Below are positions 1-64,000 of a stretch of 64,000 bases of DNA, piece after piece. A program made the translations under genes and the position numbers. The stretch's first letter is position 1, and each line of letters opens with the position of its first letter. The stretch lies in the IMG/VR virus record IMGVR_UViG_3300028840_001821; one strand, written 5' to 3'. Below the pieces are notes generated by a model. The model worked only from the letters and a program-made list of their open reading frames with translations. It was not told the origin of the DNA and searched no databases. The DNA comes from a virus. Taxonomy: Duplodnaviria > Heunggongvirae > Uroviricota > Caudoviricetes.

Positions 1-148
1 ACGCGAACCCAACGCCGCGTCAGAGTCCTCGGCATCAAAGAAGCCGGACCACACTGGCTCGATCTCGAAGTCATGGACTTAGGGTGGCATCGCCGAATGT
101 ATATCACGCGCCACAAAGACACGATCAAGGTTTTGGAGAGAACAAAAG

Positions 149-628
149 ATGAGTGACGAAGCAAGAGAACCCGCCGGTATGAAGGTGAGCCACAAGCTAC
201 CTCCGTTGCAGGGACGAGTGGCGTGTGACGTTCTCCAAGAGTTGCGCGATTGCTTTAAGAGCCGCGACTTCAGTAGCATGAGGTCGAAGGTCGAGGAACT
301 ACAGGCTATGTTCGATCGCATGGAGGAGGCTCTCGCGCAGTATGGAAACAGTTACGGCGGTCTCGATCACGTTCACCTTGACGTTGCCGAACTCAAGAAA
401 GAGAAGAGACAACTCAAGGGAGAGATCTATCGTCTCAAGAGGGATAAGGTCGAGCTTGAGGAACAGAAGGCAAGTGACACCGACGACCTCGAAGCCGTCG
501 GCTCGGCGTTCATCAATCTCCTGCGAGACGAGATGGAGATTCCTATCGGACAGGCGGGAGCGTTCTTCAAGAAGATGCGCAAGGCTGGTCTGATCATCTA
601 CAAGCAGAAGGACAATAAGGATGAGTGA
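149..628 (+). CDS. hypothetical coiled-coil protein
   Basis: 159-aa ORF and first gene of a translationally coupled run; its stop overlaps the next start (ATGA). Confidence 0.45.
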   Translation: MSDEAREPAGMKVSHKLPPLQGRVACDVLQELRDCFKSRDFSSMRSKVEELQAMFDRMEEALAQYGNSYGGLDHVHLDVAELKKEKRQLKGEIYRLKRDKVELEEQKASDTDDLEAVGSAFINLLRDEMEIPIGQAGAFFKKMRKAGLIIYKQKDNKDE

Positions 629-821
629 GGAGTATCCGCAGACTGGACCCGCCGCACTTGGTGTGTTCAGTATCAAGAGGCTGTTCACCCCGTTCTCGAT
701 GGAGAATCGGTGCTGGAACTACTATGACGTGAGAGAGAATCGCGTCAAGTTTGGTTACACGCTGGTCTACATGTTCGGCGTCCGTGTCGCCACCATTCAC
801 AGGACGAAGCCCTGGAACTAA
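621..821 (+). CDS. hypothetical protein
   Basis: 66-aa ORF. Start overlaps the upstream stop and its stop overlaps the next ATG (TAATG coupling). Confidence 0.4.
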   Translation: MSEEYPQTGPAALGVFSIKRLFTPFSMENRCWNYYDVRENRVKFGYTLVYMFGVRVATIHRTKPWN

Positions 822-1282
822 TGGTCAATCGCTGGCTGAAACAACTACGTGAGGCGGCTGATCTCGCCCGAAACTCGATCGCTGATAAGCGAAAGAGCTA
901 CATCGGCGCGGTGATCGCGGAGCGCAACAAAATCATCGGTAGCGGAGTCAACTCAAACGACCCGCATCCAGCGATGCAGAAACACTACCCTTGGTATTCC
1001 GGCGTTCACGCTGAGGCGGCGGCACTGATCGACGCTACTCGGGAGCGCGGGGATGTGCGCGGCTGTGATCTTTTCGTTACGAGGGTCTACCGCACGGGTG
1101 AGATCGCATCCACGTCAAAGCCCTGCAAATACTGCATGGCTCTGATCGCACTCTTCGGGATTCGTCGCGTCTTCTATGTTGACGACGGAGAGATCTGTGT
1201 GGCGATTGTCAACGGCGGTCGCGGGGTAGAGGAGTTCGGGTCTGCTGATCTGATCGCAGAAAAGCCTAAAAAACAAGGGTGA
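821..1282 (+). CDS. cytidine/deoxycytidylate (dCMP) deaminase family protein
   Basis: Carries the zinc-binding signature of CMP/dCMP deaminases: H-A-E (GVHAEAAAL) followed by P-C-x-x-C (SKPCKYCMALI). Confidence 0.6.
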   Translation: MVNRWLKQLREAADLARNSIADKRKSYIGAVIAERNKIIGSGVNSNDPHPAMQKHYPWYSGVHAEAAALIDATRERGDVRGCDLFVTRVYRTGEIASTSKPCKYCMALIALFGIRRVFYVDDGEICVAIVNGGRGVEEFGSADLIAEKPKKQG

Positions 1283-1307
1283 AAACGTCTTCGACGTGAG
1301 TTATAAT

Positions 1308-1675
1308 AGTGAAGGCTGCTGCGGCAGTCTGAGGAATTGAAAGAGAACTAAAAGTGTTTTGGGGACTTGGAAACCCTCCTCGGCAGGTGGGTCGGTGGAG
1401 TCCCGCCTAATGCAAACCCTGCCATTAATAATTTATGTGCTTGTCCCCCTTAGTCTTAAGTAGATTAAGGGGGCTGGCTCTCCCCTTCTTCTCAGGCAGG
1501 GATGGGAGAGGGGCGTGGCGAGGACCCTAATTCCTCGCTGGAGTCGAGACACTCCTGGCTCGCGGGGAGTTTAAGTTTGCGCGTGCAGTTGGTCCGTTAA
1601 TCTTCAAGCGGTCACCCGTCATTAGGTTAAAGTCGCCGGAGCCGGGGTTAAAATAGCTTCGGCGCTTTTTTAGTA
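1308..1675 (+). ncRNA. candidate structured non-coding RNA or long 5' leader
   Basis: About 370 nt with no plus-strand ORF, between a TATAAT promoter-like element (1302-1307) and a weak terminator-like gcttcggcgctttttt (about 1655-1672). It contains several perfect hairpins (cccccttagtcttaagtagattaaggggg, ctctcccc..gggagag, ggcagg..ccctgcc). Confidence 0.3.
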
Positions 1676-1700
1676 TCTACGCCAAGCGGAGTTTTGTTTC

Positions 1701-2066
1701 ATGGGCATTGATTACGACGCACATATTGGCTACGGCGTGATGGTTCCGAAGTCTCTGGAGCCCGAGTGGCTTGAAGAGATCGCAGAGCGTAACATCGACA
1801 AAGATCGCTTTGCCGTCATGTGTTGGGGTGACTCCTACACGTGGGATGACGACGACGAGTGTGAACACACGAACATGATCATCGTCGTGAAGGAATCACA
1901 CGAAGACACGTGGCACAATTGCCCACACCCCGTGAATAAGTTGTTTGACCCGAACAATGTCGATATTCCACGATGGGACGATATGCTCCGCAAAGAGTGT
2001 GAGCGTGTCGGCATTGACTTCGACAAAGAAAAACCTCAGTGGTATCTGACGTGCCATGTCTGCTAA
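1701..2066 (+). CDS. hypothetical protein
   Basis: 121-aa ORF after a roughly 390-nt non-coding leader. Its stop overlaps the next start. Confidence 0.45.
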   Translation: MGIDYDAHIGYGVMVPKSLEPEWLEEIAERNIDKDRFAVMCWGDSYTWDDDDECEHTNMIIVVKESHEDTWHNCPHPVNKLFDPNNVDIPRWDDMLRKECERVGIDFDKEKPQWYLTCHVC

Positions 2067-2286
2067 TCTGGATAGCGCACCGCCCACGGAAGAACGCGAC
2101 CAGGGTGTCAATGTGGACGGCGAACCGTGCTACATGATCGACGGTGAACCCGTCGAGGAACGTAGGCAGCGCCTAATGATCCAAGATGCAGTTCAATTCG
2201 CACGAAGAACGGGCTGGCGCAAGGGATTCACAATCGGCATCATCATCGGTGCCGCAATCACGCTGCTCATAGCGCAGATGGGATAA
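2056..2286 (+). CDS. small membrane protein
   Basis: 76 aa with a C-terminal hydrophobic helix (GFTIGIIIGAAITLLIAQ). Start overlaps the upstream stop. Confidence 0.4.
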   Translation: MSANLDSAPPTEERDQGVNVDGEPCYMIDGEPVEERRQRLMIQDAVQFARRTGWRKGFTIGIIIGAAITLLIAQMG

Positions 2287-2288
2287 CG

Positions 2289-2576
2289 ATGGCTGATCTG
2301 TGGGGTCGATTGATCGCAATTGCCACGAAGGATATTGCCCAGGAAGTGCGGGCACAAATCCTGGCGCTCGGTGACGAAGCCGCCCCGGAAGAGATCCACA
2401 AGGTTATCATGTGGGGGCAGGAAGAGTCCCGGCGACGGCTCGAAGAGGCGAAACTCGTAGTCAAAGAGGAGATCCCCGAGGAAGAGAAGACGAAGAAGAT
2501 CTTCAAGATCATGCTCGGCAATCTATTCGACGACTACACCCGGCGCTACAAAGAAGATACGGGCGAGGACTTTTGA
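2289..2576 (+). CDS. hypothetical protein
   Basis: 95-aa ORF. Its TGA stop overlaps the next ATG (TGATGA). Confidence 0.45.
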   Translation: MADLWGRLIAIATKDIAQEVRAQILALGDEAAPEEIHKVIMWGQEESRRRLEEAKLVVKEEIPEEEKTKKIFKIMLGNLFDDYTRRYKEDTGEDF

Positions 2577-2752
2577 TGAAGTTTGTGTTTCTCACACTAC
2601 GAGCAAAAGAGAAGGTCGATCCGCTGGTAGTGTGTTCATTCTTAATGGGGCTTTTCAACCCGGCTCAGGGTAAGACCGAAGTGTCCTACATGCCGGTGTT
2701 AGTAAAGTTTGATGAGGGCGGAAATGAGTCTACTCGAAAACGATATGTATGA
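2576..2752 (+). CDS. hypothetical small protein
   Basis: 58-aa ORF, MKFVFLTLRAKEK.., coupled to the upstream gene. Confidence 0.35.
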   Translation: MKFVFLTLRAKEKVDPLVVCSFLMGLFNPAQGKTEVSYMPVLVKFDEGGNESTRKRYV

Positions 2753-3089
2753 TTGGGGCATGGTGCCTCAAGACAAGCAAGATACCGACAGGAGCAATCT
2801 CATGGGTCGCTGGATCATGTTCTTTTCCGATGACAATAACTGCGCCCACCTTCACGTCTTCGATGCGGACTTCCACGATGCGGACGACGTGGCGCGTGCG
2901 AAGATCACCGAGGTCGGTGCCGATCCGGATATGACTCCGTTCATGCTCAACGAGTTTGAGGGTGAGCTACGGGTAACCGATCCGGCTATCGGAGGCAAGG
3001 GAGAGATCTTCTCCATGTTCAAAGCACCGCCGGACAAGACCAGAACACCGTCGGCGGACGAACCCGCCGATCCATTTGTCACACAGTAG
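2709..3089 (+). CDS. hypothetical protein
   Basis: 126-aa ORF. An alternative start exists at ATG 2745 (MYDWG..). Confidence 0.4.
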   Translation: MMRAEMSLLENDMYDWGMVPQDKQDTDRSNLMGRWIMFFSDDNNCAHLHVFDADFHDADDVARAKITEVGADPDMTPFMLNEFEGELRVTDPAIGGKGEIFSMFKAPPDKTRTPSADEPADPFVTQ

Positions 3090-3098
3090 GAGAATCAC

Positions 3099-3533
3099 AT
3101 GGACTTCGCGTCAATCGGCATCAACTTGGAGCAGTCCAACCTGCTCACGTGGGGCGTCGTCGCCATTGCGGCGATTAGTTGGCTTTTGCTCTACTGGCGT
3201 GTCAAGAAGCATGTCGTCGCCTTCGTGAAGGGCACGAGCAAGCGCAGCCTTCAGAACATCGTCATCAGCAACGTCGCCATTGCGGCGCTCATCGTGTTGG
3301 TGATGATCGTTGGCTTCAACATGCGCACGCAGCGCAAGATCAAGGTGAAGCCGGACACCACGATGGAACGCAACCTTCAGGATCACGTGGGTATGACGCC
3401 GGAAGAGATCCGTCAGCACCGCGAGCACATTCGCCAGAAGCGTGCGGACCAGTGGAAAAACCGCAAGCAAGAGGCGCGAGAAGACGAGAAAGCAGAGCGT
3501 GAACGGTTGCGTAAGCAACTCATGGGCAAGTAA
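3099..3533 (+). CDS. membrane protein
   Basis: RBS GGAGAAtcacATG. Two predicted TM helices are followed by a charged coiled tail. Confidence 0.5.
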   Translation: MDFASIGINLEQSNLLTWGVVAIAAISWLLLYWRVKKHVVAFVKGTSKRSLQNIVISNVAIAALIVLVMIVGFNMRTQRKIKVKPDTTMERNLQDHVGMTPEEIRQHREHIRQKRADQWKNRKQEAREDEKAERERLRKQLMGK

Positions 3534-3563
3534 GTTCCTTTTTTCCAACTACAGGAGTGTTTT

Positions 3564-4547
3564 GTGATGAAGAAGTTTGCCCTTCTACTCGGTATCGTTG
3601 CCGCCATGTTCGCGGCGGGATGCACCGTCGAAGTGCCGCAGGGCACGAAGTGTAAGGTCATGACCGTCGATGGCTGGCAGGACGAGATCTACGATCCGGG
3701 TCGCGCCACCTGTTGGGGTCGTGACGATGCGTATTTCATCGACACCACCGAGGATCTCTACACCGAGACTCTCAAGATTCTCTGTGCCGATGATCTCAAC
3801 TTCGAGTTCGACGTCAATACGCGCTGCGGCGTGAATGACGACAAGGACGCAATCAACCGCGTGTTTACCAAGGTGCGTTCCGGCGAAGACAAGTTGATCA
3901 GTCGGCAGGATATCTACCGGATCTACGTCAAGCCCGTTGTCGAGGCGGAAGCGCGTAAGATCGTCGCCGCCCGCGAGACCAGTCAGATCAACGCCGAACG
4001 TGGTCAGATCGAGAACGAGATCCGCACGGCTGTTATGGAGCAGTTGAAGACTGTTCCGGTCAACATCGGTCTCATCAACATCTCCAACCTCGACTTCCCC
4101 GCCATCATCACTCAGGCGAACGAGAAGAACAAGCAGCGCGAGATTGCGATCAAGGAAGAGAGAGCGAAGGCTCAGATCGCCCAGGCGCGTGCCGAGGGTG
4201 AACTCAGGGTCAAGAACAAAGAGTATCAGATCGCCCTTCTCGAAGCCAAGGAAATCGCTGACGCTCAGGCGATCATCGGTGCCAGCTTGAACAACAACCC
4301 GCTCTATCTGGCGTGGCAGCAGAACAAGGTCATGCTCGCCGCTGCCAAGAGTGCGAACAAGATGTTCATCGTCCCGTTCGATATGATGAACGGCGGCGGC
4401 ACGGGCGGTCTCATGAACAGCGCCCTGATTCGGGACGCGATTCAGGACTCGAAGCCCGGCGATGGTGTCAACAGCGCCCTGAAGCGTGCGCAAGACGCTC
4501 AGAAGGCGGCGAACGACGCGGAGAAGCGTCAGAACGACGGTCAGTAG
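3564..4547 (+). CDS. SPFH/band-7 (prohibitin/HflKC-like) lipoprotein
   Basis: Signal peptide with a lipobox (LLLGIVAAMFAAGC). The central region has the SPFH-domain character (..EARKIVAARETSQINAERGQIENEIR..EKNKQREIAIKEERAKAQIAQARAEGE..). Confidence 0.6.
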   Translation: MMKKFALLLGIVAAMFAAGCTVEVPQGTKCKVMTVDGWQDEIYDPGRATCWGRDDAYFIDTTEDLYTETLKILCADDLNFEFDVNTRCGVNDDKDAINRVFTKVRSGEDKLISRQDIYRIYVKPVVEAEARKIVAARETSQINAERGQIENEIRTAVMEQLKTVPVNIGLINISNLDFPAIITQANEKNKQREIAIKEERAKAQIAQARAEGELRVKNKEYQIALLEAKEIADAQAIIGASLNNNPLYLAWQQNKVMLAAAKSANKMFIVPFDMMNGGGTGGLMNSALIRDAIQDSKPGDGVNSALKRAQDAQKAANDAEKRQNDGQ

Positions 4548-4666
4548 TCCATTCACAGCCCCGATCTCACCAGAGGTCGGGGCATAAGTCTATTTCGGGA
4601 GAGAGTTATGAGTAGCTCAACTCAATCTCAAGATCCGGGAGCAATGATGATCGTGCGTGAGATTAA

Positions 4667-4797
4667 CCGGCACGGGCGCGGTTGAAAACCGGTTAAGGAA
4701 ACCGGTAGATGAAGAGTGAAATAACCGGGATACCGCTTTGCGAGCAGAATGATATCAGTCTTCAGAAAAGAGGCTTAGATGGAGAGAATACTGAACA
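4667..4797 (+). repeat. conserved roughly 130-nt leader element, copy 1
   Basis: ccggcacgggcgcggttgaaaaccggttaaggaaaccggtagatgaag..cagaaaagaggcttagatggagagaata. Copy 2 at 5188 is about 85% identical. It contains a hairpin aaccgg-ttaaggaa-accggt. Confidence 0.55.
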
Positions 4798-4992
4798 ATG
4801 ATTGAGTGGCAATGCCAAAGCTGTAAGCAACACTTCGGCATAATGCTCATGTGCCCAAACTGTGGCTGGATCATATCGGAAGACTACGTAAAAAGGATCA
4901 GGCGGGCGCGGGAGATCCTAATCCTGGGTCTTGCGCGTAAGGTCCAAGGGATAGATCTTGGTGGCATTATTGATCCGTTTGATCCACTCTAG
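4798..4992 (+). CDS. zinc-ribbon small protein
   Basis: 64 aa with CxxC..CxxC (CQSCKQ..CPNCGW). Lies downstream of conserved leader copy 1. Confidence 0.45.
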   Translation: MIEWQCQSCKQHFGIMLMCPNCGWIISEDYVKRIRRAREILILGLARKVQGIDLGGIIDPFDPL

Positions 4993-5041
4993 CCCGGCGG
5001 GCGGTGCCGAAGGCACGATGTAGCTTAAAGGAAATTGAACT

Positions 5042-5209
5042 ATGATATTGACACTCCAAATACTAGGATCAATAATAGGATTACTAGTGCTATCCTGCTG
5101 GTTCTGGTATGCCTGTGTGTGGGGTCCGATCACCGGGACGTGGCGCATTCTGTGTCTCAAACCCTTCTTCTGCGGGCTCCAATCTAACCGGCGCGGGCGC
5201 GGTTGAAAA
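5042..5209 (+). CDS. single-TM micro-peptide (paralog 1)
   Basis: About 55 aa, MILTLQILGSIIGLLVLSCWFWY.., preceded by the conserved spacer gccgaaggcaNgatgtagcttaaaggaaattgaactATG. Confidence 0.4.
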
Positions 5210-5315
5210 CCGGTTAAGGAAACCGGTAAATGAAGACTGCTATCACTTTGAAATACTGGTGCGATCACTCTGAGTTCAGAGTTCAGAAAAACAGCTTAGA
5301 TAGAGAGAATAACAG
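5188..5315 (+). repeat. conserved roughly 130-nt leader element, copy 2
   Basis: A direct repeat of the 4667-4797 element. It overlaps the 3' end of micro-peptide gene 5042..5209. Confidence 0.55.
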
Positions 5316-5486
5316 ATGATGTATCTGAAGCACAGAAGGTCTGATGTTTCACAGCGCGGGTCGAGAAAACATCCGGTTGGGCACCCGTCCGCGCAGCCCA
5401 TTTCATCCTGCTTAGATTGGTGCTCGGACCGCATGGGTTCATTAATTGAGGTGATCTTGCCGATACTGATTGTTGGAGGAATCTGA
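5316..5486 (+). CDS. small protein downstream of leader copy 2
   Basis: About 56-aa ORF starting right after the second copy of the 130-nt leader. Confidence 0.3.
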   Translation: MMYLKHRRSDVSQRGSRKHPVGHPSAQPISSCLDWCSDRMGSLIEVILPILIVGGI

Positions 5487-5489
5487 ACG

Positions 5490-5615
5490 ATGATCACACT
5501 ATTCATTGTCTCAATCTCATCAATCTTACTAGGAGCAATAGGAGGAGTAATCCTATTCTCGATGCTCATTGGCAGGGATCTTAATCCGTTCTCCCGTCGT
5601 GATTCCCGAGGGTAG
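5490..5615 (+). CDS. single-TM micro-peptide (paralog 2)
   Basis: 41 aa, MITLFIVSISSILLGAIGGVILFSMLIGRDLNPFSRRDSRG, with a hydrophobic helix and charged tail. Confidence 0.4.
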   Translation: MITLFIVSISSILLGAIGGVILFSMLIGRDLNPFSRRDSRG

Positions 5616-5660
5616 CCCGGCGCTGCCGAAGGCAGGATGTAGCTTCAAGGAAACTGAACG

Positions 5661-5801
5661 ATGATCGCATCATTCTTAGGAACCCCACTATCAGGAATCA
5701 TAGCTCTCATTACCATAGTAGGACTCTTGGTATTATGGGCTCGTCTTGATCCCTTTCACACCATCTCTCGCCGTGATCTAATGCGTGATTCTGAAGAGTA
5801 G
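5661..5801 (+). CDS. single-TM micro-peptide (paralog 3)
   Basis: 46 aa, MIASFLGTPLSGIIALITIVGLLVLWARLDPFHTISRRDLMRDSEE, behind the same conserved spacer and RBS as paralog 1. Confidence 0.4.
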   Translation: MIASFLGTPLSGIIALITIVGLLVLWARLDPFHTISRRDLMRDSEE

Positions 5802-5982
5802 ATTGAGCCCTTGTGTGCCTAGCTACACGCCCACTTTCTCGTTGTATTCATCTATTTTTCAGCTAAAACCGCCCAAAACCCCGTCATAGCGGCAAAAAAG
5901 CCGAAATGAGCCCGTAAAGTTCAAGAAAACCGGGTGAAAACAGCCCTAAAGCGAGTTATAACAGTAGAAAGGGGCACTTTAG

Positions 5983-6120
5983 ATGCAGTGGATCAATGAA
6001 TTAACTACTCAGGGGGCGGTGACGCTCTGGATCTTCATCGGAGCGGCTTCTTGGGTAGCTGTAACCTTCATCAAGGCTGTGACGGGTGCCTATCTGCCCC
6101 GAATTGGCGAGGACGAAACC
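5983..6120 (+). CDS. small TM peptide
   Basis: 45 aa, MQWINELTTQGAVTLWIFIGAASWVAVTFIKAV.., downstream of the second GGGTGAAAAC..GAGTTATAAC promoter-like block. Confidence 0.35.
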
Positions 6121-6187
6121 CAAAAGGATTAAGATCTACGGGGCGAAATCGCTTAAAACGGCAAATCAGCGTTTCTGAGGCTCATAA

Positions 6188-6313
6188 GTGAAGAAATACA
6201 AGCCAATGACCCGCGCCCAACGAGCACACGCACTGTTCTGGGTCTTCCTGGGTTTGGCAGAGGTGATCGTTGCCATTCTGATTATGAGCGGCGTGATCCA
6301 GCCGGTGGGATAG
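6188..6313 (+). CDS. small TM peptide
   Basis: GTG start with GAGG 8 nt upstream, 41 aa (..ALFWVFLGLAEVIVAILIMSGV..). Its stop abuts the next ATG. Confidence 0.35.
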   Translation: MKKYKPMTRAQRAHALFWVFLGLAEVIVAILIMSGVIQPVG

Positions 6314-6736
6314 ATGAAGAAGTCCCATTGGGAAGAGGTAGGCTACTACGATATCTATACCCGGAGAGGGTTGATAACTTACACAGAGGAATCTGAGATG
6401 AAAGCGTATTTCAAAAATCTCCTTACTGGTTACATCGACCTGTGGAAGATCTCTTGGAACCTCAAGGGAACCGCATTACCGGCGTGGGTAGGACTCAACG
6501 TTGGGATACTGGCGCTGGTTGTCGCCTTTGTTGTCACCGCCGCCAAGTTAGGGTTCATTGCAACCTTCTTGGGTGTGGCAATCGGCATGTCGTTCTTGTT
6601 GTTCGGTGTGGGTCTGAGGCTCGTAGCAAAAGACCTAAGAACAGAGGGTGGCATTAAGGTGAAGGAAGTAGTGACACCGGTGGAGACAACTCTTGGTGAC
6701 GACCGCGAGGTTGAGTCTTCCGCGCCTCTGAACTAA
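6314..6736 (+). CDS. membrane protein
   Basis: 140 aa with three hydrophobic segments. Confidence 0.5.
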   Translation: MKKSHWEEVGYYDIYTRRGLITYTEESEMKAYFKNLLTGYIDLWKISWNLKGTALPAWVGLNVGILALVVAFVVTAAKLGFIATFLGVAIGMSFLLFGVGLRLVAKDLRTEGGIKVKEVVTPVETTLGDDREVESSAPLN

Positions 6737-7384
6737 TGACTCTTCTATCTTACTAGCCTTGGCGCAGCCAATCTACGGCGAAGCCGGAGACTCTTCCGGT
6801 TGCTCGTAAGGTGAGAATACTTGCTCCTCTCCACCTGCCTTGTACCATCCATTATGGCAAAAAAAGTCCATTCGTTCCAAACTTTTTTGGTAAATCCGTG
6901 GCGTGGTTTTTTGAATTGAAAACTAAAACTGGAAATCTCACCAGCCGCCCGGGTCCACGAAGCGCGACTTATAAGGCGGGATCGCGCTAAACCCCTCCCG
7001 GACCTTGAGATCCGAAGGTCCGAAGTTCGGCACACCGGACAATCCGATCCGAAGCTCGTCTTCTCATTTTGATACTCTCATAATGAGACAGCACATAGAA
7101 ATTCCTTCCTGGTCGGTCCTCTTACTATATAACTCATCCTGAGTCAAGTCGTTTCAAGAAAAAACTCCACTTTTTTGTCACTTCGGGTCTTGCGGTCTGA
7201 ACATCCCCAGGTGTCTCGTTCTTGAACATCGGATCTTCCGATCTGAACGTCGTTACCTCCGGCGCGTCTCTACCATATATATAGAAGAGGGATCTTGAGA
7301 AAAATCCAGAAAGTCTGACGAGATGATGAAGCAAATGAGTTATAGCAGTGAGCGCACAAAGCGCAAAGAAAAAATCAAAACAGC

Positions 7385-7412
7385 TTGACTATCGCCCGCA
7401 GCATGGTATTCT
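7385..7412 (+). promoter_or_regulatory. sigma70-like promoter (TTGACT-N16-TATTCT)
   Basis: -35 at 7385-7390 and -10 at 7407-7412, followed by the leader tggggtgaag. Confidence 0.5.
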
Positions 7413-7462
7413 TGGGGTGAAGTCGAACGAAACACTTTTCTCTCTTGAAAGGAATTTGGATC

Positions 7463-8092
7463 ATGTCGGACAAGGAAACCAAGACCCGCGAGCGCAAGGT
7501 GACCGTCACGGACGAGATGCTCAAGAGCTACCGCGAGATCGGCAGCGAGACTCCGAGCCCGATGGCGACCCTGCTCCGCACCCTCCCGGACGCCGAGGCG
7601 AAGAAGCAGATCCAGCGCATCGAGAACGCGGTCGAGAAGAACAGCAAGGACCGACTGGCGTCGGACGAGGGCTACCAGAGTGCCCGCAAGCTGTTCGAGG
7701 CGGCGAAGAACACCTTCTACCGCACCCGCAACAAGCTGACCGTCGAGGACGTCTCGATCGAGAACCCGGACTTCGACTCCGACCAGCCGGTGAGCGAAGA
7801 GAATCCCGCGAAGATCATCATCAAGCGCAACGGCTTCGAGTCCCGCCGTGCCGCGCTCCGCGAGAAGATCGCCGAAGAGGACGCCAAGGAAGCGTCGGCG
7901 GCGGCGGAGACCGCGACGGGCGAGAACTTCGACCCGAAGCAGGAGATCAGCGAGACCAACATGCCCGAGGGCGTGCTGCACAAGAACATGCGCGAGGCGC
8001 AGGAGAGAAAGCGGGCTCTCGCCCGCAAGGCGATGGGACTCAACGGCACCGACCAGGAGACCCCGCCCGAGGTCCTGACCGACGGCGAGTAG
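7463..8092 (+). CDS. hypothetical acidic protein
   Basis: ATG after leader ..gaaaggaatttggatcATG. The track start (TTG 7445) reads the leader as protein. Confidence 0.5.
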   Translation: MSDKETKTRERKVTVTDEMLKSYREIGSETPSPMATLLRTLPDAEAKKQIQRIENAVEKNSKDRLASDEGYQSARKLFEAAKNTFYRTRNKLTVEDVSIENPDFDSDQPVSEENPAKIIIKRNGFESRRAALREKIAEEDAKEASAAAETATGENFDPKQEISETNMPEGVLHKNMREAQERKRALARKAMGLNGTDQETPPEVLTDGE

Positions 8093-8436
8093 AATACCGA
8101 CAGACCCCAACTTCCTCCGCATAGGGACCGCCCGGCTTCGCCGGGCGTGTCCCGACTTTTAACACTTTCGGGCTCACGGGTAACATCCTTGTAGGACGCG
8201 GGTAGCTAACCCATCAATACGGGACTGCCAACGCATGGGTTCCGGAGCCCGATTTATGGACGGGTCCGCTGGATCGGCGGGTCAGCGCAGTAATCAGATC
8301 ATCCCGGTGGGTTCGATTCCCACGCCCGTCCACCCTCCAACTTCGGATCTACCGGTCCGAACGTCCCACCTCTGTTCTGCCTTACGGGCGATTTCTCCCC
8401 GCGAATAAGGTCCCCCAGGTTTCTTTGAAAAAGAAT

Positions 8437-8464
8437 TTGACTTCACGCGCTCCGGGTGTATACT
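8437..8464 (+). promoter_or_regulatory. sigma70-like promoter (TTGACT-N16-TATACT)
   Basis: Followed by the conserved leader tggggtgaaaggaaacgaaacccaATG. Confidence 0.55.
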
Positions 8465-8488
8465 TGGGGTGAAAGGAAACGAAACCCA

Positions 8489-8977
8489 ATGATCGTAACA
8501 GAGCAAGAGATTCGGAAACTGGTCAGGGTCAAGGGGCATACCACGCCCGCCACCTACGAGGACGCAGTGCAAGAGGCTCTACTGGCGGCTCACCTTGCCG
8601 AGCAAGAGAAACCCGACAACAAGCAGTTCGCTATCGGTCGGGCGATCACGGCGGCGCGTAACTTCACGCGGAAAGAGCGTGCCAGGGGACGCCACGAAGG
8701 CGGCGGAGAGTTCTGCCAGGGACTCGACATCCATGACGAAGAGGTCGCCAACCAGCTTATCGCCCCCGTGCCGGACTTCTCCCCGGCGCAGGTGGACGCG
8801 CTTCACGCCTTCGTCGAGGAGCAGGACGAGCCGACCCGCGAGATCATGGCGGCGATCCTTGCCGGCGATAGCATGATGCGAATCAGCAACCGCACCGGCA
8901 GGAGCCACAGCGACGTGTGCCGCATCGTGCGGCGGTTCAAGGAAGCGGCATCCAGGGAACTGGAGGGGGTGGAATAA
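8489..8977 (+). CDS. sigma-factor-like protein (region 4 HTH)
   Basis: The C-terminal ..EIMAAILAGDSMMRISNRTGRSHSDVCRIVRRFKEAAS resembles a sigma70/ECF region 4.2 HTH. Confidence 0.45.
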   Translation: MIVTEQEIRKLVRVKGHTTPATYEDAVQEALLAAHLAEQEKPDNKQFAIGRAITAARNFTRKERARGRHEGGGEFCQGLDIHDEEVANQLIAPVPDFSPAQVDALHAFVEEQDEPTREIMAAILAGDSMMRISNRTGRSHSDVCRIVRRFKEAASRELEGVE

Positions 8978-8993
8978 CCGCCCTTCGGGGCGG
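8978..8993 (+). terminator. GC hairpin after stop (ccgcccttcggggcgg)
   Basis: Perfect stem with a uucg-type loop immediately after the TAA stop; there is no T-run. Confidence 0.35.
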
Positions 8994-9022
8994 GGGAAGA
9001 CAAAAGAGTAAAGGATCTGAAC

Positions 9023-9397
9023 ATGACAATCAGACCATCTCAGTGCCACGATTTTCCCGTCGGCGAGTGCTGGCGGGACCACTGCGGCGAGGGCGTTCAC
9101 AAGGTCTATGATGGTAGCTGGTTCGAGAATGACGACGGACCTGATGATACCGGCTACTACATCTACCAGAGCCAGGTAGACCAGATGTGGGTGGTCGAGC
9201 GGGCGCTGATGTGCAATCCCTACGACAGCCCGGAGAATCGCCCTGTTGCCAAGTTCGCCGATGAGCAAGAGGCAATCAACTACGCCGTGGGGCTTGCCAG
9301 GGATAACGCTCGCACGATAGCCGCCCGGGTAGAGACCCACCTCAAGGACTACGCGGATCGGCTTTGGGCGAACGAGACCAAGGCGGCAGGGATCTAA
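9023..9397 (+). CDS. hypothetical protein
   Basis: RBS aaaggatctgaacATG, 124 aa. Confidence 0.5.
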   Translation: MTIRPSQCHDFPVGECWRDHCGEGVHKVYDGSWFENDDGPDDTGYYIYQSQVDQMWVVERALMCNPYDSPENRPVAKFADEQEAINYAVGLARDNARTIAARVETHLKDYADRLWANETKAAGI

Positions 9398-9729
9398 CCG
9401 GCTTTGCCGTGCTAACGAGAACGAGAATTGGAAGTGTAAATAGGAATCCGAGTTGGAGGTCTGCATCAATATTATATATGCGACCCTGGACCTTCCTACC
9501 TCTGGATCTTAAGATCTGAAACTCCGAAGTTCACGGAGTCTCAGAATGGGAATCTCAGAATGAGACGTCCCTGGAATGGGAATCTGGTTCCGTCGCCCAA
9601 GAATACCACATTCTCACGACGAGTCAAGCACAAAATCGGCGATTTTGGTAAATACGTTCAGGTCTGAACCTCTCCGCCCCCAACGCGCAGCGGTCTCAAA
9701 ATGAGAATGCAAAATTCCAGAAAAACGGT

Positions 9730-9757
9730 TTGACAATCGAATCTCATGAGTTATAAT
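9730..9757 (+). promoter_or_regulatory. sigma70 consensus promoter (TTGACA-N16-TATAAT)
   Basis: Followed by the leader aggggtgaaaggaaagaaaaccATG. Confidence 0.6.
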
Positions 9758-9779
9758 AGGGGTGAAAGGAAAGAAAACC

Positions 9780-10502
9780 ATGAAACTACTATCGGTCGGA
9801 TCGGACGCGAAAACGGTCAAGGGCGAAAAACTCGGGTATCTAACGGGTATCCTGTATCTCAGTCCCGCCGATGAGATTCCCGGGCAGAACCTATGCCCGT
9901 TCGCTTCCCCGGGTTGCCGTGCCGCGTGCCTGTATACCGCCGGGCGCGGTGCTATGGCGAACGTGAAAGCCGGGCGCGTGCGGAAAACGCTTCTCTTCGT
10001 CGAGGACCGGGAGGTATTTCTTTCTCAGTTACGGGCAGATATTTCCCGGTTGGTGAATCAAGCGCGGAAAAAGGGAATGCGTCCCGTTGTGAGACTCAAC
10101 GGCACGAGCGATCTTCCGTTCGAGAAAATTTTTCCCGATCTTTTCGCGGAATTTCCTCAAGTCCAATATATGGACTATACCAAGAATCCGTATCGGATGC
10201 GGAAATTTCTTCGCGGTGGATTGCCCGCGAACTATCACTTGACCTTTTCCCGAAGTGAGACGAATCACCGGACGGCGCTTTCGATTCTCAAATCGGGAGG
10301 GCAGGTAGCCGTGGTCTTCTCCGGGAAAATTCTTCCGCCCGATTGGAAGGGATTCCCGGTTCGAGACGGCGACGCCCACGACGCGAGATTCTCAGATCGG
10401 GACGGCGTGATCGGTCTGGTTTCGAAAGGGCAGGCGTCTCGGGATGAGACGGGTTTCGTGGTCGATCCCGGATTCCCGCAGGGGAAAAAGATCAAACGGT
10501 AG
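9780..10502 (+). CDS. hypothetical protein with Cys motif (CPFASPGCRAACLY)
   Basis: 240 aa. The C..SPGC..AC.Y motif resembles the N-terminal Cys cluster of the phage Gp37/Gp68 (DUF5131)-type family; this match is tentative. Confidence 0.45.
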   Translation: MKLLSVGSDAKTVKGEKLGYLTGILYLSPADEIPGQNLCPFASPGCRAACLYTAGRGAMANVKAGRVRKTLLFVEDREVFLSQLRADISRLVNQARKKGMRPVVRLNGTSDLPFEKIFPDLFAEFPQVQYMDYTKNPYRMRKFLRGGLPANYHLTFSRSETNHRTALSILKSGGQVAVVFSGKILPPDWKGFPVRDGDAHDARFSDRDGVIGLVSKGQASRDETGFVVDPGFPQGKKIKR

Positions 10503-10664
10503 GAACATCTGAAACAACATGGTTTGTCCTCCTTTCGCAAAGTGAGACGCGGGGTAACTCCCCGCGATCTCGCTATCGAACTAACGATGAAAAGGTCTGA
10601 ACGTTGTTAGCGTGCTGTCAAAATGCGCGGACAAATGCGTCGGACAGAAAGTTTTGATTATCAC

Positions 10665-10692
10665 TTGACAGCGCCGCCCTATAGGATATAAT
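10665..10692 (+). promoter_or_regulatory. sigma70 consensus promoter (TTGACA-N16-TATAAT)
   Basis: The block cttgacagcgccgccctataggatataattagggtgaaaggg is nearly identical to the block at 11082. Confidence 0.6.
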
Positions 10693-10715
10693 TAGGGTGA
10701 AAGGGACAAACAACC

Positions 10716-10934
10716 ATGAGCAACATCGAAATTCTGGACGACGGGCGAACCGTCGGCTACAACGTGCGCGACCTACTGCGCGAGGCAATCAAGGATATGG
10801 ACGTTCCCGAGATGAGACGCGACACATCAAGCGACTCAAACGTCCGATGGTTGAGCCGAAACCTCGCCATCCAAAATCGGGACAACGAGAATTTCCGCGT
10901 GGCGATGCACTTCATCCGCGCCCTACTGTCATGA
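10716..10934 (+). CDS. hypothetical protein
   Basis: 72 aa. The track ORF 10697..11101 is a frame that begins in the leader. Confidence 0.45.
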   Translation: MSNIEILDDGRTVGYNVRDLLREAIKDMDVPEMRRDTSSDSNVRWLSRNLAIQNRDNENFRVAMHFIRALLS

Positions 10935-11101
10935 GTAACCGATCAGAACATCGTAAGGTAGCAGCGAAACGCGCCGGTAAGGGCGGAGTAAACTGCTACT
11001 GCTGCGATCCGTCACCCCGCGAGAAGAAGAAATTCTTTCGCACTATCCGGCGGATACTCAAGAGAAAATTCCGAAAGGAACTTGACAGCGCCGCCGGGTA
11101 G
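10931..11101 (+). CDS. small basic Cys protein
   Basis: ATGA overlap with the upstream stop; 56 aa (..GVNCYCCDPSPREKKKFFRTIRRILKRKFRK..). Its 3' end contains the next promoter. Confidence 0.35.
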   Translation: MSNRSEHRKVAAKRAGKGGVNCYCCDPSPREKKKFFRTIRRILKRKFRKELDSAAG

Positions 11102-11109
11102 GGTATAAT
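11082..11109 (+). promoter_or_regulatory. sigma70 consensus promoter (TTGACA-N16-TATAAT)
   Basis: A duplicate of the 10665 block, followed by the leader ggggtgaaaggaaggaaagccATG. Confidence 0.6.
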
Positions 11110-11131
11110 TGGGGTGAAAGGAAGGAAAGCC

Positions 11132-11479
11132 ATGAACGAGAAACCAACGGCAGAAAGCCTCGGACTCCACGCCGATACGCACGAGCGGTGGACGTGGTTC
11201 TCCCAAATCGGCTACAAACCGCCGCAGGAGGACGTCGATACCGTCCGCGAGGCGTTCTATCAGGACTATGAGTATGCCTGCTACAAGCGGGATACGTTCG
11301 AGTGGTTGGGCAACGTCAAGCCGAATCACCTTGCCGACGCGCAAGCCGGTGCCGACTCAAGGGGATTGGCGGTAGTCTTCCTGAAACTACCGATGCCCGC
11401 GCATGACCCGTCCGAACTGCCCGACGATGAGCCGCCAAGCGGGTGGGATTCATCGTGGGGGGAGGACCCGAGAGAATAA
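11132..11479 (+). CDS. hypothetical protein
   Basis: 115 aa, starting after the conserved leader. Confidence 0.5.
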   Translation: MNEKPTAESLGLHADTHERWTWFSQIGYKPPQEDVDTVREAFYQDYEYACYKRDTFEWLGNVKPNHLADAQAGADSRGLAVVFLKLPMPAHDPSELPDDEPPSGWDSSWGEDPRE

Positions 11480-11480
11480 C

Positions 11481-11565
11481 GGGCGTGAGACTGGCTTTCG
11501 ACCCGGCGTAAGACCCGAAAAGGGAGCGACCGGGGACCTCGGTTCAATTCCGAGCACGTCCACCA
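11481..11565 (+). ncRNA. tRNA-like structured RNA with encoded CCA
   Basis: The 5' gggcgtg pairs with the 3' cacgtcc acceptor, followed by A-CCA. There is a perfect T arm (ctcgg-ttcaatt-ccgag) and an internal stem (ctttcg/cgaaag). At 85 nt it does not fold as a standard cloverleaf in my hands. Confidence 0.4.
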
Positions 11566-11579
11566 GAATACCAAACGAT

Positions 11580-11735
11580 GGGAACGTCGGACCGCCGGGG
11601 AACCTTAGCGGGTTCCGTTAGGTAGCATAGTGCTTAGGTCCGGTTGAGAGACACCGAGCCGGATAGGTGTCAGTGGAAAGCCGTGCGCACGGTCGGAAGC
11701 GTTCGAGGCGGGGTGCAATTCCCCACGTTCCTACC
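11580..11735 (+). ncRNA. tRNA-like-ended structured RNA, about 155 nt
   Basis: The 5' gggaacg pairs with the 3' cgttcct at the far end, next to a T-arm-like cgggg-tgcaatt-cccc. The interior has several perfect hairpins (ggaacc-ttagcg-ggttcc, ccgtgcgcacgg, ccgg..ccgg). Confidence 0.3.
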
Positions 11736-11758
11736 CTTTTAATCCGAAATGCATTCTG

Positions 11759-11884
11759 CAAATAGGGTTTGATTTCCATGGCAGGAAAACGCCCCTATAG
11801 TAGTAGCGACGATCACATCCGAACATCTTTTTCTCATAACGAGACTTCGGACGTTTGGATCTGAACATCCGACCGGGGCGCGGA
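11759..11884 (+). repeat. composite intergenic repeat unit (copy a)
   Basis: caaataggg..ttccatggcaggaaaac..ccctatag, then 20 nt, then tccgaacatctttttctcataacgagac..cggacgtttggatctgaacatcc. Confidence 0.55.
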
Positions 11885-11957
11885 GCGAGTCTCATCCCGA
11901 GATTCCGATGTTCGGATAGGATTCTCTGACGGCTGCTGAGAAAAAAAGAAAATCACC

Positions 11958-11985
11958 TTGACGGCAAGCCACTTCGTGATATAAT
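11958..11985 (+). promoter_or_regulatory. sigma70 promoter (TTGACG-N16-TATAAT)
   Basis: Followed by the leader ggggtgaaaggcaaggaaacaaa..aaaggagcaaaatcATG. Confidence 0.6.
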
Positions 11986-12031
11986 TGGGGTGAAAGGCAA
12001 GGAAACAAACCCGCTCGAAAGGAGCAAAATC

Positions 12032-12760
12032 ATGAAGGCAACGCTCGAAATGGTCAAGGCGGTCGAGACCCCCGCCCCCACGGACACCTGGAACCCGATC
12101 TCGCACGTGGACTTCCTGGACGTGATCGAGTCGCAACTCCGGCAGGAAGGCTGGCGGTTGCACGAGACCCGGCACGATCTCGCAAAGGGCGGAATCCGCT
12201 ACACCGGACGCGCTCTCCTGATTCCGGCGGACGTGTCGGAAGTGGTTCGCGCCGGAGCGGACGTCAAGCTCATGCTCGGTTGGGCGAACTTCCTCGACAA
12301 GTCCCGGGCGGCGACGATTCTCGGCGGCTCGGACGTGTTTATCTGCTCGAACGGTCAGATGTTCGCGGAGCACAAGGTCTCCGGCAAGCACACCACGAAC
12401 GTAATCCGGACCCTCCGGTCGCGGTTCGCGGGTGCCCTGGACTCGATCCTGAACCGGTTCGACGATGAGGTCCGCCGGTTCGAGGAGTTCAAGGAAACCG
12501 CCCTGGAGCGCCCGGACATGGCGGAAATGATCCTCGACGCCCGCAAGCGGGGTGCCCTTCCCGCCGCCGACGTCCTCAAGGTGATGGCGGAATACGACGC
12601 CCCGTCCTTCGAGGAGTTCAAGGGCGGAACGGTCTGGACCGGGTTCAACGCCTTCACCACGGTCGCACGGGCGCGTTTCGAGAAGAATCCCGCCGCCGCC
12701 GCCGATGAGTCGCTCGCCTTGGGCGAACTGTTCGAGGAGCGATACCCGATCGCCAGCTAA
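12032..12760 (+). CDS. hypothetical protein
   Basis: Strong RBS aaaggagcaaaatcATG, 242 aa. The opposite-strand ORF 11834..12778 is judged spurious. Confidence 0.5.
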   Translation: MKATLEMVKAVETPAPTDTWNPISHVDFLDVIESQLRQEGWRLHETRHDLAKGGIRYTGRALLIPADVSEVVRAGADVKLMLGWANFLDKSRAATILGGSDVFICSNGQMFAEHKVSGKHTTNVIRTLRSRFAGALDSILNRFDDEVRRFEEFKETALERPDMAEMILDARKRGALPAADVLKVMAEYDAPSFEEFKGGTVWTGFNAFTTVARARFEKNPAAAADESLALGELFEERYPIAS

Positions 12761-12765
12761 CCGAC

Positions 12766-12790
12766 CACCGGACCGCAAGGTCCGGTGTTT
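12766..12790 (+). terminator. hairpin caccggaccgcaaggtccggtg plus uuu
   Basis: Perfect stem immediately after the stop codon. The same ggaccgcaaggtcc core recurs after other genes. Confidence 0.45.
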
Positions 12791-12863
12791 CCCTTAGCCG
12801 AACAAACGATGAAGCGGTCCGAACGTCGGTAGCCAGAGGGCAAAAAGAAATTCTGAAAAGGGT

Positions 12864-12891
12864 TTGACTAAGGCATTTGACGTGCTATAAT
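12864..12891 (+). promoter_or_regulatory. sigma70 promoter (TTGACT-N16-TATAAT)
   Basis: Followed by the leader aggggtaagaaaggacggaaaccATG. Confidence 0.6.
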
Positions 12892-12914
12892 AGGGGTAAG
12901 AAAGGACGGAAACC

Positions 12915-13262
12915 ATGAGCCTGAAAGACGAAATTCACGACGTGTTCGCCAGCGAGAACGCAGTGCTGGACCCGGACGACGCGGAGAACCTGACCGCCGC
13001 CCTGTTCGCGCAAGTGCCCGCGCTGGACTACAACATCAACCCCAACGGAATCACGGTCTGGACGCCCGACAAAGCGCCCGAGTGGGCGAAGAAGCACGCG
13101 CCGGAGAAGACCATGCACATAGCGTGGATTCCGATCACGGCGGGGCGAGTGACCGCCCTATTCGGTCCGGGGACCGCCTTCGGCAAGGGGTTCCAACTTC
13201 AGACGGTCACGCTTCCCGGGGACGTCAAGGGCTTTCTTGCCTACGGCACCGAAAGCGAGTAA
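12915..13262 (+). CDS. hypothetical protein
   Basis: 115 aa. Confidence 0.5.
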   Translation: MSLKDEIHDVFASENAVLDPDDAENLTAALFAQVPALDYNINPNGITVWTPDKAPEWAKKHAPEKTMHIAWIPITAGRVTALFGPGTAFGKGFQLQTVTLPGDVKGFLAYGTESE

Positions 13263-13363
13263 CCGACCCGGACGTCGCAAGCGCGGCGTCCACCTTGCGG
13301 CGGAATATCCGACCTAACGGTCCGAACGTCGGAACCTTCCCTGCTTTTTTACGAGGATTCTGG

Positions 13364-13391
13364 TTGACAATCGCCGTAGGCGAGTTATAAT
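13364..13391 (+). promoter_or_regulatory. sigma70 consensus promoter (TTGACA-N16-TATAAT)
   Basis: Sits ahead of a roughly 170-nt structured leader before the 13563 gene. Confidence 0.55.
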
Positions 13392-13562
13392 AGTAGTGAG
13401 CTTAAGACCTCACGCAATAGCCAAACAACCATCCCGGCGAAGGCTGGAAAACCGGGGCGATAAATGAGGCGCTAATGCGACGGCTACTAAACCGTAAGTG
13501 GCTAAAACCCACCCTCACGGGGGACCTTAAGCTTTCTCTTATTTTCACAACAGGAGAAGACT

Positions 13563-13724
13563 ATGCAAGCGATGAACCTGACCGCAATCGACCAACTGTT
13601 CGAGAAGAACCCGGAGATCAAATCCAACCGGGCAAGGCGGAACGCGATCCACAACGCCGCCCCGTGGCTCACGAAGGATGAGGCGGGACAGGCGCTCGCT
13701 CTATGGCTCCGCTATCGCGGGTAA
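13563..13724 (+). CDS. small protein (53 aa)
   Basis: Strong RBS acaggagaagactATG. Not in the ORF track because it is shorter than 60 aa. Confidence 0.4.
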   Translation: MQAMNLTAIDQLFEKNPEIKSNRARRNAIHNAAPWLTKDEAGQALALWLRYRG

Positions 13725-13740
13725 ACGAAAATCCATTCTA

Positions 13741-13880
13741 CAAATAGGGTAAGGTTTCCATGGCAGGAAAACCGCCCTATAGATTAACAGACAAAGCGGT
13801 CCGAACATCTTTTTATCATTCCGAGACCGTCTCAAAATGAGACGCCGCACATCGGACGTTTGGGTCTGAACGTCCAAACC
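13741..13880 (+). repeat. composite intergenic repeat unit (copy b)
   Basis: The same architecture as copy a, and it includes a perfect palindrome gtctcaaaatgagac at 13829-13843. Confidence 0.55.
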
Positions 13881-13924
13881 TCACGCCTCGCAAACCCCGT
13901 GCCAAAAGAAATTCTAATTTCGAC

Positions 13925-13952
13925 TGGACTCGATTCCTATTCGTGCTATAAT
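13925..13952 (+). promoter_or_regulatory. promoter (TGGACT-N16-TATAAT)
   Basis: Perfect -10 but a weaker -35. Followed by the leader aggggtgacaagcaaaggagaacaggagaaaaatcATG. Confidence 0.45.
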
Positions 13953-13987
13953 AGGGGTGACAAGCAAAGGAGAACAGGAGAAAAATC

Positions 13988-14209
13988 ATGAGTCGCTGGT
14001 CACTGCCCGGATACGATGAGTGGAAAACCACGGACCCCAACGAGACCGACCCGGCGGACTATGAGTGCCGCATGTGTGACCTCGACGGGGACGAGTGCCA
14101 ATGTGAGAATCAGGACGATTGGGTCCTGAAAGACAACGAGCCGGACGACTACGACGACGACTACGACGACGCCGACGTGTGCGACCGGTTCTATAGCCCC
14201 TACGACTAA
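13988..14209 (+). CDS. acidic Cys-containing small protein
   Basis: 73 aa, ..CRMCDLDGDECQCENQDDW.., with a poly-D/Y tail. Confidence 0.45.
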   Translation: MSRWSLPGYDEWKTTDPNETDPADYECRMCDLDGDECQCENQDDWVLKDNEPDDYDDDYDDADVCDRFYSPYD

Positions 14210-14462
14210 CAGGAGGATTCAAACAATGGGCTACTGACTCGCAGCCTAAGCCCGACTCCCAGGCGATAGGGAAGTCGGTTGGGCGCTGAAGTATCGTCCC
14301 GTCGGATTAGCTACCCGGCGGTTGTAATGGCGGGAGTTAGCTACCCGTCGCACCTACCTTCGGATGTTCCGATCCGAACCTCCCTACCTTATGCCGTTCC
14401 GGCGTCTCAAATCGGGACAAAGAAAATTCCAGATTTAGCTTTACTGATACTCCGTTTGGGCT

Positions 14463-14468
14463 ATAATA
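14463..14468 (+). promoter_or_regulatory. -10 TATAAT (weak -35 TTACTG at 14441)
   Basis: The context gggctataatagatatagaaacggaggacaaaaATG matches the cassette pattern. Confidence 0.35.
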
Positions 14469-14490
14469 GATATAGAAACGGAGGACAAAA

Positions 14491-14646
14491 ATGGTTGTCA
14501 TTCTCAGCATACCCGGCGGGTTTCAAGATACGGTCGAGACCGTAGTGGTGCCCGGGGCGAAAACCGCGAAACAGGCAATCGCGGAAGCCAAGAAACAATT
14601 TCCCCGTGAGAAGCGGGATTCAATCCGAGCGGAGGTAAGGAAATGA
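14491..14646 (+). CDS. small protein (51 aa)
   Basis: MVVILSIPGGFQDTVETVVVPGAK... Its stop overlaps the next start (ATGA). Confidence 0.4.
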   Translation: MVVILSIPGGFQDTVETVVVPGAKTAKQAIAEAKKQFPREKRDSIRAEVRK

Positions 14647-14990
14647 GTCTCACAAAGAAACACTTCGTCGATCTCGCAAAGAGACTCGGCGAGGAGAACG
14701 CCAGCGACCGTCTCATTTCGGGAATCGCGGATTTCTGCGAGGAGCACAATCCCCGGTTCGACCGGACCCGGTTCATCCAGGCTGTCGAGGAGAATCGGGA
14801 CGTCAACCGTTGCACCAAGTGTAACGAGGTCATTCCCGATTTGGGACAGGCGTTGACGCAATTCTGCGCCACGTGCGCCACCGAAAACGAGGACTTCGAC
14901 GAATCACCCTGTATTCGGTGCATGGCGGAGAACGAGCGCGAATGCACGTGCGGCGACTATCTGGCGATTGACAACGACCCCCTCTTCTAA
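14643..14990 (+). CDS. Cys-rich zinc-binding protein
   Basis: 115 aa with several CxxC-type pairs (CTKCNEV..CATCATEN..CIRCMAENERECTCGD). Confidence 0.5.
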   Translation: MSLTKKHFVDLAKRLGEENASDRLISGIADFCEEHNPRFDRTRFIQAVEENRDVNRCTKCNEVIPDLGQALTQFCATCATENEDFDESPCIRCMAENERECTCGDYLAIDNDPLF

Positions 14991-14997
14991 GGATTAG

Positions 14998-15015
14998 CGG
15001 ACCGCAAGGTCCGTT
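14998..15015 (+). terminator. hairpin gcggaccgcaaggtccgt
   Basis: Same ggaccgcaaggtcc hairpin family, placed after the stop codon. Confidence 0.4.
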
Positions 15016-15067
15016 ATTCGCTGCCAGCTTCGGACGTTCGGAGCCGAACCTTATTCCAAGATTCTCC

Positions 15068-15095
15068 TTGATTGTAGCGCCCAACGTGCTATAAT
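15068..15095 (+). promoter_or_regulatory. sigma70 promoter (TTGATT-N16-TATAAT)
   Basis: Followed by the leader agaagtgaaaggagacaaggaaATG. Confidence 0.55.
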
Positions 15096-15117
15096 AGAAG
15101 TGAAAGGAGACAAGGAA

Positions 15118-15477
15118 ATGCCAAGACGATACCCAACCGAACCCGTCGAGGACCCCGCAGTCATTTGCGAGGGATGCGGCAACGAGTTCAACGTGGACGA
15201 TTTCACCGACGGACTGTGCTTCGATTGCCTTCAAGATCTCGAATACGAGCGCAACTGCGAAATGCGCGAACTGGCAAACGACCCGGATTCCCCCTACTTC
15301 ATGGCGGACCGGTTCGCGGACCCCGGCGGCGACTCGTGCCTCTACCCGGAAACCGACGACAACCCGCGCAATCTCGCGTGCCCCAACTGCGGAGCGGAGA
15401 ACGTGCTAACCCCGGCGGACCGATCGGCGGGCTATCAGTGCGACCCGTGCGCCCGGCAGGCGGAAATGGGTTTCTAA
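15118..15477 (+). CDS. Cys-rich zinc-finger protein
   Basis: 119 aa (CEGCGNEF..CFDCLQD..CPNCGAEN..CDPCARQ). Confidence 0.5.
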   Translation: MPRRYPTEPVEDPAVICEGCGNEFNVDDFTDGLCFDCLQDLEYERNCEMRELANDPDSPYFMADRFADPGGDSCLYPETDDNPRNLACPNCGAENVLTPADRSAGYQCDPCARQAEMGF

Positions 15478-15492
15478 TCCACGAATCCCTGT

Positions 15493-15612
15493 CAATTTAC
15501 AAGGCAGGGATTTTGCCCTATAGAGGTTAAGATGAAGCGATCCGAACATCTTTTTCTCATTCCGGGATTTCTCACAATGAGAATCGGACGTTTGAATCTG
15601 AACATCCGAACC
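15493..15612 (+). repeat. composite intergenic repeat unit (copy c)
   Basis: caatttacaaggcagggattttgccctataga..tccgaacatctttttctcattccgggatttctcacaatgagaatcggacgtttgaatctgaacatccgaacc. Confidence 0.55.
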
Positions 15613-15657
15613 GTGCTCGCTGCAAATCCCGTGCCAAAAAGAAAAAACAAAAAGGGC

Positions 15658-15685
15658 TTTACTGTGAGCGATACCATGCTATAAT
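15658..15685 (+). promoter_or_regulatory. sigma70 promoter (TTTACT-N16-TATAAT)
   Basis: Followed by the leader aagagtgaaaggaaacagaacaATG. Confidence 0.5.
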
Positions 15686-15707
15686 AAGAGTGAAAGGAAA
15701 CAGAACA

Positions 15708-15893
15708 ATGGTCAACCCGAGAAACGCAAGGCGATACCTGATTCTAAGGGAATTGCTCCGGGACTTCGGACGATTCGCTCTCTACTTTGTAGTCGGGACA
15801 ATCGCGCTGTTTCTCATTTGGGGACTATGCGAGGGTATCAAGGATACGTGTTTCCCAAAATGGAACCACGTGCCCTATGTTGAGGGAAGGTGA
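15708..15893 (+). CDS. small membrane protein
   Basis: 61 aa containing a TM helix (FALYFVVGTIALFLIWGL). Confidence 0.45.
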   Translation: MVNPRNARRYLILRELLRDFGRFALYFVVGTIALFLIWGLCEGIKDTCFPKWNHVPYVEGR

Positions 15894-15896
15894 AAA

Positions 15897-16130
15897 ATGT
15901 TCCGGAGGAAGCGTAAGCTGGCAGTGACGCTGACCGTGAAAAAGGTTCCGGTCGAGGTCGAATACGAGCATTTCAATCTGAGACGCCGCGCAACGGTCGA
16001 GGTCGCCCCGTGTCTCAATGTGGAACGCACGATGCGCCGCGCCGAGAATCTCATTCGGAGAATGGTCGGTTTCGGCAACGGACCGGACAGTCTGAAAATC
16101 GTTCACACCAGCATGGTCGTCTCATCGTGA
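15897..16130 (+). CDS. hypothetical basic protein
   Basis: RBS gagggaaggtgaaaaATG, 77 aa. Confidence 0.4.
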   Translation: MFRRKRKLAVTLTVKKVPVEVEYEHFNLRRRATVEVAPCLNVERTMRRAENLIRRMVGFGNGPDSLKIVHTSMVVSS

Positions 16131-16221
16131 GACGGCGGGCGGACCAAGTGTCCGTCTTCTCTTACGAGCTAACGACGTTCGCATCCGAACAGCGGACCGG
16201 CGATTTCTTTTTGGTTTTTCC

Positions 16222-16249
16222 TGGACTCTCGCGCCCAATGGGCTATAAT
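16222..16249 (+). promoter_or_regulatory. promoter (TGGACT-N16-TATAAT)
   Basis: The block ctggactctcgcgcccaatgggctataatagaggtgaaaggg is nearly identical to the block at 18502. Confidence 0.5.
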
Positions 16250-16271
16250 AGAGGTGAAAGGGAAACAAATC

Positions 16272-16739
16272 ATGCGATACGAAGAACTGTTAGGAAGCCA
16301 CATAACGCCGATGGAAGCGGCGGAAATGGCGGAAGAGACAACCCCGTCGTGGCGTCCCGATCTGGAAGACGTTGGAACGTCCGAGGAAATGGCGTCGGTA
16401 ATGGGACGTTTCGCCGAGCGATTCGAGAGCGACATTCTCGAACTGAGAAAGATCCCGATTGCGGATTGCTGTGTCGGGTGGGCGACCGTTTGGGAAGACG
16501 CCGTCCAAGACTACGCCGAGCGCATGGCAGCGGGCGAAATGGACTATCCGCCGATCATCGCCAGCGCGAACGATCCCGAGGATACTTGGTCAAGCCGCTG
16601 GACCGTGGAAGACGGGTCGCACCGCTGTCTCGCTCTGAGACAGATCGGAATCACTCACGTATATGCTTACGTCGAAGTGGACGAACATCTTGAGCCGCTG
16701 GTCCTGAATACGACGCCGGATTTACCGTTTCCCGAATAG
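16272..16739 (+). CDS. ParB/sulfiredoxin-like domain protein
   Basis: The ..WTVEDGSHRCLALRQIGITHVYAYV.. motif (DGxHR..A) is typical of the ParB N-terminal nuclease/NTPase-like domain. Confidence 0.45.
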   Translation: MRYEELLGSHITPMEAAEMAEETTPSWRPDLEDVGTSEEMASVMGRFAERFESDILELRKIPIADCCVGWATVWEDAVQDYAERMAAGEMDYPPIIASANDPEDTWSSRWTVEDGSHRCLALRQIGITHVYAYVEVDEHLEPLVLNTTPDLPFPE

Positions 16740-16866
16740 AGACAACTGTTCTCCCCTTTCAAAATGAGACGACCGACCGAAACCCGAACGGGAAACTCGG
16801 TCGTCTCGCTTTGGGACACCGGCGGTTCGGACCTGAACGTCGCTACCACTTTATTCTAAATTTCGT

Positions 16867-16894
16867 TTGACTAATAGCCTGAAGGGACTATAAT
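16867..16894 (+). promoter_or_regulatory. sigma70 promoter (TTGACT-N16-TATAAT)
   Basis: Followed by atagttgaacggagagaaacATG. Confidence 0.55.
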
Positions 16895-16914
16895 ATAGTT
16901 GAACGGAGAGAAAC

Positions 16915-17292
16915 ATGTATATCAGATTCGAGATGAGCGGTCACGAACGGAACTACGGTATTTTTACCGGCTGGCGTGACGCTCTCGGTGTAAATTGGGA
17001 TGATGAGACTTATATCGAAATAGATGAGCTTATGGCGAAAGCTGGTAGGATACTGCCGGTCGCCCATATTCCCATGAACGGAGGTAGGTGCTGGTTTAAG
17101 GATACGCCCCAAACCAAGCAGGTTATCGAGCTTCTTCGTGACGCCGCCGACCTTATGCTGGACGTATACGACGTTTCTGTTTCTGAGATACATACAGAGG
17201 ACCTTGAGGTCGTTTGGGAAGATGAATTTCAGGTGGTGGTTCCCGAAGAAAATATGAGTTTTCCCTTGCGTAGCGCCGTTCCCGTGCTATAA
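16915..17292 (+). CDS. hypothetical protein
   Basis: 125 aa. Its 3' end carries the next promoter. Confidence 0.5.
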   Translation: MYIRFEMSGHERNYGIFTGWRDALGVNWDDETYIEIDELMAKAGRILPVAHIPMNGGRCWFKDTPQTKQVIELLRDAADLMLDVYDVSVSEIHTEDLEVVWEDEFQVVVPEENMSFPLRSAVPVL

Positions 17293-17293
17293 T
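17266..17293 (+). promoter_or_regulatory. promoter (TTGCGT-N16-TATAAT)
   Basis: Lies inside the end of the upstream gene, followed by the leader agaagtgaaagcaaaggagaacggaaacATG. Confidence 0.45.
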
Positions 17294-17321
17294 AGAAGTG
17301 AAAGCAAAGGAGAACGGAAAC

Positions 17322-17615
17322 ATGAGCTGGACAAAAGAATACTTCGATAGCCTTCCCCACCCGAAAACGATGAGCCTAACGGATCTTTTCGGGGAGATCG
17401 AGGGAGCGGGCGACAGCATCGCCGAAATCGAGGGTGAAATCGCCGCCTTCGGCGACAGCGCCCCGGGCACATACTGGATGCTGGCACGCTATCGCTGGGT
17501 GATCGGCGAGATTCGCCGCCGCGAGGACGTGGAACGCCAGCGCCAGCGCCAGCGCGACGAAGCGCGGGCACTATTCCGCCCGGCAGCGGACGGGCTGGAA
17601 GACGTCCCATTTTGA
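17322..17615 (+). CDS. hypothetical protein
   Basis: 97 aa with a C-terminal RQRQRQRD repeat. Confidence 0.5.
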   Translation: MSWTKEYFDSLPHPKTMSLTDLFGEIEGAGDSIAEIEGEIAAFGDSAPGTYWMLARYRWVIGEIRRREDVERQRQRQRDEARALFRPAADGLEDVPF

Positions 17616-17762
17616 AACACGCATGATTTCCTCCGGAGCGACCACCGGGTCCAGGTGAAGCGTCAGACTTACCGATCTAAACGTCGGTAAGGAGTCAGCC
17701 CTGCTCGGTGGTCTCTTTTTGATTCGCCTCGAACGTTCCGACCCGAACGTCGTTTGTAAACT

Positions 17763-17920
17763 ACAAATCTCTGCCGGATTGCAAGGCAGGGATTTTTACC
17801 TATAGAACAAAAGAGGATCAGATCTGAACATCGTTTTCTCATATCGAGACCCAACGAAATATCGGTGCGACGTTCCGATCTGAACGTCGGAAGCACAACG
17901 CGTCTCATTCTGAGACCAGC
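17763..17920 (+). repeat. composite intergenic repeat unit (copy d)
   Basis: caaatctctgccggattgcaaggcagggatttttacctataga..gatctgaacatcgttttctcatatcgagac..cgttccgatctgaacgtcgg..gtctcattctgagac. Confidence 0.55.
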
Positions 17921-17952
17921 AAATAGTGTGCCATAGAAAATAAAAAAAAAGC

Positions 17953-17980
17953 TTGACTGTGATCCCGTGCATGGTAGAAT
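17953..17980 (+). promoter_or_regulatory. sigma70 promoter (TTGACT-N16-TAGAAT)
   Basis: Followed by gagggtagaaacggagggacgaaATG. Confidence 0.5.
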
Positions 17981-18003
17981 GAGGGTAGAAACGGAGGGAC
18001 GAA

Positions 18004-18387
18004 ATGAAAATCGCAATCAAAGGCAAGGGCAAAAACGAGAAAGTCGCTCGCCTGATCCGCAATGGTTTTCCGTGGTATCGTAAGCACGCCGTCCACGTGC
18101 GCATCGGCACCACGGTGGAGCTACAAGGAACGGCATGGTTTGAGGGAAGCCGCTCGGACTACTACTGGTTCAACACAATCACTGGCGAGTCTCGCTCGAT
18201 CGGCGTTTCGCGTAATCCGGCGCAATTCGGAGGTCCGACGGAAACGCCTACGGTCGAGACCGGCGGGCATCGTGCGGTAGTCGAGGGCGGTTTTTTCTGC
18301 GGCAAGGCGTCCACGCTCATGATCGTAATCAATCCCGACGATGTGGGCGCGATCGGCGACGCTTATCGGGAAGCCGTCGCAGTCTGA
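18004..18387 (+). CDS. hypothetical protein
   Basis: 127 aa. Confidence 0.5.
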   Translation: MKIAIKGKGKNEKVARLIRNGFPWYRKHAVHVRIGTTVELQGTAWFEGSRSDYYWFNTITGESRSIGVSRNPAQFGGPTETPTVETGGHRAVVEGGFFCGKASTLMIVINPDDVGAIGDAYREAVAV

Positions 18388-18501
18388 GACAAGTTCTTCG
18401 TTCTCCCAATACGAGACGACCGACCGAATCCGGAACTCGGTCGTCTCACTTTTAGACTGAGTAAAGGACGTTTAGATCCGAACGTTTTCTTTAGATTTCG
18501 C

Positions 18502-18529
18502 TGGACTATCGCGCACAATGAGCTATAAT
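18502..18529 (+). promoter_or_regulatory. promoter (TGGACT-N16-TATAAT)
   Basis: A duplicate of the 16222 block, followed by agaagtagaaaggaaacgaaacATG. Confidence 0.5.
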
Positions 18530-18551
18530 AGAAGTAGAAAGGAAACGAAAC

Positions 18552-18911
18552 ATGCGAATCAAAGAAGTAACGGATCAAGGCGGCACGATCTTCGAGGGCG
18601 AAGTCTATCCCTTCGCGTGCTACTGCGGCGAGGAATACCAGACCGCCGAGGCGGCTTGGAATTGCCGCAAGTGCCGCACGTATCTCGAACCTGAAACGTT
18701 CGCCAACCGAGAGGTCTATCATTTCACCGGCGATCGTGAGCCGACGCAAGCGGAGTTGATGGAACCGACCCCGGAGTCGCTGGCGTTCGAGGCGATGTTC
18801 GATGAGGACGGACTCAGCGACGTCGAGGCGGACGCCATGACTCTCAGGGATGCCGGGATGGGCACCGATGAGGATTACGGATACTTCGGCGACGATGGCG
18901 ACGACTGGTAA
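18552..18911 (+). CDS. zinc-ribbon protein
   Basis: CYCGEEY..CRKCRTY, 119 aa with an acidic C-terminus. Confidence 0.5.
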   Translation: MRIKEVTDQGGTIFEGEVYPFACYCGEEYQTAEAAWNCRKCRTYLEPETFANREVYHFTGDREPTQAELMEPTPESLAFEAMFDEDGLSDVEADAMTLRDAGMGTDEDYGYFGDDGDDW

Positions 18912-18918
18912 AGGAGGA

Positions 18919-18941
18919 ACGGACCGAAAGGTCCGTTTCTT
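18919..18941 (+). terminator. hairpin acggaccgaaaggtccgt plus UUCUU
   Basis: Perfect 7-bp stem followed by a U-rich tail after the stop codon. Confidence 0.5.
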
Positions 18942-18999
18942 ACGGCGTGCTTCGGACGTTCGGATCCGAACATCGGTAGTAGAAATCTAAGAAAAAGGA

Positions 19000-19027
19000 T
19001 TGACAATCGTGCGGAGCACGGTATACT
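19000..19027 (+). promoter_or_regulatory. sigma70 promoter (TTGACA-N16-TATACT)
   Basis: Followed by gtaaatagaaaggcggagaacaATG. Confidence 0.55.
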
Positions 19028-19049
19028 GTAAATAGAAAGGCGGAGAACA

Positions 19050-19253
19050 ATGGCAGAACCGACCGAGAAAAGCCCAGCAATCAACGATCTTCTTTCCAAG
19101 CTCGCCGGACGTGACCGGGTCGAGTCAATCAAAAGTGACGATTGCGTCGCCTGCGGTGAGCCCGCGACGGAGTTCAACGATGAGATCAGCGAGCGGGAGT
19201 TCAAGATCTCCGGACTCTGCCAGGATTGCCAAGACGACTTCTTCGGCACCTAA
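19050..19253 (+). CDS. small zinc-binding protein
   Basis: 67 aa, DDCVACGEP..CQDCQDD. Confidence 0.45.
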   Translation: MAEPTEKSPAINDLLSKLAGRDRVESIKSDDCVACGEPATEFNDEISEREFKISGLCQDCQDDFFGT

Positions 19254-19330
19254 CAGCCCGGCGTTACCACGTGGTAACGTCGCCGCTCGTGATAACGACG
19301 TTCAAGCCCGAACCTATTTAGAAGAATGCC

Positions 19331-19358
19331 TTGACAACGGTATTAACTATGATATAAT
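19331..19358 (+). promoter_or_regulatory. sigma70 consensus promoter (TTGACA-N16-TATAAT)
   Basis: Followed by gtaaatagaaaaggagaacaaacATG. Confidence 0.6.
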
Positions 19359-19381
19359 GTAAATAGAAAAGGAGAACAAAC

Positions 19382-19615
19382 ATGCCCCACTGGATCAAAA
19401 GACGCGAAGCCGAAAACAGGATCGACCTGGCAAAAGATTCCGCCTTCTATGGTGGTATCGCGGACCTGGTGGTCTATCTCCAGAGCGAAAAGTTCCATAC
19501 CGATACGACCGTCCAGGTGAGCGACGTTCTCAATCGGATACAAGCTGCCAAGGATCAAGCCGAAGAAGCGAAAGCCGAACAAGCCCGATACGAGACGGAT
19601 AGGGGTAATCTCTAA
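19382..19615 (+). CDS. hypothetical protein
   Basis: 77 aa. Confidence 0.45.
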   Translation: MPHWIKRREAENRIDLAKDSAFYGGIADLVVYLQSEKFHTDTTVQVSDVLNRIQAAKDQAEEAKAEQARYETDRGNL

Positions 19616-19620
19616 ATGAG

Positions 19621-19645
19621 ACGGGGCGCAAGCCCCGTTCTCTCA
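19621..19645 (+). terminator. hairpin acggggcgcaagccccgt plus ucucuc
   Basis: GC stem with a gcaa loop right after the stop codon. Confidence 0.4.
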
Positions 19646-19713
19646 CCGCCCGCGCCATACGTTCGGACCCGAACATCGGTAGCAGACCGGCAAAAAGAAA
19701 TTCTGAAAAAGAC

Positions 19714-19741
19714 TGGACTGAAACCGCCCGCGTGCTATAAT
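19714..19741 (+). promoter_or_regulatory. promoter (TGGACT-N16-TATAAT)
   Basis: Followed by acaagtagaaaggacggagaacaATG. Confidence 0.5.
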
Positions 19742-19764
19742 ACAAGTAGAAAGGACGGAGAACA

Positions 19765-20001
19765 ATGATCGAAAACAATCGCGCAACTGTCGCCAAGTGG
19801 ATCGATACCGATCGCTTCTCGTATCTGGTAGTGGATCACGCCGGAAACACGGACTTCGCTGAGGTCCCGATGGCGGACCCTCGGGTCGTTTGGGTGAACT
19901 CGGTAATCGCTTCTTCGCTCGCCCGCTTCTACAACCAGAACGGGAACGCCGCTGGCGGGCACTACATCGCCGTGGTCGAGATCCCCACCGTCACCGCCTA
20001 A
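19765..20001 (+). CDS. hypothetical protein
   Basis: 78 aa. Confidence 0.45.
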   Translation: MIENNRATVAKWIDTDRFSYLVVDHAGNTDFAEVPMADPRVVWVNSVIASSLARFYNQNGNAAGGHYIAVVEIPTVTA

Positions 20002-20022
20002 TCGAAAACCAAAATCACAAAT

Positions 20023-20041
20023 GCCCCGGAAAACCCGGGGC
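20023..20041 (+). terminator. hairpin gccccggaaaacccggggc
   Basis: Perfect 7-bp GC stem after the stop; no clear U-run. Confidence 0.35.
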
Positions 20042-20062
20042 ACAGAATCTCTCTTATATAGG

Positions 20063-20360
20063 TTCGGACCTAGCGATCTGAACATCTTTTTCTCATTCTG
20101 AGACGTCTCGTTTTGAGACGTGCGAAATCGCACGCCGAGAAATTCTTTCCGTTACCGCACGGTAACGTCTCGAAATGATAATCGGACGTTCGGATCGGAA
20201 CGTTGTGTCATTCTGAGAATACGCACGGCGCATTACGCACGGCGCGTATTCTCATTCTGAGCTTGCGACGTTCGGACCTGATTCTCTTTTTCTCTTTACG
20301 AGATTCTATCGATTGGCACGGGAATTGCTTTGTGTCTCATTCTGAGACAAAAGAAAATCC
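20063..20360 (+). repeat. cluster of GTCTCA/TGAGAC palindromes and GGAYCTGAACRTC units (copy e)
   Basis: ggttcggacctagcgatctgaacatctttttctcattctgagacgtctcgttttgagacg, followed by three more TCTCATTCTGAGA units and a hairpin gagaatacgc..gcgtattctc. Confidence 0.55.
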
Positions 20361-20431
20361 GGAATGGACTAAAGGAAAACCCGGAAACCGCCGATAAGTA
20401 AAGTAGGCAAGCAAAAGAAAGGAAAACGAAA

Positions 20432-20521
20432 ATGAGAATCTCGAAACTCGGAACGGTTTTCGCTCTCGGGTTCGCCCTGGGAATGGCGTTTTCCGCTCTC
20501 ATAGTGGGACTGGTAGGATGA
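20432..20521 (+). CDS. 29-aa hydrophobic micro-peptide
   Basis: Leader gcaaaagaaaggaaaacgaaaATG, MRISKLGTVFALGFALGMAFSALIVGLVG. Its stop overlaps the next ATG. Confidence 0.3.
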   Translation: MRISKLGTVFALGFALGMAFSALIVGLVG

Positions 20522-20703
20522 TAGTCCTTCTCAATCCGAGACTCGCCGAAACGTTGGATCTCGAAATGATCCGTCGGGAATTGCCCGGGGTTCAAATTGA
20601 GGTCCAGGAAGAACGCCGGGATCTCGAAACGAGACCGCCGGAAAAGGGAATCGACGAAACATGGCGGGAACGCGCTAAGTCGTTGGGCTATAACGTCTTA
20701 TGA
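20518..20703 (+). CDS. hypothetical protein
   Basis: 61 aa, ATGA-coupled to the upstream micro-ORF. Confidence 0.4.
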   Translation: MIVLLNPRLAETLDLEMIRRELPGVQIEVQEERRDLETRPPEKGIDETWRERAKSLGYNVL

Positions 20704-20729
20704 CGATTCGCGCGGAATCGGGAAATCAC

Positions 20730-20757
20730 TTGACCCGTTCCGACCCTATGGTAGAAT
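20730..20757 (+). promoter_or_regulatory. sigma70 promoter (TTGACC-N16-TAGAAT)
   Basis: Followed by gtaagtgaaaggggattcaaacATG. Confidence 0.5.
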
Positions 20758-20779
20758 GTAAGTGAAAGGGGATTCAAAC

Positions 20780-21031
20780 ATGAAAAAGCAAACGGTCGAA
20801 TCGGACGGAAAAGTTTACCACTTGACGCCCAAAAACGAGACTCGTCCCGTTTTGGGACCGACGGAAATTCCTTCCCACGGACGCCGATTCCGGGGCAGGA
20901 TCATTCTGAGAAACGCCGCCGGAGAAACCACGTGGGAAAATTCTCAGAATGAGGTTGGAATCCAGGGTTTCCGCCCCGTGAGAATCCGCTACAATGCGGA
21001 AACGGGAACGGCGGAAGTGGCGTCCTACTAA
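20780..21031 (+). CDS. hypothetical protein
   Basis: 83 aa. Confidence 0.45.
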   Translation: MKKQTVESDGKVYHLTPKNETRPVLGPTEIPSHGRRFRGRIILRNAAGETTWENSQNEVGIQGFRPVRIRYNAETGTAEVASY

Positions 21032-21068
21032 CGAGTTAGGCGGTTCCGGTCTTTTTCTCGGAATCGCC

Positions 21069-21096
21069 TTGCAATCCGCCCCTACTATGGTATTCT
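21069..21096 (+). promoter_or_regulatory. promoter (TTGCAA-N16-TATTCT)
   Basis: The -10 context atggtattcttagggtgaa matches the 7385 promoter (atggtattcttggggtgaa). Confidence 0.45.
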
Positions 21097-21145
21097 TAGG
21101 GTGAATAGGGGACACGAAAACAGCACAAACGAAAGGAAATCAGCT

Positions 21146-21511
21146 ATGTTCGGAAATGAGACTACCACCTACGCACTACGGATCACCAGCGCGGTTCTCA
21201 AACTGGGACTCGCCTACTCCCCGGAAATCGTTTCCGAAGCGGGCGTCCCGGAAGCATACGGGCAAAAAATTCTCACCAAGCTCTCCCGGGCGGGTATCAT
21301 TTTGAGCCGCAAGGGTCGCGGGCACGGATGCGGAATCCGTATCAATCCGGAACGGCTGGAAACGCCGCTCGCGGAAATCTTTTCCCTCTTCGCCCCGCCC
21401 CGTCTCGAAATGGAGAATGCCGGACCTGCGGGTCGGGTTCTGGACGGTCTCCTGAAGGGTCTCGAAACGAGAACCGCCAGTCTCAAAGTGAGAGATCTCC
21501 AGGACGGCTAA
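21146..21511 (+). CDS. Rrf2-family (winged-helix) transcriptional regulator
   Basis: TYALRITSAVLKLGLAY..EIVSEAGVPEAYGQKILTKLSRAGIILSRKGRGHGCGIRI matches the Rrf2/BadM HTH pattern (YALR..L..LA..IS...GI....L.KIL.KL.KAG.I.S.RG..GGY.L). Confidence 0.55.
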   Translation: MFGNETTTYALRITSAVLKLGLAYSPEIVSEAGVPEAYGQKILTKLSRAGIILSRKGRGHGCGIRINPERLETPLAEIFSLFAPPRLEMENAGPAGRVLDGLLKGLETRTASLKVRDLQDG

Positions 21512-21518
21512 CAGCGAA

Positions 21519-21550
21519 AGACCTTCCCACCCGGGAAGGTTTTTCTTTGT
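21519..21550 (+). terminator. rho-independent terminator
   Basis: The stem accttcccacccgggaaggt is followed by TTTTCTTTG. Confidence 0.6.
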
Positions 21551-21900
21551 GCCTGCCCGTCTCATATTGAGACGCCAGCATGTGCGCCGTTCGGGTCGAA
21601 ACGTCCGTTTCTCCTGAGACGCTCATAGCGCCGATCTGACGACGTTTGAATCGGAACGTGGACTATGTATCGGTTCGGGCTTGCGTGGATTGTAGGGGCG
21701 TTTCTGCCCGTCTCAGAGGGTGTCCACAAAATAGGACAGTAGGACGTTCGGACGTGAACATCGTATCACAATGAGACAACGATATATCGGTGTATCATAA
21801 TAAGATGAGCGTTATCGCACGTATCATATTGAGACGCGGGCTATCGTCTCAGGATGGGAATTTTTCAAATCTCAGGGTGAGACGCCCGTCTCAAAAGGGG
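21549..21900 (+). repeat. dense cluster of CGTCTCA / TGAGACG half-sites downstream of the Rrf2 gene
   Basis: At least eight copies of gtctca or tgagac(g) in 350 nt (ccgtctcatattgagacgcc, ctcctgagacgc, ccgtctcagagg, cacaatgagaca, catattgagacgcgggctatcgtctcagg, tctcagggtgagacgcccgtctcaaaagg). No convincing ORF spans it. Confidence 0.55.
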
Positions 21901-22380
21901 ACCGGGGGTTCTGTCGCAGGATTTATCAAATCTGGGCTAAACTCTTCATTTATGCTTGCCCAGCGCGGGCGACCAGAGGGAGGTTTTCTGCCTTACGAGC
22001 CGCGAAGCGGATTTCGGAAGATTTTGTTGAAGAAATTTGTTCAAAATGCCATAATAGTAGTGGAGACCAGTGCCTTTTTATCGTATAGTTCAGATACAGG
22101 AAGTAGTAAATGAAGTTGAGAGATTCTGCAACTCGACTTCCGTTTTTGAACTTTGACATTCGATGTGGGTGAGAAGAGAGAGCTTGGTGAATTGAACGGG
22201 AGCTGTGGTGTGAGCCAGCGCGAAGGCGAGACCACCTAGATGTATCCCGGGAACCCTCGACGGTGACTGAGACAGGGTCATGGCGCGAGGCAAATAGCCG
22301 TCTGTTTCGGCTCTCTCTTTCCGCCCACGGGCGTGTAGCTTTACCAGTCACCTTAAATCTTCTTCTTAGGGACCTTGACC

Positions 22381-22590
22381 ATGCGGTTTTGGGACAACGC
22401 ACTACCCCTACTGTGCTACGCAGCGGCTTTCGTATATTTTGTTACGCCGCCCGACAGTGCGCTCGGGGAGTGGATGCTGAGCAACATGACAGATGAGAAG
22501 CGGTTCTTATGCATCTCTGGCGTCTTTTTCATGGTCCTGGGCGTAATCATCAAGCAGGGCTACGATATTGAGGGTAAGAAAGACCGCTAG
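22381..22590 (+). CDS. small membrane protein
   Basis: 69 aa with two hydrophobic helices. Confidence 0.4.
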   Translation: MRFWDNALPLLCYAAAFVYFVTPPDSALGEWMLSNMTDEKRFLCISGVFFMVLGVIIKQGYDIEGKKDR

Positions 22591-22610
22591 CGCGGGACGA
22601 GAGAATCCTT

Positions 22611-23039
22611 ATGCCAGATAGACTACCTTTTGACTCGGGCTCGCCCGAGGAGCAGCCCGACGAGGACGCCGGGTCCCCTGACGGCGACGAGCCAGAAGCC
22701 ACCCCGGAGCAGAAAAGGCTCCACAAGACCGCGATGGAGATTGCCGCCGGTCTAGTCTTAGGTATTCGGGACGACAACAAGGCAGTGATGAGGCAGTTGG
22801 TGGATGTCGTGTTCTTCATGCTTTCCGTCTCCCATGCCTTTGGCGGACGATTCGTTGAGCACTCGGGAGCCGGAGATGAAGGTGAGCCGCAGATGCGCCT
22901 AATCGACGCGATGACGGAGGAGCCGATGGACTCGAACATGATCCTCCAGCGCATCAACATCATGATGCAGATGGTCCGCGAGGCGGCTGGCAAAGCCAGC
23001 GATGAACAGACGGATCAGTTGACCGAGGACGACCTTTAA
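22611..23039 (+). CDS. acidic hypothetical protein
   Basis: 142 aa. Confidence 0.45.
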   Translation: MPDRLPFDSGSPEEQPDEDAGSPDGDEPEATPEQKRLHKTAMEIAAGLVLGIRDDNKAVMRQLVDVVFFMLSVSHAFGGRFVEHSGAGDEGEPQMRLIDAMTEEPMDSNMILQRINIMMQMVREAAGKASDEQTDQLTEDDL

Positions 23040-23107
23040 CCCCGCTGGCGCGGGTGTATTCTGGCTGCTTTTACTTACGAGCCTCATTTGACCACTTTTG
23101 AAAGCCT

Positions 23108-23398
23108 TTGATCATGGATTTCTTTCACAACGCCTTTGAGCCGGATATGTTACCCCTCTGGTTTCTGTTTGCCTGGGTGATTATTCTTGCGGCACTATCT
23201 GTCGTTCTCGGGAAGAAGAACGAGGACAAGCGCCAGACGATAGAGGCTCTTAAAGACAGACTGGCAGAGGAGATAGAACACTCGGGTAATATCATCGAGG
23301 GCTTGCGCCGGTCTACCCGCGATCACAGTGATGACGCGGACAAATATGCCGCCCGCCTTGATGAGATTCGGGCGATCGTGAACCGGGATATGCCATGA
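23108..23398 (+). CDS. membrane-anchored protein
   Basis: N-terminal TM helix (LPLWFLFAWVIILAALSVVL) followed by a coiled region. Confidence 0.45.
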   Translation: MIMDFFHNAFEPDMLPLWFLFAWVIILAALSVVLGKKNEDKRQTIEALKDRLAEEIEHSGNIIEGLRRSTRDHSDDADKYAARLDEIRAIVNRDMP

Positions 23399-23431
23399 AC
23401 GGCGTTGGAGGGACAAAAGGGAGAAGCCGAG

Positions 23432-23641
23432 ATGCCCGAGAAAGCTACCTTCAAAATCCGCATGACGCCTGACCTGGAAGAAGCCTTCCAGCGGGCAGCG
23501 AACGACCGAGAGATTGCCCAAGAGATGCTGGATGCAGCCAAGAAAGCGCGTCGGGCAACAGGTATTTTCTTCATTTTCGGGGCGATCTTCGCTCTGTGGG
23601 GAGTTATATCAGTGGTGATCAACTCGGGAGCGATTCAATGA
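23432..23641 (+). CDS. C-terminally membrane-anchored protein
   Basis: RBS aaagggagaagccgagATG. C-terminal TM helix (GIFFIFGAIFALWGVISVV). Confidence 0.4.
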   Translation: MPEKATFKIRMTPDLEEAFQRAANDREIAQEMLDAAKKARRATGIFFIFGAIFALWGVISVVINSGAIQ

Positions 23642-24072
23642 GAATACCGCACCAGGAGCAGATTCGACCCGGCGACGCGGTTCAATTCCGCTACGATCAC
23701 GTGGGTCCCATCTTCTCTGGTACAGTTACGAGGGTAACTACCTTGTATAAGGTTGACCGCTGGAACCAACCCGAAGAGGGTGTCACGGTCATGACAATCG
23801 AGTCCGGTGACAGGGTGTATGACGACATTACCCTGGAAGAGATTGTTAACCACGACGGTAAGTGGCGCGATCTCGTTTGGGACGTACACGCTCTGGCAGG
23901 TACCATGAAGCCCGGCTTCAAGTACAATGGCTTCACGGTCAAGCGAGTGATCTTTAACGTAATCGCAGACCCGATGGTGCTGGATATGAAGTTTTACGCC
24001 GAGGGTTTCTGCTACGTAGAGACACCTGACGGACTGATCCAAAAACGCAGTTTTGATCAGGTAGGAGAATAA
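23638..24072 (+). CDS. hypothetical protein
   Basis: RBS actcgggagcgattcaATG, ATGA overlap with the upstream gene, 144 aa. Confidence 0.45.
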   Translation: MRIPHQEQIRPGDAVQFRYDHVGPIFSGTVTRVTTLYKVDRWNQPEEGVTVMTIESGDRVYDDITLEEIVNHDGKWRDLVWDVHALAGTMKPGFKYNGFTVKRVIFNVIADPMVLDMKFYAEGFCYVETPDGLIQKRSFDQVGE

Positions 24073-24096
24073 GAAATAATCGTGAGACAGCGATTG

Positions 24097-24168
24097 AGGG
24101 CGGTAGTATAACTGGTAATATACCCGACTCAGACTCGGGCGTTGCGGGTTCGAATCCCGTCCGTATCT
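24097..24168 (+). tRNA. tRNA-like element, acceptor stem unresolved (possible pseudo-tRNA; loop anticodon CAG)
   Basis: Good D arm (gtat..atat), perfect anticodon stem cccga/tcggg around loop cTCAGac, and a canonical T loop (gcggg-ttcgaat-cccgt). The 5' and 3' ends do not pair into an acceptor stem. Confidence 0.3.
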
Positions 24169-24232
24169 CGATATTCTGGTGGCATAACATGGTGGTACCG
24201 CCGGTTTTGTCTTTACTCACCCCGGGATAAAT

Positions 24233-24316
24233 AGCGGCGAAGCATTTGGTAATGCAGGGTGTCTCATAAGCACTCGCCGTAGGGCATTGTGGGTTTGATT
24301 CCCACCGCCGCTACCA
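24233..24316 (+). tRNA. class-II-like tRNA, apparent anticodon CAT, long variable arm, encoded CCA
   Basis: Acceptor agcggcg/cgccgct followed by A-CCA. The anticodon stem is ggtgt/gcact with G-U pairs around loop cuCAUaa. There is a 14-nt variable arm, and the T loop (tttgatt) is atypical. Confidence 0.4.
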
Positions 24317-24516
24317 AAACACCACCGTCGAGAGACGGAGGACCGCAGCGTGAAAGGTAGCACGAATTGATGGGCTTGTAGAGATAACCATTGGCTGGAC
24401 CAAACTACCTTGAGGTCCAGATCTCTCAAGCGGGCTGTCAAGATACTTATGCGCGGCTCTTGGCAGGATACGGTTAGGTGGGACCCCGTACTGCGGACGT
24501 TTTAAGGGAAACAGGA

Positions 24517-24888
24517 ATGACAGACAGTCAGTGGGTGGTTAGGGACCGCGACACCGAGCCCAAGGCATTCATGTGCTCCGGAGTGTTGCCCATTCCGCAG
24601 CACCACGCAGGCATGATGCTCCAGTGTACCAAGCAGGTCACGCTGACGGGCTTGGTTGACAAGAAAGAACGCGTGTATGCTGAGCCCGGCGATCTGTGTA
24701 TCGTCATCAGCATCAGCGACACGTACGGCTGGACCGGGTTTACGCCCAACTACAATTTGGACGTCATGTTCCTGAGCGGCGGCTCGATGTCGTTGAGCAG
24801 GCGTTGCGTCGAAGAGCAATTTCAGGTGTTAAAGGGTTTTCCAAGGAAGCTATCAGACATGAGAAAGTATAGGTATAAACCGGACTGA
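24517..24888 (+). CDS. hypothetical protein
   Basis: RBS aagggaaacaggaATG, 123 aa. Confidence 0.4.
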   Translation: MTDSQWVVRDRDTEPKAFMCSGVLPIPQHHAGMMLQCTKQVTLTGLVDKKERVYAEPGDLCIVISISDTYGWTGFTPNYNLDVMFLSGGSMSLSRRCVEEQFQVLKGFPRKLSDMRKYRYKPD

Positions 24889-24925
24889 TAGCCCTCCGTG
24901 GCGGGGGCTAGCATAGACTATATGT

Positions 24926-25003
24926 GCCTCCGTGGTGTCAACAGTTTAACATACCCGGCTCTTACCCGGTGAGATCTAGGTGCGAATCCTAGCGGGGGTA
25001 CCA
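24926..25003 (+). tRNA. tRNA-Lys (anticodon CTT), CCA encoded
   Basis: The cloverleaf folds with acceptor gcctccg/cgggggt, anticodon loop cuCUUac, and T arm ctagg-tgcgaat-cctag followed by A-CCA. Confidence 0.6.
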
Positions 25004-25006
25004 AGT

Positions 25007-25083
25007 GCCTCCGTAATGTAATGGACAAGCATACTCGGCTTTTAACCGATGAAGTGTGGGTTCGAATCCTACCGGGGGTACCA
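25007..25083 (+). tRNA. tRNA-Lys (anticodon TTT), CCA encoded
   Basis: Same acceptor as the previous tRNA, anticodon loop cuUUUaa, T arm gtggg-ttcgaat-cctac. It starts 3 nt after the previous tRNA. Confidence 0.6.
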
Positions 25084-25084
25084 A

Positions 25085-25159
25085 ACTCCCGTGGTGTAAT
25101 AGACGCATACTCGCCTCCTAAGCGTTGAGGTCCGGGTGCAAATCCTGGCGGGAGTACCA
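25085..25159 (+). tRNA. tRNA-Arg (anticodon CCT), CCA encoded
   Basis: Acceptor actcccg/cgggagt followed by A-CCA, T arm ccggg-tgcaaat-cctgg, and loop cuCCUaa. The anticodon stem has only 3 clean base pairs. Confidence 0.5.
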
Positions 25160-25161
25160 AA

Positions 25162-25242
25162 GGCGCGGTGGCAGAGCGGCGAATGCACCCGGCTGTAAAC
25201 CGGGCGTCTATGACCTCCCTGGTTCGAGTCCAGGTCGCGCCA
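25162..25242 (+). tRNA. tRNA-Tyr (anticodon GTA), class II
   Basis: Acceptor ggcgcgg/tcgcgcc, perfect anticodon stem cccgg/ccggg around loop cuGUAaa, a 13-nt variable arm, and T arm cctgg-ttcgagt-ccagg. No CCA is encoded. Confidence 0.65.
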
Positions 25243-25259
25243 TAAGGTGAGAGACAAAC

Positions 25260-25655
25260 ATGCACTGGTCGGAACTAGATAGTACACAAAAGCGTGGCGA
25301 TGTTGGCATGAGCATGGCTATCGCCTATTTCACGAGACACGGATATACGGTTTCTATCCCGCTGACTGATAGTCAAGATTACGACTTAATCGCTGATCTC
25401 GGCGGGGCTCTTGTTAGGGTCCAGGTAAAGACTACAACGTACAAGCGTCCAAATGGCGTTAGCGAAGTCAGCCTAAAGACCATGACCGGAACTACAAAGA
25501 AGCGGATACACAAGACGTTTGACCAAGTATCATGCGACTACCTATTTGTCGTTACGACCGAAGATAGGATGTTCATGATCCCCAAGGATGAGGTGGCTGG
25601 GAAAACCACCCTGGCGATCGAGAACAAGTATGCGGCATATGAGGTAGAACTATAG
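25260..25655 (+). CDS. PD-(D/E)XK-type nuclease family protein
   Basis: The motif ..DYDLIADLGGALVRVQVK.. (D-x13-E/Q-x-K pattern) sits in a small 131-aa protein embedded in the tRNA island. The position is typical for homing-type nucleases. Confidence 0.5.
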   Translation: MHWSELDSTQKRGDVGMSMAIAYFTRHGYTVSIPLTDSQDYDLIADLGGALVRVQVKTTTYKRPNGVSEVSLKTMTGTTKKRIHKTFDQVSCDYLFVVTTEDRMFMIPKDEVAGKTTLAIENKYAAYEVEL

Positions 25656-25731
25656 GACAGAAAGGGCTGGTTGTCCTGGGTGGTCTTATAAGCCACTGTC
25701 AATGTCGAGTTCGATTCTCGTCTGTCCTACC
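25653..25731 (+). tRNA. tRNA-Ile (anticodon TAT), CCA encoded
   Basis: Acceptor aggacag/ctgtcct followed by A-CCA, anticodon stem gtggt/gccac around loop cuUAUaa, and T arm tcgag-ttcgatt-ctcgt. The variable region is 8 nt. It overlaps the stop codon of the upstream CDS. Confidence 0.5.
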
Positions 25732-25740
25732 AAAATAATT

Positions 25741-25814
25741 TGGGCTCGTACTCCAACAGGAAGAGAGACCCGGCTCAAATCCGGGATAGTGTGAGTTCGA
25801 ATCTCACCGAGCCT
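25741..25814 (+). tRNA. class-I tRNA with anticodon CAA (Leu codon UUG), discriminator A
   Basis: Acceptor gggctcg/cgagcct, perfect anticodon stem cccgg/ccggg around loop cuCAAau, a 5-nt variable loop, and T arm gtgag-ttcgaat-ctcac. Confidence 0.5.
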
Positions 25815-25819
25815 ATAGA

Positions 25820-25892
25820 CGCCCGGGTAGCCGAATGGAATAGGCGCTGGTCTTAGGAACCAGATTTTGTGGGTTCGACTCCCACCCCGGGT
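25820..25892 (+). tRNA. class-I tRNA with anticodon TAG (Leu codon CUA), discriminator A
   Basis: A perfect 73-nt cloverleaf, gcccggg-ta-gccg..aggc-g-ctggt-cuUAGga-accag-atttt-gtggg-ttcgact-cccac-cccgggt-a. Confidence 0.55.
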
Positions 25893-25898
25893 ATCACA

Positions 25899-25972
25899 CG
25901 GGCTGATGGTGACAACGGCTTAACACGCCGCCTTTGCACGGCGGAGATCTGGGTTCGATTCCCAGTCGGTCC
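25899..25972 (+). tRNA. tRNA-Ala (anticodon TGC)
   Basis: Acceptor gggctga/tcggtcc includes the G3:U70 Ala identity pair. The anticodon stem ccgcc/ggcgg is perfect around loop uuUGCac, and the T arm is ctggg-ttcgatt-cccag. Confidence 0.6.
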
Positions 25973-25985
25973 ATATGGAGTAGGC

Positions 25986-26132
25986 ATGAAGTTGACTAAG
26001 GAACAGGCGGAAAAGCTTCTTGCAGAGGCGCTTAGACTCGCCTCTAACGAGGAGCCAGGGAAGGCGATAATTCTCAATGAAGAGGACATTCGTAAGATCC
26101 TTGATCCTGATTCTTCTACTGCTGGCGACTAG
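25986..26132 (+). CDS. possible small protein (48 aa)
   Basis: ATG-initiated ORF MKLTKEQAEKLLAEALRLAS.. immediately after tRNA-Ala. It overlaps the next, better-supported CDS by 56 nt. Confidence 0.25.
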   Translation: MKLTKEQAEKLLAEALRLASNEEPGKAIILNEEDIRKILDPDSSTAGD

Positions 26133-26553
26133 CGCCGCAGCGCAGGATCTCTATTGGTATCCAAGCAAGTATCGACCGCAACTGTTTGTAACGGGCGCGG
26201 TAGCAGGAAGACCCACCGACGTCAAGGCAACGCTGGTCGAGTATAGCTCTCCAGCACCGTCGCGGGTGATCTTCCTCGTCGGCAAGTATCAGAAGCAGTA
26301 CGTTCAGGCGTTCCCGGGAATCGGCGTTCTCCACATCCCGTATCATACGATGTGGATGCAGCAGCGGTGGCTGAAGCTGAAATACCCGGCTCGCATCCTG
26401 GAGTTTTCTCTCTTTAAGGGGACGATTCACCCCGGCTTGAGGGGGACCCAATGGTGCGTACAAGTTTACGTAGAGTATTACAAGTGGGGTTATCCGGCAC
26501 CGCCGGAGGCACCGAAGTGGTTGTCTTACCCGCGCTTGGTAACGATTCAGTGA
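26077..26553 (+). CDS. secreted protein (signal peptide)
   Basis: Classical N-terminal signal peptide, MKRTFVRSLILILLLLATSAAAQD, in a Tyr/Trp-rich 158-aa protein. Confidence 0.5.
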   Translation: MKRTFVRSLILILLLLATSAAAQDLYWYPSKYRPQLFVTGAVAGRPTDVKATLVEYSSPAPSRVIFLVGKYQKQYVQAFPGIGVLHIPYHTMWMQQRWLKLKYPARILEFSLFKGTIHPGLRGTQWCVQVYVEYYKWGYPAPPEAPKWLSYPRLVTIQ

Positions 26554-26564
26554 AGAAGTTTGAC

Positions 26565-26640
26565 GCCCCAATGGTGTAATCGGCTAACACGCCGCCCTCT
26601 CAAGGCGGAGACATGGTGGGTTCAAATCCCCCTTGGGGTA
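26565..26640 (+). tRNA. tRNA-Glu (anticodon CTC)
   Basis: Acceptor gccccaa/ttggggt, D stem gtgt/acac, perfect anticodon stem ccgcc/ggcgg around loop cuCUCaa, and T loop ttcaaat. Confidence 0.55.
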
Positions 26641-26654
26641 TAAAAGGGACGCAG

Positions 26655-26726
26655 GTTGGTAAGTAGCTTAACTGGAAAAAGCACCGGGTCATGCCCGGGG
26701 AAGTGGTTCGAATCCACCTATCAACT
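26655..26726 (+). tRNA. tRNA-Met/Ile2-like (anticodon CAT)
   Basis: Acceptor gttggta/tatcaac, anticodon stem ccgg/ccgg around loop guCAUgc, and T arm agtgg-ttcgaat-ccacc. The D arm is poorly formed. Confidence 0.4.
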
Positions 26727-26787
26727 GTCGCGGTGAGGCTAGCGAGGGACGTCACTTACTAGTTTCCTCTTTGCCCTTTAATACAAC

Positions 26788-26862
26788 GGCGCTGTAGCTT
26801 AATTAGTAAAGCACGCGGCTGAAGACCGCGAGTCGCCGGTGCAATTCCGGACAGCGCCACCA
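26788..26862 (+). tRNA. tRNA-Phe (anticodon GAA), CCA encoded
   Basis: Perfect acceptor ggcgctg/cagcgcc followed by A-CCA, D stem gctt/aagc, and anticodon stem cgcgg/ccgcg around loop cuGAAga. Confidence 0.65.
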
Positions 26863-26863
26863 A

Positions 26864-26940
26864 CGGATCTTGGTGTAGGCAGTTCCGCACGCCACGCTGA
26901 TAACGTGGAAGACAAGGTGCAAATCCTTGAGATCCGACCA
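26864..26940 (+). tRNA. tRNA-Ile (anticodon GAT), CCA encoded
   Basis: Acceptor cggatct/agatccg followed by A-CCA, anticodon stem ccacg/cgtgg around loop cuGAUaa, and T arm caagg-tgcaaat-ccttg. It starts 2 nt after tRNA-Phe. Confidence 0.65.
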
Positions 26941-26946
26941 GACAAT

Positions 26947-27021
26947 TCAAGCGTAGCTCAGCAGCAGAGCGCCCGGCTGTTACCCGGAGGGTCGGTGGTG
27001 CAAGTCCACCCGCTTGAGCCA
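26947..27021 (+). tRNA. tRNA-Asn (anticodon GTT), CCA encoded
   Basis: Acceptor tcaagcg/cgcttga followed by G-CCA, D stem gctc/gagc, loop cuGUUac, and T arm ggtgg-tgcaagt-ccacc. Confidence 0.6.
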
Positions 27022-27029
27022 GACAGATC

Positions 27030-27106
27030 TCATCCGTAGCTCAGTGGTCTAGAGTCACCGGCTGTTAACCGGAGGGTCACGGGTTCGAATCCCGTCGGGT
27101 GAGCCA
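27030..27106 (+). tRNA. second tRNA with anticodon GTT (Asn-like), CCA encoded
   Basis: Acceptor tcatccg/cgggtga followed by G-CCA, loop cuGUUaa, and a perfect T arm acggg-ttcgaat-cccgt. Confidence 0.55.
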
Positions 27107-27210
27107 AAACAGAAAAGAGACAACAATGTGTGATACAATGATGAGCCGAATTACCTTTGCTAATATTACCGCCGCCCTGGTAATACGGGACGGCATTAAG
27201 ACTGCGTAGT

Positions 27211-27360
27211 ATGAGTGGTGCAAGAAGCGGACATCCCGTTATCGACCAACTCCTACAGAGCAACTACGAGTTTCCTCCGTGGGTGTCGGTTGTTATTCTT
27301 GTGGGTGCCTTGGCACTTTTCGCTTGGGTATTCTGGATGCTACGTGATCGAAAGAAATAG
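27211..27360 (+). CDS. small TM peptide (49 aa)
   Basis: MSGARSGHPVIDQLLQSNYEFPPWVSVVILVGALALFAWVFWMLRDRKK. Its stop overlaps the start of tRNA-Gln. Confidence 0.3.
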   Translation: MSGARSGHPVIDQLLQSNYEFPPWVSVVILVGALALFAWVFWMLRDRKK

Positions 27361-27435
27361 ACCCATAGTGGAATTAGCTAACACGTCGGACTCTGAATCC
27401 GAAGATTGCAGGTGCAAGTCCTGCTGGGTCTACCA
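27359..27435 (+). tRNA. tRNA-Gln (anticodon CTG), CCA encoded
   Basis: Acceptor agaccca/tgggtct followed by A-CCA, perfect anticodon stem tcgga/tccga around loop cuCUGaa, and T arm gcagg-tgcaagt-cctgc. Confidence 0.6.
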
Positions 27436-27442
27436 GAACAAT

Positions 27443-27529
27443 AGAGGCGTGACCGAGCGGCTAAGGGACCCGGTTGGAAGCCGGGTAGGGGTCTAAAAGC
27501 CTTCGTGGGTTCGAGTCCCACCGCCTCTG
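27443..27529 (+). tRNA. tRNA-Ser (anticodon GGA), class II
   Basis: Perfect acceptor agaggcg/cgcctct with G73, anticodon stem cccgg/ccggg around loop uuGGAag, a long variable arm, and T arm gtggg-ttcgagt-cccac. Confidence 0.65.
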
Positions 27530-27550
27530 CTCAGAATACCGGCTAACGCC

Positions 27551-27772
27551 GTGGAGACTAGTATGAAGTGTATCATGGATTTAGACTGGTGTACATACGA
27601 GTGCCCCTGCGGTGAGTCGCTGTGTACACGACATGAATCCGTAGAGTCAGTAACGGCTTGGATCGATCAACATCGCCCGCATACTGACGGCACTCTTAAG
27701 ACGCACATTAGCGATGATGGTGCGCGTATTCTTGGCGACGATGCTAAGAGGGATTATACAAGAAAGCTATAG
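27551..27772 (+). CDS. Cys-rich small protein
   Basis: 73 aa, ..DWCTYECPCGESLCTRHES.. Confidence 0.4.
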   Translation: METSMKCIMDLDWCTYECPCGESLCTRHESVESVTAWIDQHRPHTDGTLKTHISDDGARILGDDAKRDYTRKL

Positions 27773-27823
27773 AAATGTTTTACAGTTGTAGTTGTCGATC
27801 ATCCAGTCAACGTGGAAGGTAGG

Positions 27824-27900
27824 CAGATATTGGTTAGCTGCGCCCGATTGCTACTCGGGTAGACTTCACGGTCCTGTGGGTTCGAGTCCCTCACCTTCCT
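27824..27900 (+). tRNA. tRNA-Ser (anticodon GCT), class II
   Basis: Perfect acceptor ggaaggt/accttcc, D stem gcag/ctgc, anticodon stem cccga/tcggg around loop uuGCUac, and a long variable arm. Confidence 0.6.
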
Positions 27901-27905
27901 CTTTG

Positions 27906-27996
27906 GGAGGCTTAGTCTAACGGTAGGACACCTGGCTCGAACCCAGGCAAGGCGGCGAGAGTCGTTGTGAGAGTTCGAATCTCTCAGCCTCCTCCA
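27906..27996 (+). tRNA. tRNA-Ser (anticodon CGA), class II, CCA encoded
   Basis: Acceptor ggaggct/agcctcc, anticodon stem cctgg/ccagg around loop cuCGAac, a 21-nt variable arm, and T arm gagag-ttcgaat-ctctc followed by U-CCA. Confidence 0.6.
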
Positions 27997-27999
27997 TCC

Positions 28000-28081
28000 G
28001 CCCTGGTGACCCGAGTGGTAAGGGAGCGGGTTGCAACCCCGCTGGCGCAAGCTATCGTCAGTTCGATTCTGACCCGGGGCT
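28000..28081 (+). tRNA. long-variable-arm tRNA with anticodon GCA (Cys codon) and U73
   Basis: Acceptor gccctgg/ccggggc, anticodon stem gcggg/cccgc around loop uuGCAac, a variable arm tggc-gcaa-gcta (4-bp stem with GNRA loop), and a perfect T arm gtcag-ttcgatt-ctgac. Confidence 0.5.
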
Positions 28082-28107
28082 CTAACCGACTTTGTCGGGA
28101 GAAGAAA

Positions 28108-28296
28108 ATGTCTCAAACTCATGGTTCGAATATTCCAGGCAATCCATATTATGGAGAAAGTATCATGGACGCAATCATTGGAGAACTGAAGGTTCAGCTT
28201 GAGGCTATGAAGCGCCTTCCAAGCCACCGCGAGGTCGCGTTGGCGATCACAAAGCTGGAAGAGTCCATCATGTGGCTCAAGGCTTTCAAGAAGTAA
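28108..28296 (+). CDS. small hypothetical protein (62 aa)
   Basis: RBS cgggagaagaaaATG. The 5' part of track ORF 27967..28296 lies over tRNAs and is rejected. Confidence 0.4.
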   Translation: MSQTHGSNIPGNPYYGESIMDAIIGELKVQLEAMKRLPSHREVALAITKLEESIMWLKAFKK

Positions 28297-28302
28297 CTAT
28301 GT

Positions 28303-28378
28303 GCCCCTGTCGTCTAACGGATCAGGATCTCTGGCTACGAACCAGAGGATGGGAGTTCGAATCTCTCCGGGGGTACCA
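28303..28378 (+). tRNA. tRNA-Arg (anticodon ACG), CCA encoded
   Basis: Acceptor gcccctg/cgggggt followed by A-CCA, anticodon stem ctctgg/ccagag around loop cuACGaa, and T arm gggag-ttcgaat-ctctc. Confidence 0.6.
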
Positions 28379-28379
28379 C

Positions 28380-28451
28380 ACCCCTGTGATCTAACGGCTA
28401 GGGTATCTGCCTTACAAGCAGAAAGTGGTGGTTCGATTCCACCCAGGGGTA
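28380..28451 (+). tRNA. tRNA-Val (anticodon TAC)
   Basis: Acceptor acccctg/caggggt, perfect anticodon stem tctgc/gcaga around loop cuUACaa, and T arm ggtgg-ttcgatt-ccacc. Confidence 0.6.
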
Positions 28452-28455
28452 TAAA

Positions 28456-28526
28456 CGGGAATTGGTATAATGGTAGCATACGTGGTTTGGGACCACGGGG
28501 CGAAAGTTCGATTCTTTCATTCCCGA
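28456..28526 (+). tRNA. tRNA-Pro (anticodon TGG)
   Basis: Acceptor cgggaat/attcccg, D stem gtat/atac, anticodon stem cgtgg/ccacg around loop uuUGGga, and T arm gaaag-ttcgatt-ctttc. Confidence 0.6.
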
Positions 28527-28638
28527 TAACACGGAAGCCGTGGAAACGGTCAGACTCGATAAGCTTACCGCTAGCTAGGCATATGACTAGGTATGTGAGT
28601 CTATGTGGAGCCACTCACCGTAGAAACCGCTTCCAATC

Positions 28639-28713
28639 GGTCTTATGGTGTAACGAGTAACATACAGGACTGTCGATCCTGAGCACGGAGTGCAAGTCTC
28701 CGTAGGACCGCCA
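28639..28713 (+). tRNA. tRNA-Asp (anticodon GTC), CCA encoded
   Basis: Acceptor ggtctta/taggacc followed by G-CCA, perfect anticodon stem cagga/tcctg around loop cuGUCga, and T arm cggag-tgcaagt-ctccg. Confidence 0.6.
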
Positions 28714-28721
28714 TAATATAT

Positions 28722-28793
28722 GCCGGATTAGTTCATCAAGTAGAATACGCGCCTTGTAAGCATGAGAGCGGGGTGCAAGTCCTCGATCCGGCG
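28722..28793 (+). tRNA. tRNA-Thr (anticodon TGT)
   Basis: Perfect acceptor gccggat/atccggc and loop cuUGUaa. The anticodon stem has one mismatch. Confidence 0.5.
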
Positions 28794-28799
28794 CTCGAT

Positions 28800-28877
28800 G
28801 TCACAGATAGCTCAACTAGTTAGAGTATCGCACTGTGAATGCGAAGGTTGAGGGTGCGAGTCCCTCTCTGTGACCCA
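28800..28877 (+). tRNA. tRNA-His (anticodon GTG) with G-1, CCA encoded
   Basis: A G at -1 precedes acceptor tcacaga/tctgtga followed by C73-CCA. Perfect anticodon stem tcgca/tgcga around loop cuGUGaa, and T arm gaggg-tgcgagt-ccctc. Confidence 0.65.
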
Positions 28878-28878
28878 T

Positions 28879-28952
28879 AGGGTGATGGTGTAATGGTAAC
28901 ATGGCGGTTTCCAAAACCGCGGCTCAAGGTTCGATTCCTTGTCGCCCTGCCA
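28879..28952 (+). tRNA. tRNA-Trp (anticodon CCA), CCA encoded
   Basis: Acceptor agggtga/tcgccct followed by G-CCA, perfect anticodon stem gcggt/accgc around loop uuCCAaa, and T arm caagg-ttcgatt-ccttg. Confidence 0.6.
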
Positions 28953-28972
28953 TAACCTTTTAGGTTAGAAAT

Positions 28973-29110
28973 ATGATCTTAGAGAAAGATATCCCGCAGC
29001 CCAAGATAGACCCAGCTAAGTACTATGCTGCGGAGTATTTTGAATTTCATTATCCTCAGCCCAACTGGTTTGACCGCCTATGGGCAAAGATTGAAGACTG
29101 GCTTGATTAA
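28973..29110 (+). CDS. small hypothetical protein (45 aa)
   Basis: MILEKDIPQPKIDPAKYYAAEYFEFHYPQPNWFDRLWAKIEDWLD, lying between tRNA genes. Confidence 0.3.
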   Translation: MILEKDIPQPKIDPAKYYAAEYFEFHYPQPNWFDRLWAKIEDWLD

Positions 29111-29112
29111 CT

Positions 29113-29185
29113 GCGTCTATGGTGTTCAACGGTAGCACACGACGTTGCCAACGTCGAGGTTCGGGTTCAAGTCCCGGTAGATGCT
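29113..29185 (+). tRNA. tRNA-Gly (anticodon GCC)
   Basis: Acceptor gcgtcta/tagatgc, perfect anticodon stem cgacg/cgtcg around loop uuGCCaa, and T arm tcggg-ttcaagt-cccgg. Confidence 0.6.
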
Positions 29186-29192
29186 CTCATTA

Positions 29193-29268
29193 GCGTCCGT
29201 GGTGTTTAACAGTAGCATCACTGGCTTCCAACCAGTGGGTCTCGGTGCGATTCCGAGTGGACGCTCCA
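29193..29268 (+). tRNA. tRNA-Gly (anticodon TCC), CCA encoded
   Basis: Acceptor gcgtccg/tggacgc followed by U-CCA, perfect anticodon stem actgg/ccagt around loop cuUCCaa, and T arm ctcgg-tgcgatt-ccgag. Confidence 0.6.
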
Positions 29269-29471
29269 AAACGTAGTTTGTAGGAAGTTGGGGTATTTCG
29301 CGCAGAGGGTAGAGTTCTGCACTTGGGGCAGATCGGTGGAAGTTCCTCGTGGGGTGGACGAACCGGTATTCCTGCTCCTAAGACGACCAGGAACTCCCGA
29401 TTCAGGTGCTCTCTAGTCCGCGCTCATCGTCATGGAGTATCCCACTTCCTTCTTTTTTAAGGGAAGTGGAC

Positions 29472-29960
29472 ATGAAGTATTTTTTCATCGCACTCTTAAT
29501 CCTGTGTGTTGGTGGCTTTTGTGCCGCCAATTATCATCAGTTTAAGAGACCCGCACCCGCCGTGGCTATCGAAGCCGCACAATCTGGCGATTCTATCGCC
29601 GACCCCGCCTCTATCCCCGCCTTGGCGAACCTCTTCATCGCCGCCCTCCAGATGTATAACAGTATTGACGCTATCTTAGAAGAGGTCCGTAGAGTCAATG
29701 ATGTCGTAGACGAGGACTCTATCACCGGCATTGCCGATTCTGGACATGGGGATGGTTCGGTCGCCACTGTGATCTACTACAAAGACAAGAACGGCGACAT
29801 GAAGACCTGTCACAGCACCAAGGATGGGATCGCCCGTGTTGCTGGCGAGATCAAGCTTCTTTGGGGCATGGGTAAGAAGCCCGTCATCATCCTTGTCGTG
29901 ACGAAGGCTACTAAACAGATCAGCACTTTAGGCATCGTTGTGAAGAAGCCGGGCAAGTAA
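29472..29960 (+). CDS. secreted/exported protein
   Basis: The signal-peptide-like N-terminus MKYFFIALLILCVGGFCAANY follows RBS aagggaagtggacATG. 162 aa. Confidence 0.5.
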   Translation: MKYFFIALLILCVGGFCAANYHQFKRPAPAVAIEAAQSGDSIADPASIPALANLFIAALQMYNSIDAILEEVRRVNDVVDEDSITGIADSGHGDGSVATVIYYKDKNGDMKTCHSTKDGIARVAGEIKLLWGMGKKPVIILVVTKATKQISTLGIVVKKPGK

Positions 29961-30256
29961 TGGGCAGCTACCATATGTTCCCGCGCAGCTTCATCGAGGG
30001 GCTGAACCTGGGAGATCCAGACGCCTTCGACCGGTGCCTGGACATTTCAACCTTCTTCCATACCAAGCAGGACAATCGCTGGCAGGAAGAGGGGGATTCG
30101 CAGACAATGTACGGAGCGCGGCTGTTGTATATCGCGCACGTTATGGGATTTGAAGTTACCGATCACGGTATGATTAAGAACGCCAAGGGAGAGAGACTCA
30201 GCTTTGATGATTTGATTCGCGTCATCGAACGTCGCCTTGGCAAACAAGGAGGCTAA
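29960..30256 (+). CDS. hypothetical protein
   Basis: TAATG coupling with the upstream gene, 98 aa. Confidence 0.45.
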   Translation: MGSYHMFPRSFIEGLNLGDPDAFDRCLDISTFFHTKQDNRWQEEGDSQTMYGARLLYIAHVMGFEVTDHGMIKNAKGERLSFDDLIRVIERRLGKQGG

Positions 30257-30258
30257 GA

Positions 30259-30528
30259 ATGGGACGCAAATCGTTAGAATCGAAGGGCAAGATCAGCCGT
30301 GACGAGCTATATGACCTCTACGTCACGCAGTCGTTGTCCGTCAAAGCCATTGCGCAACGCAAGGACATGGCGCAAGGCACCGTTTACAATTACCTGGTGG
30401 CGTATGAGATTCCACGTCGCCCTAGAGGGAGCCGCCGGTCTAAGGCAACAGCCCCCGTGGCACCGCCGCTGGCTAACCCCGAAATCCCGGCTTTGGAGAA
30501 CACCGATGACCACTCCGGAAATGCGTAA
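30259..30528 (+). CDS. HTH DNA-binding protein
   Basis: The ..LSVKAIAQRKDMAQGTVYNYL.. segment is a helix-turn-helix-like pattern. 89 aa. Confidence 0.4.
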   Translation: MGRKSLESKGKISRDELYDLYVTQSLSVKAIAQRKDMAQGTVYNYLVAYEIPRRPRGSRRSKATAPVAPPLANPEIPALENTDDHSGNA

Positions 30529-30925
30529 TGACGCTTCGCGTCGTATCTCGCGTATGCAGGAAAACATGGCTGACAAGAAGCGCCCAAAGAAGGTAGACCC
30601 GACAGTTCCCGCGACAGACACGCCGCCCGAACCGGAACTGTACGAAGAGGAACTAGAGTACATGGTCCTCCCCGAAGAGAGTGCTAGCCAGATCAGCGAG
30701 GCGAACCTCAAGGAAGGGGACGTAGTAATCTACCTCCGCGCCGTGACATTCAAGCCCGAGGTACTCAAGAACATCGCTCAGCGGGGTCCAACCGCACTGC
30801 GGGACTACGCCGTTAAGCAGCCCGCGTATTTCTTGATTACGAGACAGGAATACGCAGCAGACGTGTTGAAGGCGCTGTTAGAAGACAGTATCAACCCGCC
30901 CAAAAAGGATGAGGAGAGAGAATAA
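30506..30925 (+). CDS. hypothetical protein
   Basis: 139 aa. Its start overlaps the upstream gene. An alternative ATG exists at 30521. Confidence 0.4.
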   Translation: MTTPEMRNDASRRISRMQENMADKKRPKKVDPTVPATDTPPEPELYEEELEYMVLPEESASQISEANLKEGDVVIYLRAVTFKPEVLKNIAQRGPTALRDYAVKQPAYFLITRQEYAADVLKALLEDSINPPKKDEERE

Positions 30926-31323
30926 TGGCTGGAAAGAGAATCCCCCAGGATAACACGCCCGTCGTGAGTCCGCAGGACTTCCAGGAACGTAAGGCGAAGC
31001 AGGACATCGAGAATCGTCGGCTGGCGAACGTGGCTGCTCTAGGTAAGCGCATTCGTGAGCTAGAGGCGGCTGAGAAGGTTTATACCGCCGAGATCCAGGA
31101 GCTAAAGATCCGGATTGCCACGTTGGAGGAGGAGAATACAGAGATGGTCGAGAAGATGAAGACGTTCGGTGCGGATGCTCCACTCGAAGATCCGATTGCC
31201 GACGAGGATCTAGAGCTAACGAAGGAGCCTGCGACAGCGCGTGAGCTTCCCAAGAAGGACGCGAAGCCTACGAAGAAGGACGAAGACGACGACGAAGAGA
31301 AGACCGATAAAGAGGATCTCTAA
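30925..31323 (+). CDS. coiled-coil protein with acidic tail
   Basis: TAATG coupling with the upstream gene, 132 aa (..RIRELEAAEKVYTAEIQELKIRIATLEEENTEM..). Confidence 0.5.
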   Translation: MAGKRIPQDNTPVVSPQDFQERKAKQDIENRRLANVAALGKRIRELEAAEKVYTAEIQELKIRIATLEEENTEMVEKMKTFGADAPLEDPIADEDLELTKEPATARELPKKDAKPTKKDEDDDEEKTDKEDL

Positions 31324-31332
31324 GTGACTTTA

Positions 31333-31932
31333 ATGGTTCTACCGTCTGGGACGCAGTTCGGATTATATTCCGCCAATTCCACAGAACGAGAAAAAGAAAT
31401 TACACAGGTAATCGAACTTGTAGTCAACATCAAGAAGAGTGCTTACGTAGGTGGAATGTATGATGACGACGATCTAGCGCAGGAACTTCGCATGAGACTA
31501 CTAAGGGCAGCAGAGAATCTGGATGCAGAAGCGCCGCCCTATAACTACCTCATGCGTTGTGCCGACAACTTTATCATCGACAAACGACGAGGCGTCTACC
31601 AGTACAACAATCCACCGTGTTCAGTTTGCGCCGCAGGCGGAGGGTGCCAACCCGACGGGAGCCAGTGTGCCGACTGGAGACGATACGAGAAGAATCTGCA
31701 CACCAAGAGGCAGATCGACAGCCCCATTCCACTAGGTGATTCCGACGTTCCGCAGTTCGACGTGACGTATGAGACCATTGTTGCGCGGGAACTGCACGAG
31801 CGGATCATCGCCGCCCTCCCATCCAGCCTACTTAAACCCTACCACAACATGATTACGGGCGGAGACGTATCAACGATGCAGCGGAACAAGATCCGTGCAA
31901 TTGTGAGGAAGTTGATGGAATATGACAGGTAG
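31333..31932 (+). CDS. sigma-factor-like protein (regions 2 and 4) with Cys-rich insert
   Basis: Region-2-like ..PYNYLMRCADNFIIDKRR.., region-4.2-like ..GGDVSTMQRNKIRAIVRKLMEY, and an internal CSVCAAGGGCQPDGSQC segment. Confidence 0.45.
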   Translation: MVLPSGTQFGLYSANSTEREKEITQVIELVVNIKKSAYVGGMYDDDDLAQELRMRLLRAAENLDAEAPPYNYLMRCADNFIIDKRRGVYQYNNPPCSVCAAGGGCQPDGSQCADWRRYEKNLHTKRQIDSPIPLGDSDVPQFDVTYETIVARELHERIIAALPSSLLKPYHNMITGGDVSTMQRNKIRAIVRKLMEYDR

Positions 31933-32746
31933 CACTCCACTACAGCGACGTATCGCGGAGTTGCTTAAAGAGAACGCGGGGAAGACGGGGATCGATAAAC
32001 TGGTTGCCAACGAGGTTGGTGCCAGCCCTGAGACCGTGCGGCAGATTAGGCGCAAGCTTGGTATCGCCGCAGGGAAGAGGGGTCGTCCGGCTAAGAAGAA
32101 AGCGCCAGCGAAGCCGTCGGCTCCAGTAGCGACGGTCAAGGAGAGTCTTGCTCGCCCTGGCGACGAACTCACCCGGGCGGAGCGAATGCAGCGTCTTGAA
32201 GATCGTTTCAAGACTGATCCCAAATATGCCCACTACCTAGAGTCCATTTTCGATAAGGACGAGAAGGTCGCGTTCCTCAAGCAATTCATCGATATCGTGA
32301 CCGATCTTGACACGCTGGACTCCTTCGAAGAAGCCCACCTTTTCATTGCCCTTGCCCAATTCATTCTAGCCCTACGGTATGCGAAGAAGTATCGCCAACA
32401 GCAGGAGGCGTTCGACCGCTATCTCAAGGGCAACTTCGATCCGGCTGCACCCAACATTAAGGCGCTCATCCGCGACGTGCCACCCGACGAGGCGCTCATG
32501 GAGGAGTTTAACAAGAAGAGCGCGTTGTTCAACCAGTTCCGCGAGAAGTTCGCCCGTGTACAGGAGGAGAAGCGTCGCCGCGTTACCAAGGGGCGCGAGA
32601 CCTTCGCTGACTACATGGAGTACTACAGCGACAAGGAGAAGCAACGCGAGGCTATGCGCGACATCCTCGACATGAACAAGGCTACCGACGAAGAGTTGAA
32701 GCGCATGATGGAAAACAACGAATTGCTAGGTGGTTTTGATGGCTAA
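31922..32746 (+). CDS. DNA-binding protein (N-terminal HTH), possible small terminase
   Basis: N-terminal HTH ..IDKLVANEVGASPETVRQIRRKLG.. plus a Lys-rich linker. It sits two genes upstream of terminase large subunit. Confidence 0.35.
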   Translation: MTGSTPLQRRIAELLKENAGKTGIDKLVANEVGASPETVRQIRRKLGIAAGKRGRPAKKKAPAKPSAPVATVKESLARPGDELTRAERMQRLEDRFKTDPKYAHYLESIFDKDEKVAFLKQFIDIVTDLDTLDSFEEAHLFIALAQFILALRYAKKYRQQQEAFDRYLKGNFDPAAPNIKALIRDVPPDEALMEEFNKKSALFNQFREKFARVQEEKRRRVTKGRETFADYMEYYSDKEKQREAMRDILDMNKATDEELKRMMENNELLGGFDG

Positions 32747-33326
32747 GGCAATGTCTCGTATCACAATCATCCGTGACACCCGCGAGAAGGAGGGTCACGG
32801 TTGGAAATGGGACAAGCGTAGCACATGGTGTGAGAAGACCGAGAAGGCGGCTCTAAAGACTGGCGACTACATAATCAAGGAACTCCCCAATCTCATCGTC
32901 ATCGAGAGAAAGGCGGATTACCGCGAGTTGTGTATGAACTTCACATCCAAAGAGTATCGGAGGAGACTCTTCGAAGAGCTTGACAGGATGCAGGAGTTTC
33001 GCTTCAAATTTATCATCGTAGAATGCACGTTCGACGAGGCGATGGACCGCAATAGCTATCGCTACCTGAAAGCCGGACGTATTCGGAACAATGCCCCCAC
33101 AATCCTACTCGGTACTATTGCGGCGATCCACCTCAAATATGGCGTCCACGTCATCTTTGCTGGTAAACGAGGAAAAGAGTATGCGTCCAGGTTATTCCTG
33201 AAGGCGTTTGAATACTACATGAAAGAAGAAGCAGATGAACATGGGTCCGCAGGAAGTTCACAGCAAGGTTCTGGAGAAGATCCTAAGAGTTCAGCAGCTA
33301 GTGGAGATGGAAAAGCAGGCGATTAG
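32739..33326 (+). CDS. ERCC4-type (XPF/Mus81/Hef-like) nuclease domain protein
   Basis: The ERCC4 hallmark motifs ..ITIIRDTREKEG.. and ..LIVIERKADYREL.. (ERK..D) are present. Confidence 0.5.
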   Translation: MAKAMSRITIIRDTREKEGHGWKWDKRSTWCEKTEKAALKTGDYIIKELPNLIVIERKADYRELCMNFTSKEYRRRLFEELDRMQEFRFKFIIVECTFDEAMDRNSYRYLKAGRIRNNAPTILLGTIAAIHLKYGVHVIFAGKRGKEYASRLFLKAFEYYMKEEADEHGSAGSSQQGSGEDPKSSAASGDGKAGD

Positions 33327-33477
33327 GCGTGCCATTGCGGAGGCACATACAGAGTTGGATGAGGATGCTTGGAACGAGCATAGTCGTATCGCAATCTTTC
33401 TCGCGCTGAAGGACTCACAGATGCGCGAGATCGGAGAGCGCCTCATCATCGAGGAGGAAGACGAGGAGATTTTATGA
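33235..33477 (+). CDS. possible small protein
   Basis: 80-aa ORF overlapping the ERCC4 gene end by 90 nt (alternative ATG at 33305). Its stop overlaps the terminase large subunit ATG. Confidence 0.3.
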   Translation: MNMGPQEVHSKVLEKILRVQQLVEMEKQAIRRAIAEAHTELDEDAWNEHSRIAIFLALKDSQMREIGERLIIEEEDEEIL

Positions 33478-35579
33478 CCCTCTGGGTACCTGGTACCACC
33501 GGTCTTAACGCCGATGATATCGAGAGCATCTTTCACACAGCAGACACGCCGCTGGAGGCGATCGTCAAGCTAGGGCGCACCAACCTATCATGGCTGGTCC
33601 GCCTACTAATGTGTGCGCCTGACGGCACGGGTGATCCGCTCATCCTTATGCCATTCCAGAGCGTGATGCTAGAGCTTCTGTGGAATAAGAAGTTCCCCAT
33701 GATTCTGGCATGTCGTGGTGCTGGTAAGACCTTCATGCTGGGGGTATACGCTTTGCTCCGCGCCATCCTAGTGCCCGGTGAGGAAATCCTGATCGTTGGT
33801 AAAGCGTTCCGTCAGTCCAAGAAGGTGTTTGAGTACGTCGAGAAACTCTACAACAACTCCCCCTTGATCAAAGAGCTTGTAGACAAGAGCCTAAAGAGGT
33901 TTAATACGAAACGGAAGGATGCCATTTCTCACGGTAGTGACCGGTATGAAATGTACATCGGGCTCTCTAAGATCATTGCACTTCCGATCGGCGACGGCGA
34001 GAGCATCCGTGGTCAGCGTGCGACGACACTCCTCGTAGACGAGTTTGCTTCTGTTAATGAGGAAGTGCTAGAGATCGTCATCACCCCGTTCCTGTCAGTT
34101 CATAAGAACCCGCAGAAGCGTGCGGCTATGAATAAGTTTCTGAAGCGCCTTGAGTCTTTAGGAGCACCAGATGATCTAATCAACAAGATGTTGAAGCTAC
34201 AGGGAAGGGGCAACCAGATGGTTATTTCTGGTACCGCTTCTTCGCAGTTCAACCACTTCTACCGCTACTACCTCCAGTACAAAGACATCATCAATAGCAA
34301 GGGCGACGGTCGAATCATCCGCAAGGCGATGGGTCAAACTGCGCAGGGTACGGCGGATGCCATCCCGGATGAGATCATCGAGTCAGTATGCCGCACCTGG
34401 AGAGATTATTCTGTTTACCAGGTTCCGTATACTTCCATGCCAGAGGGCTATCTAGACGATGCGATGGTGGCTCGTAACCGACTAATGTTCACACGCGCTC
34501 GTTTCCGCCAAGAGTACGAGTGCCAGTTTCCTGACGACACCGGAGGTTTTATTCCTTACGGGCTCATCAAGGAGTCAAGCCCCATCGGCGAGGAGCAGAT
34601 TGTTCCCGAGCTATACGGCGAGCCTGGAGCCCGCTATGTTATGGGTATTGACCCCGCTCGTTTGAAGGACTACTTCGGCATCGTCATCTTGAAGCTGCGT
34701 GGCTCTTCCTCCCAGCTTGTTTATGCCAAGTCGTTCTACCGCCGCGAGTTCACCAAGATCGTACCCCACATCGTTGACCTGACCAAGCGGTTCAACATCG
34801 TGCGGATCTTGATGGATAACGCCGGTGGTGGTATTCACGTGAAGGATATGTTGAAGGATCCGAATCACATCTCCAAGAAGGAAGACATGATCTTCGATAT
34901 GGACGACCTTGAGTCGCGCCATAAGCCTTATGGGCGCAAGATTCTTCAGGTGCAGAACTTCAGCAATCAATGGGTGGACGAGGCGATCAACGCCATGAAG
35001 TCCGACATTGAGCACAAGCGCCTAATGTTCCCCCTGCCGAGCCTAGTCAACTCTGACGAGGTGCTCATGAATCAGTATGCCAGGGCTATACGTAAGGTTC
35101 CTGGTGAGATCTTCACTCGGGGTGCGAATGGTCAGTGGTCCTCTGAGTCCTCTGATATTCTAAACCGCTTGAATGATGAATTTTTGGGAGAGGAAAACGA
35201 CGAAGGAGACGTGATCGAGGATGGCGTCATGAAGCATATCGATGAGACGATTCTGGAGACCTGTGCCATCGAGCAGCAGGGTATCCCGGGGTCTCAGTCT
35301 GTGAAGTATGACCTGCCCAAGATCTCGACCTCGGACGCGGCGGATGATGTTCGCCACCGAGACCGTTACACTGCTCTGTTACTAGCCTCCCAGGCGGCGC
35401 GTATTGAGATGTCGCTGGGTCGTTCAAGTTCATCTATTCCGTCTGAGGGTGCTGTTGCCGGACGTCCGGGAGCCCATCGCCAGCGCGGTTCACACAGGGT
35501 TAGCAAGCAGGGTTCGATGAGGATCGTGGATTATAGCGATCATTACAAAAAAATGAGATCTAGACGCCCCAGATCGTAG
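33474..35579 (+). CDS. terL: terminase large subunit
   Basis: Walker A ..ACRGAGKTFMLG.., Walker B ..TLLVDEFASV.., and a C-terminal nuclease region (..MGIDPAR..ILMDNAGGG..). 701 aa. Confidence 0.8.
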   Translation: MTLWVPGTTGLNADDIESIFHTADTPLEAIVKLGRTNLSWLVRLLMCAPDGTGDPLILMPFQSVMLELLWNKKFPMILACRGAGKTFMLGVYALLRAILVPGEEILIVGKAFRQSKKVFEYVEKLYNNSPLIKELVDKSLKRFNTKRKDAISHGSDRYEMYIGLSKIIALPIGDGESIRGQRATTLLVDEFASVNEEVLEIVITPFLSVHKNPQKRAAMNKFLKRLESLGAPDDLINKMLKLQGRGNQMVISGTASSQFNHFYRYYLQYKDIINSKGDGRIIRKAMGQTAQGTADAIPDEIIESVCRTWRDYSVYQVPYTSMPEGYLDDAMVARNRLMFTRARFRQEYECQFPDDTGGFIPYGLIKESSPIGEEQIVPELYGEPGARYVMGIDPARLKDYFGIVILKLRGSSSQLVYAKSFYRREFTKIVPHIVDLTKRFNIVRILMDNAGGGIHVKDMLKDPNHISKKEDMIFDMDDLESRHKPYGRKILQVQNFSNQWVDEAINAMKSDIEHKRLMFPLPSLVNSDEVLMNQYARAIRKVPGEIFTRGANGQWSSESSDILNRLNDEFLGEENDEGDVIEDGVMKHIDETILETCAIEQQGIPGSQSVKYDLPKISTSDAADDVRHRDRYTALLLASQAARIEMSLGRSSSSIPSEGAVAGRPGAHRQRGSHRVSKQGSMRIVDYSDHYKKMRSRRPRS

Positions 35580-35613
35580 CGTTTATCGTATAATACAGTA
35601 GGGGGTTCCCGAA

Positions 35614-38043
35614 ATGTCAAGAAAAAGAAATAAAAGTCGCGCCAATGCGCGCAAGCGCACTCATGCAAGTGCGAAATATGAAGATGCGATCGAGCGGGGT
35701 TTGGCTGCTAACGCTAGACTAGCTGGGGTCGATCTCAACGAACTGCGTAATTCCCGTATGTCGCGGGCTTACCTGGGCGACCAGCATCCTGGTGCCAGGA
35801 TCTCCCGTACCCCGTTTCTAGAGGAAGACACATACGAGAATGCTTTTATCACTCGCCGGAAGAGTGTTCAAAATGAACTTGACGACAAGGATCGCTTCAA
35901 GTTCCATCGCCGTTCTCTGATCGCACGTGTCAACCATGATATCATTGCGGCGTGCCGGATTGCATATCGCAACTATGGTATGGTCCGTACTGTGGTAGAC
36001 TTGATGTCCAACTTCATCTCGAAGCTGCATATCACCCACCCGGACCCTCAGTGGCGTCGGTTCTATCGCTCCTGGGCTGCTAAAGTTCAACTAAACGAGC
36101 GCCTCAGCACATTTACCCGCGACATCCTCGTGGGTGGGCAGGCGTTCATTTTCCGTTCAATGGCTACCATCACGCAGGAGCAGCGTCGCCTAATGCGTCG
36201 GGCTGTTGCGGAGAACGCTCCGGTCAAGGAGCCTACTTACACGATCGTCGGCAATGAGCTACTAGTTGACTACGGAGATGAGTCCGGAGTCATTAGTCCG
36301 CAGATTCGTGGATTGGGTGAGGACTTCACAGGTAAGACCAAGCGCGTCAAGAAGAACACGGTGCCGTGGTCTTATACTTCGCTCAACCCGCTCCAGATCG
36401 AGCCGACCGGTGGTGTCGTGAAGGGTCAGCAGCAATTCAAGTTCCTAATCCGCTCTGATGACCTAGACAAGCTCGGTAACATCGGAAGAGATCTAGACGG
36501 AGACCGGGGTAAGGGTGGAAGCAACACGTCCACCTCTCCGAACCGTTATCGTGGATACATTGACGAGGGCGAGACCCGCGAGAATATGCCGGAGGAGTTC
36601 GGCAAGCGGATCAAGAAGGCAGAGTCTCCGTTCGGTGACTACGACAGCGAGGTTGACATCCCGAACGAGCGCCTATACGTCATCTACGACAAGAAGTTCG
36701 ATTGGGAGCAGTGGGCGGTACCGATGGTGTATCCGGCACTGAAAAACCTGAAGATCAAGGAACTTCTACGTGCGATGGAAGCACGTGCAGCCGAATCCTT
36801 CATTGCTTCTCTGTTACTAGTGAAGTTGGGTTACGTCGATCCGAAGACTGGCGAGATCATTGGTCCTCCGACCGGTGTTGTAGACGACGTTGCCGACCTG
36901 ATCGCGGCTGCTGCGGAATCTAGCCACTTGATTTGGGCGACGCCCGATATCGAGATGGAGTATGTGCAGCCGGATCTATCTCAGATCTTCAATAAGGATA
37001 AGACTGCCGGTGTCGATGCTGACATTCTGGCTGACCTTGGTGCTTCTGAGGTAGTGGTCAACGGTCGTGGTGGCGGAAACTACAGCAACGCTTTCCTGAG
37101 TGTTGCCGCCATGCTTGAGCGACTTGAGACCATCCGCGAGCACTTGCGCCGCTGGGTGACGCATGAGTTGATGCTACTATCCCGCGCCGTTGGAGATAAC
37201 AAGGTTCCCTCTATTCGCTTCGAGGTTACCTCACTACGTGACCCGCGAGTCATGAACGACTTCATGGTCAAGTTGACTCAGATGAACGTGATCTCTCGTC
37301 GTACTCTCCTTGAGTATGCGAACCTTGACGCCGACGTCGAGAACGCAGAGGTCAACCATGAGCAGGATCTCATCAAGAAGGGTGAGCTACCGCCGCTCAA
37401 GGGTCCGTTCAAGGACGAGATCGACACCAAGGTCACGGAAGAGAGGATGCGCGAAGACGAGGATGGCGTTCTACCGTCCAACGAGGAGCAGACAGAGCGC
37501 GAGGTCCAGAAGACCGAAAAGATGGGGGAGGTTCAGAAGAAGCTCAACCCGCCTGGGGATAACCCACAAGGTCCTGGACAGCGTGGTCGTCCGACTGGCA
37601 CGGAGAAGCCGCAGTCTGTCAAGCGTGATACTAAGCCGAAGGGTATGTCCCAGAAGATCCGGATCAATAAGGGTAAATACCTGAAGTATCGCACAGAGGG
37701 CAGGCGACTGGTCAACAAGATTCTCGGGTGCTTGATGCGAAGGGCACTTGTTGCAGCCGACACGGACCGAGTTGCTGACTTGCGACCGGAGGTGCGGAAG
37801 CAAATTTGGCGTATGACTGAGCAGATTCTTGGTAATACTAAGTTTGGTGCGAGAATCACGCAGTCTTATGTCGAATCGTTCTTCACTCAGGCACCTGCTA
37901 AACTCGACAGATGTGTGCAGGACGTATTCAAGCAGAAGGTGGCGTCATTCCGGAAGAAGAATGGCAAGGCACCGACTGGCAAGAAGCGCAAGGAGCTTCT
38001 AAGTTCTGCTTGGGCGATTTGTAGAAGCTCTTTGAAGAAATAA
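35614..38043 (+). CDS. portal protein (putative)
   Basis: 809-aa protein immediately downstream of terminase large subunit, with a basic N-terminus and a long acidic/Lys-rich C-terminus. The call rests on position and size. Confidence 0.55.
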   Translation: MSRKRNKSRANARKRTHASAKYEDAIERGLAANARLAGVDLNELRNSRMSRAYLGDQHPGARISRTPFLEEDTYENAFITRRKSVQNELDDKDRFKFHRRSLIARVNHDIIAACRIAYRNYGMVRTVVDLMSNFISKLHITHPDPQWRRFYRSWAAKVQLNERLSTFTRDILVGGQAFIFRSMATITQEQRRLMRRAVAENAPVKEPTYTIVGNELLVDYGDESGVISPQIRGLGEDFTGKTKRVKKNTVPWSYTSLNPLQIEPTGGVVKGQQQFKFLIRSDDLDKLGNIGRDLDGDRGKGGSNTSTSPNRYRGYIDEGETRENMPEEFGKRIKKAESPFGDYDSEVDIPNERLYVIYDKKFDWEQWAVPMVYPALKNLKIKELLRAMEARAAESFIASLLLVKLGYVDPKTGEIIGPPTGVVDDVADLIAAAAESSHLIWATPDIEMEYVQPDLSQIFNKDKTAGVDADILADLGASEVVVNGRGGGNYSNAFLSVAAMLERLETIREHLRRWVTHELMLLSRAVGDNKVPSIRFEVTSLRDPRVMNDFMVKLTQMNVISRRTLLEYANLDADVENAEVNHEQDLIKKGELPPLKGPFKDEIDTKVTEERMREDEDGVLPSNEEQTEREVQKTEKMGEVQKKLNPPGDNPQGPGQRGRPTGTEKPQSVKRDTKPKGMSQKIRINKGKYLKYRTEGRRLVNKILGCLMRRALVAADTDRVADLRPEVRKQIWRMTEQILGNTKFGARITQSYVESFFTQAPAKLDRCVQDVFKQKVASFRKKNGKAPTGKKRKELLSSAWAICRSSLKK

Positions 38044-38057
38044 AGGGGGTGTAGCGA

Positions 38058-38309
38058 ATGTCTACTCCGACTGGTCCGTTCGAGCCGAAGGATCCTCAGA
38101 AGAACCGAGGACACCTGGTTGTTATGAAGAACGGCGGTAGTATGATTACCGTGACCACGAAGAAGATCAAAGCCGCCGACAATACGACTAAAGCCAAGGG
38201 TGAGGTCGTAGCGCGGACAATCATCCGTCGTGATCCGACCGATCGTACGAAGCACGTGACTAGCAATGACTATGGAACCAGCCCGTCTGGTACCTCAGAT
38301 ACGAACTAA
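38058..38309 (+). CDS. hypothetical protein
   Basis: 83 aa. Confidence 0.4.
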   Translation: MSTPTGPFEPKDPQKNRGHLVVMKNGGSMITVTTKKIKAADNTTKAKGEVVARTIIRRDPTDRTKHVTSNDYGTSPSGTSDTN

Positions 38310-38388
38310 ATCATTTTTTAACTGGTATACATGAATTTTTATCGTATAAATAGTTAGAAGGGATCTATTTTCACTTTAGGGGGTCTCC

Positions 38389-40326
38389 ATGTCTAAGAAG
38401 GTCGTCTTGAAGGCGAAAGCTTCGGTTATCGAGGCTCCGGCGGTAATAGATGAACAAGTTACCGCTTCGCTCGCCAAGGCTTCCGGTGACGACGGCGTGA
38501 ACCAGGAGGATTTGCTCCACGTTCGCAGCACGATGGTCACTAGTGGGGCGAACCGCAACAAAGACTTCTTCTTGAAAGATGAACTTTGGGCGGCTCGGAA
38601 GTCACCTCTGCACAAGCCTTCTGATTGGGACCATGACCGCAAGCGGATCGTGGGTCACATCTACCGGGTTGAGGCTCGGACAATCGAAGGTGAAGAGCTT
38701 GATCTTGAAGCGGATCGTCCGACCCTAAAGGATGGTACGCTCTATGACGGCGATTTCGAACTTATCGTGGATAAGGTCGTATACGCCGCGCTACTACCTG
38801 AGTATGCTGAAGCCATTAAGCGGCTGTCGGCGATGGGTCAACTTCACGTAAGCATGGAAGCATGGTTTGATAGCTATGACTTCGTGACATGGGAAGATGA
38901 CTCCGACCTGTCAGAAGCTCGCCTTGTAGATGATATCGAATTTGAACTTCACGCCCGGGATGAGAATCCTGAGTGGGAGGACAAGCTGATCACGTCTGGC
39001 AAGGATGGCAACGGGAAGCTGGAGGACGGACGCTGTGTGGGTCGTGCGCTGAAGGACATTATCTTCGGCGGCATTGGCTACGTTGGCGTTCCCGGCAACC
39101 CGCGCTCTGATATCCACGCGGTATCTGAGAAGGCGATCTCTGAGGAAGAGTCCTCTGAGACCCCGGCTCTAGCCCGCTTGGATGGCGGAACGTTCGAAGG
39201 CAAGGAGCGCAGTGAAGCGGCTGAAAAGGGCGAGGATTGGACTCATAAGTACAATATCGCTTTCACGATGTTCGGCGGCGGGCACAAGTCCGACGTCGCT
39301 ATCATGGGTGAGGTCGTATCACGAGGTGGCGTGGAAGCGGCGATAAGAGCCTTGAAGGAGAATATCTTCCCGAGGTTGCCGCAACTGGCGATGGCAGTTA
39401 TCAAGGAGATGGATTTGGATTCGGATCTGAATCCTGTCCCGTGGCACAAGTCCATCAGCGCCATTGAGGATGAAAACAAAGTAGTGTATTCTTGCTCTTA
39501 CGAGTTCGAGCGCGAGCCCGAGCCTGAAGAGGAGGAACAGGAGTCTCAGCCGAGCGTCTTGGCTGAGAGTGTTACCGCCGAATTGGTGGCGGATGATGTT
39601 CAGGAGGTGGACATGAACGCTGATCTTCAGGAGCTACAGACTAGGCTCGCAGAGCTTGAGTCTGAGAATGCGCGTCTGAAGGAGGAGCAGGCAAACGCTG
39701 CTTCCGTCGCCGAAGAGGCGGCTCGTATGGAGAAGGTTGACGCGCTTCTCAAGACCGTAGCAACACCGACAGAGATCGCTCGTATCGACGAGGCGATCCA
39801 GAGTGGTCGTGACCCGTTTGAGGCAAAGCTAGCTTTCATCAAGGAATCCCGCGAGCAAGCTGGCACCGCAATTGCGGCGCTTCAGGGGGAAATCGAGAAG
39901 TTCCGTCTACGTGATCGTATCGAGCAGGTCAAGGGTCTCAACCTTTACACGGATGAGAAGCTTGAGAAGGTTCGTGACGCGGTTGCGAAGATGGATGACG
40001 AGGCTTTCGCCGAATGGCTAGAGGAGCGCAAGGATTTTGCCGACAAGATCGCGGCTGCCACTGCCTCCGACGAGTCCGAGGTCGAGGATGCCGAGGAAGA
40101 GGTCGAGGATAGCGCCGAGCAGGCAACTGCGGCTCTAGACGACGCCGAACCCGAGGAGAAGCCGAACTTCGCGGAAACCAAGTCCGAGTCAGAGGATGCT
40201 CCCGCTGAGGCAGAGTCCAGCGAGGAGAAGGATTTCGAGGATCTTGCTGCTCTAGTAAGTGAATCGGGTAATACAGATCGTATCAAGCGTCTGCGTAAGC
40301 AGCGTGGCGACCACTTTGGTCGTTAA
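38389..40326 (+). CDS. prohead scaffolding protein, possibly fused to a prohead protease
   Basis: 645 aa. The C-terminal half is a long acidic coiled coil (..LQELQTRLAELESENARLKEEQ..), typical of scaffolds. It lies between portal and capsid. Confidence 0.4.
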   Translation: MSKKVVLKAKASVIEAPAVIDEQVTASLAKASGDDGVNQEDLLHVRSTMVTSGANRNKDFFLKDELWAARKSPLHKPSDWDHDRKRIVGHIYRVEARTIEGEELDLEADRPTLKDGTLYDGDFELIVDKVVYAALLPEYAEAIKRLSAMGQLHVSMEAWFDSYDFVTWEDDSDLSEARLVDDIEFELHARDENPEWEDKLITSGKDGNGKLEDGRCVGRALKDIIFGGIGYVGVPGNPRSDIHAVSEKAISEEESSETPALARLDGGTFEGKERSEAAEKGEDWTHKYNIAFTMFGGGHKSDVAIMGEVVSRGGVEAAIRALKENIFPRLPQLAMAVIKEMDLDSDLNPVPWHKSISAIEDENKVVYSCSYEFEREPEPEEEEQESQPSVLAESVTAELVADDVQEVDMNADLQELQTRLAELESENARLKEEQANAASVAEEAARMEKVDALLKTVATPTEIARIDEAIQSGRDPFEAKLAFIKESREQAGTAIAALQGEIEKFRLRDRIEQVKGLNLYTDEKLEKVRDAVAKMDDEAFAEWLEERKDFADKIAAATASDESEVEDAEEEVEDSAEQATAALDDAEPEEKPNFAETKSESEDAPAEAESSEEKDFEDLAALVSESGNTDRIKRLRKQRGDHFGR

Positions 40327-40357
40327 TACAGTAAACCCATAGGGAGGTGTAAAAACT

Positions 40358-40867
40358 ATGGCACTCCGTCCGATTCGTCAGGTCGTTGAGACCAGCAACC
40401 AGTACCATGCGGACGCGGCGGCTGAGAGGGGCGGCATCGTCTCGCTAGCGAGTGGTCAGGTCGTTTCTTACGGCGCGACTGCTGCTGGTTCCGGTCTTCA
40501 GCCCGTGGGCGTGCTGCTAACCGACGTTGAAGATCTTAACTACTTCAACGCACCGCAGAAGCTCATGCGTTCAGTAATCGACATCGGTGGCGTTGTAGCC
40601 GTCGCAGTCGAGGGCGAGTTTGAAACCGACTTCATCGAGGATTCCGTTGAGGGAACCATCGTTGCGGGTCAGACAGCCTATCTCACAGCAGATGGTGAGC
40701 TAACAAACTCCGCTACTACAGGTGATGATCCGGCTATGCCGAATACCATCGTTAACCCTGTTGTTGGTGTATTCACCAGCAACGATCATACAACCCGTGG
40801 CGCGGGTCTTGGCTGGGTACGCTTCATGCTCCAGATCAAGCAGGGCGCAACACAGCAGCTTACTTAA
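40358..40867 (+). CDS. hypothetical head protein (paralog of 43899)
   Basis: 169 aa. Its N-terminus MALRPIRQ is shared with the 43899 gene (MALRPIRT). Confidence 0.4.
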   Translation: MALRPIRQVVETSNQYHADAAAERGGIVSLASGQVVSYGATAAGSGLQPVGVLLTDVEDLNYFNAPQKLMRSVIDIGGVVAVAVEGEFETDFIEDSVEGTIVAGQTAYLTADGELTNSATTGDDPAMPNTIVNPVVGVFTSNDHTTRGAGLGWVRFMLQIKQGATQQLT

Positions 40868-40883
40868 GAGGGGGTGATTCAGG

Positions 40884-41912
40884 ATGGCATATGATAAGCG
40901 TCTAATCGAGGCTCTACGCCGTACAGCCGATAACGATCCCGAGGTGCGCAGCAAGGCACAGCGGGCGTTCGCGGGAGCCCTGAACGCGCCCTTGCGTAAG
41001 GGCGTCATGGACGAGGACAACCTCGACGACATCTACGAGCGTCAGGTTCTAGCAGCGGGTGCGCAAGCATATTACCCGCTCGATATCGTGAAGCCGGGCG
41101 AGGAAGATAACTTCGTCGCGTTCACGTATCAGAACCAGAACCGTATTCCTGAGCGTAGGGTCGAGGCGGACGAGCTTTGGGTACCGACGTACAAGATCGC
41201 TAACGCGATGGACTGGGACGTCGATATCGCACGTGATGCTCGTTTCGATCTCGTCGGACGTGCGCTTCAGGTTTACCGTGCGGGCTTCACCCGTAAGCTC
41301 AACTACGACGGCTGGACAACCATCCTAGCCGCAGCAGTGCAGCGCGGTCTCATTGTTTCTGGTGCGAACCAAAGTTCTCTTCCGTTTACCGGTCGTAGCA
41401 TGATTTCGAGTGCTACTCTCGGTGGCGAGTTCACGAAGGAGCTAGTCTCCCGCATGATCATCACCATGCTACGTGGTGGCGGCGGCAACATGGTGAAGAC
41501 TACTCTTACTGACCTTTACCTCTCTGCCGAGGCTATCGCAGACATGCGTGCCTGGGACGCGAGTGACGTCTCTGACTTCTCTCGTCGTGAGCTAGAGGTT
41601 CAGGGCGGCGGTCAGCTTGGTCTGTCCAACATCTACGGCGTAGTTCTGCACCCGATGCAGGAGTTCGGCGTGGGTCAGGACTACCAGACGATCATCGAGG
41701 ATCTCGGGGCAACCCAGCCGAGTGGTACGACTCAGTACTGCATCGGTCTCGATCTCTCGACGGCTGACAGTTTTGTCATGCCGATTCGTCAGGAGCTAAC
41801 GACCTTTGAGGATCCGACACTACAGCGTCAGCTTCGCGCAGGCGTCTACGGTTACATGGAGCAGGGCTTCGCCTGCCTCGACAACCGTCGTGTTCTCCTA
41901 GGTGCCCACTAA
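40884..41912 (+). CDS. major capsid protein (putative)
   Basis: 342 aa in the position after the scaffold, followed by the strongest intrinsic terminator in the window. Confidence 0.5.
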   Translation: MAYDKRLIEALRRTADNDPEVRSKAQRAFAGALNAPLRKGVMDEDNLDDIYERQVLAAGAQAYYPLDIVKPGEEDNFVAFTYQNQNRIPERRVEADELWVPTYKIANAMDWDVDIARDARFDLVGRALQVYRAGFTRKLNYDGWTTILAAAVQRGLIVSGANQSSLPFTGRSMISSATLGGEFTKELVSRMIITMLRGGGGNMVKTTLTDLYLSAEAIADMRAWDASDVSDFSRRELEVQGGGQLGLSNIYGVVLHPMQEFGVGQDYQTIIEDLGATQPSGTTQYCIGLDLSTADSFVMPIRQELTTFEDPTLQRQLRAGVYGYMEQGFACLDNRRVLLGAH

Positions 41913-41935
41913 GCCTAGCTTAGTCAAAACCCAAC

Positions 41936-41968
41936 GAAGGGGCGAGTAATCGCCCCTTCTTTTTTTGT
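41936..41968 (+). terminator. rho-independent terminator
   Basis: The stem gaaggggcga-gtaa-tcgccccttc is followed by TTTTTTTG. Confidence 0.7.
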
Positions 41969-42129
41969 GCCCTGAGAGAAAGAAATGTTTTTTTGAACTT
42001 GTCATTTATCGTATATTATATTGGAGGGATGCTACTTCGGTGTTTCATGGCGCGGACACCGTAGTCTGCGGGTGCGGGCAGTAGTTATCATTACTTGATT
42101 TACAGCCTACCACGTCGTAGGAGAAGGTC

Positions 42130-42384
42130 ATGAGCCAATTTATTGGCATCAGACCTCCCCCTGGTAACTTAAAGCGATCATTCGATTTTTCAGTGAGCAC
42201 TCACAACATCGGCGGGAATAGGTTCCTACTTCCTCATAACTTTGGGACCTATGATATCCTCGTGCAGTGTTTCACTGATACTGGCGTTCAAATACAGCCA
42301 GCCGGGATTGAGATAGTCGATGCTAATAATGTTCTCATAACTTTCTCTGTCAATATTGGTGGCAGGTGTATTATCTTTGCCTAA
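42130..42384 (+). CDS. hypothetical protein
   Basis: 84 aa. Confidence 0.35.
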   Translation: MSQFIGIRPPPGNLKRSFDFSVSTHNIGGNRFLLPHNFGTYDILVQCFTDTGVQIQPAGIEIVDANNVLITFSVNIGGRCIIFA

Positions 42385-42402
42385 AGGGGAGGGTGAGATA
42401 GA

Positions 42403-43041
42403 GTGTTATTCAATAGCTTGATCGAGTTTGTGACATCGGGTCTGTTGCAATCTCCGGAGTCTATTGACATTGAGGCGCTCGACGGTTTTCTGCGTTTGTC
42501 TTGTGCGAACGCTAGCGGTACTCTAGAGTATAGCGTAGACGAGAACCAGTGGCGCTTGAGAAATGCTAACGGTGCGTTTGCACCGATCATGTCCGGCATC
42601 AATGGTGTTCCAGGACCGGACTTAACACTAGAAGGCGGCGCGAACGTAACTCTGACGCCCGACTATGGGGCGGGTAAGATCACGATCAGCGCCTCGGTTC
42701 CATCCGGTACGACTATCAATGGTCAGCCGGGTCCCTTTACGTTAGTGGGAGCCAGCGGCATAGAGGTTGTCACGGTGGGCAACACCATTACCTTCACACA
42801 TGCGCCCGGGGCGTGGGTTATTGGGGCGTCGGGACTTATGGAGCCATCAGCGCGTAATATTATCATCAACCACGGTCTCGGTACAAGGGCTGTGAATATG
42901 ACGTTCGCGTTTGAGGGAGGCTCCCGCGACGGCAGAATCTTCTTTCCGGGAAGACTCACAGTAGTCGATGAGGACAGTATATCTATGAGACTGGACTTGG
43001 TGAGGGACTTTACCTACACCATCATCGGTCTGAAGGGATAA
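42403..43041 (+). CDS. hypothetical structural protein
   Basis: GTG start with RBS aaaggggagggtgagatagaGTG, 212 aa, Gly/Thr-rich. Confidence 0.45.
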   Translation: MLFNSLIEFVTSGLLQSPESIDIEALDGFLRLSCANASGTLEYSVDENQWRLRNANGAFAPIMSGINGVPGPDLTLEGGANVTLTPDYGAGKITISASVPSGTTINGQPGPFTLVGASGIEVVTVGNTITFTHAPGAWVIGASGLMEPSARNIIINHGLGTRAVNMTFAFEGGSRDGRIFFPGRLTVVDEDSISMRLDLVRDFTYTIIGLKG

Positions 43042-43044
43042 AAG

Positions 43045-43557
43045 ATGGTAACGCCGAGCGGTACTAAACTGTATGAGATCTATGACCAAGTGCGCGTAGA
43101 TGTGTTCGGTACAAACGACGAATGGACAACTACCGCCGCTTCCGGTCTACCGACATCTGTTATGGACGTATATGCGCAGAAAGTGGCTTCCCGGATCAAC
43201 GGGCAGCTCAGTATGCATAACTACGTACAGATTAATACCACTACCGGCGCAGTCTCACCGGCGATTGACCAGGTTTATGCTTTGCTAGAGACAGGCATCT
43301 TGGCGCTAATTCGTGATACGGAGGTGTCGCTGCTCAAGCGGCTGTCTAGTGGCTTGGGTATGAATACCGGCACGGGAGGTGGTGAAGGCGCTGTTGTGCG
43401 GAACGCTGACTCTGTGCAGGTGTCTACAGCCGCACGGTATCAAGAACGCATCCGTGCCTTCCTGAACGATCGCAATACTGCCAAAGAAGACTTCAAGACT
43501 CAACTGCGTCAGTTCAAGTACGACCTGCTAAGCAACAGGAAGCGGTATGTCTATTAA
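43045..43557 (+). CDS. hypothetical structural protein
   Basis: 170 aa. Confidence 0.45.
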   Translation: MVTPSGTKLYEIYDQVRVDVFGTNDEWTTTAASGLPTSVMDVYAQKVASRINGQLSMHNYVQINTTTGAVSPAIDQVYALLETGILALIRDTEVSLLKRLSSGLGMNTGTGGGEGAVVRNADSVQVSTAARYQERIRAFLNDRNTAKEDFKTQLRQFKYDLLSNRKRYVY

Positions 43558-43915
43558 AGTCCCCGTTTACTTCCACGTCAACGAGGGCGTCTGGCACGTG
43601 CCCGGATTCCATGTCACGGTCTACGGGCGCTTTGTTCAGCCAGATCCAACAGAGATTCCGGTCGAGGTCTTCCGCGTGTTCCGTGACCAGTTCACGCTAG
43701 CCCCCATCACCAAAGAACTCCTTACTCATTTATTCGGCAACAAGTACTTTGCTTCGACGAAGTTCGAGCTTGGTAGCCTACACATCTTAGCCGAACCGTT
43801 CTTGCGCAAGCTCGCCGACAAGATCGGGATCAAACACAAACACCTGAAGTCGCGTGCCGGGATTGCAAGACTAATCCGCAACGAGATACTAAAGAGGATT
43901 GAAGATGGCTCTTAG
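43547..43915 (+). CDS. hypothetical structural protein
   Basis: 122 aa, overlaps its neighbours. Confidence 0.45.
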   Translation: MSIKVPVYFHVNEGVWHVPGFHVTVYGRFVQPDPTEIPVEVFRVFRDQFTLAPITKELLTHLFGNKYFASTKFELGSLHILAEPFLRKLADKIGIKHKHLKSRAGIARLIRNEILKRIEDGS

Positions 43916-44480
43916 ACCGATAAGAACAGAAAGCGTGATCAAGCGCGATGCTCACCCTCGCTGGATTCCAGCAGAGGCGGGCGGGCTTGTGTCGTTCACG
44001 GCTGCTAGCGGGGTAGACTATTCTATCTATGCTGCTGATCCATCCGGCGTCAATATCATCGGTATCCAACGGCACGATGTGATCGAGAACGATCGTCCGG
44101 ACTTGTTCCCGCGCCCGAGAACTCGCAAGATCCAGTATACATGGACGGAGGATCTGCTAGTGATCACTAAAGGTATGGTGGTTACAGACTTCATCCACCC
44201 CGATGCGACAGGTATTGTTGCGGGCGCTACAGCATATGCTGGTCCAAGTGGACTAGTTACGACTGACTCCTCCTTCAATGGCAGGATCGTTGGTTACTTC
44301 GAAGATGACCTTGTGGTAGATTCGCACGCAGTACTTGTAGAGGGAGGCGGCTACTACCGCCAGGAGTTCTATACGGACCCGAACACAGGGGAGAGAAGCC
44401 TGGAGGATAGGGGTTATCCGCGTAAGACGGTTACCTCTCCGGGCTGGGCAAAGTTAAGGCTGGCGATCCAAAATGGTTAG
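43899..44480 (+). CDS. hypothetical structural protein (MALRPIR paralog)
   Basis: 193 aa. Confidence 0.45.
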   Translation: MKMALRPIRTESVIKRDAHPRWIPAEAGGLVSFTAASGVDYSIYAADPSGVNIIGIQRHDVIENDRPDLFPRPRTRKIQYTWTEDLLVITKGMVVTDFIHPDATGIVAGATAYAGPSGLVTTDSSFNGRIVGYFEDDLVVDSHAVLVEGGGYYRQEFYTDPNTGERSLEDRGYPRKTVTSPGWAKLRLAIQNG

Positions 44481-45000
44481 AAACGAAACTCCGAACGAAG
44501 ACCTAAGTGAAGGCGCGTCGTTTGCTTTTCCGGATTACGAGGCTCTTTATGAAGAGGTCATCGACTCTTCATTCACCAATCTTGGTAGAACAGTCACTTT
44601 CCATCTACAGCCGATTCTTTCGTCTCCTTCTGGCACTCCTCAGCCGACCCATCAGGCATACAAGATCAACCCGTTTACGCGGGAGGGCTTTCGTCCTGCA
44701 CCGGTAGAGCGTCAGCCTGCGGTTCACAAGGAACAGCGTATCGTTCAGTATACGGCACACGTGCGTCATGGTCCTGCGGATATTGACCAGGGCACGCCGT
44801 TGGGTCGTCTAGCCGACAACGAGGTTCAGCTTACTACGGTGTCGGGTTCTGAGGAACACTTGCGCGATGCTATCGCTATGACTATTGACGGTCGTAGGTT
44901 CAAACTGCGTGCAGGTCCGCGTCCGATTGGTCTCGGCTCTGTGAAGTATCTGATCTCGATCTGGCAAGAAGACCCGTCTGCTGAAGATGGTGCGAAGTAA
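44473..45000 (+). CDS. hypothetical structural protein
   Basis: 175 aa. Confidence 0.45.
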   Translation: MVRNETPNEDLSEGASFAFPDYEALYEEVIDSSFTNLGRTVTFHLQPILSSPSGTPQPTHQAYKINPFTREGFRPAPVERQPAVHKEQRIVQYTAHVRHGPADIDQGTPLGRLADNEVQLTTVSGSEEHLRDAIAMTIDGRRFKLRAGPRPIGLGSVKYLISIWQEDPSAEDGAK

Positions 45001-45998
45001 TGGTAGCCCCCGCCGTTGCTCTGGCGTTTGGGCGCACCCTATCCGGCATCTTTGGAGGCGCTGCGTCTCGTGCAACTGCTGCTCAGCGCAATGTTACGTC
45101 TGCAATACTACGGGTTATGGCGAGAGGATTCAAGCGGCTACCCCGCGTGACGGGGATTAGGAATCCTATTGAGCCGAGGCTTGTAGTAGAGAAAGAGATG
45201 GATAAGAAGTTTCGACAACTAGTCCGCTTCTATATCTCTAGACTATTAGATGACGTCGCTCGGGACGCCGCGACGAGACGCAAGCAGTTAATGAATATGG
45301 TTGTCTTTGGTGCTAAGGCTCGGCGTGGATCGACCATCAATACTGGCGGGACCACTGGTCTTACGGGCACCGACCTGTTCCGTAAGGTGCGAGACCCCTC
45401 CGTGATTGGTGAGATGGGTTTTCCGTCCCGCTTCAATCCAGAGGCAGCGTTGGTCAAGGGCTTGAAGGAGTCTGTTCAGACCATTGTTATGCGCCCTCGT
45501 TACAACCATCTCGTGATGAAGTTCATCCTTGATTACAATCGCCTGCGTCGTCTCACCCCTCATCCGGCAGCTAAGATGAAGAGTGGTAAGAACATCACCG
45601 TTACCTCGTGGCTTGACTGGCTACATGGCGATGCCGGTGTAACGGACGCAGGATTCGTGCCCCTATCTAAGATGCGTGGTGCCAAGCCGTCTAAGCGACC
45701 GCTCAGTCCGCGTTCGTATGGTGCGGCAGGACAGAATGCAGGTTGGATGATCTCTCCGACGAAGAAATCGACATTCAAGAAGAGAACCAGTAGTCGAGGA
45801 GTACCCAAGAGGGGCAGTGGAAGAGAAAAGACCAGTATCAACATTCCAGGCTCATGGCGCATTAGTACCCCGGTGAACAAGAACTGGGTGACGGAGCGCA
45901 GCCTGTCGATCGGTATAGGACTTCTTGACCTGTATGCCGGTGGTCTGATCCAGAGGATTCACCGCAAGACGGTCAAGAATTTCGCTGTGAAAATCTAA
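45000..45998 (+). CDS. hypothetical structural protein
   Basis: 332 aa, basic. Confidence 0.45.
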   Translation: MVAPAVALAFGRTLSGIFGGAASRATAAQRNVTSAILRVMARGFKRLPRVTGIRNPIEPRLVVEKEMDKKFRQLVRFYISRLLDDVARDAATRRKQLMNMVVFGAKARRGSTINTGGTTGLTGTDLFRKVRDPSVIGEMGFPSRFNPEAALVKGLKESVQTIVMRPRYNHLVMKFILDYNRLRRLTPHPAAKMKSGKNITVTSWLDWLHGDAGVTDAGFVPLSKMRGAKPSKRPLSPRSYGAAGQNAGWMISPTKKSTFKKRTSSRGVPKRGSGREKTSINIPGSWRISTPVNKNWVTERSLSIGIGLLDLYAGGLIQRIHRKTVKNFAVKI

Positions 45999-46010
45999 TG
46001 GGTGGTAGCT

Positions 46011-47057
46011 ATGCTTATTAAGCCGAGGCAATTGATCAAGTTGAACTTGAAGTTCTTCCTGGATCAAGTTTTTATCCGCGACGGCAACTATCAAAACATC
46101 TCGCGTGGCACGCAGGCGTTTGATGGTACCGACGTGAGTAGATTACAGCCCGACAACGATGCAGAGACGCTAGCGAGCCTAGGGTTTGTTTCGACCGACA
46201 CTAATAAGGTGTGGCAGAGCCCATTCAAGAACTGGGTATATCAGTCTGGACTCGTCCATTCATACGACCGGGGCGAACCCCAGAAGACTGCTCCGACGAT
46301 TTGTTCTGGCATCTATCTCGACGGCGTGTTTAAGCCGGATAGGGCAGAGATGCCGTGGGGTCCCGCCGCAGGCTGGGATCCGACTTGCTTTCCGACAATC
46401 GACTGGATCAATGGTCGCGTGGTCATGAGCAGTGGCTTGCCGTCGAGTGCCACAGTTCAGGCAGCGTATTCTTACGGCGAAGTGACGGTCGCCCTAGCTA
46501 GCCGCGAAAACGAGGACATGGAAGAGTATGTCAAGAACTCGCGGTATGGTAATAATCCCGACACATGGAATAGCATCTCGTATCCTTCCGGTAGATTTCA
46601 ACCGCTTCCGGCGGTGTTCATCGAGATCTCCGAGCAGGACCATGATGCTTACGAGCTTGGTAACAGAAGCCTGAAGGAGCGGGATCAGGTGACTCTGTAC
46701 GTGGCATCCAACAGTAATGTTGTGTTGGATAACATCCTAGATACGATAAGGCTTCAGGACCGCCGGGGTTTTCCGATCGTTGATTACAACGTCGCCCCTC
46801 TTCCGCTGAGCGGTATTTTTTCTGAACGCTCTCCAGAATACATGCGTTACAGCATTCTTCAGGGGAACGTTGTGGCTCACCCGTCAGGCTACACTTCACT
46901 TTATGGTCAGGGGCAGTTCCAGTCTGCCCGGGTTCAGCTAGACAACATTCGGGGTCTAGAGGCTGGACAGGTGACAATGGACATCGAAACCTACATCATC
47001 GTTCCCGATTCACCTATTGGAACTTCTTCTATAGGGTATAATTTCTTTGAAAGCTAA
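46011..47057 (+). CDS. hypothetical structural protein
   Basis: 348 aa from the ATG; the track starts at GTG 46002. Confidence 0.45.
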   Translation: MLIKPRQLIKLNLKFFLDQVFIRDGNYQNISRGTQAFDGTDVSRLQPDNDAETLASLGFVSTDTNKVWQSPFKNWVYQSGLVHSYDRGEPQKTAPTICSGIYLDGVFKPDRAEMPWGPAAGWDPTCFPTIDWINGRVVMSSGLPSSATVQAAYSYGEVTVALASRENEDMEEYVKNSRYGNNPDTWNSISYPSGRFQPLPAVFIEISEQDHDAYELGNRSLKERDQVTLYVASNSNVVLDNILDTIRLQDRRGFPIVDYNVAPLPLSGIFSERSPEYMRYSILQGNVVAHPSGYTSLYGQGQFQSARVQLDNIRGLEAGQVTMDIETYIIVPDSPIGTSSIGYNFFES

Positions 47058-47646
47058 CATAGTCGCACTGTACGAGGCGGGGTCTAGCTTGCGACTTATT
47101 GGTGAGGCTTATGGTCGTAGCAAGACCTGGGTGCGTAAACGTCTCATTGACGCGGGTGTAGATATTCGTTCTGCCAGAGAAAGTAAGAAGGTTGGTCGAC
47201 TTGGTGCTGAAGTTCTGTGTAAAACATGTGGCACTATGGTCTATCGCAAGCCCAATAAGGTTGCACGGAACCTTAATACCTTTTGCTCTCGTCAGTGTTA
47301 TGCGTTGTCTTTGAAGCTGTCTATGCGCGGCAGTAGGAACCACCAATGGCACGGTGGTAGGTCTATTGCCACAATGATCCGTCATAGCGTGCGAAATAAG
47401 GAGTGGATTCAATTCATACTAGAACGAGATGATTTTACGTGTCGGCATTGTCACCAAAGGGGCGTTCATCTACACGTGCATCACATCTATCCGTTTGCTA
47501 GTATCTTGGATCGATTTCTTGAACAGAACTCTTCAAATAACATAGAGCTTCTACTAGAGGCGTCGCAGGAATTTGAAGAGTTTTTTGATATAGATAACGG
47601 CATCTCTTTATGTAGAGAATGTCATAAAGAAGTTCATCACTCGTAG
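47047..47646 (+). CDS. HNH homing endonuclease
   Basis: HNH motif ..CRHCHQRGVHLHVHHIYPF..NGISLCRECHKEVHH, plus an N-terminal HTH and a CxxC..CxxC zinc ribbon. It appears to use a TTG start. Confidence 0.65.
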   Translation: MKANIVALYEAGSSLRLIGEAYGRSKTWVRKRLIDAGVDIRSARESKKVGRLGAEVLCKTCGTMVYRKPNKVARNLNTFCSRQCYALSLKLSMRGSRNHQWHGGRSIATMIRHSVRNKEWIQFILERDDFTCRHCHQRGVHLHVHHIYPFASILDRFLEQNSSNNIELLLEASQEFEEFFDIDNGISLCRECHKEVHHS

Positions 47647-47721
47647 AATTTTAACGTATATATAAGTGGATACCTATGTAGTTCCCGGAGTGGGGACGTT
47701 GTATCATAAGGGAGGTAAACA

Positions 47722-49065
47722 GTGGCTACTCTGAATGCTAACAACCGCATTTTCTGGGCGGTCGAGAAGGTGGCTATTCGTGACAACAGTGCCACGAATA
47801 CCGACCAGACGTCCGTTTGGAACGCGCTCGAATTCCCCTCCGGCGCTATGGCTGCACCCCTGAACCCGGATTATGTTCTAAGTGGTGTAGATCAGGTAAA
47901 CGGTCGGTGGGAAATCGGTCGTGGTGTACAAAGTGTAAGTTCAACTACTACGTATAACCTTGAGCAAGTCTTCGAGCTTGGTCAGATCGAGGTTTACGAA
48001 GATAGTGAACGTGTGCCCGACATCGAGTATACCATCGAGAAGGCTCTCGACGGTACGAAGATGCTGTATTTCATGGCTTCCGATCCCGCACCGGGTGTAG
48101 ACGCCAACGGCATCCCGAAGATTGGTCTGAACAACCGCGTTGGTACGTTCCGTTCCGATCACGCTCTTAACATCTACCCGGACACGCAGGAGCGTTCGAC
48201 AGGCACTCCTCGCTCTGCTATGGTGGCGTCCGGTATGTATCTGTCTTCCGTTACTTACTCGTTCCCGGTGGACGGCTTCTGCACAGAGGCTCTAACGTTC
48301 GTTGGTAACGACAAGATCTGGAAGAACTTCAACGCGAACATCTCCGGTCTTCCGGTAGACGCGTATCCGCAGACTGGCAACACCTACAAGATTCCGGCGT
48401 CTGGTTTCGAGGTCGCTGAATCTACACAGGGTACTCCGAGCGCGTCTCTACGCGTTATCGGTTCTGGTATCCAGCGTCGTGAGAACGTTGACCTACGTAG
48501 GTCTGTTCTTCCGTCCGACATCCCGGGTGTCCAGGCAGCAACTTTGACGACAGTAAACGCAGGCGGCGTTGGCGGATCTACCTCTGGTGTGGTCGTTCAC
48601 ACGACCGGAAACCTTGACTATATGGTCGAGCGTATCCAGAGCATCACGCTGAGCGTTGACTTGAACCGTACGGACTTGAACGAGCTTGGCTCGAAGCGTC
48701 CATTCACTCGTTACATCGCGTTCCCGATCGAGACTTCCTGTGCGATCGAGGTCATCACTGCCGAGGGTGACCACGTTCAAGCGAAGGCGGAGTTCGACAT
48801 CGGCACGGACAACACCCAGCCGAACGAAACCGTCATCGTGCGTACGACAGACGGAACTCAGATCGACCTGGGCGACTCGATGCGACTACAGAGTGTGGAC
48901 TTCAGTCCGGGCGACGCGGGTGGCGACAATGCGACAGCTACCTACAACTATCGTGGATTCAACATCTTCAATATCACACACGACACCTTCTATCCTCACC
49001 ACCGCGTATACGTATCAGCGTCCGCGAACTCGCGCTTCAATGTGGGTGCCGCTGCATCCTTCTAA
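47722..49065 (+). CDS. major tail protein or tail sheath (putative)
   Basis: GTG start after the strong RBS taagggaggtaaacaGTG, 447 aa. It is the first gene of the tail block after the HNH insert. Confidence 0.4.
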   Translation: MATLNANNRIFWAVEKVAIRDNSATNTDQTSVWNALEFPSGAMAAPLNPDYVLSGVDQVNGRWEIGRGVQSVSSTTTYNLEQVFELGQIEVYEDSERVPDIEYTIEKALDGTKMLYFMASDPAPGVDANGIPKIGLNNRVGTFRSDHALNIYPDTQERSTGTPRSAMVASGMYLSSVTYSFPVDGFCTEALTFVGNDKIWKNFNANISGLPVDAYPQTGNTYKIPASGFEVAESTQGTPSASLRVIGSGIQRRENVDLRRSVLPSDIPGVQAATLTTVNAGGVGGSTSGVVVHTTGNLDYMVERIQSITLSVDLNRTDLNELGSKRPFTRYIAFPIETSCAIEVITAEGDHVQAKAEFDIGTDNTQPNETVIVRTTDGTQIDLGDSMRLQSVDFSPGDAGGDNATATYNYRGFNIFNITHDTFYPHHRVYVSASANSRFNVGAAASF

Positions 49066-49197
49066 TAGCGCAGTTTCCATAGATGAGAGGGGCGGGTACC
49101 CGCCCCTCTCCATAGCTCGCCTACCATGTGTAGAAGGAGTTACAGTGCCGTCGCCGGGGTTCGCGGCGGCACTAGTTTTTTTAGGGATATAGGGATC

Positions 49198-50322
49198 ATG
49201 GCAGAAGCAGGCGAAAAGCTAGAGGACGCAATCCAGCGTCTACTATCTAATAGTTGGATGGTGGAAACTGAATCCTCCGACCCCTCTCGCCAAATTCTTG
49301 TCGTAAGACATCCCACCCTAGACCAGAAGCTCATCGGTCGTTTCTTCAAGCAGAAGTTTATCAAGGACCAGACGGGGTCTATGATGAGCCGGGAAGAAGC
49401 CGAAAAGGCGGCGTTCGCTAACGGCGCATGGCATCCCGGCTTGGACGCGAAGCTGGAGACCCTATCTTCTCGTTACGAGATGCTGCACGAAGCCTTAGAG
49501 GCTGAGGAAGAGAACGCCAAAAAGATCGTGGCTGCAAAGGCGCGTGTTCGCTCCATCACGCGAGAGATCAGCCAGATGGAATACACGATGCGCTCTCTGA
49601 TGCTTCAGAAGTTCAGTATCTTTGGCAATACCCTCGAATACCACGCGGAACGTCAGCGCGTGATTCGGATGATTGGCATGAATACGTTTGACGTTCATGG
49701 CAATCCGATTTGGGAAAAGGGCTCTATTGAGGATGAGCAAGATACTGGTCTGATCGACTTTCTAAGTAACGCCTATGTTGAGCAGCAGAACTTCGACGTC
49801 CGCCTAGTTAGGCGTATTGCGAGAAGCAATCTGTGGCACTATCGTTGGACCCTTGGCAAGAACCAGCCCGAGTCTTTGTTCGGGTGCGCGGTCCGGGACC
49901 TAACGGTGGAGCAGAACTTTCTTGTGTTCTGGAGTCAGTTATACGAAGCTTTGAACGAGGCGGCAGACCCGCCCCCACGTGATGTGGTTGAAGACGACGA
50001 GGCTTTTGATAAGTGGCTAGAGAAGCACGCGAGAAAGCACGAGAAGAAGAAACAAAAGGAATACTTCGGCTTAAACAAGCCGGGTAACGAACAGTTCGTT
50101 GTCATCGATGGCTATTACGATGACGAGGGATATTGGCACGAGCATACAGCAGAGGAGAAACAGAAGATCGCGGATAGTATCTATGGATGTAACTCTCCCC
50201 TCATCCGCAGAATGCAAGTAGAGGGTCACCGCAAGCTACAGGATATGGGTGGTCAAGCGCGTGAGACAGAGTTGCGTAAGGGTTGGTTCAGGTTACTTGG
50301 TTGGGATAAGGTCAATGAATAA
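49198..50322 (+). CDS. hypothetical tail-module protein
   Basis: 374 aa from ATG 49198 (MAEAGEKLEDAIQRLL..). Confidence 0.45.
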   Translation: MAEAGEKLEDAIQRLLSNSWMVETESSDPSRQILVVRHPTLDQKLIGRFFKQKFIKDQTGSMMSREEAEKAAFANGAWHPGLDAKLETLSSRYEMLHEALEAEEENAKKIVAAKARVRSITREISQMEYTMRSLMLQKFSIFGNTLEYHAERQRVIRMIGMNTFDVHGNPIWEKGSIEDEQDTGLIDFLSNAYVEQQNFDVRLVRRIARSNLWHYRWTLGKNQPESLFGCAVRDLTVEQNFLVFWSQLYEALNEAADPPPRDVVEDDEAFDKWLEKHARKHEKKKQKEYFGLNKPGNEQFVVIDGYYDDEGYWHEHTAEEKQKIADSIYGCNSPLIRRMQVEGHRKLQDMGGQARETELRKGWFRLLGWDKVNE

Positions 50323-50854
50323 GGTACTAAAAGACAGCTTGGTCCGTAAGAATCGTCAGATGTACAAGACGGCTCTACGCGCAATAGAGCGCGTGATGGG
50401 ACCAGAGTTTACGCGTAGCGACAAGTTCTCAGCGATTCGTAGTACGATCCTCACGGCTGGTAATGAGGTTGAGAGGTCAATCTCTACCGAGGTGGATCAG
50501 TATGCTATCGTCCTAAAGGATGGAGAGACTCCGGCAGCAGTGAGCGCCAGCGAGTACATCATCTCTATGGTGCCGCAGATCAAGTTTGGTCTGGAGGTCC
50601 AGGCAGGCGGCTCTGTGCCATTTCTACGCCTGATCTCGAAGGACGTCAAGGAAGACCTGTCGCTGTTGCGAGAGATCTTCGGAGCGGGTATTGTGTCAAG
50701 GCAAAATGGATATCCGCTGTTTGAGGTAAGAGGAACCACGGACTGTATGAAGGTCAAGCCCGTTATGGACGAGATCATGAAGAGGCTGAAAAACCCGTCC
50801 GACTACGTGGAGTGGGTTGAGTCTCTCTATGCCTTGTATCGGGGCGAAGGGTAA
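50315..50854 (+). CDS. hypothetical tail-module protein
   Basis: 179 aa from ATG 50315, overlapping the upstream stop. Confidence 0.4.
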   Translation: MNKVLKDSLVRKNRQMYKTALRAIERVMGPEFTRSDKFSAIRSTILTAGNEVERSISTEVDQYAIVLKDGETPAAVSASEYIISMVPQIKFGLEVQAGGSVPFLRLISKDVKEDLSLLREIFGAGIVSRQNGYPLFEVRGTTDCMKVKPVMDEIMKRLKNPSDYVEWVESLYALYRGEG

Positions 50855-50866
50855 TAGGAGATAGCC

Positions 50867-51460
50867 ATGTCGGAATATGAATTTCAGGCTACCGACTTAG
50901 ACGGTAAGACGAGTACATACTCGTTTGGACCTGAGACGCTTGGTATCCAGCAGCAGTGTAAGCTGGCATACACCCAGGCATATGCGTTCTACTTCAAGAA
51001 CGGAACCATGACCAAGGCGCAGGCGCTCGATATCGCCAAGAAGAATGGTGTCATCGATGACGCGTGGCAGAAACGGGTGGATATGGTAGTGATGCAGATT
51101 GCTACGCAGACCACCAAGCTTTCTGAAGAGAAGGCTAAGAAGAGGAAGAACAAGAAGAAGATCGCCGACGCCACGGCGGCTCTCAAGGAGCTGCGCGAGC
51201 AGTATGAAGACCTGCTTGCAAGACACACCGAGGTTATGATGCCGACGTGTGAGAACTTGTCCGAGAATAGGGAGCTAGAGTTGAATGTAGTTCTCAGGCT
51301 TCTGGATGAAGATGGTCAGCGCGTATACAAAGACCATGCAGATATGGCTAATCGATACGACGAGCCGTTGACCCAAATTGCTCTTGAGCATATGATGTAT
51401 CTGCGGGCGGGACTCCCATTCCAGCTCGACGGTCTCTATATAGAGGAACAGAAGGACTAG
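50867..51460 (+). CDS. tail assembly chaperone (putative)
   Basis: 197-aa acidic protein with a Lys-rich central stretch, immediately upstream of the tape measure gene. The call rests on position. Confidence 0.35.
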   Translation: MSEYEFQATDLDGKTSTYSFGPETLGIQQQCKLAYTQAYAFYFKNGTMTKAQALDIAKKNGVIDDAWQKRVDMVVMQIATQTTKLSEEKAKKRKNKKKIADATAALKELREQYEDLLARHTEVMMPTCENLSENRELELNVVLRLLDEDGQRVYKDHADMANRYDEPLTQIALEHMMYLRAGLPFQLDGLYIEEQKD

Positions 51461-51469
51461 GTGTTGTAG

Positions 51470-54400
51470 ATGCCTCCGTCTCAAAAGGTTGTAGTTGTCC
51501 TAGAGGTTCGCGCCAGTAAGAAGATTGACGCGGAACTCACTAAGGCAAAGTCTAAAGTTAAGGGATGGGCGGCAACTCTTACGCGGGAGATGAAGAACGT
51601 CTTCAAGAGGGCGACCTTCTTCCGCTTCTCTACAATTGGCATCAACTCCTTCTTCAACTCCATCCGCTTCGCCCGCCAGGAGGCTATCGCCTTCCAGGAT
51701 GCGCTAGGCGACATCGTCAAGGTTGACCTGAATAGGTTCATTGACCTCAACAGTAAGGCTACGCGCAAACTAAGCGATGACATCAGTAGACTAGCTAACG
51801 AGTATGGCATCTTGCGTGTCGAGGCGGCGCAGACCTTGCAGGCTATTACCGTCGCGGGTTTCCGTGGCGCTGAGGCAATGAAGGTGTTGGATGCAGCCCT
51901 CCTGGGTCAGTCCGCCACTGGTCTTAAGGCGGCAAAGGTCTTCAAGGCTATTTTGCTTCCTTCCATCCTTCAGTTCGGCGTTGGTGTAGACCAGCTAGAG
52001 TCCGCCCTTGATGTTCTTGTTACTACGCAGGCAAATGCTGCCGTTGGATTCGAGGACTTCGCTGGTGCGTTCCGTGCTGGTGGTGCTACCTTGGCGGGTA
52101 CAACCCGGTCCCTAAACGAAGCGGCTGCGCTTGTTGCCGCTCTCGGCGAGGTCACTCAGGAGTCTGGTGCCACGGTTGGTACGTTCTTCAAGACCTTGTC
52201 CCCGCGTCTGCTTGCGAACCCGGGTGCCAAGAGGGTATTAGAGACCTTTAAGGTTGATGTAGTTAACCCGCAGACAGGAGCCCTCAAGAGCACGGGCGAG
52301 GTTCTAGTTGACCTCAACCGGAACATGATCGGCTTGGGCGCGGGCGCTAAGCGTTACAACCTGAGCGTGGTCTCCGGTATTCGTCAGGGTAACCGTTTGA
52401 TCGCGGTTATGAACGCGCTAGCCAAGGTCGAAGAGCTAGTAGAGCTAAACTCCCGTGCGGCTGGAGACACGCGTCGTCGTGTTGCCGTCGAGCAGCAGAA
52501 GATTTCTGTTAAGTGGAGGAAGGTACAGAACGAGTTTGCTCAAAGCCTTGAGAAGTCCATGCTCCCGGTTATGGACGACCTCATTGTGGCAGCTAGGGAT
52601 ATTGCGCGTTTTGGTGCCGGTGCGATCAACACCTTAATTGAGGTTGGGCAGTCGCTTGGTATCATTAGTAAGGCTAGTCCAGAGGAAAAAAGGCAGTTAT
52701 CGCTGGTGCGGCAGATCGAGGGGGCTGCGAAGAATCTGTCCGATGCAGGGGTCGAGGCGGTTAATAAGCAGATCCTCAGTATGGCTGTTCAGGTTAAGCG
52801 TTTCAGTATAGAGGAGGCTAGGCAGATTGCCAGGGGTGCGGGTTTTGATCCCGGCATTATCGGTACTGCAATAGGTCGTTTGGCTGAGAATATTACGGGA
52901 CAGACGCCCGTTTCGTCGCAGAGGGCGATTACGAATCTAGATCAGCTCTCTACTATATATAGCGAGCTACTTGCGGGTGGCTTCAAGTTTGCCCAGGGGT
53001 TTGAGAATACCCAACAGCAGATTGGCAATCTCCAGACTATCTTAGCAGCCGTACGTAAGAGGGCGGCTGAAGACAAGAAGGCGGGTCTAGACCCACGCAT
53101 TACTACTGACCTTCCGACCGGGCTCGCCGGACCAGACAATCAGGGCTCTCAGTTTAGAAGTGTTCTGAAGACATTCAACACGGCTCTACGTGAGGGCGGA
53201 CCGGCGAAGTCTATCAAAGAGTTCCAGGTGCGGCTAACCAACGCGTTTGCGGCGATTAATAACCCGGTCAAGTCATTCAACCGTGGACTTCTTCAGCAGC
53301 GCAAGACACTGGTTCAGGTCAACCAAGAGCGGAAGATTGCCAGAGACAAGGCACTTGCTACAGCAGAAGAGCAAGCTAAGATCGATCTCCAGGGTCTAGA
53401 CGCCGGTGCTAAGAAGGCTTTGCAAGAAGAACTACAGTTAGCACGAGACAAGAGCCGAGTCGAGGCACTTAAGGATCAGGTTAAGCTAGCCGAGTTTGAC
53501 GCCAAGGCGATGCGTCGTCTGAATACCGAACTCAACTCCATGAAGGATAAGAGTAAGGACGCTGCGTCCAAGCTATCTACGTCAACGCGTCGATTGAACG
53601 AGTTGCGTATCGAGGAAGCTAAGGCAGCTACAGCAGTAGCCAAGGCGACCATCTCTATGAAGGACGCACTGATCGAATATGAGATCGGTCTACTCAGAGC
53701 CCAGCTTGAGTCTAAGAAGATTACAGGAGAGGTCGGCAGTCTCGCACAGGAGTTGGCGGGTTCTAAAAAGATCATTCCGTTGTTCCTTGAGGGATTAACG
53801 AAGGAGCTTCAGCAGCCGTCTCGTGTTGGCGGAGGATTCGGTGGCGACAACATCATCAAGGGTGAGTTGAAGCTATCGAATCTACGGAGAGAGTCGTTGC
53901 GTCAGCAGCTAGACTTGACCCAGCAGATCCTTAATCGTCAGCGAGAGATTGGCGAGTCCTTCTTCTCCCTGGACGCTGGCGGACGTAATCAGCTTGCCCA
54001 GGGTCTTGGTGCTATCCAAAACCTCTTTGGTAGGTTTGGTGGCGACGTGGGCGCGGTCCGTGGCTTGTCCTCTCAGGATCTAAATGCGTTTGGTCGCCAG
54101 CTTCTAGGCTTGCCGGATGACGTGAAGGAATCTATCTTACGTGCAACGGAGTTCATCCCCGAGGGTGCTACGGTTGCTGGCTTCACCGGTAAGCAGATTA
54201 GGGATATTATTGCGCAGGCATCTCTTGGTCGCGCCGATGGTACTGGCATCCTGGACATCGGGGCTCTCCAGGAGGAAGCCGCAGATGCTACAACCAAGCT
54301 TGCAGAGCTACAGACCGACGCGTTGGTCAACTCTATTGAGCAATTGAACGTCGCTCAGCAGCAGCTAGACCAGCAGAAGGCTCAGACAGAAGTTGCTCGT

Positions 54401-55255
54401 ATCCAGGTAGAGGTTGCGCGTCAGCAGTTGGCTGCTCTAACATCTGAGCAGGGCACACGCCGCGCAGGTATCATGGCAGAGATGGATTTCATCCGTAGGC
54501 AGAACCGCCCGACCGGTCCGGCGATGGGTACTAACGCTGTCCTTGGTCGTGCGAGCATGGCTAGGATTCAGGCATTCCAGACAGCTATGACAAACATCCT
54601 GGATCTAGCGCAAGAAAACCTAGAGTCTGGCAGGGGCACGGCAGAGACTATGGGCGTTCTACAGGAACGCTACGAGAGATTCAATCAGGCTATTAAGGAA
54701 AACGATACATCGATTGCCGCACTCAACGAGGGCTTCCTTAAAATGGGTAGGACAGTCACATCTCTCAACCAGTTGTTCGAGCAGGGTAGGGCTGCGGATC
54801 TCGCCAAGGTAGGTAGTGGTACGCCGGGCTTCGCCATTGCCAAGGGCAAGGCGGCTGGCTCCACGACACAGGTGCCGGTTGAGAAGGCGCTTCTGGATCT
54901 TATCGAGGTTCTACGTCCTCTAACCGGGGAAAAGGGATTCAACTCACAAGAGCTTGGCGTTATGATCAAGAACATCGAGGCGGCTCTAGCCAATAACGGT
55001 GGCAGGGTGCCGACAGAGGTATTGATCAAGCTAGCAGGCGAAACTATCGAGAAGCTAGAGATTACGGGGCTCGCCGAACTACCGGCAGCTATGGCGGACG
55101 TAGTAAAGAACCACCCGGACGTAAAGGACTCTGCGACATTCATCAAGAATCTGGGCGTCATCATCCGGGCAATGGTCGAGGCTGGTATTGGGGCAGGCGC
55201 GTTCCCGCCGAACCTGAGAGCACAGCTACCAAGTATTCCGGCAACAGGCGAGTAA
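51470..55255 (+). CDS. tail tape measure protein
   Basis: 1261 aa, rich in Ala/Gly/Gln/Leu, with long predicted helical stretches. Position and size are typical of a tape measure protein. Confidence 0.7.
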   Translation: MPPSQKVVVVLEVRASKKIDAELTKAKSKVKGWAATLTREMKNVFKRATFFRFSTIGINSFFNSIRFARQEAIAFQDALGDIVKVDLNRFIDLNSKATRKLSDDISRLANEYGILRVEAAQTLQAITVAGFRGAEAMKVLDAALLGQSATGLKAAKVFKAILLPSILQFGVGVDQLESALDVLVTTQANAAVGFEDFAGAFRAGGATLAGTTRSLNEAAALVAALGEVTQESGATVGTFFKTLSPRLLANPGAKRVLETFKVDVVNPQTGALKSTGEVLVDLNRNMIGLGAGAKRYNLSVVSGIRQGNRLIAVMNALAKVEELVELNSRAAGDTRRRVAVEQQKISVKWRKVQNEFAQSLEKSMLPVMDDLIVAARDIARFGAGAINTLIEVGQSLGIISKASPEEKRQLSLVRQIEGAAKNLSDAGVEAVNKQILSMAVQVKRFSIEEARQIARGAGFDPGIIGTAIGRLAENITGQTPVSSQRAITNLDQLSTIYSELLAGGFKFAQGFENTQQQIGNLQTILAAVRKRAAEDKKAGLDPRITTDLPTGLAGPDNQGSQFRSVLKTFNTALREGGPAKSIKEFQVRLTNAFAAINNPVKSFNRGLLQQRKTLVQVNQERKIARDKALATAEEQAKIDLQGLDAGAKKALQEELQLARDKSRVEALKDQVKLAEFDAKAMRRLNTELNSMKDKSKDAASKLSTSTRRLNELRIEEAKAATAVAKATISMKDALIEYEIGLLRAQLESKKITGEVGSLAQELAGSKKIIPLFLEGLTKELQQPSRVGGGFGGDNIIKGELKLSNLRRESLRQQLDLTQQILNRQREIGESFFSLDAGGRNQLAQGLGAIQNLFGRFGGDVGAVRGLSSQDLNAFGRQLLGLPDDVKESILRATEFIPEGATVAGFTGKQIRDIIAQASLGRADGTGILDIGALQEEAADATTKLAELQTDALVNSIEQLNVAQQQLDQQKAQTEVARIQVEVARQQLAALTSEQGTRRAGIMAEMDFIRRQNRPTGPAMGTNAVLGRASMARIQAFQTAMTNILDLAQENLESGRGTAETMGVLQERYERFNQAIKENDTSIAALNEGFLKMGRTVTSLNQLFEQGRAADLAKVGSGTPGFAIAKGKAAGSTTQVPVEKALLDLIEVLRPLTGEKGFNSQELGVMIKNIEAALANNGGRVPTEVLIKLAGETIEKLEITGLAELPAAMADVVKNHPDVKDSATFIKNLGVIIRAMVEAGIGAGAFPPNLRAQLPSIPATGE

Positions 55256-55271
55256 AGAATAGGGGGTTGTA

Positions 55272-56747
55272 ATGCACCTATCGTCAGTCGTCCCGGGGAA
55301 CTCACAGTCCTGGGTCGAGATTTGGTATGGCGACGACCGGATCGGTCCGCCTACACCCCTTATCTCTTGGGACCGCGACTACGTAGAGTCTGGTAACGAA
55401 GAGAAGATCGCTGCTACCCGTGTAATCACACTGAACGGCACGTGGATCAACTCGCCGAGCGGAACCTACAACGATGTCTACGCGGCGCAGGAGCAATTGC
55501 TGTCCATCTTCGCAACAGATGGGAAGCATTTCTCTTTACGGGCGGGACCATCTAACACGGTGATTGCCCCTGGTGAATATATCGCCAGCGGCATCTATCC
55601 CAAGGTGCGTAGCATCTCGTTGCCGGAAGACCTCCAGTATGATAAGTTCATCTACACCGTTGTCCTTGAATACGACGAAGACGACATTGGCGCTAGCGGC
55701 TTAATTGAAAGCGAAGATAACACGTGGTCCTACAATGAGGTTGATGAGTCCCAAAGGGTCAGGATCGAACACTCGATTTCTATCGTGGGCAAGAACACGG
55801 CTCAGAGTGGCGAGACCAACAACGCGCATGAGAATGCCCGGGATTACGGCAGGACCCTGCTGGGGCTGGCTAAGGCTCCGGCGAACTTCCCGGTTCACGT
55901 GCATCAGAGCGAAGCGCCCCTGTATGAGATCTCTACTCAGCGCACAGAGTCCGTCAGCCTAACCCGTGGTTCGTATGATGCCACAGAGGCGTTCATTGTT
56001 ACGTCGGGCATCTATCCTTGGAATCATTCGCGCTCTATCTCGGTGAGTACCGACCGGGCAGGCATTACCTCTATCCAGCTTCAGGGTAAGATCCAGGGTC
56101 TAGGTAGAACAGACGTTGCGCCGAGCGGCAACGTTGGCTTCGACAATGCCACCTCTGGCTGGCTGAACCATGTGAAGCCGAACCTATATGTTGATGCTGC
56201 GGCATTCTATACAGGGTTGGGCTATTCGCTGTCGCTGAATAACAAGAGGATCGCGCAGTCTGTGGCAGAGTCCGAGTTTCTTGGCACGGTAGACTATGAC
56301 GTTACATATACCGACGATCCGGCAGACGACCTGCCGTCAGGTATCGCCGAAAGGTCTGTGACCTATGATCGTCGAGATCCGACCGAGCTATTGGCTCGCT
56401 TTACAATTCCGTTCAGACAGCTTGGCTCCATCGTACAAGAGATGGGAACAACGCTAGACGGTAGCATCAGCGTGAGTGCTCGCGCCAGGGCAACTAACAC
56501 CGGGGATGAGTCGGCGGACGTCAACCGCGCCATCGCCCAGGTAGAGTCAGACCTTAACGCGGTGAAGCCAGATCCAAACAGTTCTGAGTTTATACGCCTA
56601 GACCTAGTGGGACAGCCCTCTCTGAACTACGATATCAAGAGTAGGGTTGCCTCGGCGTCGATTCAGTATTCGTTCATCCTAGACTTGGCGGGCGTGAACT
56701 CTGCCAGCGGCAGTATTTCTCTTCCGCGTTACCAGGGAGGCTTGTAA
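55272..56747 (+). CDS. distal tail/baseplate protein (putative)
   Basis: 491 aa, directly after the tape measure gene. Confidence 0.45.
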   Translation: MHLSSVVPGNSQSWVEIWYGDDRIGPPTPLISWDRDYVESGNEEKIAATRVITLNGTWINSPSGTYNDVYAAQEQLLSIFATDGKHFSLRAGPSNTVIAPGEYIASGIYPKVRSISLPEDLQYDKFIYTVVLEYDEDDIGASGLIESEDNTWSYNEVDESQRVRIEHSISIVGKNTAQSGETNNAHENARDYGRTLLGLAKAPANFPVHVHQSEAPLYEISTQRTESVSLTRGSYDATEAFIVTSGIYPWNHSRSISVSTDRAGITSIQLQGKIQGLGRTDVAPSGNVGFDNATSGWLNHVKPNLYVDAAAFYTGLGYSLSLNNKRIAQSVAESEFLGTVDYDVTYTDDPADDLPSGIAERSVTYDRRDPTELLARFTIPFRQLGSIVQEMGTTLDGSISVSARARATNTGDESADVNRAIAQVESDLNAVKPDPNSSEFIRLDLVGQPSLNYDIKSRVASASIQYSFILDLAGVNSASGSISLPRYQGGL

Positions 56748-57259
56748 TGGTACTTCCGCCTGAAGTCAAGATCGTTCAGTTCGATGTGGCTGCTGCGACT
56801 AGTGGCACGTGGTCGGGGTTCGTAGATACAACAACCCAGGCTCTAGACTTTGGGCAGATCGATAACAGCGTCTCGGGCTTGGTGAGTGATACTAAGGTCG
56901 TCGCCATGAGTGGCGTCGAGTTCAATGGTAACACAGTTATCGAAGACATGCGTTTCTATGCGGTAGCGACTACTGCCTTTAGCCAGGGCACGTATCAGTT
57001 CCTTATGGAATTGACTAATACGTGGGCTCAGAATAAGCAGTTGACGACTGGGGCAGACGATGTCCCGATTTCGCTACCCGGTTCGCAGAACTATTTCAGG
57101 CATGGGGGAGGTGCGCAGATTACCGGCTCTGGTCAGGTAGACGGATTAGGGCAGTGGGCGTATCTTGCCATTTTTGCAGGGACAGACGTGCCAGATGGCA
57201 CTTATGGCGGCTTGGGCGCTGGCACTTTGCGCTATCGTTTCCGCTACGATTACTATTAA
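56747..57259 (+). CDS. tail protein, paralog family A
   Basis: 170 aa. Shares SLPGSQN(Y/L)F and a C-terminal ..R(Y/H)R(F/V).YDY motif with the 57842 gene. Confidence 0.45.
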   Translation: MVLPPEVKIVQFDVAAATSGTWSGFVDTTTQALDFGQIDNSVSGLVSDTKVVAMSGVEFNGNTVIEDMRFYAVATTAFSQGTYQFLMELTNTWAQNKQLTTGADDVPISLPGSQNYFRHGGGAQITGSGQVDGLGQWAYLAIFAGTDVPDGTYGGLGAGTLRYRFRYDYY

Positions 57260-57262
57260 GGA

Positions 57263-57838
57263 GTGGTCATGGTAGAGGTTTTTCCGGGCGCGGGAGTCGA
57301 TCCTAATATTGCCAATGCGGTCGATGGTGCTACAACTGCGCTGCGTACTGTGGACTACGCTCACCACGAGGTTCACAGCGGTAGACATTTTACATTCTCT
57401 GCAACTAGTGGAGACCTAGATATCGGGACTCCGCTAGAGTATCTTATTCATACGCCGGATACAGAGCGGTGGGCTCACCTGCTTGGTAACGTGTATGGGG
57501 CTCTACATACTAGGTTCGAATTCTTTGAAGGAGCTACTCACACGTCTGGCATTCATATGCCAATTCACAATAACAATAGGAATAGTGCCAATGGACCGGG
57601 TTTGATTATCACAGAACATGCGGATGACGGAGACGACGGCACCTTACTATTTGAAACTGAGTTTGGTGTAGATACTGGAGGTGGCGCAAATCGAGTCACC
57701 GGCGGCGGCACTGCTCGCGCGGACTCGGAGTGGGTATTGAAGCAGAATACAGTATACCTACTTAGGTTGTCTAGTCTAACAGCCGACAACGTGGTTAATA
57801 TGGCGCTTAGCTGGTATGAACACATCGACGCAAACTAG
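57263..57838 (+). CDS. tail protein
   Basis: 191 aa. Confidence 0.45.
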   Translation: MVMVEVFPGAGVDPNIANAVDGATTALRTVDYAHHEVHSGRHFTFSATSGDLDIGTPLEYLIHTPDTERWAHLLGNVYGALHTRFEFFEGATHTSGIHMPIHNNNRNSANGPGLIITEHADDGDDGTLLFETEFGVDTGGGANRVTGGGTARADSEWVLKQNTVYLLRLSSLTADNVVNMALSWYEHIDAN

Positions 57839-57841
57839 CGA

Positions 57842-58420
57842 ATGGACGGCATGATGGTTGACGCTCCAACTGTTCATTTATATGAATTTAACATCAGCGA
57901 GACTTCACCTGCGCCGACGCGCCACATCGCTAGTGGGTCGGCAGCATATGTGAAGACACTTGGGAGCGGTACGCAGTCAGCCTACCTGGAGTTCGATACC
58001 TTCACCGAAGAGGATTGGTACTACGGAGCCAAAACAAAAGTCTTTATTTTCAGGACTTCTTCACTAAATTATCGTATATATAATATGAGGTACTATGTTC
58101 CTGACCAAAGTGCCCTCTCTCCAGGTTCATCCCACTTGCAATTTGCCACTTCAGGCGTCTGGGCTGCATACCCCGCCCAAGCTGCCAGCGGTCAGGCTGG
58201 CATGATAGAAGTCCCCACATCTCTGCCAGGGTCGCAGAATCTCTTTGTACAGAATGGCGATGCCAGCATGAGTGGCACCCTGGACCCAGACGTCTCTCAG
58301 TACGTGTATGTGAGCCTCATCCTCGGCGCAGCCTTTCCGAATGGTCGGTATGGCGCGGGTGATGCTGGCTCGTTTGGTCGGTTTGAGCACAGAGTGACCT
58401 ACGATTATACGGGACCATAG
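57842..58420 (+). CDS. tail protein, paralog family A
   Basis: 192 aa, a paralog of the 56747 gene. Confidence 0.45.
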   Translation: MDGMMVDAPTVHLYEFNISETSPAPTRHIASGSAAYVKTLGSGTQSAYLEFDTFTEEDWYYGAKTKVFIFRTSSLNYRIYNMRYYVPDQSALSPGSSHLQFATSGVWAAYPAQAASGQAGMIEVPTSLPGSQNLFVQNGDASMSGTLDPDVSQYVYVSLILGAAFPNGRYGAGDAGSFGRFEHRVTYDYTGP

Positions 58421-58422
58421 CC

Positions 58423-59214
58423 ATGACTCTTGTATTACATGCAAAATTCAGTGAGATGGCTGGGACCCAGACTGTCAATGACGTCGATCCGACGCACAGC
58501 GGCGTGCTGGAGGGGTCTGGTATTCCGACGTGGCAGGGCGGCGGACCACGTAGCACATACCTGGACTTCAACGGGCTAGAGGGCGGTAGTATCGTACGCT
58601 TCCCTGAGAAGTCTGAGACGATGATCTCGGGCAATCTATCGGTGAGCGTATGGGTGAATACGACACAGACGTTTCCTGGCGCTCCGGCACCAGACCCACA
58701 GAAAGAGATGGTTACTCGTGGTGGCGGCAACTTCTCGTTTGGCTGGGAAGAGGGTGCTGTAGAAAACTTTGTGTGGCTGCGCTGTTTTTTTCGACGTCCA
58801 GACAACGTTAACTTCGAACTCGAATGGCGTGATGATAATCCGCAGCCGGGATTCCGAGATGGTGCTTGGCACAATATCCTGATTCGATTCCAGCCATCCT
58901 CAGACGATGCTACATCAGATGGGGTTGCCCAACTATGGGTTGACGGAATTTTGAAAGATGAAGAGTCTCATAATCTATCGCAGCTCAAAATCTCTGGTGT
59001 CGAGGACTGGTGGATTATTGGTGGTCGTAAGTCTACTGCCACCGAGGTAATTGACCGCAACCTAATCGGCAGTATCACAGACGTAAAGGTCTGGGATGAA
59101 TACATCTCAGACGCACAGATACAAATAGAAGCAACACCCGCCTCCGACCTAGTAGGAGGTATGGATGGTTTCATACGTAGCCATCCGGGGCGTCATATTC
59201 GCAAACTCTCTTAA
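58423..59214 (+). CDS. LamG-like (concanavalin-A-like jellyroll) domain tail protein
   Basis: ..SVSVWVNT..DGAWHNILIRF..LWVDGIL..GSITDVKVWDEYISDAQIQ matches the Laminin_G_3-type pattern that ends in (V)W/Y-(N)-x-ALS-x-x-(E/Q)I. Confidence 0.5.
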   Translation: MTLVLHAKFSEMAGTQTVNDVDPTHSGVLEGSGIPTWQGGGPRSTYLDFNGLEGGSIVRFPEKSETMISGNLSVSVWVNTTQTFPGAPAPDPQKEMVTRGGGNFSFGWEEGAVENFVWLRCFFRRPDNVNFELEWRDDNPQPGFRDGAWHNILIRFQPSSDDATSDGVAQLWVDGILKDEESHNLSQLKISGVEDWWIIGGRKSTATEVIDRNLIGSITDVKVWDEYISDAQIQIEATPASDLVGGMDGFIRSHPGRHIRKLS

Positions 59215-59239
59215 GCCAACACGGAGGAGGTGTTAACAC

Positions 59240-59431
59240 ATGGCAACTATCAACTACAACTCTGATACCAACGATGCTAACCTAGTACTTATGCGTACGG
59301 GTCTACGTGTACTTCGTTACACTGATCGCAAGGTTAGTGCGTCCTATGGACGTGGTGCTCTGATCAGCCGTCTATCTGGCTTCAAGCAGGAGGCGACTCT
59401 CACTAACCCGTTCACAAACGCCACATCCTAA
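59240..59431 (+). CDS. small hypothetical protein
   Basis: 63 aa. Confidence 0.35.
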   Translation: MATINYNSDTNDANLVLMRTGLRVLRYTDRKVSASYGRGALISRLSGFKQEATLTNPFTNATS

Positions 59432-59512
59432 TCTCCTAGTCCTGGGAGAAATCTCCACACGCCCGGGGCTGGGGTTTATCTTCAGCCCCGGATTCATTTT
59501 ATGGAGAGATGA

Positions 59513-59950
59513 ATGTTTGAGACGCAAGAAAAAGGAAATACGATCACCGCGACGCTTCAGGCGTATAGTGGTGAGCAAGTCGAGTTCACATTCGATAAGG
59601 AAGAAGGACACTCCTTTGAGATTGGCGGTACCGCCTCAAACCAGGTGCTTACGTATCCTGTCAAGGTGCTGGCAGTCTACACCAAAGAAGACGATGGCAA
59701 GGAATACTGCGACGTGCAGATCGGAGACAGGTGCTTTCCTGATCGCCGCGTTTGCGGTGTCATCGTTCCCAACCAGACAGCCTTCCTTATTGAAACCTAT
59801 GATCTTAACGACAAGCCGCGCTGGCTAGTTGTTAAAGATATCCCGGAAGCGGTGCGTCGTCACTTCATCAATATCGACGTCCGCCGTGGTGCCTCTTTGG
59901 TTAAGAGGTTGCGCATTGATCCGTTTCTAGGCGATTCTAAGGTGATGTAA
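59513..59950 (+). CDS. hypothetical protein
   Basis: 145 aa. Its stop overlaps the next ATG (TAATG). Confidence 0.45.
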   Translation: MFETQEKGNTITATLQAYSGEQVEFTFDKEEGHSFEIGGTASNQVLTYPVKVLAVYTKEDDGKEYCDVQIGDRCFPDRRVCGVIVPNQTAFLIETYDLNDKPRWLVVKDIPEAVRRHFINIDVRRGASLVKRLRIDPFLGDSKVM

Positions 59951-62900
59951 TGGCTACATCTGGCATCCTCGCCCTCATTGATTGGGAGGATTTCTCCACT
60001 GGTGATCTACATGGTCAGAATGGATGGAGGGTCCAGAACGAGGATGGTGTGCGCCCAGTTGGCTTTGATTCCGTAATCATTACAGAGGTTGGTGCGCCTA
60101 GCGGTCAGATCGCTATGCGGAACAATCCTGGCACTGTGTCTGACGACCGCCGCGCCGTCATGGTTCTAGACGGCAGTGGCGTAGATCGTTCTGCGTATGA
60201 TAAGGTGTCGATTGAAGCTGGTATGATCATGAACCAGCTAGAAGGTCGCTCCATTATGCTCATTCGACCGAGCGGAGCGACGAATGATACACTATATGGT
60301 TATCGTGTTGAGTGGGAACACAACACTGGCGCAGCAGACACACTAACATTCGACCGTCTAGACAACGGTGCGATTACTAACCTAGACTCATTCAATATTG
60401 ATAGGGTAGAAAGTCTACGCCTATTAGTAGAGGATGATGATAGTAATATCACTATATGGGCTAACGCCTCTGGTACCTGGGAGTTTATCCATCAAGAAGC
60501 GACTACGACGTATAACTACCTCCCAACTAGCGGCGCATTCCAGTTGCGTACTGACGAAGCGGGTCTTATTCACGGTATTGGCGATGTCACCATATACGGC
60601 GTGAATAATGCAACCGCGACCTCGGGTCAGATTGGTGCCTACGTCCACAACTTCGAGGAACGATGTATCCTCGATATCGACTTTGAGAACTACACAGACG
60701 GCAACTTACTAACTGACAGCCAGCCAGACGACTGGTGGACCCTGACCAGCAACGGTAAGCCTACCGCAGCTAATGACGCATACATCAAAAGCGACCCTGG
60801 TAGCGGTCTAGTGATGTGGCGTCGTGCCGATGCCGTGGCGTTCCCGGGTAAGGCGATCATCGCCGTACTTAACTCGGGCGTTCCCACCAATGCTAGTTCT
60901 TTACGATATGAGTTAGACGTCGCGCCCGATCAGGCTGCGACTAGCCAGTGCAAAGCCGACATTCTATTCCGTCCTAAGAGTGGAATGGCGAACAACCTCA
61001 CTACATGGCGTTTCGGATACTGGCGACGCCTCTCGGGTCAGGATCGTTTTGTTCTTCAGGAGTTGTTGAACGGCGGTAACGTTCAGGCTCTTGCCTACCT
61101 GACTGACGACTATACTATCACCTCTGCTCGTCTACGTGTAGTTGATGACGGTGATTTGATTCAGTGCCATGTTAAAGCGAAGAACTCGGGCATTTGGGAG
61201 GAAACTCATAGCCTGTATGACAATTCGCTTAATGACCAAACGCCAAGTGGTGCGCTGAACTTTGATGGTGATGGTACTAATGTAGTTGTTCAGGTAGATA
61301 ACTTTAACATCTATGCGACATACTCCGGTCTTCAGGTGACTACCGGCGAGATTGGCGGCTACGTTAACGGCGTGGCTGTTTCTACGTCTGGTGAGATTGG
61401 TGGCTATATTGAGGCTGGTGCCGCACCGACACCAACGTCTGGTGAGATCGGTGGCTATGTTCCAGCCTTTAGTCCAGAATCATCTGGACAGATTGGTGGC
61501 TATCTACAAGTATATCCTGGTGCGACACCAGAGGTCTTCACTAAGATTGATCCAGCCATCCAGAGTTGGTGGTATGGCAACGAGGACTCTCCGGGCGACG
61601 CTCTTGTTGATTACGGAGACCTGGGTAACGACCTTGTTGCCCTTACTCCTGTCAACCAGGGTATTCTTACAAGCGGTGTTCAGACAGCTAATATCCAGAG
61701 AGAGAATGCGCGTGTAACGAAGAACGCTGGTACTGGCACAAATGCGAAGTTCCGTGGTGTCGATATTGGGGAGCAGTACACGGGGTCGGCGGAGAACTTT
61801 ACCTGGCAGGGTTGGATATATCCGAGCGGCGGTCACCTACAGGAGACGCAGCCGGTTGTCCTAATCATGCGGGACGATCAGACATTCAATAACAGTGCGC
61901 GTTTCGCAATACAGGTTGTTGGTTCGGCTGGCAAGCCGGTCGATAGGCTACAGGTGGCACACAGGTGGGGTGCGGGCTCTGCGGAAATCGATTACGTCAC
62001 TACGGCGCACGGCGCGGTTCCAAGCGGTCAATTTGTTCATATTGCAGCTACATACAATAAGACTGGCGGAGAGGTTATTCTCTACGTCAATGGCGGCATT
62101 GTTGGCTCCGGCGCGATCACGGGCGTTATGGGTTCTGGTTCTGCGGATGAGCTAGCCCTCCAGGGTAATCCCAACCCGGCGAACACAGACTTCACGGGCG
62201 CTGCCAACGACATCATGTTCATCAGCCGCGCATTGTCAAGCGGAGAGGTTGCATATGTAGCCGAGTCCGGAGTCGGTCCCGTACCTTCTGCTGGTGAATC
62301 CATTGGTGGCTATCTCGATGCATTCGTGACCAGCGTAACTGCTACAGAAGAGCAGATGCAGGGGGTCTGGAGGCTTGATGAGTTAGGCGACAACGATACG
62401 CGCCTAGACAGTAGCGGCAAGAGCAATCACCTCAATGTGATTACAGGATCACCGAAACAGGTTGCAGCTCGTAGAAACAATGGCACAAGATTTGAGCATT
62501 GGGTTAACCCCTTCCCGTCACTACAACGTACTGGTAGTGGCGTGTCCACCGGGCTTAGCCCAACGGCGTCATCTTGGACAATGGGTCTGTGGGCGAAGCC
62601 CAGCGGCGTGGCGTATGAACGCTATGCGCAGCTTGCGGGCAAGGGTTCTTATGATCAGTATGTCCTATATATGGACGAAGAAGGCGAGGTCTGGGGTCAG
62701 GTAAGTATCGACGGCATCGGCTACGTTGTTTCGACACAGCCGAGCAGCCTGATCGCTAACGAGTGGCAGCATATCGATTGGGTGGTTGACCGCGATAACG
62801 AGGTCCAGTATATCTACCGCACGGGCTCCGACTACATCCCGACTATTATTGGTAGTGGTGCTCTGCCGGATTCGTCCAAGGCACAGGACACAACAACCGA

Positions 62901-64000
62901 ACCGTTCCATGTCGGCGCATCTCCGACGAACCAACAGCCATACGACGGCGATTTAGACGAAGTTTACTTCATCCAGCGGGCTCTGTCGTCTGGAGAGATT
63001 CTATCCGTCGTGAAGATCGGCTTGCCGATAGTGATTGCCACGGGTGCGTCGGGTCAGATTGGCGGCTACATGGCAGCGCCGGACTCGGCGACGGGCGTGT
63101 CTGGTCAGGTCGGTGGCTACACGGACGGCGTCCAGCTATCGGCATCGGGCGAGGTTGGTGGCTACCTAGAGCAGCTAGATTCGCCGACAGGGTCGTCGGG
63201 TCAGATTGGCGGATACACAACATACGATCTAGAATCAGCGTCGGGTCAGATTGGCGGATACGTCACATATACCCAGGAGACTGGCTCGGGTCAGGTCGGA
63301 GGCTATCTAAACGCGGTTAGCGTGGATGACGACGCATCCTTCCTCTCGATGTTCACATATGTTGTGCCGGAAGATATCGACTTTGATCTAATCGCCAGGA
63401 TCGGTAGCGCGATGTCGAATGACTTCGATGCGACACTTCAGGTCTTGAGGCAGTATACACCGCCGACAGTGACCTGCTATGTTACTGGCTCCGGCACTCT
63501 CGACGGTTACTATCACGTCACGGTATCTGGTACTGTGACCGTGGGCGATGAGACCATCCAGAATGGTGCGGCAAACGAGATCGAGAGTGTCTGGATCCAG
63601 TTTGGTAACATGAGTGGTCAGCAGGACGTGACGCCGAGCGACGGCGTGTTTGAGGTCGAGCACACGTTCACATCGTCTGGTGTATACATCATTCGTGCTG
63701 ACGCCATTGATAAGCAGGGCACGCACGGTAGCTGCCGCAAGCGCGTTGACCTATCGGTTGGTCTAGCCGCAGACGAGAAGATAACGCTGGAACTAACCGG
63801 CACGCCACAGAGTGGTGTAGTACCACACACGATCGCCTTCACGCAGGCGTATGGTGTGCAGCCGGTGGGAGTAAAGGAATCGATCATCAACTTCGGTGAT
63901 CGTACACTCTCGCACTATGATGATCCGACACACCTCTACCATTCGGTCGGAAACTATATCCCGGTCTGGATCGTCAGAGATGACAACGGTCGGTTTTGGT
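59950..64000 (+). CDS. giant tail fiber / receptor-binding protein (partial, runs off window)
   Basis: I read no stop codon from ATG 59950 to the window end, giving more than 1350 aa. It is absent from the ORF track, presumably because it is unterminated. It has at least two LamG-like modules (..NDIMFISRALSSGEVAYV.., ..LDEVYFIQRALSSGEILSVV..) and about 16 copies of an S-G-(Q/E)-(I/V)-G-G-Y heptapeptide. Confidence 0.55.
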   Translation, partial: MATSGILALIDWEDFSTGDLHGQNGWRVQNEDGVRPVGFDSVIITEVGAPSGQIAMRNNPGTVSDDRRAVMVLDGSGVDRSAYDKVSIEAGMIMNQLEGRSIMLIRPSGATNDTLYGYRVEWEHNTGAADTLTFDRLDNGAITNLDSFNIDRVESLRLLVEDDDSNITIWANASGTWEFIHQEATTTYNYLPTSGAFQLRTDEAGLIHGIGDVTIYGVNNATATSGQIGAYVHNFEERCILDIDFENYTDGNLLTDSQPDDWWTLTSNGKPTAANDAYIKSDPGSGLVMWRRADAVAFPGKAIIAVLNSGVPTNASSLRYELDVAPDQAATSQCKADILFRPKSGMANNLTTWRFGYWRRLSGQDRFVLQELLNGGNVQALAYLTDDYTITSARLRVVDDGDLIQCHVKAKNSGIWEETHSLYDNSLNDQTPSGALNFDGDGTNVVVQVDNFNIYATYSGLQVTTGEIGGYVNGVAVSTSGEIGGYIEAGAAPTPTSGEIGGYVPAFSPESSGQIGGYLQVYPGATPEVFTKIDPAIQSWWYGNEDSPGDALVDYGDLGNDLVALTPVNQGILTSGVQTANIQRENARVTKNAGTGTNAKFRGVDIGEQYTGSAENFTWQGWIYPSGGHLQETQPVVLIMRDDQTFNNSARFAIQVVGSAGKPVDRLQVAHRWGAGSAEIDYVTTAHGAVPSGQFVHIAATYNKTGGEVILYVNGGIVGSGAITGVMGSGSADELALQGNPNPANTDFTGAANDIMFISRALSSGEVAYVAESGVGPVPSAGESIGGYLDAFVTSVTATEEQMQGVWRLDELGDNDTRLDSSGKSNHLNVITGSPKQVAARRNNGTRFEHWVNPFPSLQRTGSGVSTGLSPTASSWTMGLWAKPSGVAYERYAQLAGKGSYDQYVLYMDEEGEVWGQVSIDGIGYVVSTQPSSLIANEWQHIDWVVDRDNEVQYIYRTGSDYIPTIIGSGALPDSSKAQDTTTEPFHVGASPTNQQPYDGDLDEVYFIQRALSSGEILSVVKIGLPIVIATGASGQIGGYMAAPDSATGVSGQVGGYTDGVQLSASGEVGGYLEQLDSPTGSSGQIGGYTTYDLESASGQIGGYVTYTQETGSGQVGGYLNAVSVDDDASFLSMFTYVVPEDIDFDLIARIGSAMSNDFDATLQVLRQYTPPTVTCYVTGSGTLDGYYHVTVSGTVTVGDETIQNGAANEIESVWIQFGNMSGQQDVTPSDGVFEVEHTFTSSGVYIIRADAIDKQGTHGSCRKRVDLSVGLAADEKITLELTGTPQSGVVPHTIAFTQAYGVQPVGVKESIINFGDRTLSHYDDPTHLYHSVGNYIPVWIVRDDNGRFW
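61340..61510 (+). repeat. in-frame tandem repeat, period about 42-48 nt (SGEIGGY units x4)
   Basis: The unit ggYgagatYggYggctaY recurs 4 times within the fiber gene. Confidence 0.6.
63040..63310 (+). repeat. in-frame tandem repeat, period about 42-48 nt (SGQIGGY units x6)
   Basis: The unit tcgggtcagattggcggNtac recurs 6 times, encoding ..ASGQIGGYMAAPDSATGVSGQVGGYTDGVQLSASGEVGGYLEQLDSPTGSSGQIGGYTTYDLESASGQIGGYVTYTQETGSGQVGGYLNAV. Confidence 0.65.

Follow-up and report, generated by a model that had tools for sequence, protein, structure and literature searches.

A modular LamG- and PKD-containing candidate adhesin with a previously undescribed SGxIGGY repeat in an uncultured phage of about 170 kb

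The adhesin gene and its surroundings

The stretch of DNA analysed here (the window, 64,000 nucleotides of IMG/VR virus record IMGVR_UViG_3300028840_001821) belongs to an uncultured phage of ~170 kb, with contigs carrying the candidate adhesin gene reaching 169.7 kb, and that gene is the last one in the window (Table 1). A reading made from the sequence alone had described it as encoding a giant fibre protein of more than 1350 aa, unterminated at the window end. The frame is open throughout 59950–64000 (1,350 codons with zero stops), just as that reading had it, but the exact full-length protein (P0001) and its locus (L001) give a product of 1,360 aa, the gene ending 32 nt beyond the window at the equivalent of position 64032. 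The adhesin ATG is preceded by an AAGGTG ribosome-binding site and shares the sequence TAATG with the stop codon of the 145-aa ORF before it, and by this arrangement of the sequence the gene is translationally coupled to that conserved ORF.

Upstream, in the same orientation, are the genes for TerL, portal and tape measure, the last followed by six further same-strand ORFs and then by the adhesin gene, behind which come another LamG gene and two large ORFs (927 and 743 aa). In the window, as in the related loci L002 and L040, the adhesin gene falls within the block that follows the tape measure, the exception being the relative L003, whose major capsid protein is 93% identical and in which the homologue directly follows the head/neck genes on a contig that ends inside the gene. 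From gene order, a tail location of the protein is suggested. A separate LamG-like protein upstream, also part of the earlier description, was confirmed by profile search, and L002 has a LamG ORF at the equivalent position. Pfam and PHROG scans of the putative baseplate genes and of four downstream ORFs returned no match except phrog_5335, a PHROG family without assigned function, for a 191-aa ORF. TerL is 25% identical to that of Bacillus siphophages, whilst searches of GenBank phages gave no match for the capsid protein and a marginal match only for the portal.

Table 1. Features of the adhesin locus, in window coordinates.
Feature	Position	Strand	Evidence
Tape-measure protein, marking the upstream tail module	51470..55255	+	PhageMin_Tail E 3.6e-15; PHROG tape-measure families down to E 6.5e-22
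Separate 263-aa LamG protein	58423..59214	+	PF13385, E 5.9e-9, 36.7 bits
145-aa ORF, stop overlapping the adhesin start	59513..59950	+	Conserved directly upstream of the homologues in L002 and L040
Candidate adhesin/fibre gene (P0001, 1,360 aa)	59950..64000, on to 64032 including stop	+	Open frame; exact full-length protein and locus L001
D1, N-terminal ~224-aa domain beginning with half-motif ATSGILAL	59950..60621	+	Paralogous to D2, domain E 2e-5
Single repeat copy SGQIGAY between D1 and D2	60622..60642	+
D2, second copy of the D domain	60661..61335	+	Paralogy with D1; jackhmmer family
Repeat block, 4 copies (TGEIGGY, SGEIGGY x2, SGQIGGY); spacing 15, 17, 15 aa	61342..61503	+
LamG1 module	61507..62289	+	Laminin_G_3 PF13385 match 61759–62253, E 3.6e-17, 63.4 bits
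Single degenerate copy GESIGGY, invariant junction opening the constant C-terminal part	62293..62313	+
LamG2 module	62317..63039	+	Laminin_G_3 PF13385 match 62563–63000, E 3e-14, 53.8 bits
Repeat block, 6 copies; spacing 17, 15, 17, 15, 15 aa	63049..63306	+
Neck, three variant units with (D)FD(A/L)	63307..63453	+	14-residue repeat register kept in the wider family
First PKD/Ig-like beta-sandwich	63454..63759	+	AF2 pLDDT >90; ColH PKD tandem profile match; Foldseek
Second PKD domain, extending 10 residues beyond the window end	63760..64000	+	PKD_4 E 5.3e-8, 33.2 bits on the complete C-terminus

The protein comprises four globular modules of 225–260 aa (D1, D2, LamG1 and LamG2) separated and followed by 1, 4, 1 and 6 copies of a short repeat, with a three-unit ‘DFDA’ neck and two PKD domains at its C-terminal end. 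LamG1, LamG2 and the upstream 263-aa ORF all score above the Laminin_G_3 gathering cut-off of 27.6 bits and so belong to the Laminin_G_3/ConA-like lectin family (PF13385); the ends of the two modules, ..FISRALSSGEV.. or ..FIQRALSSGEI.., are those by which the earlier reading had correctly picked out at least two LamG-like modules. Glycan binding by these domains is assumed by analogy with the superfamily. D1 and D2 are part of a family for which jackhmmer collected eight instances and which has no Pfam or PDB match; a cryptic LamG identity for the D domain was considered and rejected, hhalign against LamG giving a probability of 0.5%.

The PKD assignment (PF18911 / PF00801) is based on an HMM score above the PKD_4 cut-off of 27 bits, the 33.2-bit match being split into two stretches, and on a predicted Ig-like beta-sandwich. 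AF2 modelled two confident beta-sandwiches over aa 1169–1360 (pLDDT >90), the family profile matched the PKD1–PKD2 tandem of collagenase ColH with an E value of 1.6e-15, and Foldseek retrieved tandem Ig/FN3/PKD folds, including the ColG PKD domain (TM-score 0.73) and adhesin-type PKD/FN3 structures, the BFVD matches being generic. With the tandem PKD domains of the clostridial ColH and ColG the protein has the domain alone in common, since it carries no catalytic or collagen-binding module.

The repeat and the constant C-terminal module

P0001 contains 12 copies of the motif S-G-(Q/E)-(I/V)-G-G-Y, arranged 1+4+1+6. The earlier reading had recognised the motif itself and its layout as two blocks plus isolated copies, of which there are two, but had counted about 16 units placed 14–16 aa apart, whereas the start-to-start spacing is 15 or 17 aa (45 or 51 nt). 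Nine strict copies were observed, whereas 2,000 shuffled versions of the protein yielded none, and all other frames and genes of both the window and L001 lack the motif. Over the 28 units of P0001 and its relative P0002 there is hardly any variation at S, G, G, G and Y, whilst the codons and linkers vary, the unconserved linkers between cores being rich in A, P, S, T and G. In the GESIGGY junction copy, G786 and Y788 are invariant among seven relatives.

A total of 415 proteins match at E ≤ 1e-3, and the whole C-terminal module of ~330 aa, made up of the six repeats, the neck and the PKD pair, is covered by 46 of the 153 retrieved sequences. These come from 45 clusters, the module thus being common to at least 45 metagenomic protein clusters of 418–2,772 aa. 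The family members are metagenomic proteins, several of them on contigs of 115–181 kb. Family-wide, the canonical unit is one of 14 residues, S-G-φ-φ-G-G-(Y/F)-φ-x-G-x-D-x-x, lengthened to 15 or 17 in P0001; in the 46 family proteins the spacing is exactly 14 aa in 184 of 245 cases and unit positions 3, 4, 7 and 8 are hydrophobic in 78, 95, 96 and 89%, respectively. The six terminal units stand in register in an alignment of 32 family members. In the neck, the FDA-to-FDA spacing is likewise 14 in 66 of 78 cases and the F lies 17, 31 and 45 residues past the S of the last motif. Since the neck keeps the 14-residue register of the repeat, the two would constitute one continuous periodic structure rather than floppy linkers.

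Neither the repeat nor the neck nor the D domain is represented in Pfam, PHROGs or PDB, the 14-residue unit likewise having no match in these three collections. For the adhesin as a whole there was no match among PHROG families, none by tblastn against 50,697 GenBank phage records and no relative of its gene by megablast against GenBank phages, and none of these searches revealed homology to a known fibre or baseplate-attachment domain; the GenBank phage search also placed the C-terminal module in no cultured phage. Three tandem IGGY units, written as a degenerate DNA pattern, were found at 26 loci in 185,579 species genomes, all of them unrelated Gly-rich proteins or chance occurrences, with no prophage or host among them. 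The six-repeat block alone gave zero matches as a protein-database query that also missed P0001 itself. Literature searches on the motif strings and on LamG+PKD tail fibres found no reports, and the SGxIGGY repeat is previously undescribed.

Shaft, linker or decoration

The combination of LamG domains, a real peptide repeat and a location after the tape measure makes a fibre or glycan-binding adhesin a sensible reading of this gene, and we lean, if only slightly, towards a virion-surface adhesin, most likely a tail-associated fibre, whose repeats build a beta-structured and probably multi-chain shaft and which varies by cassettes. Of the rapidly evolving receptor- or glycan-binding fibre proposed from the sequence alone, this retains a large modular LamG protein in the structural block after the tape measure and drops the slippage. 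That no homologue has a tested function counts against our reading. In the proposed arrangement the globular domains would be connected by short, regular stretches of beta-structured shaft made of the repeat units, probably through the packing together of several chains; exchangeable glycan-binding specificity would come from the LamG and D domains, and the constant part (LamG2, six repeats, neck and PKD pair) would carry the function common to the family, which we infer to be assembly and anchoring on the virion. Known fibres mostly attach by the N-terminus and vary towards the C-terminus; the polarity suggested here would be the opposite, as it is the C-terminal end that is constant.

Structure prediction was of the monomer only. 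With a 32-sequence alignment AF2 gave the repeats a pLDDT of 35–50 and isolated two-residue hairpins only, so that it lent no confirmation to the single-chain beta-solenoid or beta-roll which the earlier reading had put forward for checking, and with an alignment of only two sequences the mean pLDDT over aa 790–1360 was 29; low values over the repeats could reflect a shallow alignment or real flexibility. The hydrophobic pairs that flank the GG turn imply that both faces are buried, and this, together with a monomer model that fails at the repeats (35–50 against >90 in the PKD domains), points to packing between chains. Sequence and model together suggest that the repeats probably form a regular, oligomeric, beta-structured shaft. 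The same low pLDDT and two-residue hairpins would suit a monomeric beads-on-a-string adhesin in which SGxIGGY marks glycine-rich flexible or elastic linkers, having no fold of their own and giving the lectin and PKD domains reach, and so would the unconserved A/P/S/T/G-rich stretches between cores and the PKD/Ig tandems, which are typical of monomeric adhesins (SiiE, ice-binding adhesin, collagenase). We consider this unlikely, as a linker would not hold S-G-x-φ-G-G-Y nearly invariant among proteins less than 30% identical, and a 14-residue period kept by 75% of the 245 spacings, hydrophobic residues at 78–96% occupancy in four positions, a copy number fixed at six and a neck in register all argue against it.

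Amongst known fibrous systems the triple beta-spiral, with its 15-residue units a–o, hydrophobic residues at c, e, g, k and m and Pro/Gly at j in the turn (PMC3150272), was tried and rejected, the best register placing Gly/Pro at j in 96% of units but hydrophobic residues at c/e/g/k/m in only 40%. The adenovirus fibre, reovirus sigma1 and PRD1 P5 resemble the protein in having units of ~15 residues round a tight glycine turn, variable loops, units that run up to or between globular domains and single or few units interspersed with other elements; they differ in that the period here is 14 rather than 15 and the S-G..G-G-Y signature is without counterpart, and the triple beta-spiral is an intertwined homotrimer whereas the repeat here is known from sequence and a monomer model. 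In trimeric autotransporter adhesins the YadA-type head (Hep_Hag / YadA head) is a left-handed parallel beta-roll whose ‘NSVAIG-S’ units are 14 residues long; it shares the 14-residue period and an S-x-x-I-G core at equal spacing and is part of an adhesin active as a trimer, but its units do not have the GG-aromatic pair, the AF2 monomer model shows no beta-roll for the repeats here, and neither Pfam nor PDB sequences gave a match at E ≤ 10. Closest in domain vocabulary (Laminin_G_3 and PKD), in location after the tape measure and in mosaic modular evolution are the LamG/ConA-like and Ig/PKD/FN3-decorated phage fibres and tip proteins, such as the LamG-like jellyroll protein of Brevibacillus phage SecTim467, variants of tip attachment protein J and the FN3 domains of the T5 tail tip; unlike these, the adhesin has no homology to GenBank phage proteins and its conserved end is C-terminal.

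A conserved C-terminal end is also what Hoc has, a capsid-anchored protein, and together with the position of the L003 homologue directly after the head/neck genes, the frequency of Ig-like/PKD domains on accessory virion proteins and the generic nature of the BFVD matches it would fit a head, neck or accessory decoration protein (Hoc-like or whisker-like), anchored by its C-terminal PKD module and adhering loosely to surfaces or mucus-like glycans rather than recognising a host. This too seems improbable to us: the window, L002 and L040 place the gene after the tape measure, with the LamG gene and the 927- and 743-aa ORFs behind it, and the block downstream of the tape measure is the usual location of fibres, whilst the context in L003 is incomplete because its contig ends inside the gene.

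Variation among relatives

The relatives of the tail-associated adhesin that we favour vary by whole domain-plus-repeat cassettes, in number and in kind, with junctions at the motif. P0002 has the order D1-D2a-R4-D2b-R6-LamG1-R1-LamG2-R6-Ct, P0003 the order D2-R5-LamG1-R1-LamG2-R6-Ct, P0004 and P0005 the shorter order LamG1-R1-LamG2-R6-Ct, and the L040 homologue D2-R1-LamG2-R6-Ct, its junction reading like a fusion between the first block-1 repeat and the single copy ahead of LamG2. From these sequences the variation appears to be the gain or loss of whole cassettes with motif junctions rather than DNA-repeat slippage, and recombination at the motif would be the route by which the family evolves.

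At the DNA level the repeat looks different from the 42–48-nt near-identical units first described. Tandem Repeats Finder detected no array in the region even at a score of 30; whole 45-nt units have a mean identity of 49% (maximum 69%), the 21-nt motif core a mean identity of 70%, and the linkers between cores an identity of 30%, which is the chance level, whilst the conserved motif residues are written with differing synonymous codons. The repeat is, as judged from the sequence, constrained at the protein and not the DNA level, and being conserved in protein but not in DNA it would be a structural element rather than an unstable tandem repeat. The terminal block has six copies in 7/7 subfamily proteins, down to 39% identity, with an identical 17-15-17-15-15 spacing in P0001, P0002 and P0003, and a second, independently assembled contig is identical base for base over 4,582 nt. 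A length-variable contingency gene, whose tandem DNA repeats grow and shrink by slipped-strand mispairing or unequal recombination, is on these grounds very improbable and the mechanism largely refuted, for all that the cores are shared over short lengths (one exact 23-mer pair at 63194/63239, the longest exact repeat in the gene, and several 18-nt near-matches) and the copy number of the internal block differs among relatives (4, 4+6 and 5). What survives of the recombinational variation in the earlier proposal is its operation on cassettes, not on repeat units.

In the T-even gp37/gp38 adhesins, conserved glycine-rich or His-box motifs delimit exchangeable segments. The likeness lies in short conserved motifs that flank variable modules and coincide with exchange junctions; the motif is a different one, and here whole domains of 225–260 aa would be exchanged rather than short loops. 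A bolder proposal, possible but doubtful, is that the unit and the in-register DFDA neck make up a new oligomeric beta-fibrous fold, distinct from the triple beta-spiral, the triple beta-helix and the YadA beta-roll, that serves both as shaft and as a universal splice point for adding lectin cassettes to a constant C-terminal anchor in a large clade of uncultured ~170-kb phages, with a polarity opposite to that of N-terminally anchored fibres.

Phage fibres and adhesins decide host range, and the few fibrous folds known are used as engineering scaffolds. What is new here is an undescribed repeat together with a conserved ~330-aa C-terminal module in dozens of large proteins from uncultured phages of ~115–180 kb, and a false lead, that of an unstable tandem DNA repeat at this locus, has been removed. 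Should the repeat turn out to form a new oligomeric shaft and to act as a natural junction where lectin domains are swapped, it would provide a handle for annotating such proteins and a possible scaffold for the modular design of receptor-binding proteins.

Extent and modular layout of the proposed adhesin

The last gene of the window encodes P0001, which the sequence-only reading described as an unterminated giant fibre of more than 1350 aa. Translation of 59950-64000 (+ strand) gave 1,350 codons with zero stops, confirming that no stop had been missed. An exact-match search recovered the complete protein, of 1,360 aa, on contigs as long as 169,698 bp, and in L001, an independently assembled 10.9-kb contig identical to the window at 4,582/4,582 shared bases, the stop codon lies 32 nt past the window end. 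The gene is therefore large but not open-ended, and its size had been overestimated. Its ATG comes after AAGGTG and shares bases with the TAA that ends a 145-aa ORF (TAATG). This ORF, directly upstream with its stop overlapping the adhesin start, is conserved in three phages, had no family match and may encode a putative chaperone or adaptor for the adhesin.

P0001 is laid out as D1 - R1 - D2 - R4 - LamG1 - R1 - LamG2 - R6 - neck - PKD - PKD, where R1, R4 and R6 are repeat blocks named by copy number and the neck comprises three variant FDA-bearing units, and at least one repeat copy follows every globular module. Both Laminin_G_3 domains found by Pfam close with the F(I)xRALSSGE strand, as had been predicted, and the separate LamG protein proposed upstream was borne out by a Pfam match in a 263-aa ORF. 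D1 and D2 (first 460 residues, ~225 aa each) are paralogous (domain E 2e-5) and fall in a small family, eight instances in all, with no Pfam or PDB relative; a LamG assignment was rejected, as profile comparison by hhalign gave only 0.5%. The N-terminus of P0001 (aa 1-15, window 59950-59995), MATSGILALIDWEDF, resembles the repeat-plus-domain start preceding D2, ATSGQIGAYVHNFEE..IDFENY, and P0006 (a relative) and the L040 homologue begin much like it, so that the cassette unit may be 'motif + domain'.

Locations of features in P0001, the window and related contigs
Feature	Location	Match
Motif copy, single	P0001 aa 225	
Motif copies, block of four	P0001 aa 465, 480, 497, 512	
Laminin_G_3, first	P0001 aa 604-768	Pfam, E 3.6e-17
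Degenerate motif copy GESIGGY, single	P0001 aa 782	
Laminin_G_3, second	P0001 aa 872-1017	Pfam, E 3e-14
Motif copies, block of six	P0001 aa 1034, 1051, 1066, 1083, 1098, 1113	
PKD	C-terminus of P0001	Pfam
145-aa ORF	window 59513-59950; L002 1344-1781; L040 ~315-835	
tRNA array	window 24097-29268 (+)	
HNH endonuclease ORF, within tail-gene block	window 47047-47646	phrog_8446, E 1e-19
HNH gene	L003 6504-7454	
Adhesin homologue	L003 9965-10969	
ORFs of 491, 170, 191 and 192 aa	window 55272-58420	phrog_5335 (191-aa ORF)
ORFs of 927, 162, 743 and 197 aa	L001 4611-10720	

A peptide repeat, not a DNA repeat

The motif [ST]-G-[QE]-[IV]-G-[GA]-Y occurs in 11 copies plus one degenerate copy in P0001, with start-to-start distances of 15 or 17 aa within blocks, and nowhere else in the window or L001. 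No strict copy arose in 2,000 shuffles; the proposed peptide repeat is thus real, with 12 copies rather than ~16. The near-identical ~42-48-nt DNA units claimed with it were not found: Tandem Repeats Finder returned no array, even at score 30, and an ungapped repeat finder recovered just a 26-31-nt core (65-87% identity). By direct count, mean identity was 70% for the 21-nt core, 49% (maximum 69%) for the whole 45-nt unit and 30%, the chance level, for the linkers between cores, and synonymous codons differ among the conserved Ser, Gly and Tyr residues. The periodicity is therefore kept by the protein, not the DNA. The units diverged long ago and offer no substrate for slippage, the longest exact repeat within the gene being one 23-nt pair, and the suggested mechanism of DNA instability was largely refuted.

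Across 46 family proteins the motif spacing was exactly 14 residues in 184/245 cases, with the unit S(90%)-G(99)-φ(78)-φ(95)-G(91)-G(88)-Y/F(83)-φ(89)-x-G(71)-x-D(35)-x-G/A, of which the 15- and 17-residue units of the window are stretched forms. The last six units align one-to-one family-wide in a 32-sequence alignment. FDA units of the neck keep the 14-residue spacing (66/78 cases), their F falling 17, 31 and 45 residues past the S of the last motif and so taking position 4 in the same register; this favours a single periodic structure extending from the first repeat up to the 'PP' ahead of the first PKD domain.

AF2 gave a pLDDT of 29 with a two-sequence alignment. With the 32-sequence module alignment, aa 1169-1360 were modelled as two beta-sandwiches (pLDDT >90), and the repeats and neck of the monomer reached 35-50, with just two-residue hairpins round each GG. 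Foldseek matches were generic tandem FN3/PKD/Ig adhesin domains (CbhA, SiiE, T5 tail tip and ColG PKD, the last at a TM-score of 0.73), and those in BFVD were just as generic. YadA and Hep_Hag models gave no match, and the triple beta-spiral consensus (PMC3150272) did not fit, hydrophobic occupancy reaching only 40% in the register that suited it best. Strict motif conservation, the exact period, adjacent hydrophobic pairs and the failure of the monomer model together lead us to favour a regular structure needing several chains; the pairs flank the turn on both sides, so that both faces would be buried.

Genome neighbourhood

The tRNA array comprises 30 genes covering all 20 amino acids, including two tRNA-Met(cat) and a tRNA-Ile(tat), a very large complement for a phage. 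The HNH gene of L003 (IMGVR_UViG_3300027852_000217; capsid protein 93% and portal 80% identical to those of the window) is 32% identical to that of the window and lies elsewhere, directly after the major capsid gene; both look like mobile homing endonucleases. The L003 adhesin homologue begins directly after the homologue of window 43899-44480, the intervening ~15 kb of tail genes present in the window being absent; the cause is a rearrangement, a second locus for the adhesin or a join made in assembly. Four same-strand ORFs following the adhesin, just past the window end, had no Pfam or PHROG match and no motif. Four others, between the tape measure and LamG genes, had no Pfam match and a sole PHROG match, to a family of unknown function; the baseplate of this lineage is not recognisable by sequence.

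Cassette variation and the wider family

A constant part, extending from the single copy that precedes LamG2 as far as the C-terminus, is common to seven subfamily proteins, with G786 and Y788 invariant and six copies in the terminal block (7/7), spaced 17-15-17-15-15 in P0001, P0002 and P0003. Their cassettes vary on the N-terminal side: P0002 carries one more D domain, with a six-copy block, P0003 and L003 are without D1, P0004 and P0005 begin at LamG1, and P0006 and L040 have a D domain joined directly to LamG2. At the L040 junction (..ASYRGLSSEEVGGYLASQDILVTANEEQ..), the opening copy of the four-copy block of the window seems to be fused to the pre-LamG2 single copy, exactly what recombination between two motif copies would yield; selection for junctions at the motif would give the same result. 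Relatives whose capsid protein is 93% identical have the same C-terminal part and different N-terminal domains. We therefore infer that assembly or attachment occurs through the C-terminal module and that the lectin cassettes form the exchangeable, exposed end, although the polarity may be the reverse. The fibre reading is reasonable, as is regarding P0001 as a modular phage adhesin.

A word-indexed protein database gave a single relative, P0002 (1,639 aa). An exhaustive HMMER search (query aa 151-1350, E<=1e-3) matched 415 proteins, and 46 of the 153 sequences retrieved, from 45 clusters, covered the whole C-terminal module (repeat block, neck and two PKD). These are 418 to 2,772 aa long, mostly with several N-terminal LamG-like modules, and all metagenomic, several on 115-181 kb contigs; IMG/VR contigs contribute another three members, two of these on contigs of 164.5 and 177 kb. 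A DNA pattern scan hit unrelated Gly-rich low-complexity bacterial proteins in Bacteriovoracaceae (L018, L035) and Gemmataceae (L038) MAGs; these contain runs like GGIGGYPGMGG or GGGIGGYGGGIGGY and have no homology to the module. No PHROG family, PDB sequence or GenBank phage contains the repeat-plus-neck part, and known relatives exist for the PKD pair only (collagenase ColH tandem, E 1.6e-15). The window phage itself is remote from cultured phages, with a TerL 25% identical to those of Bacillus siphophages and no match for its capsid protein. Together, the previously undescribed 14-residue repeat and the conserved C-terminal module mark out a sizeable family among large uncultured phages, and its evolution by cassettes at the motif is likewise new.
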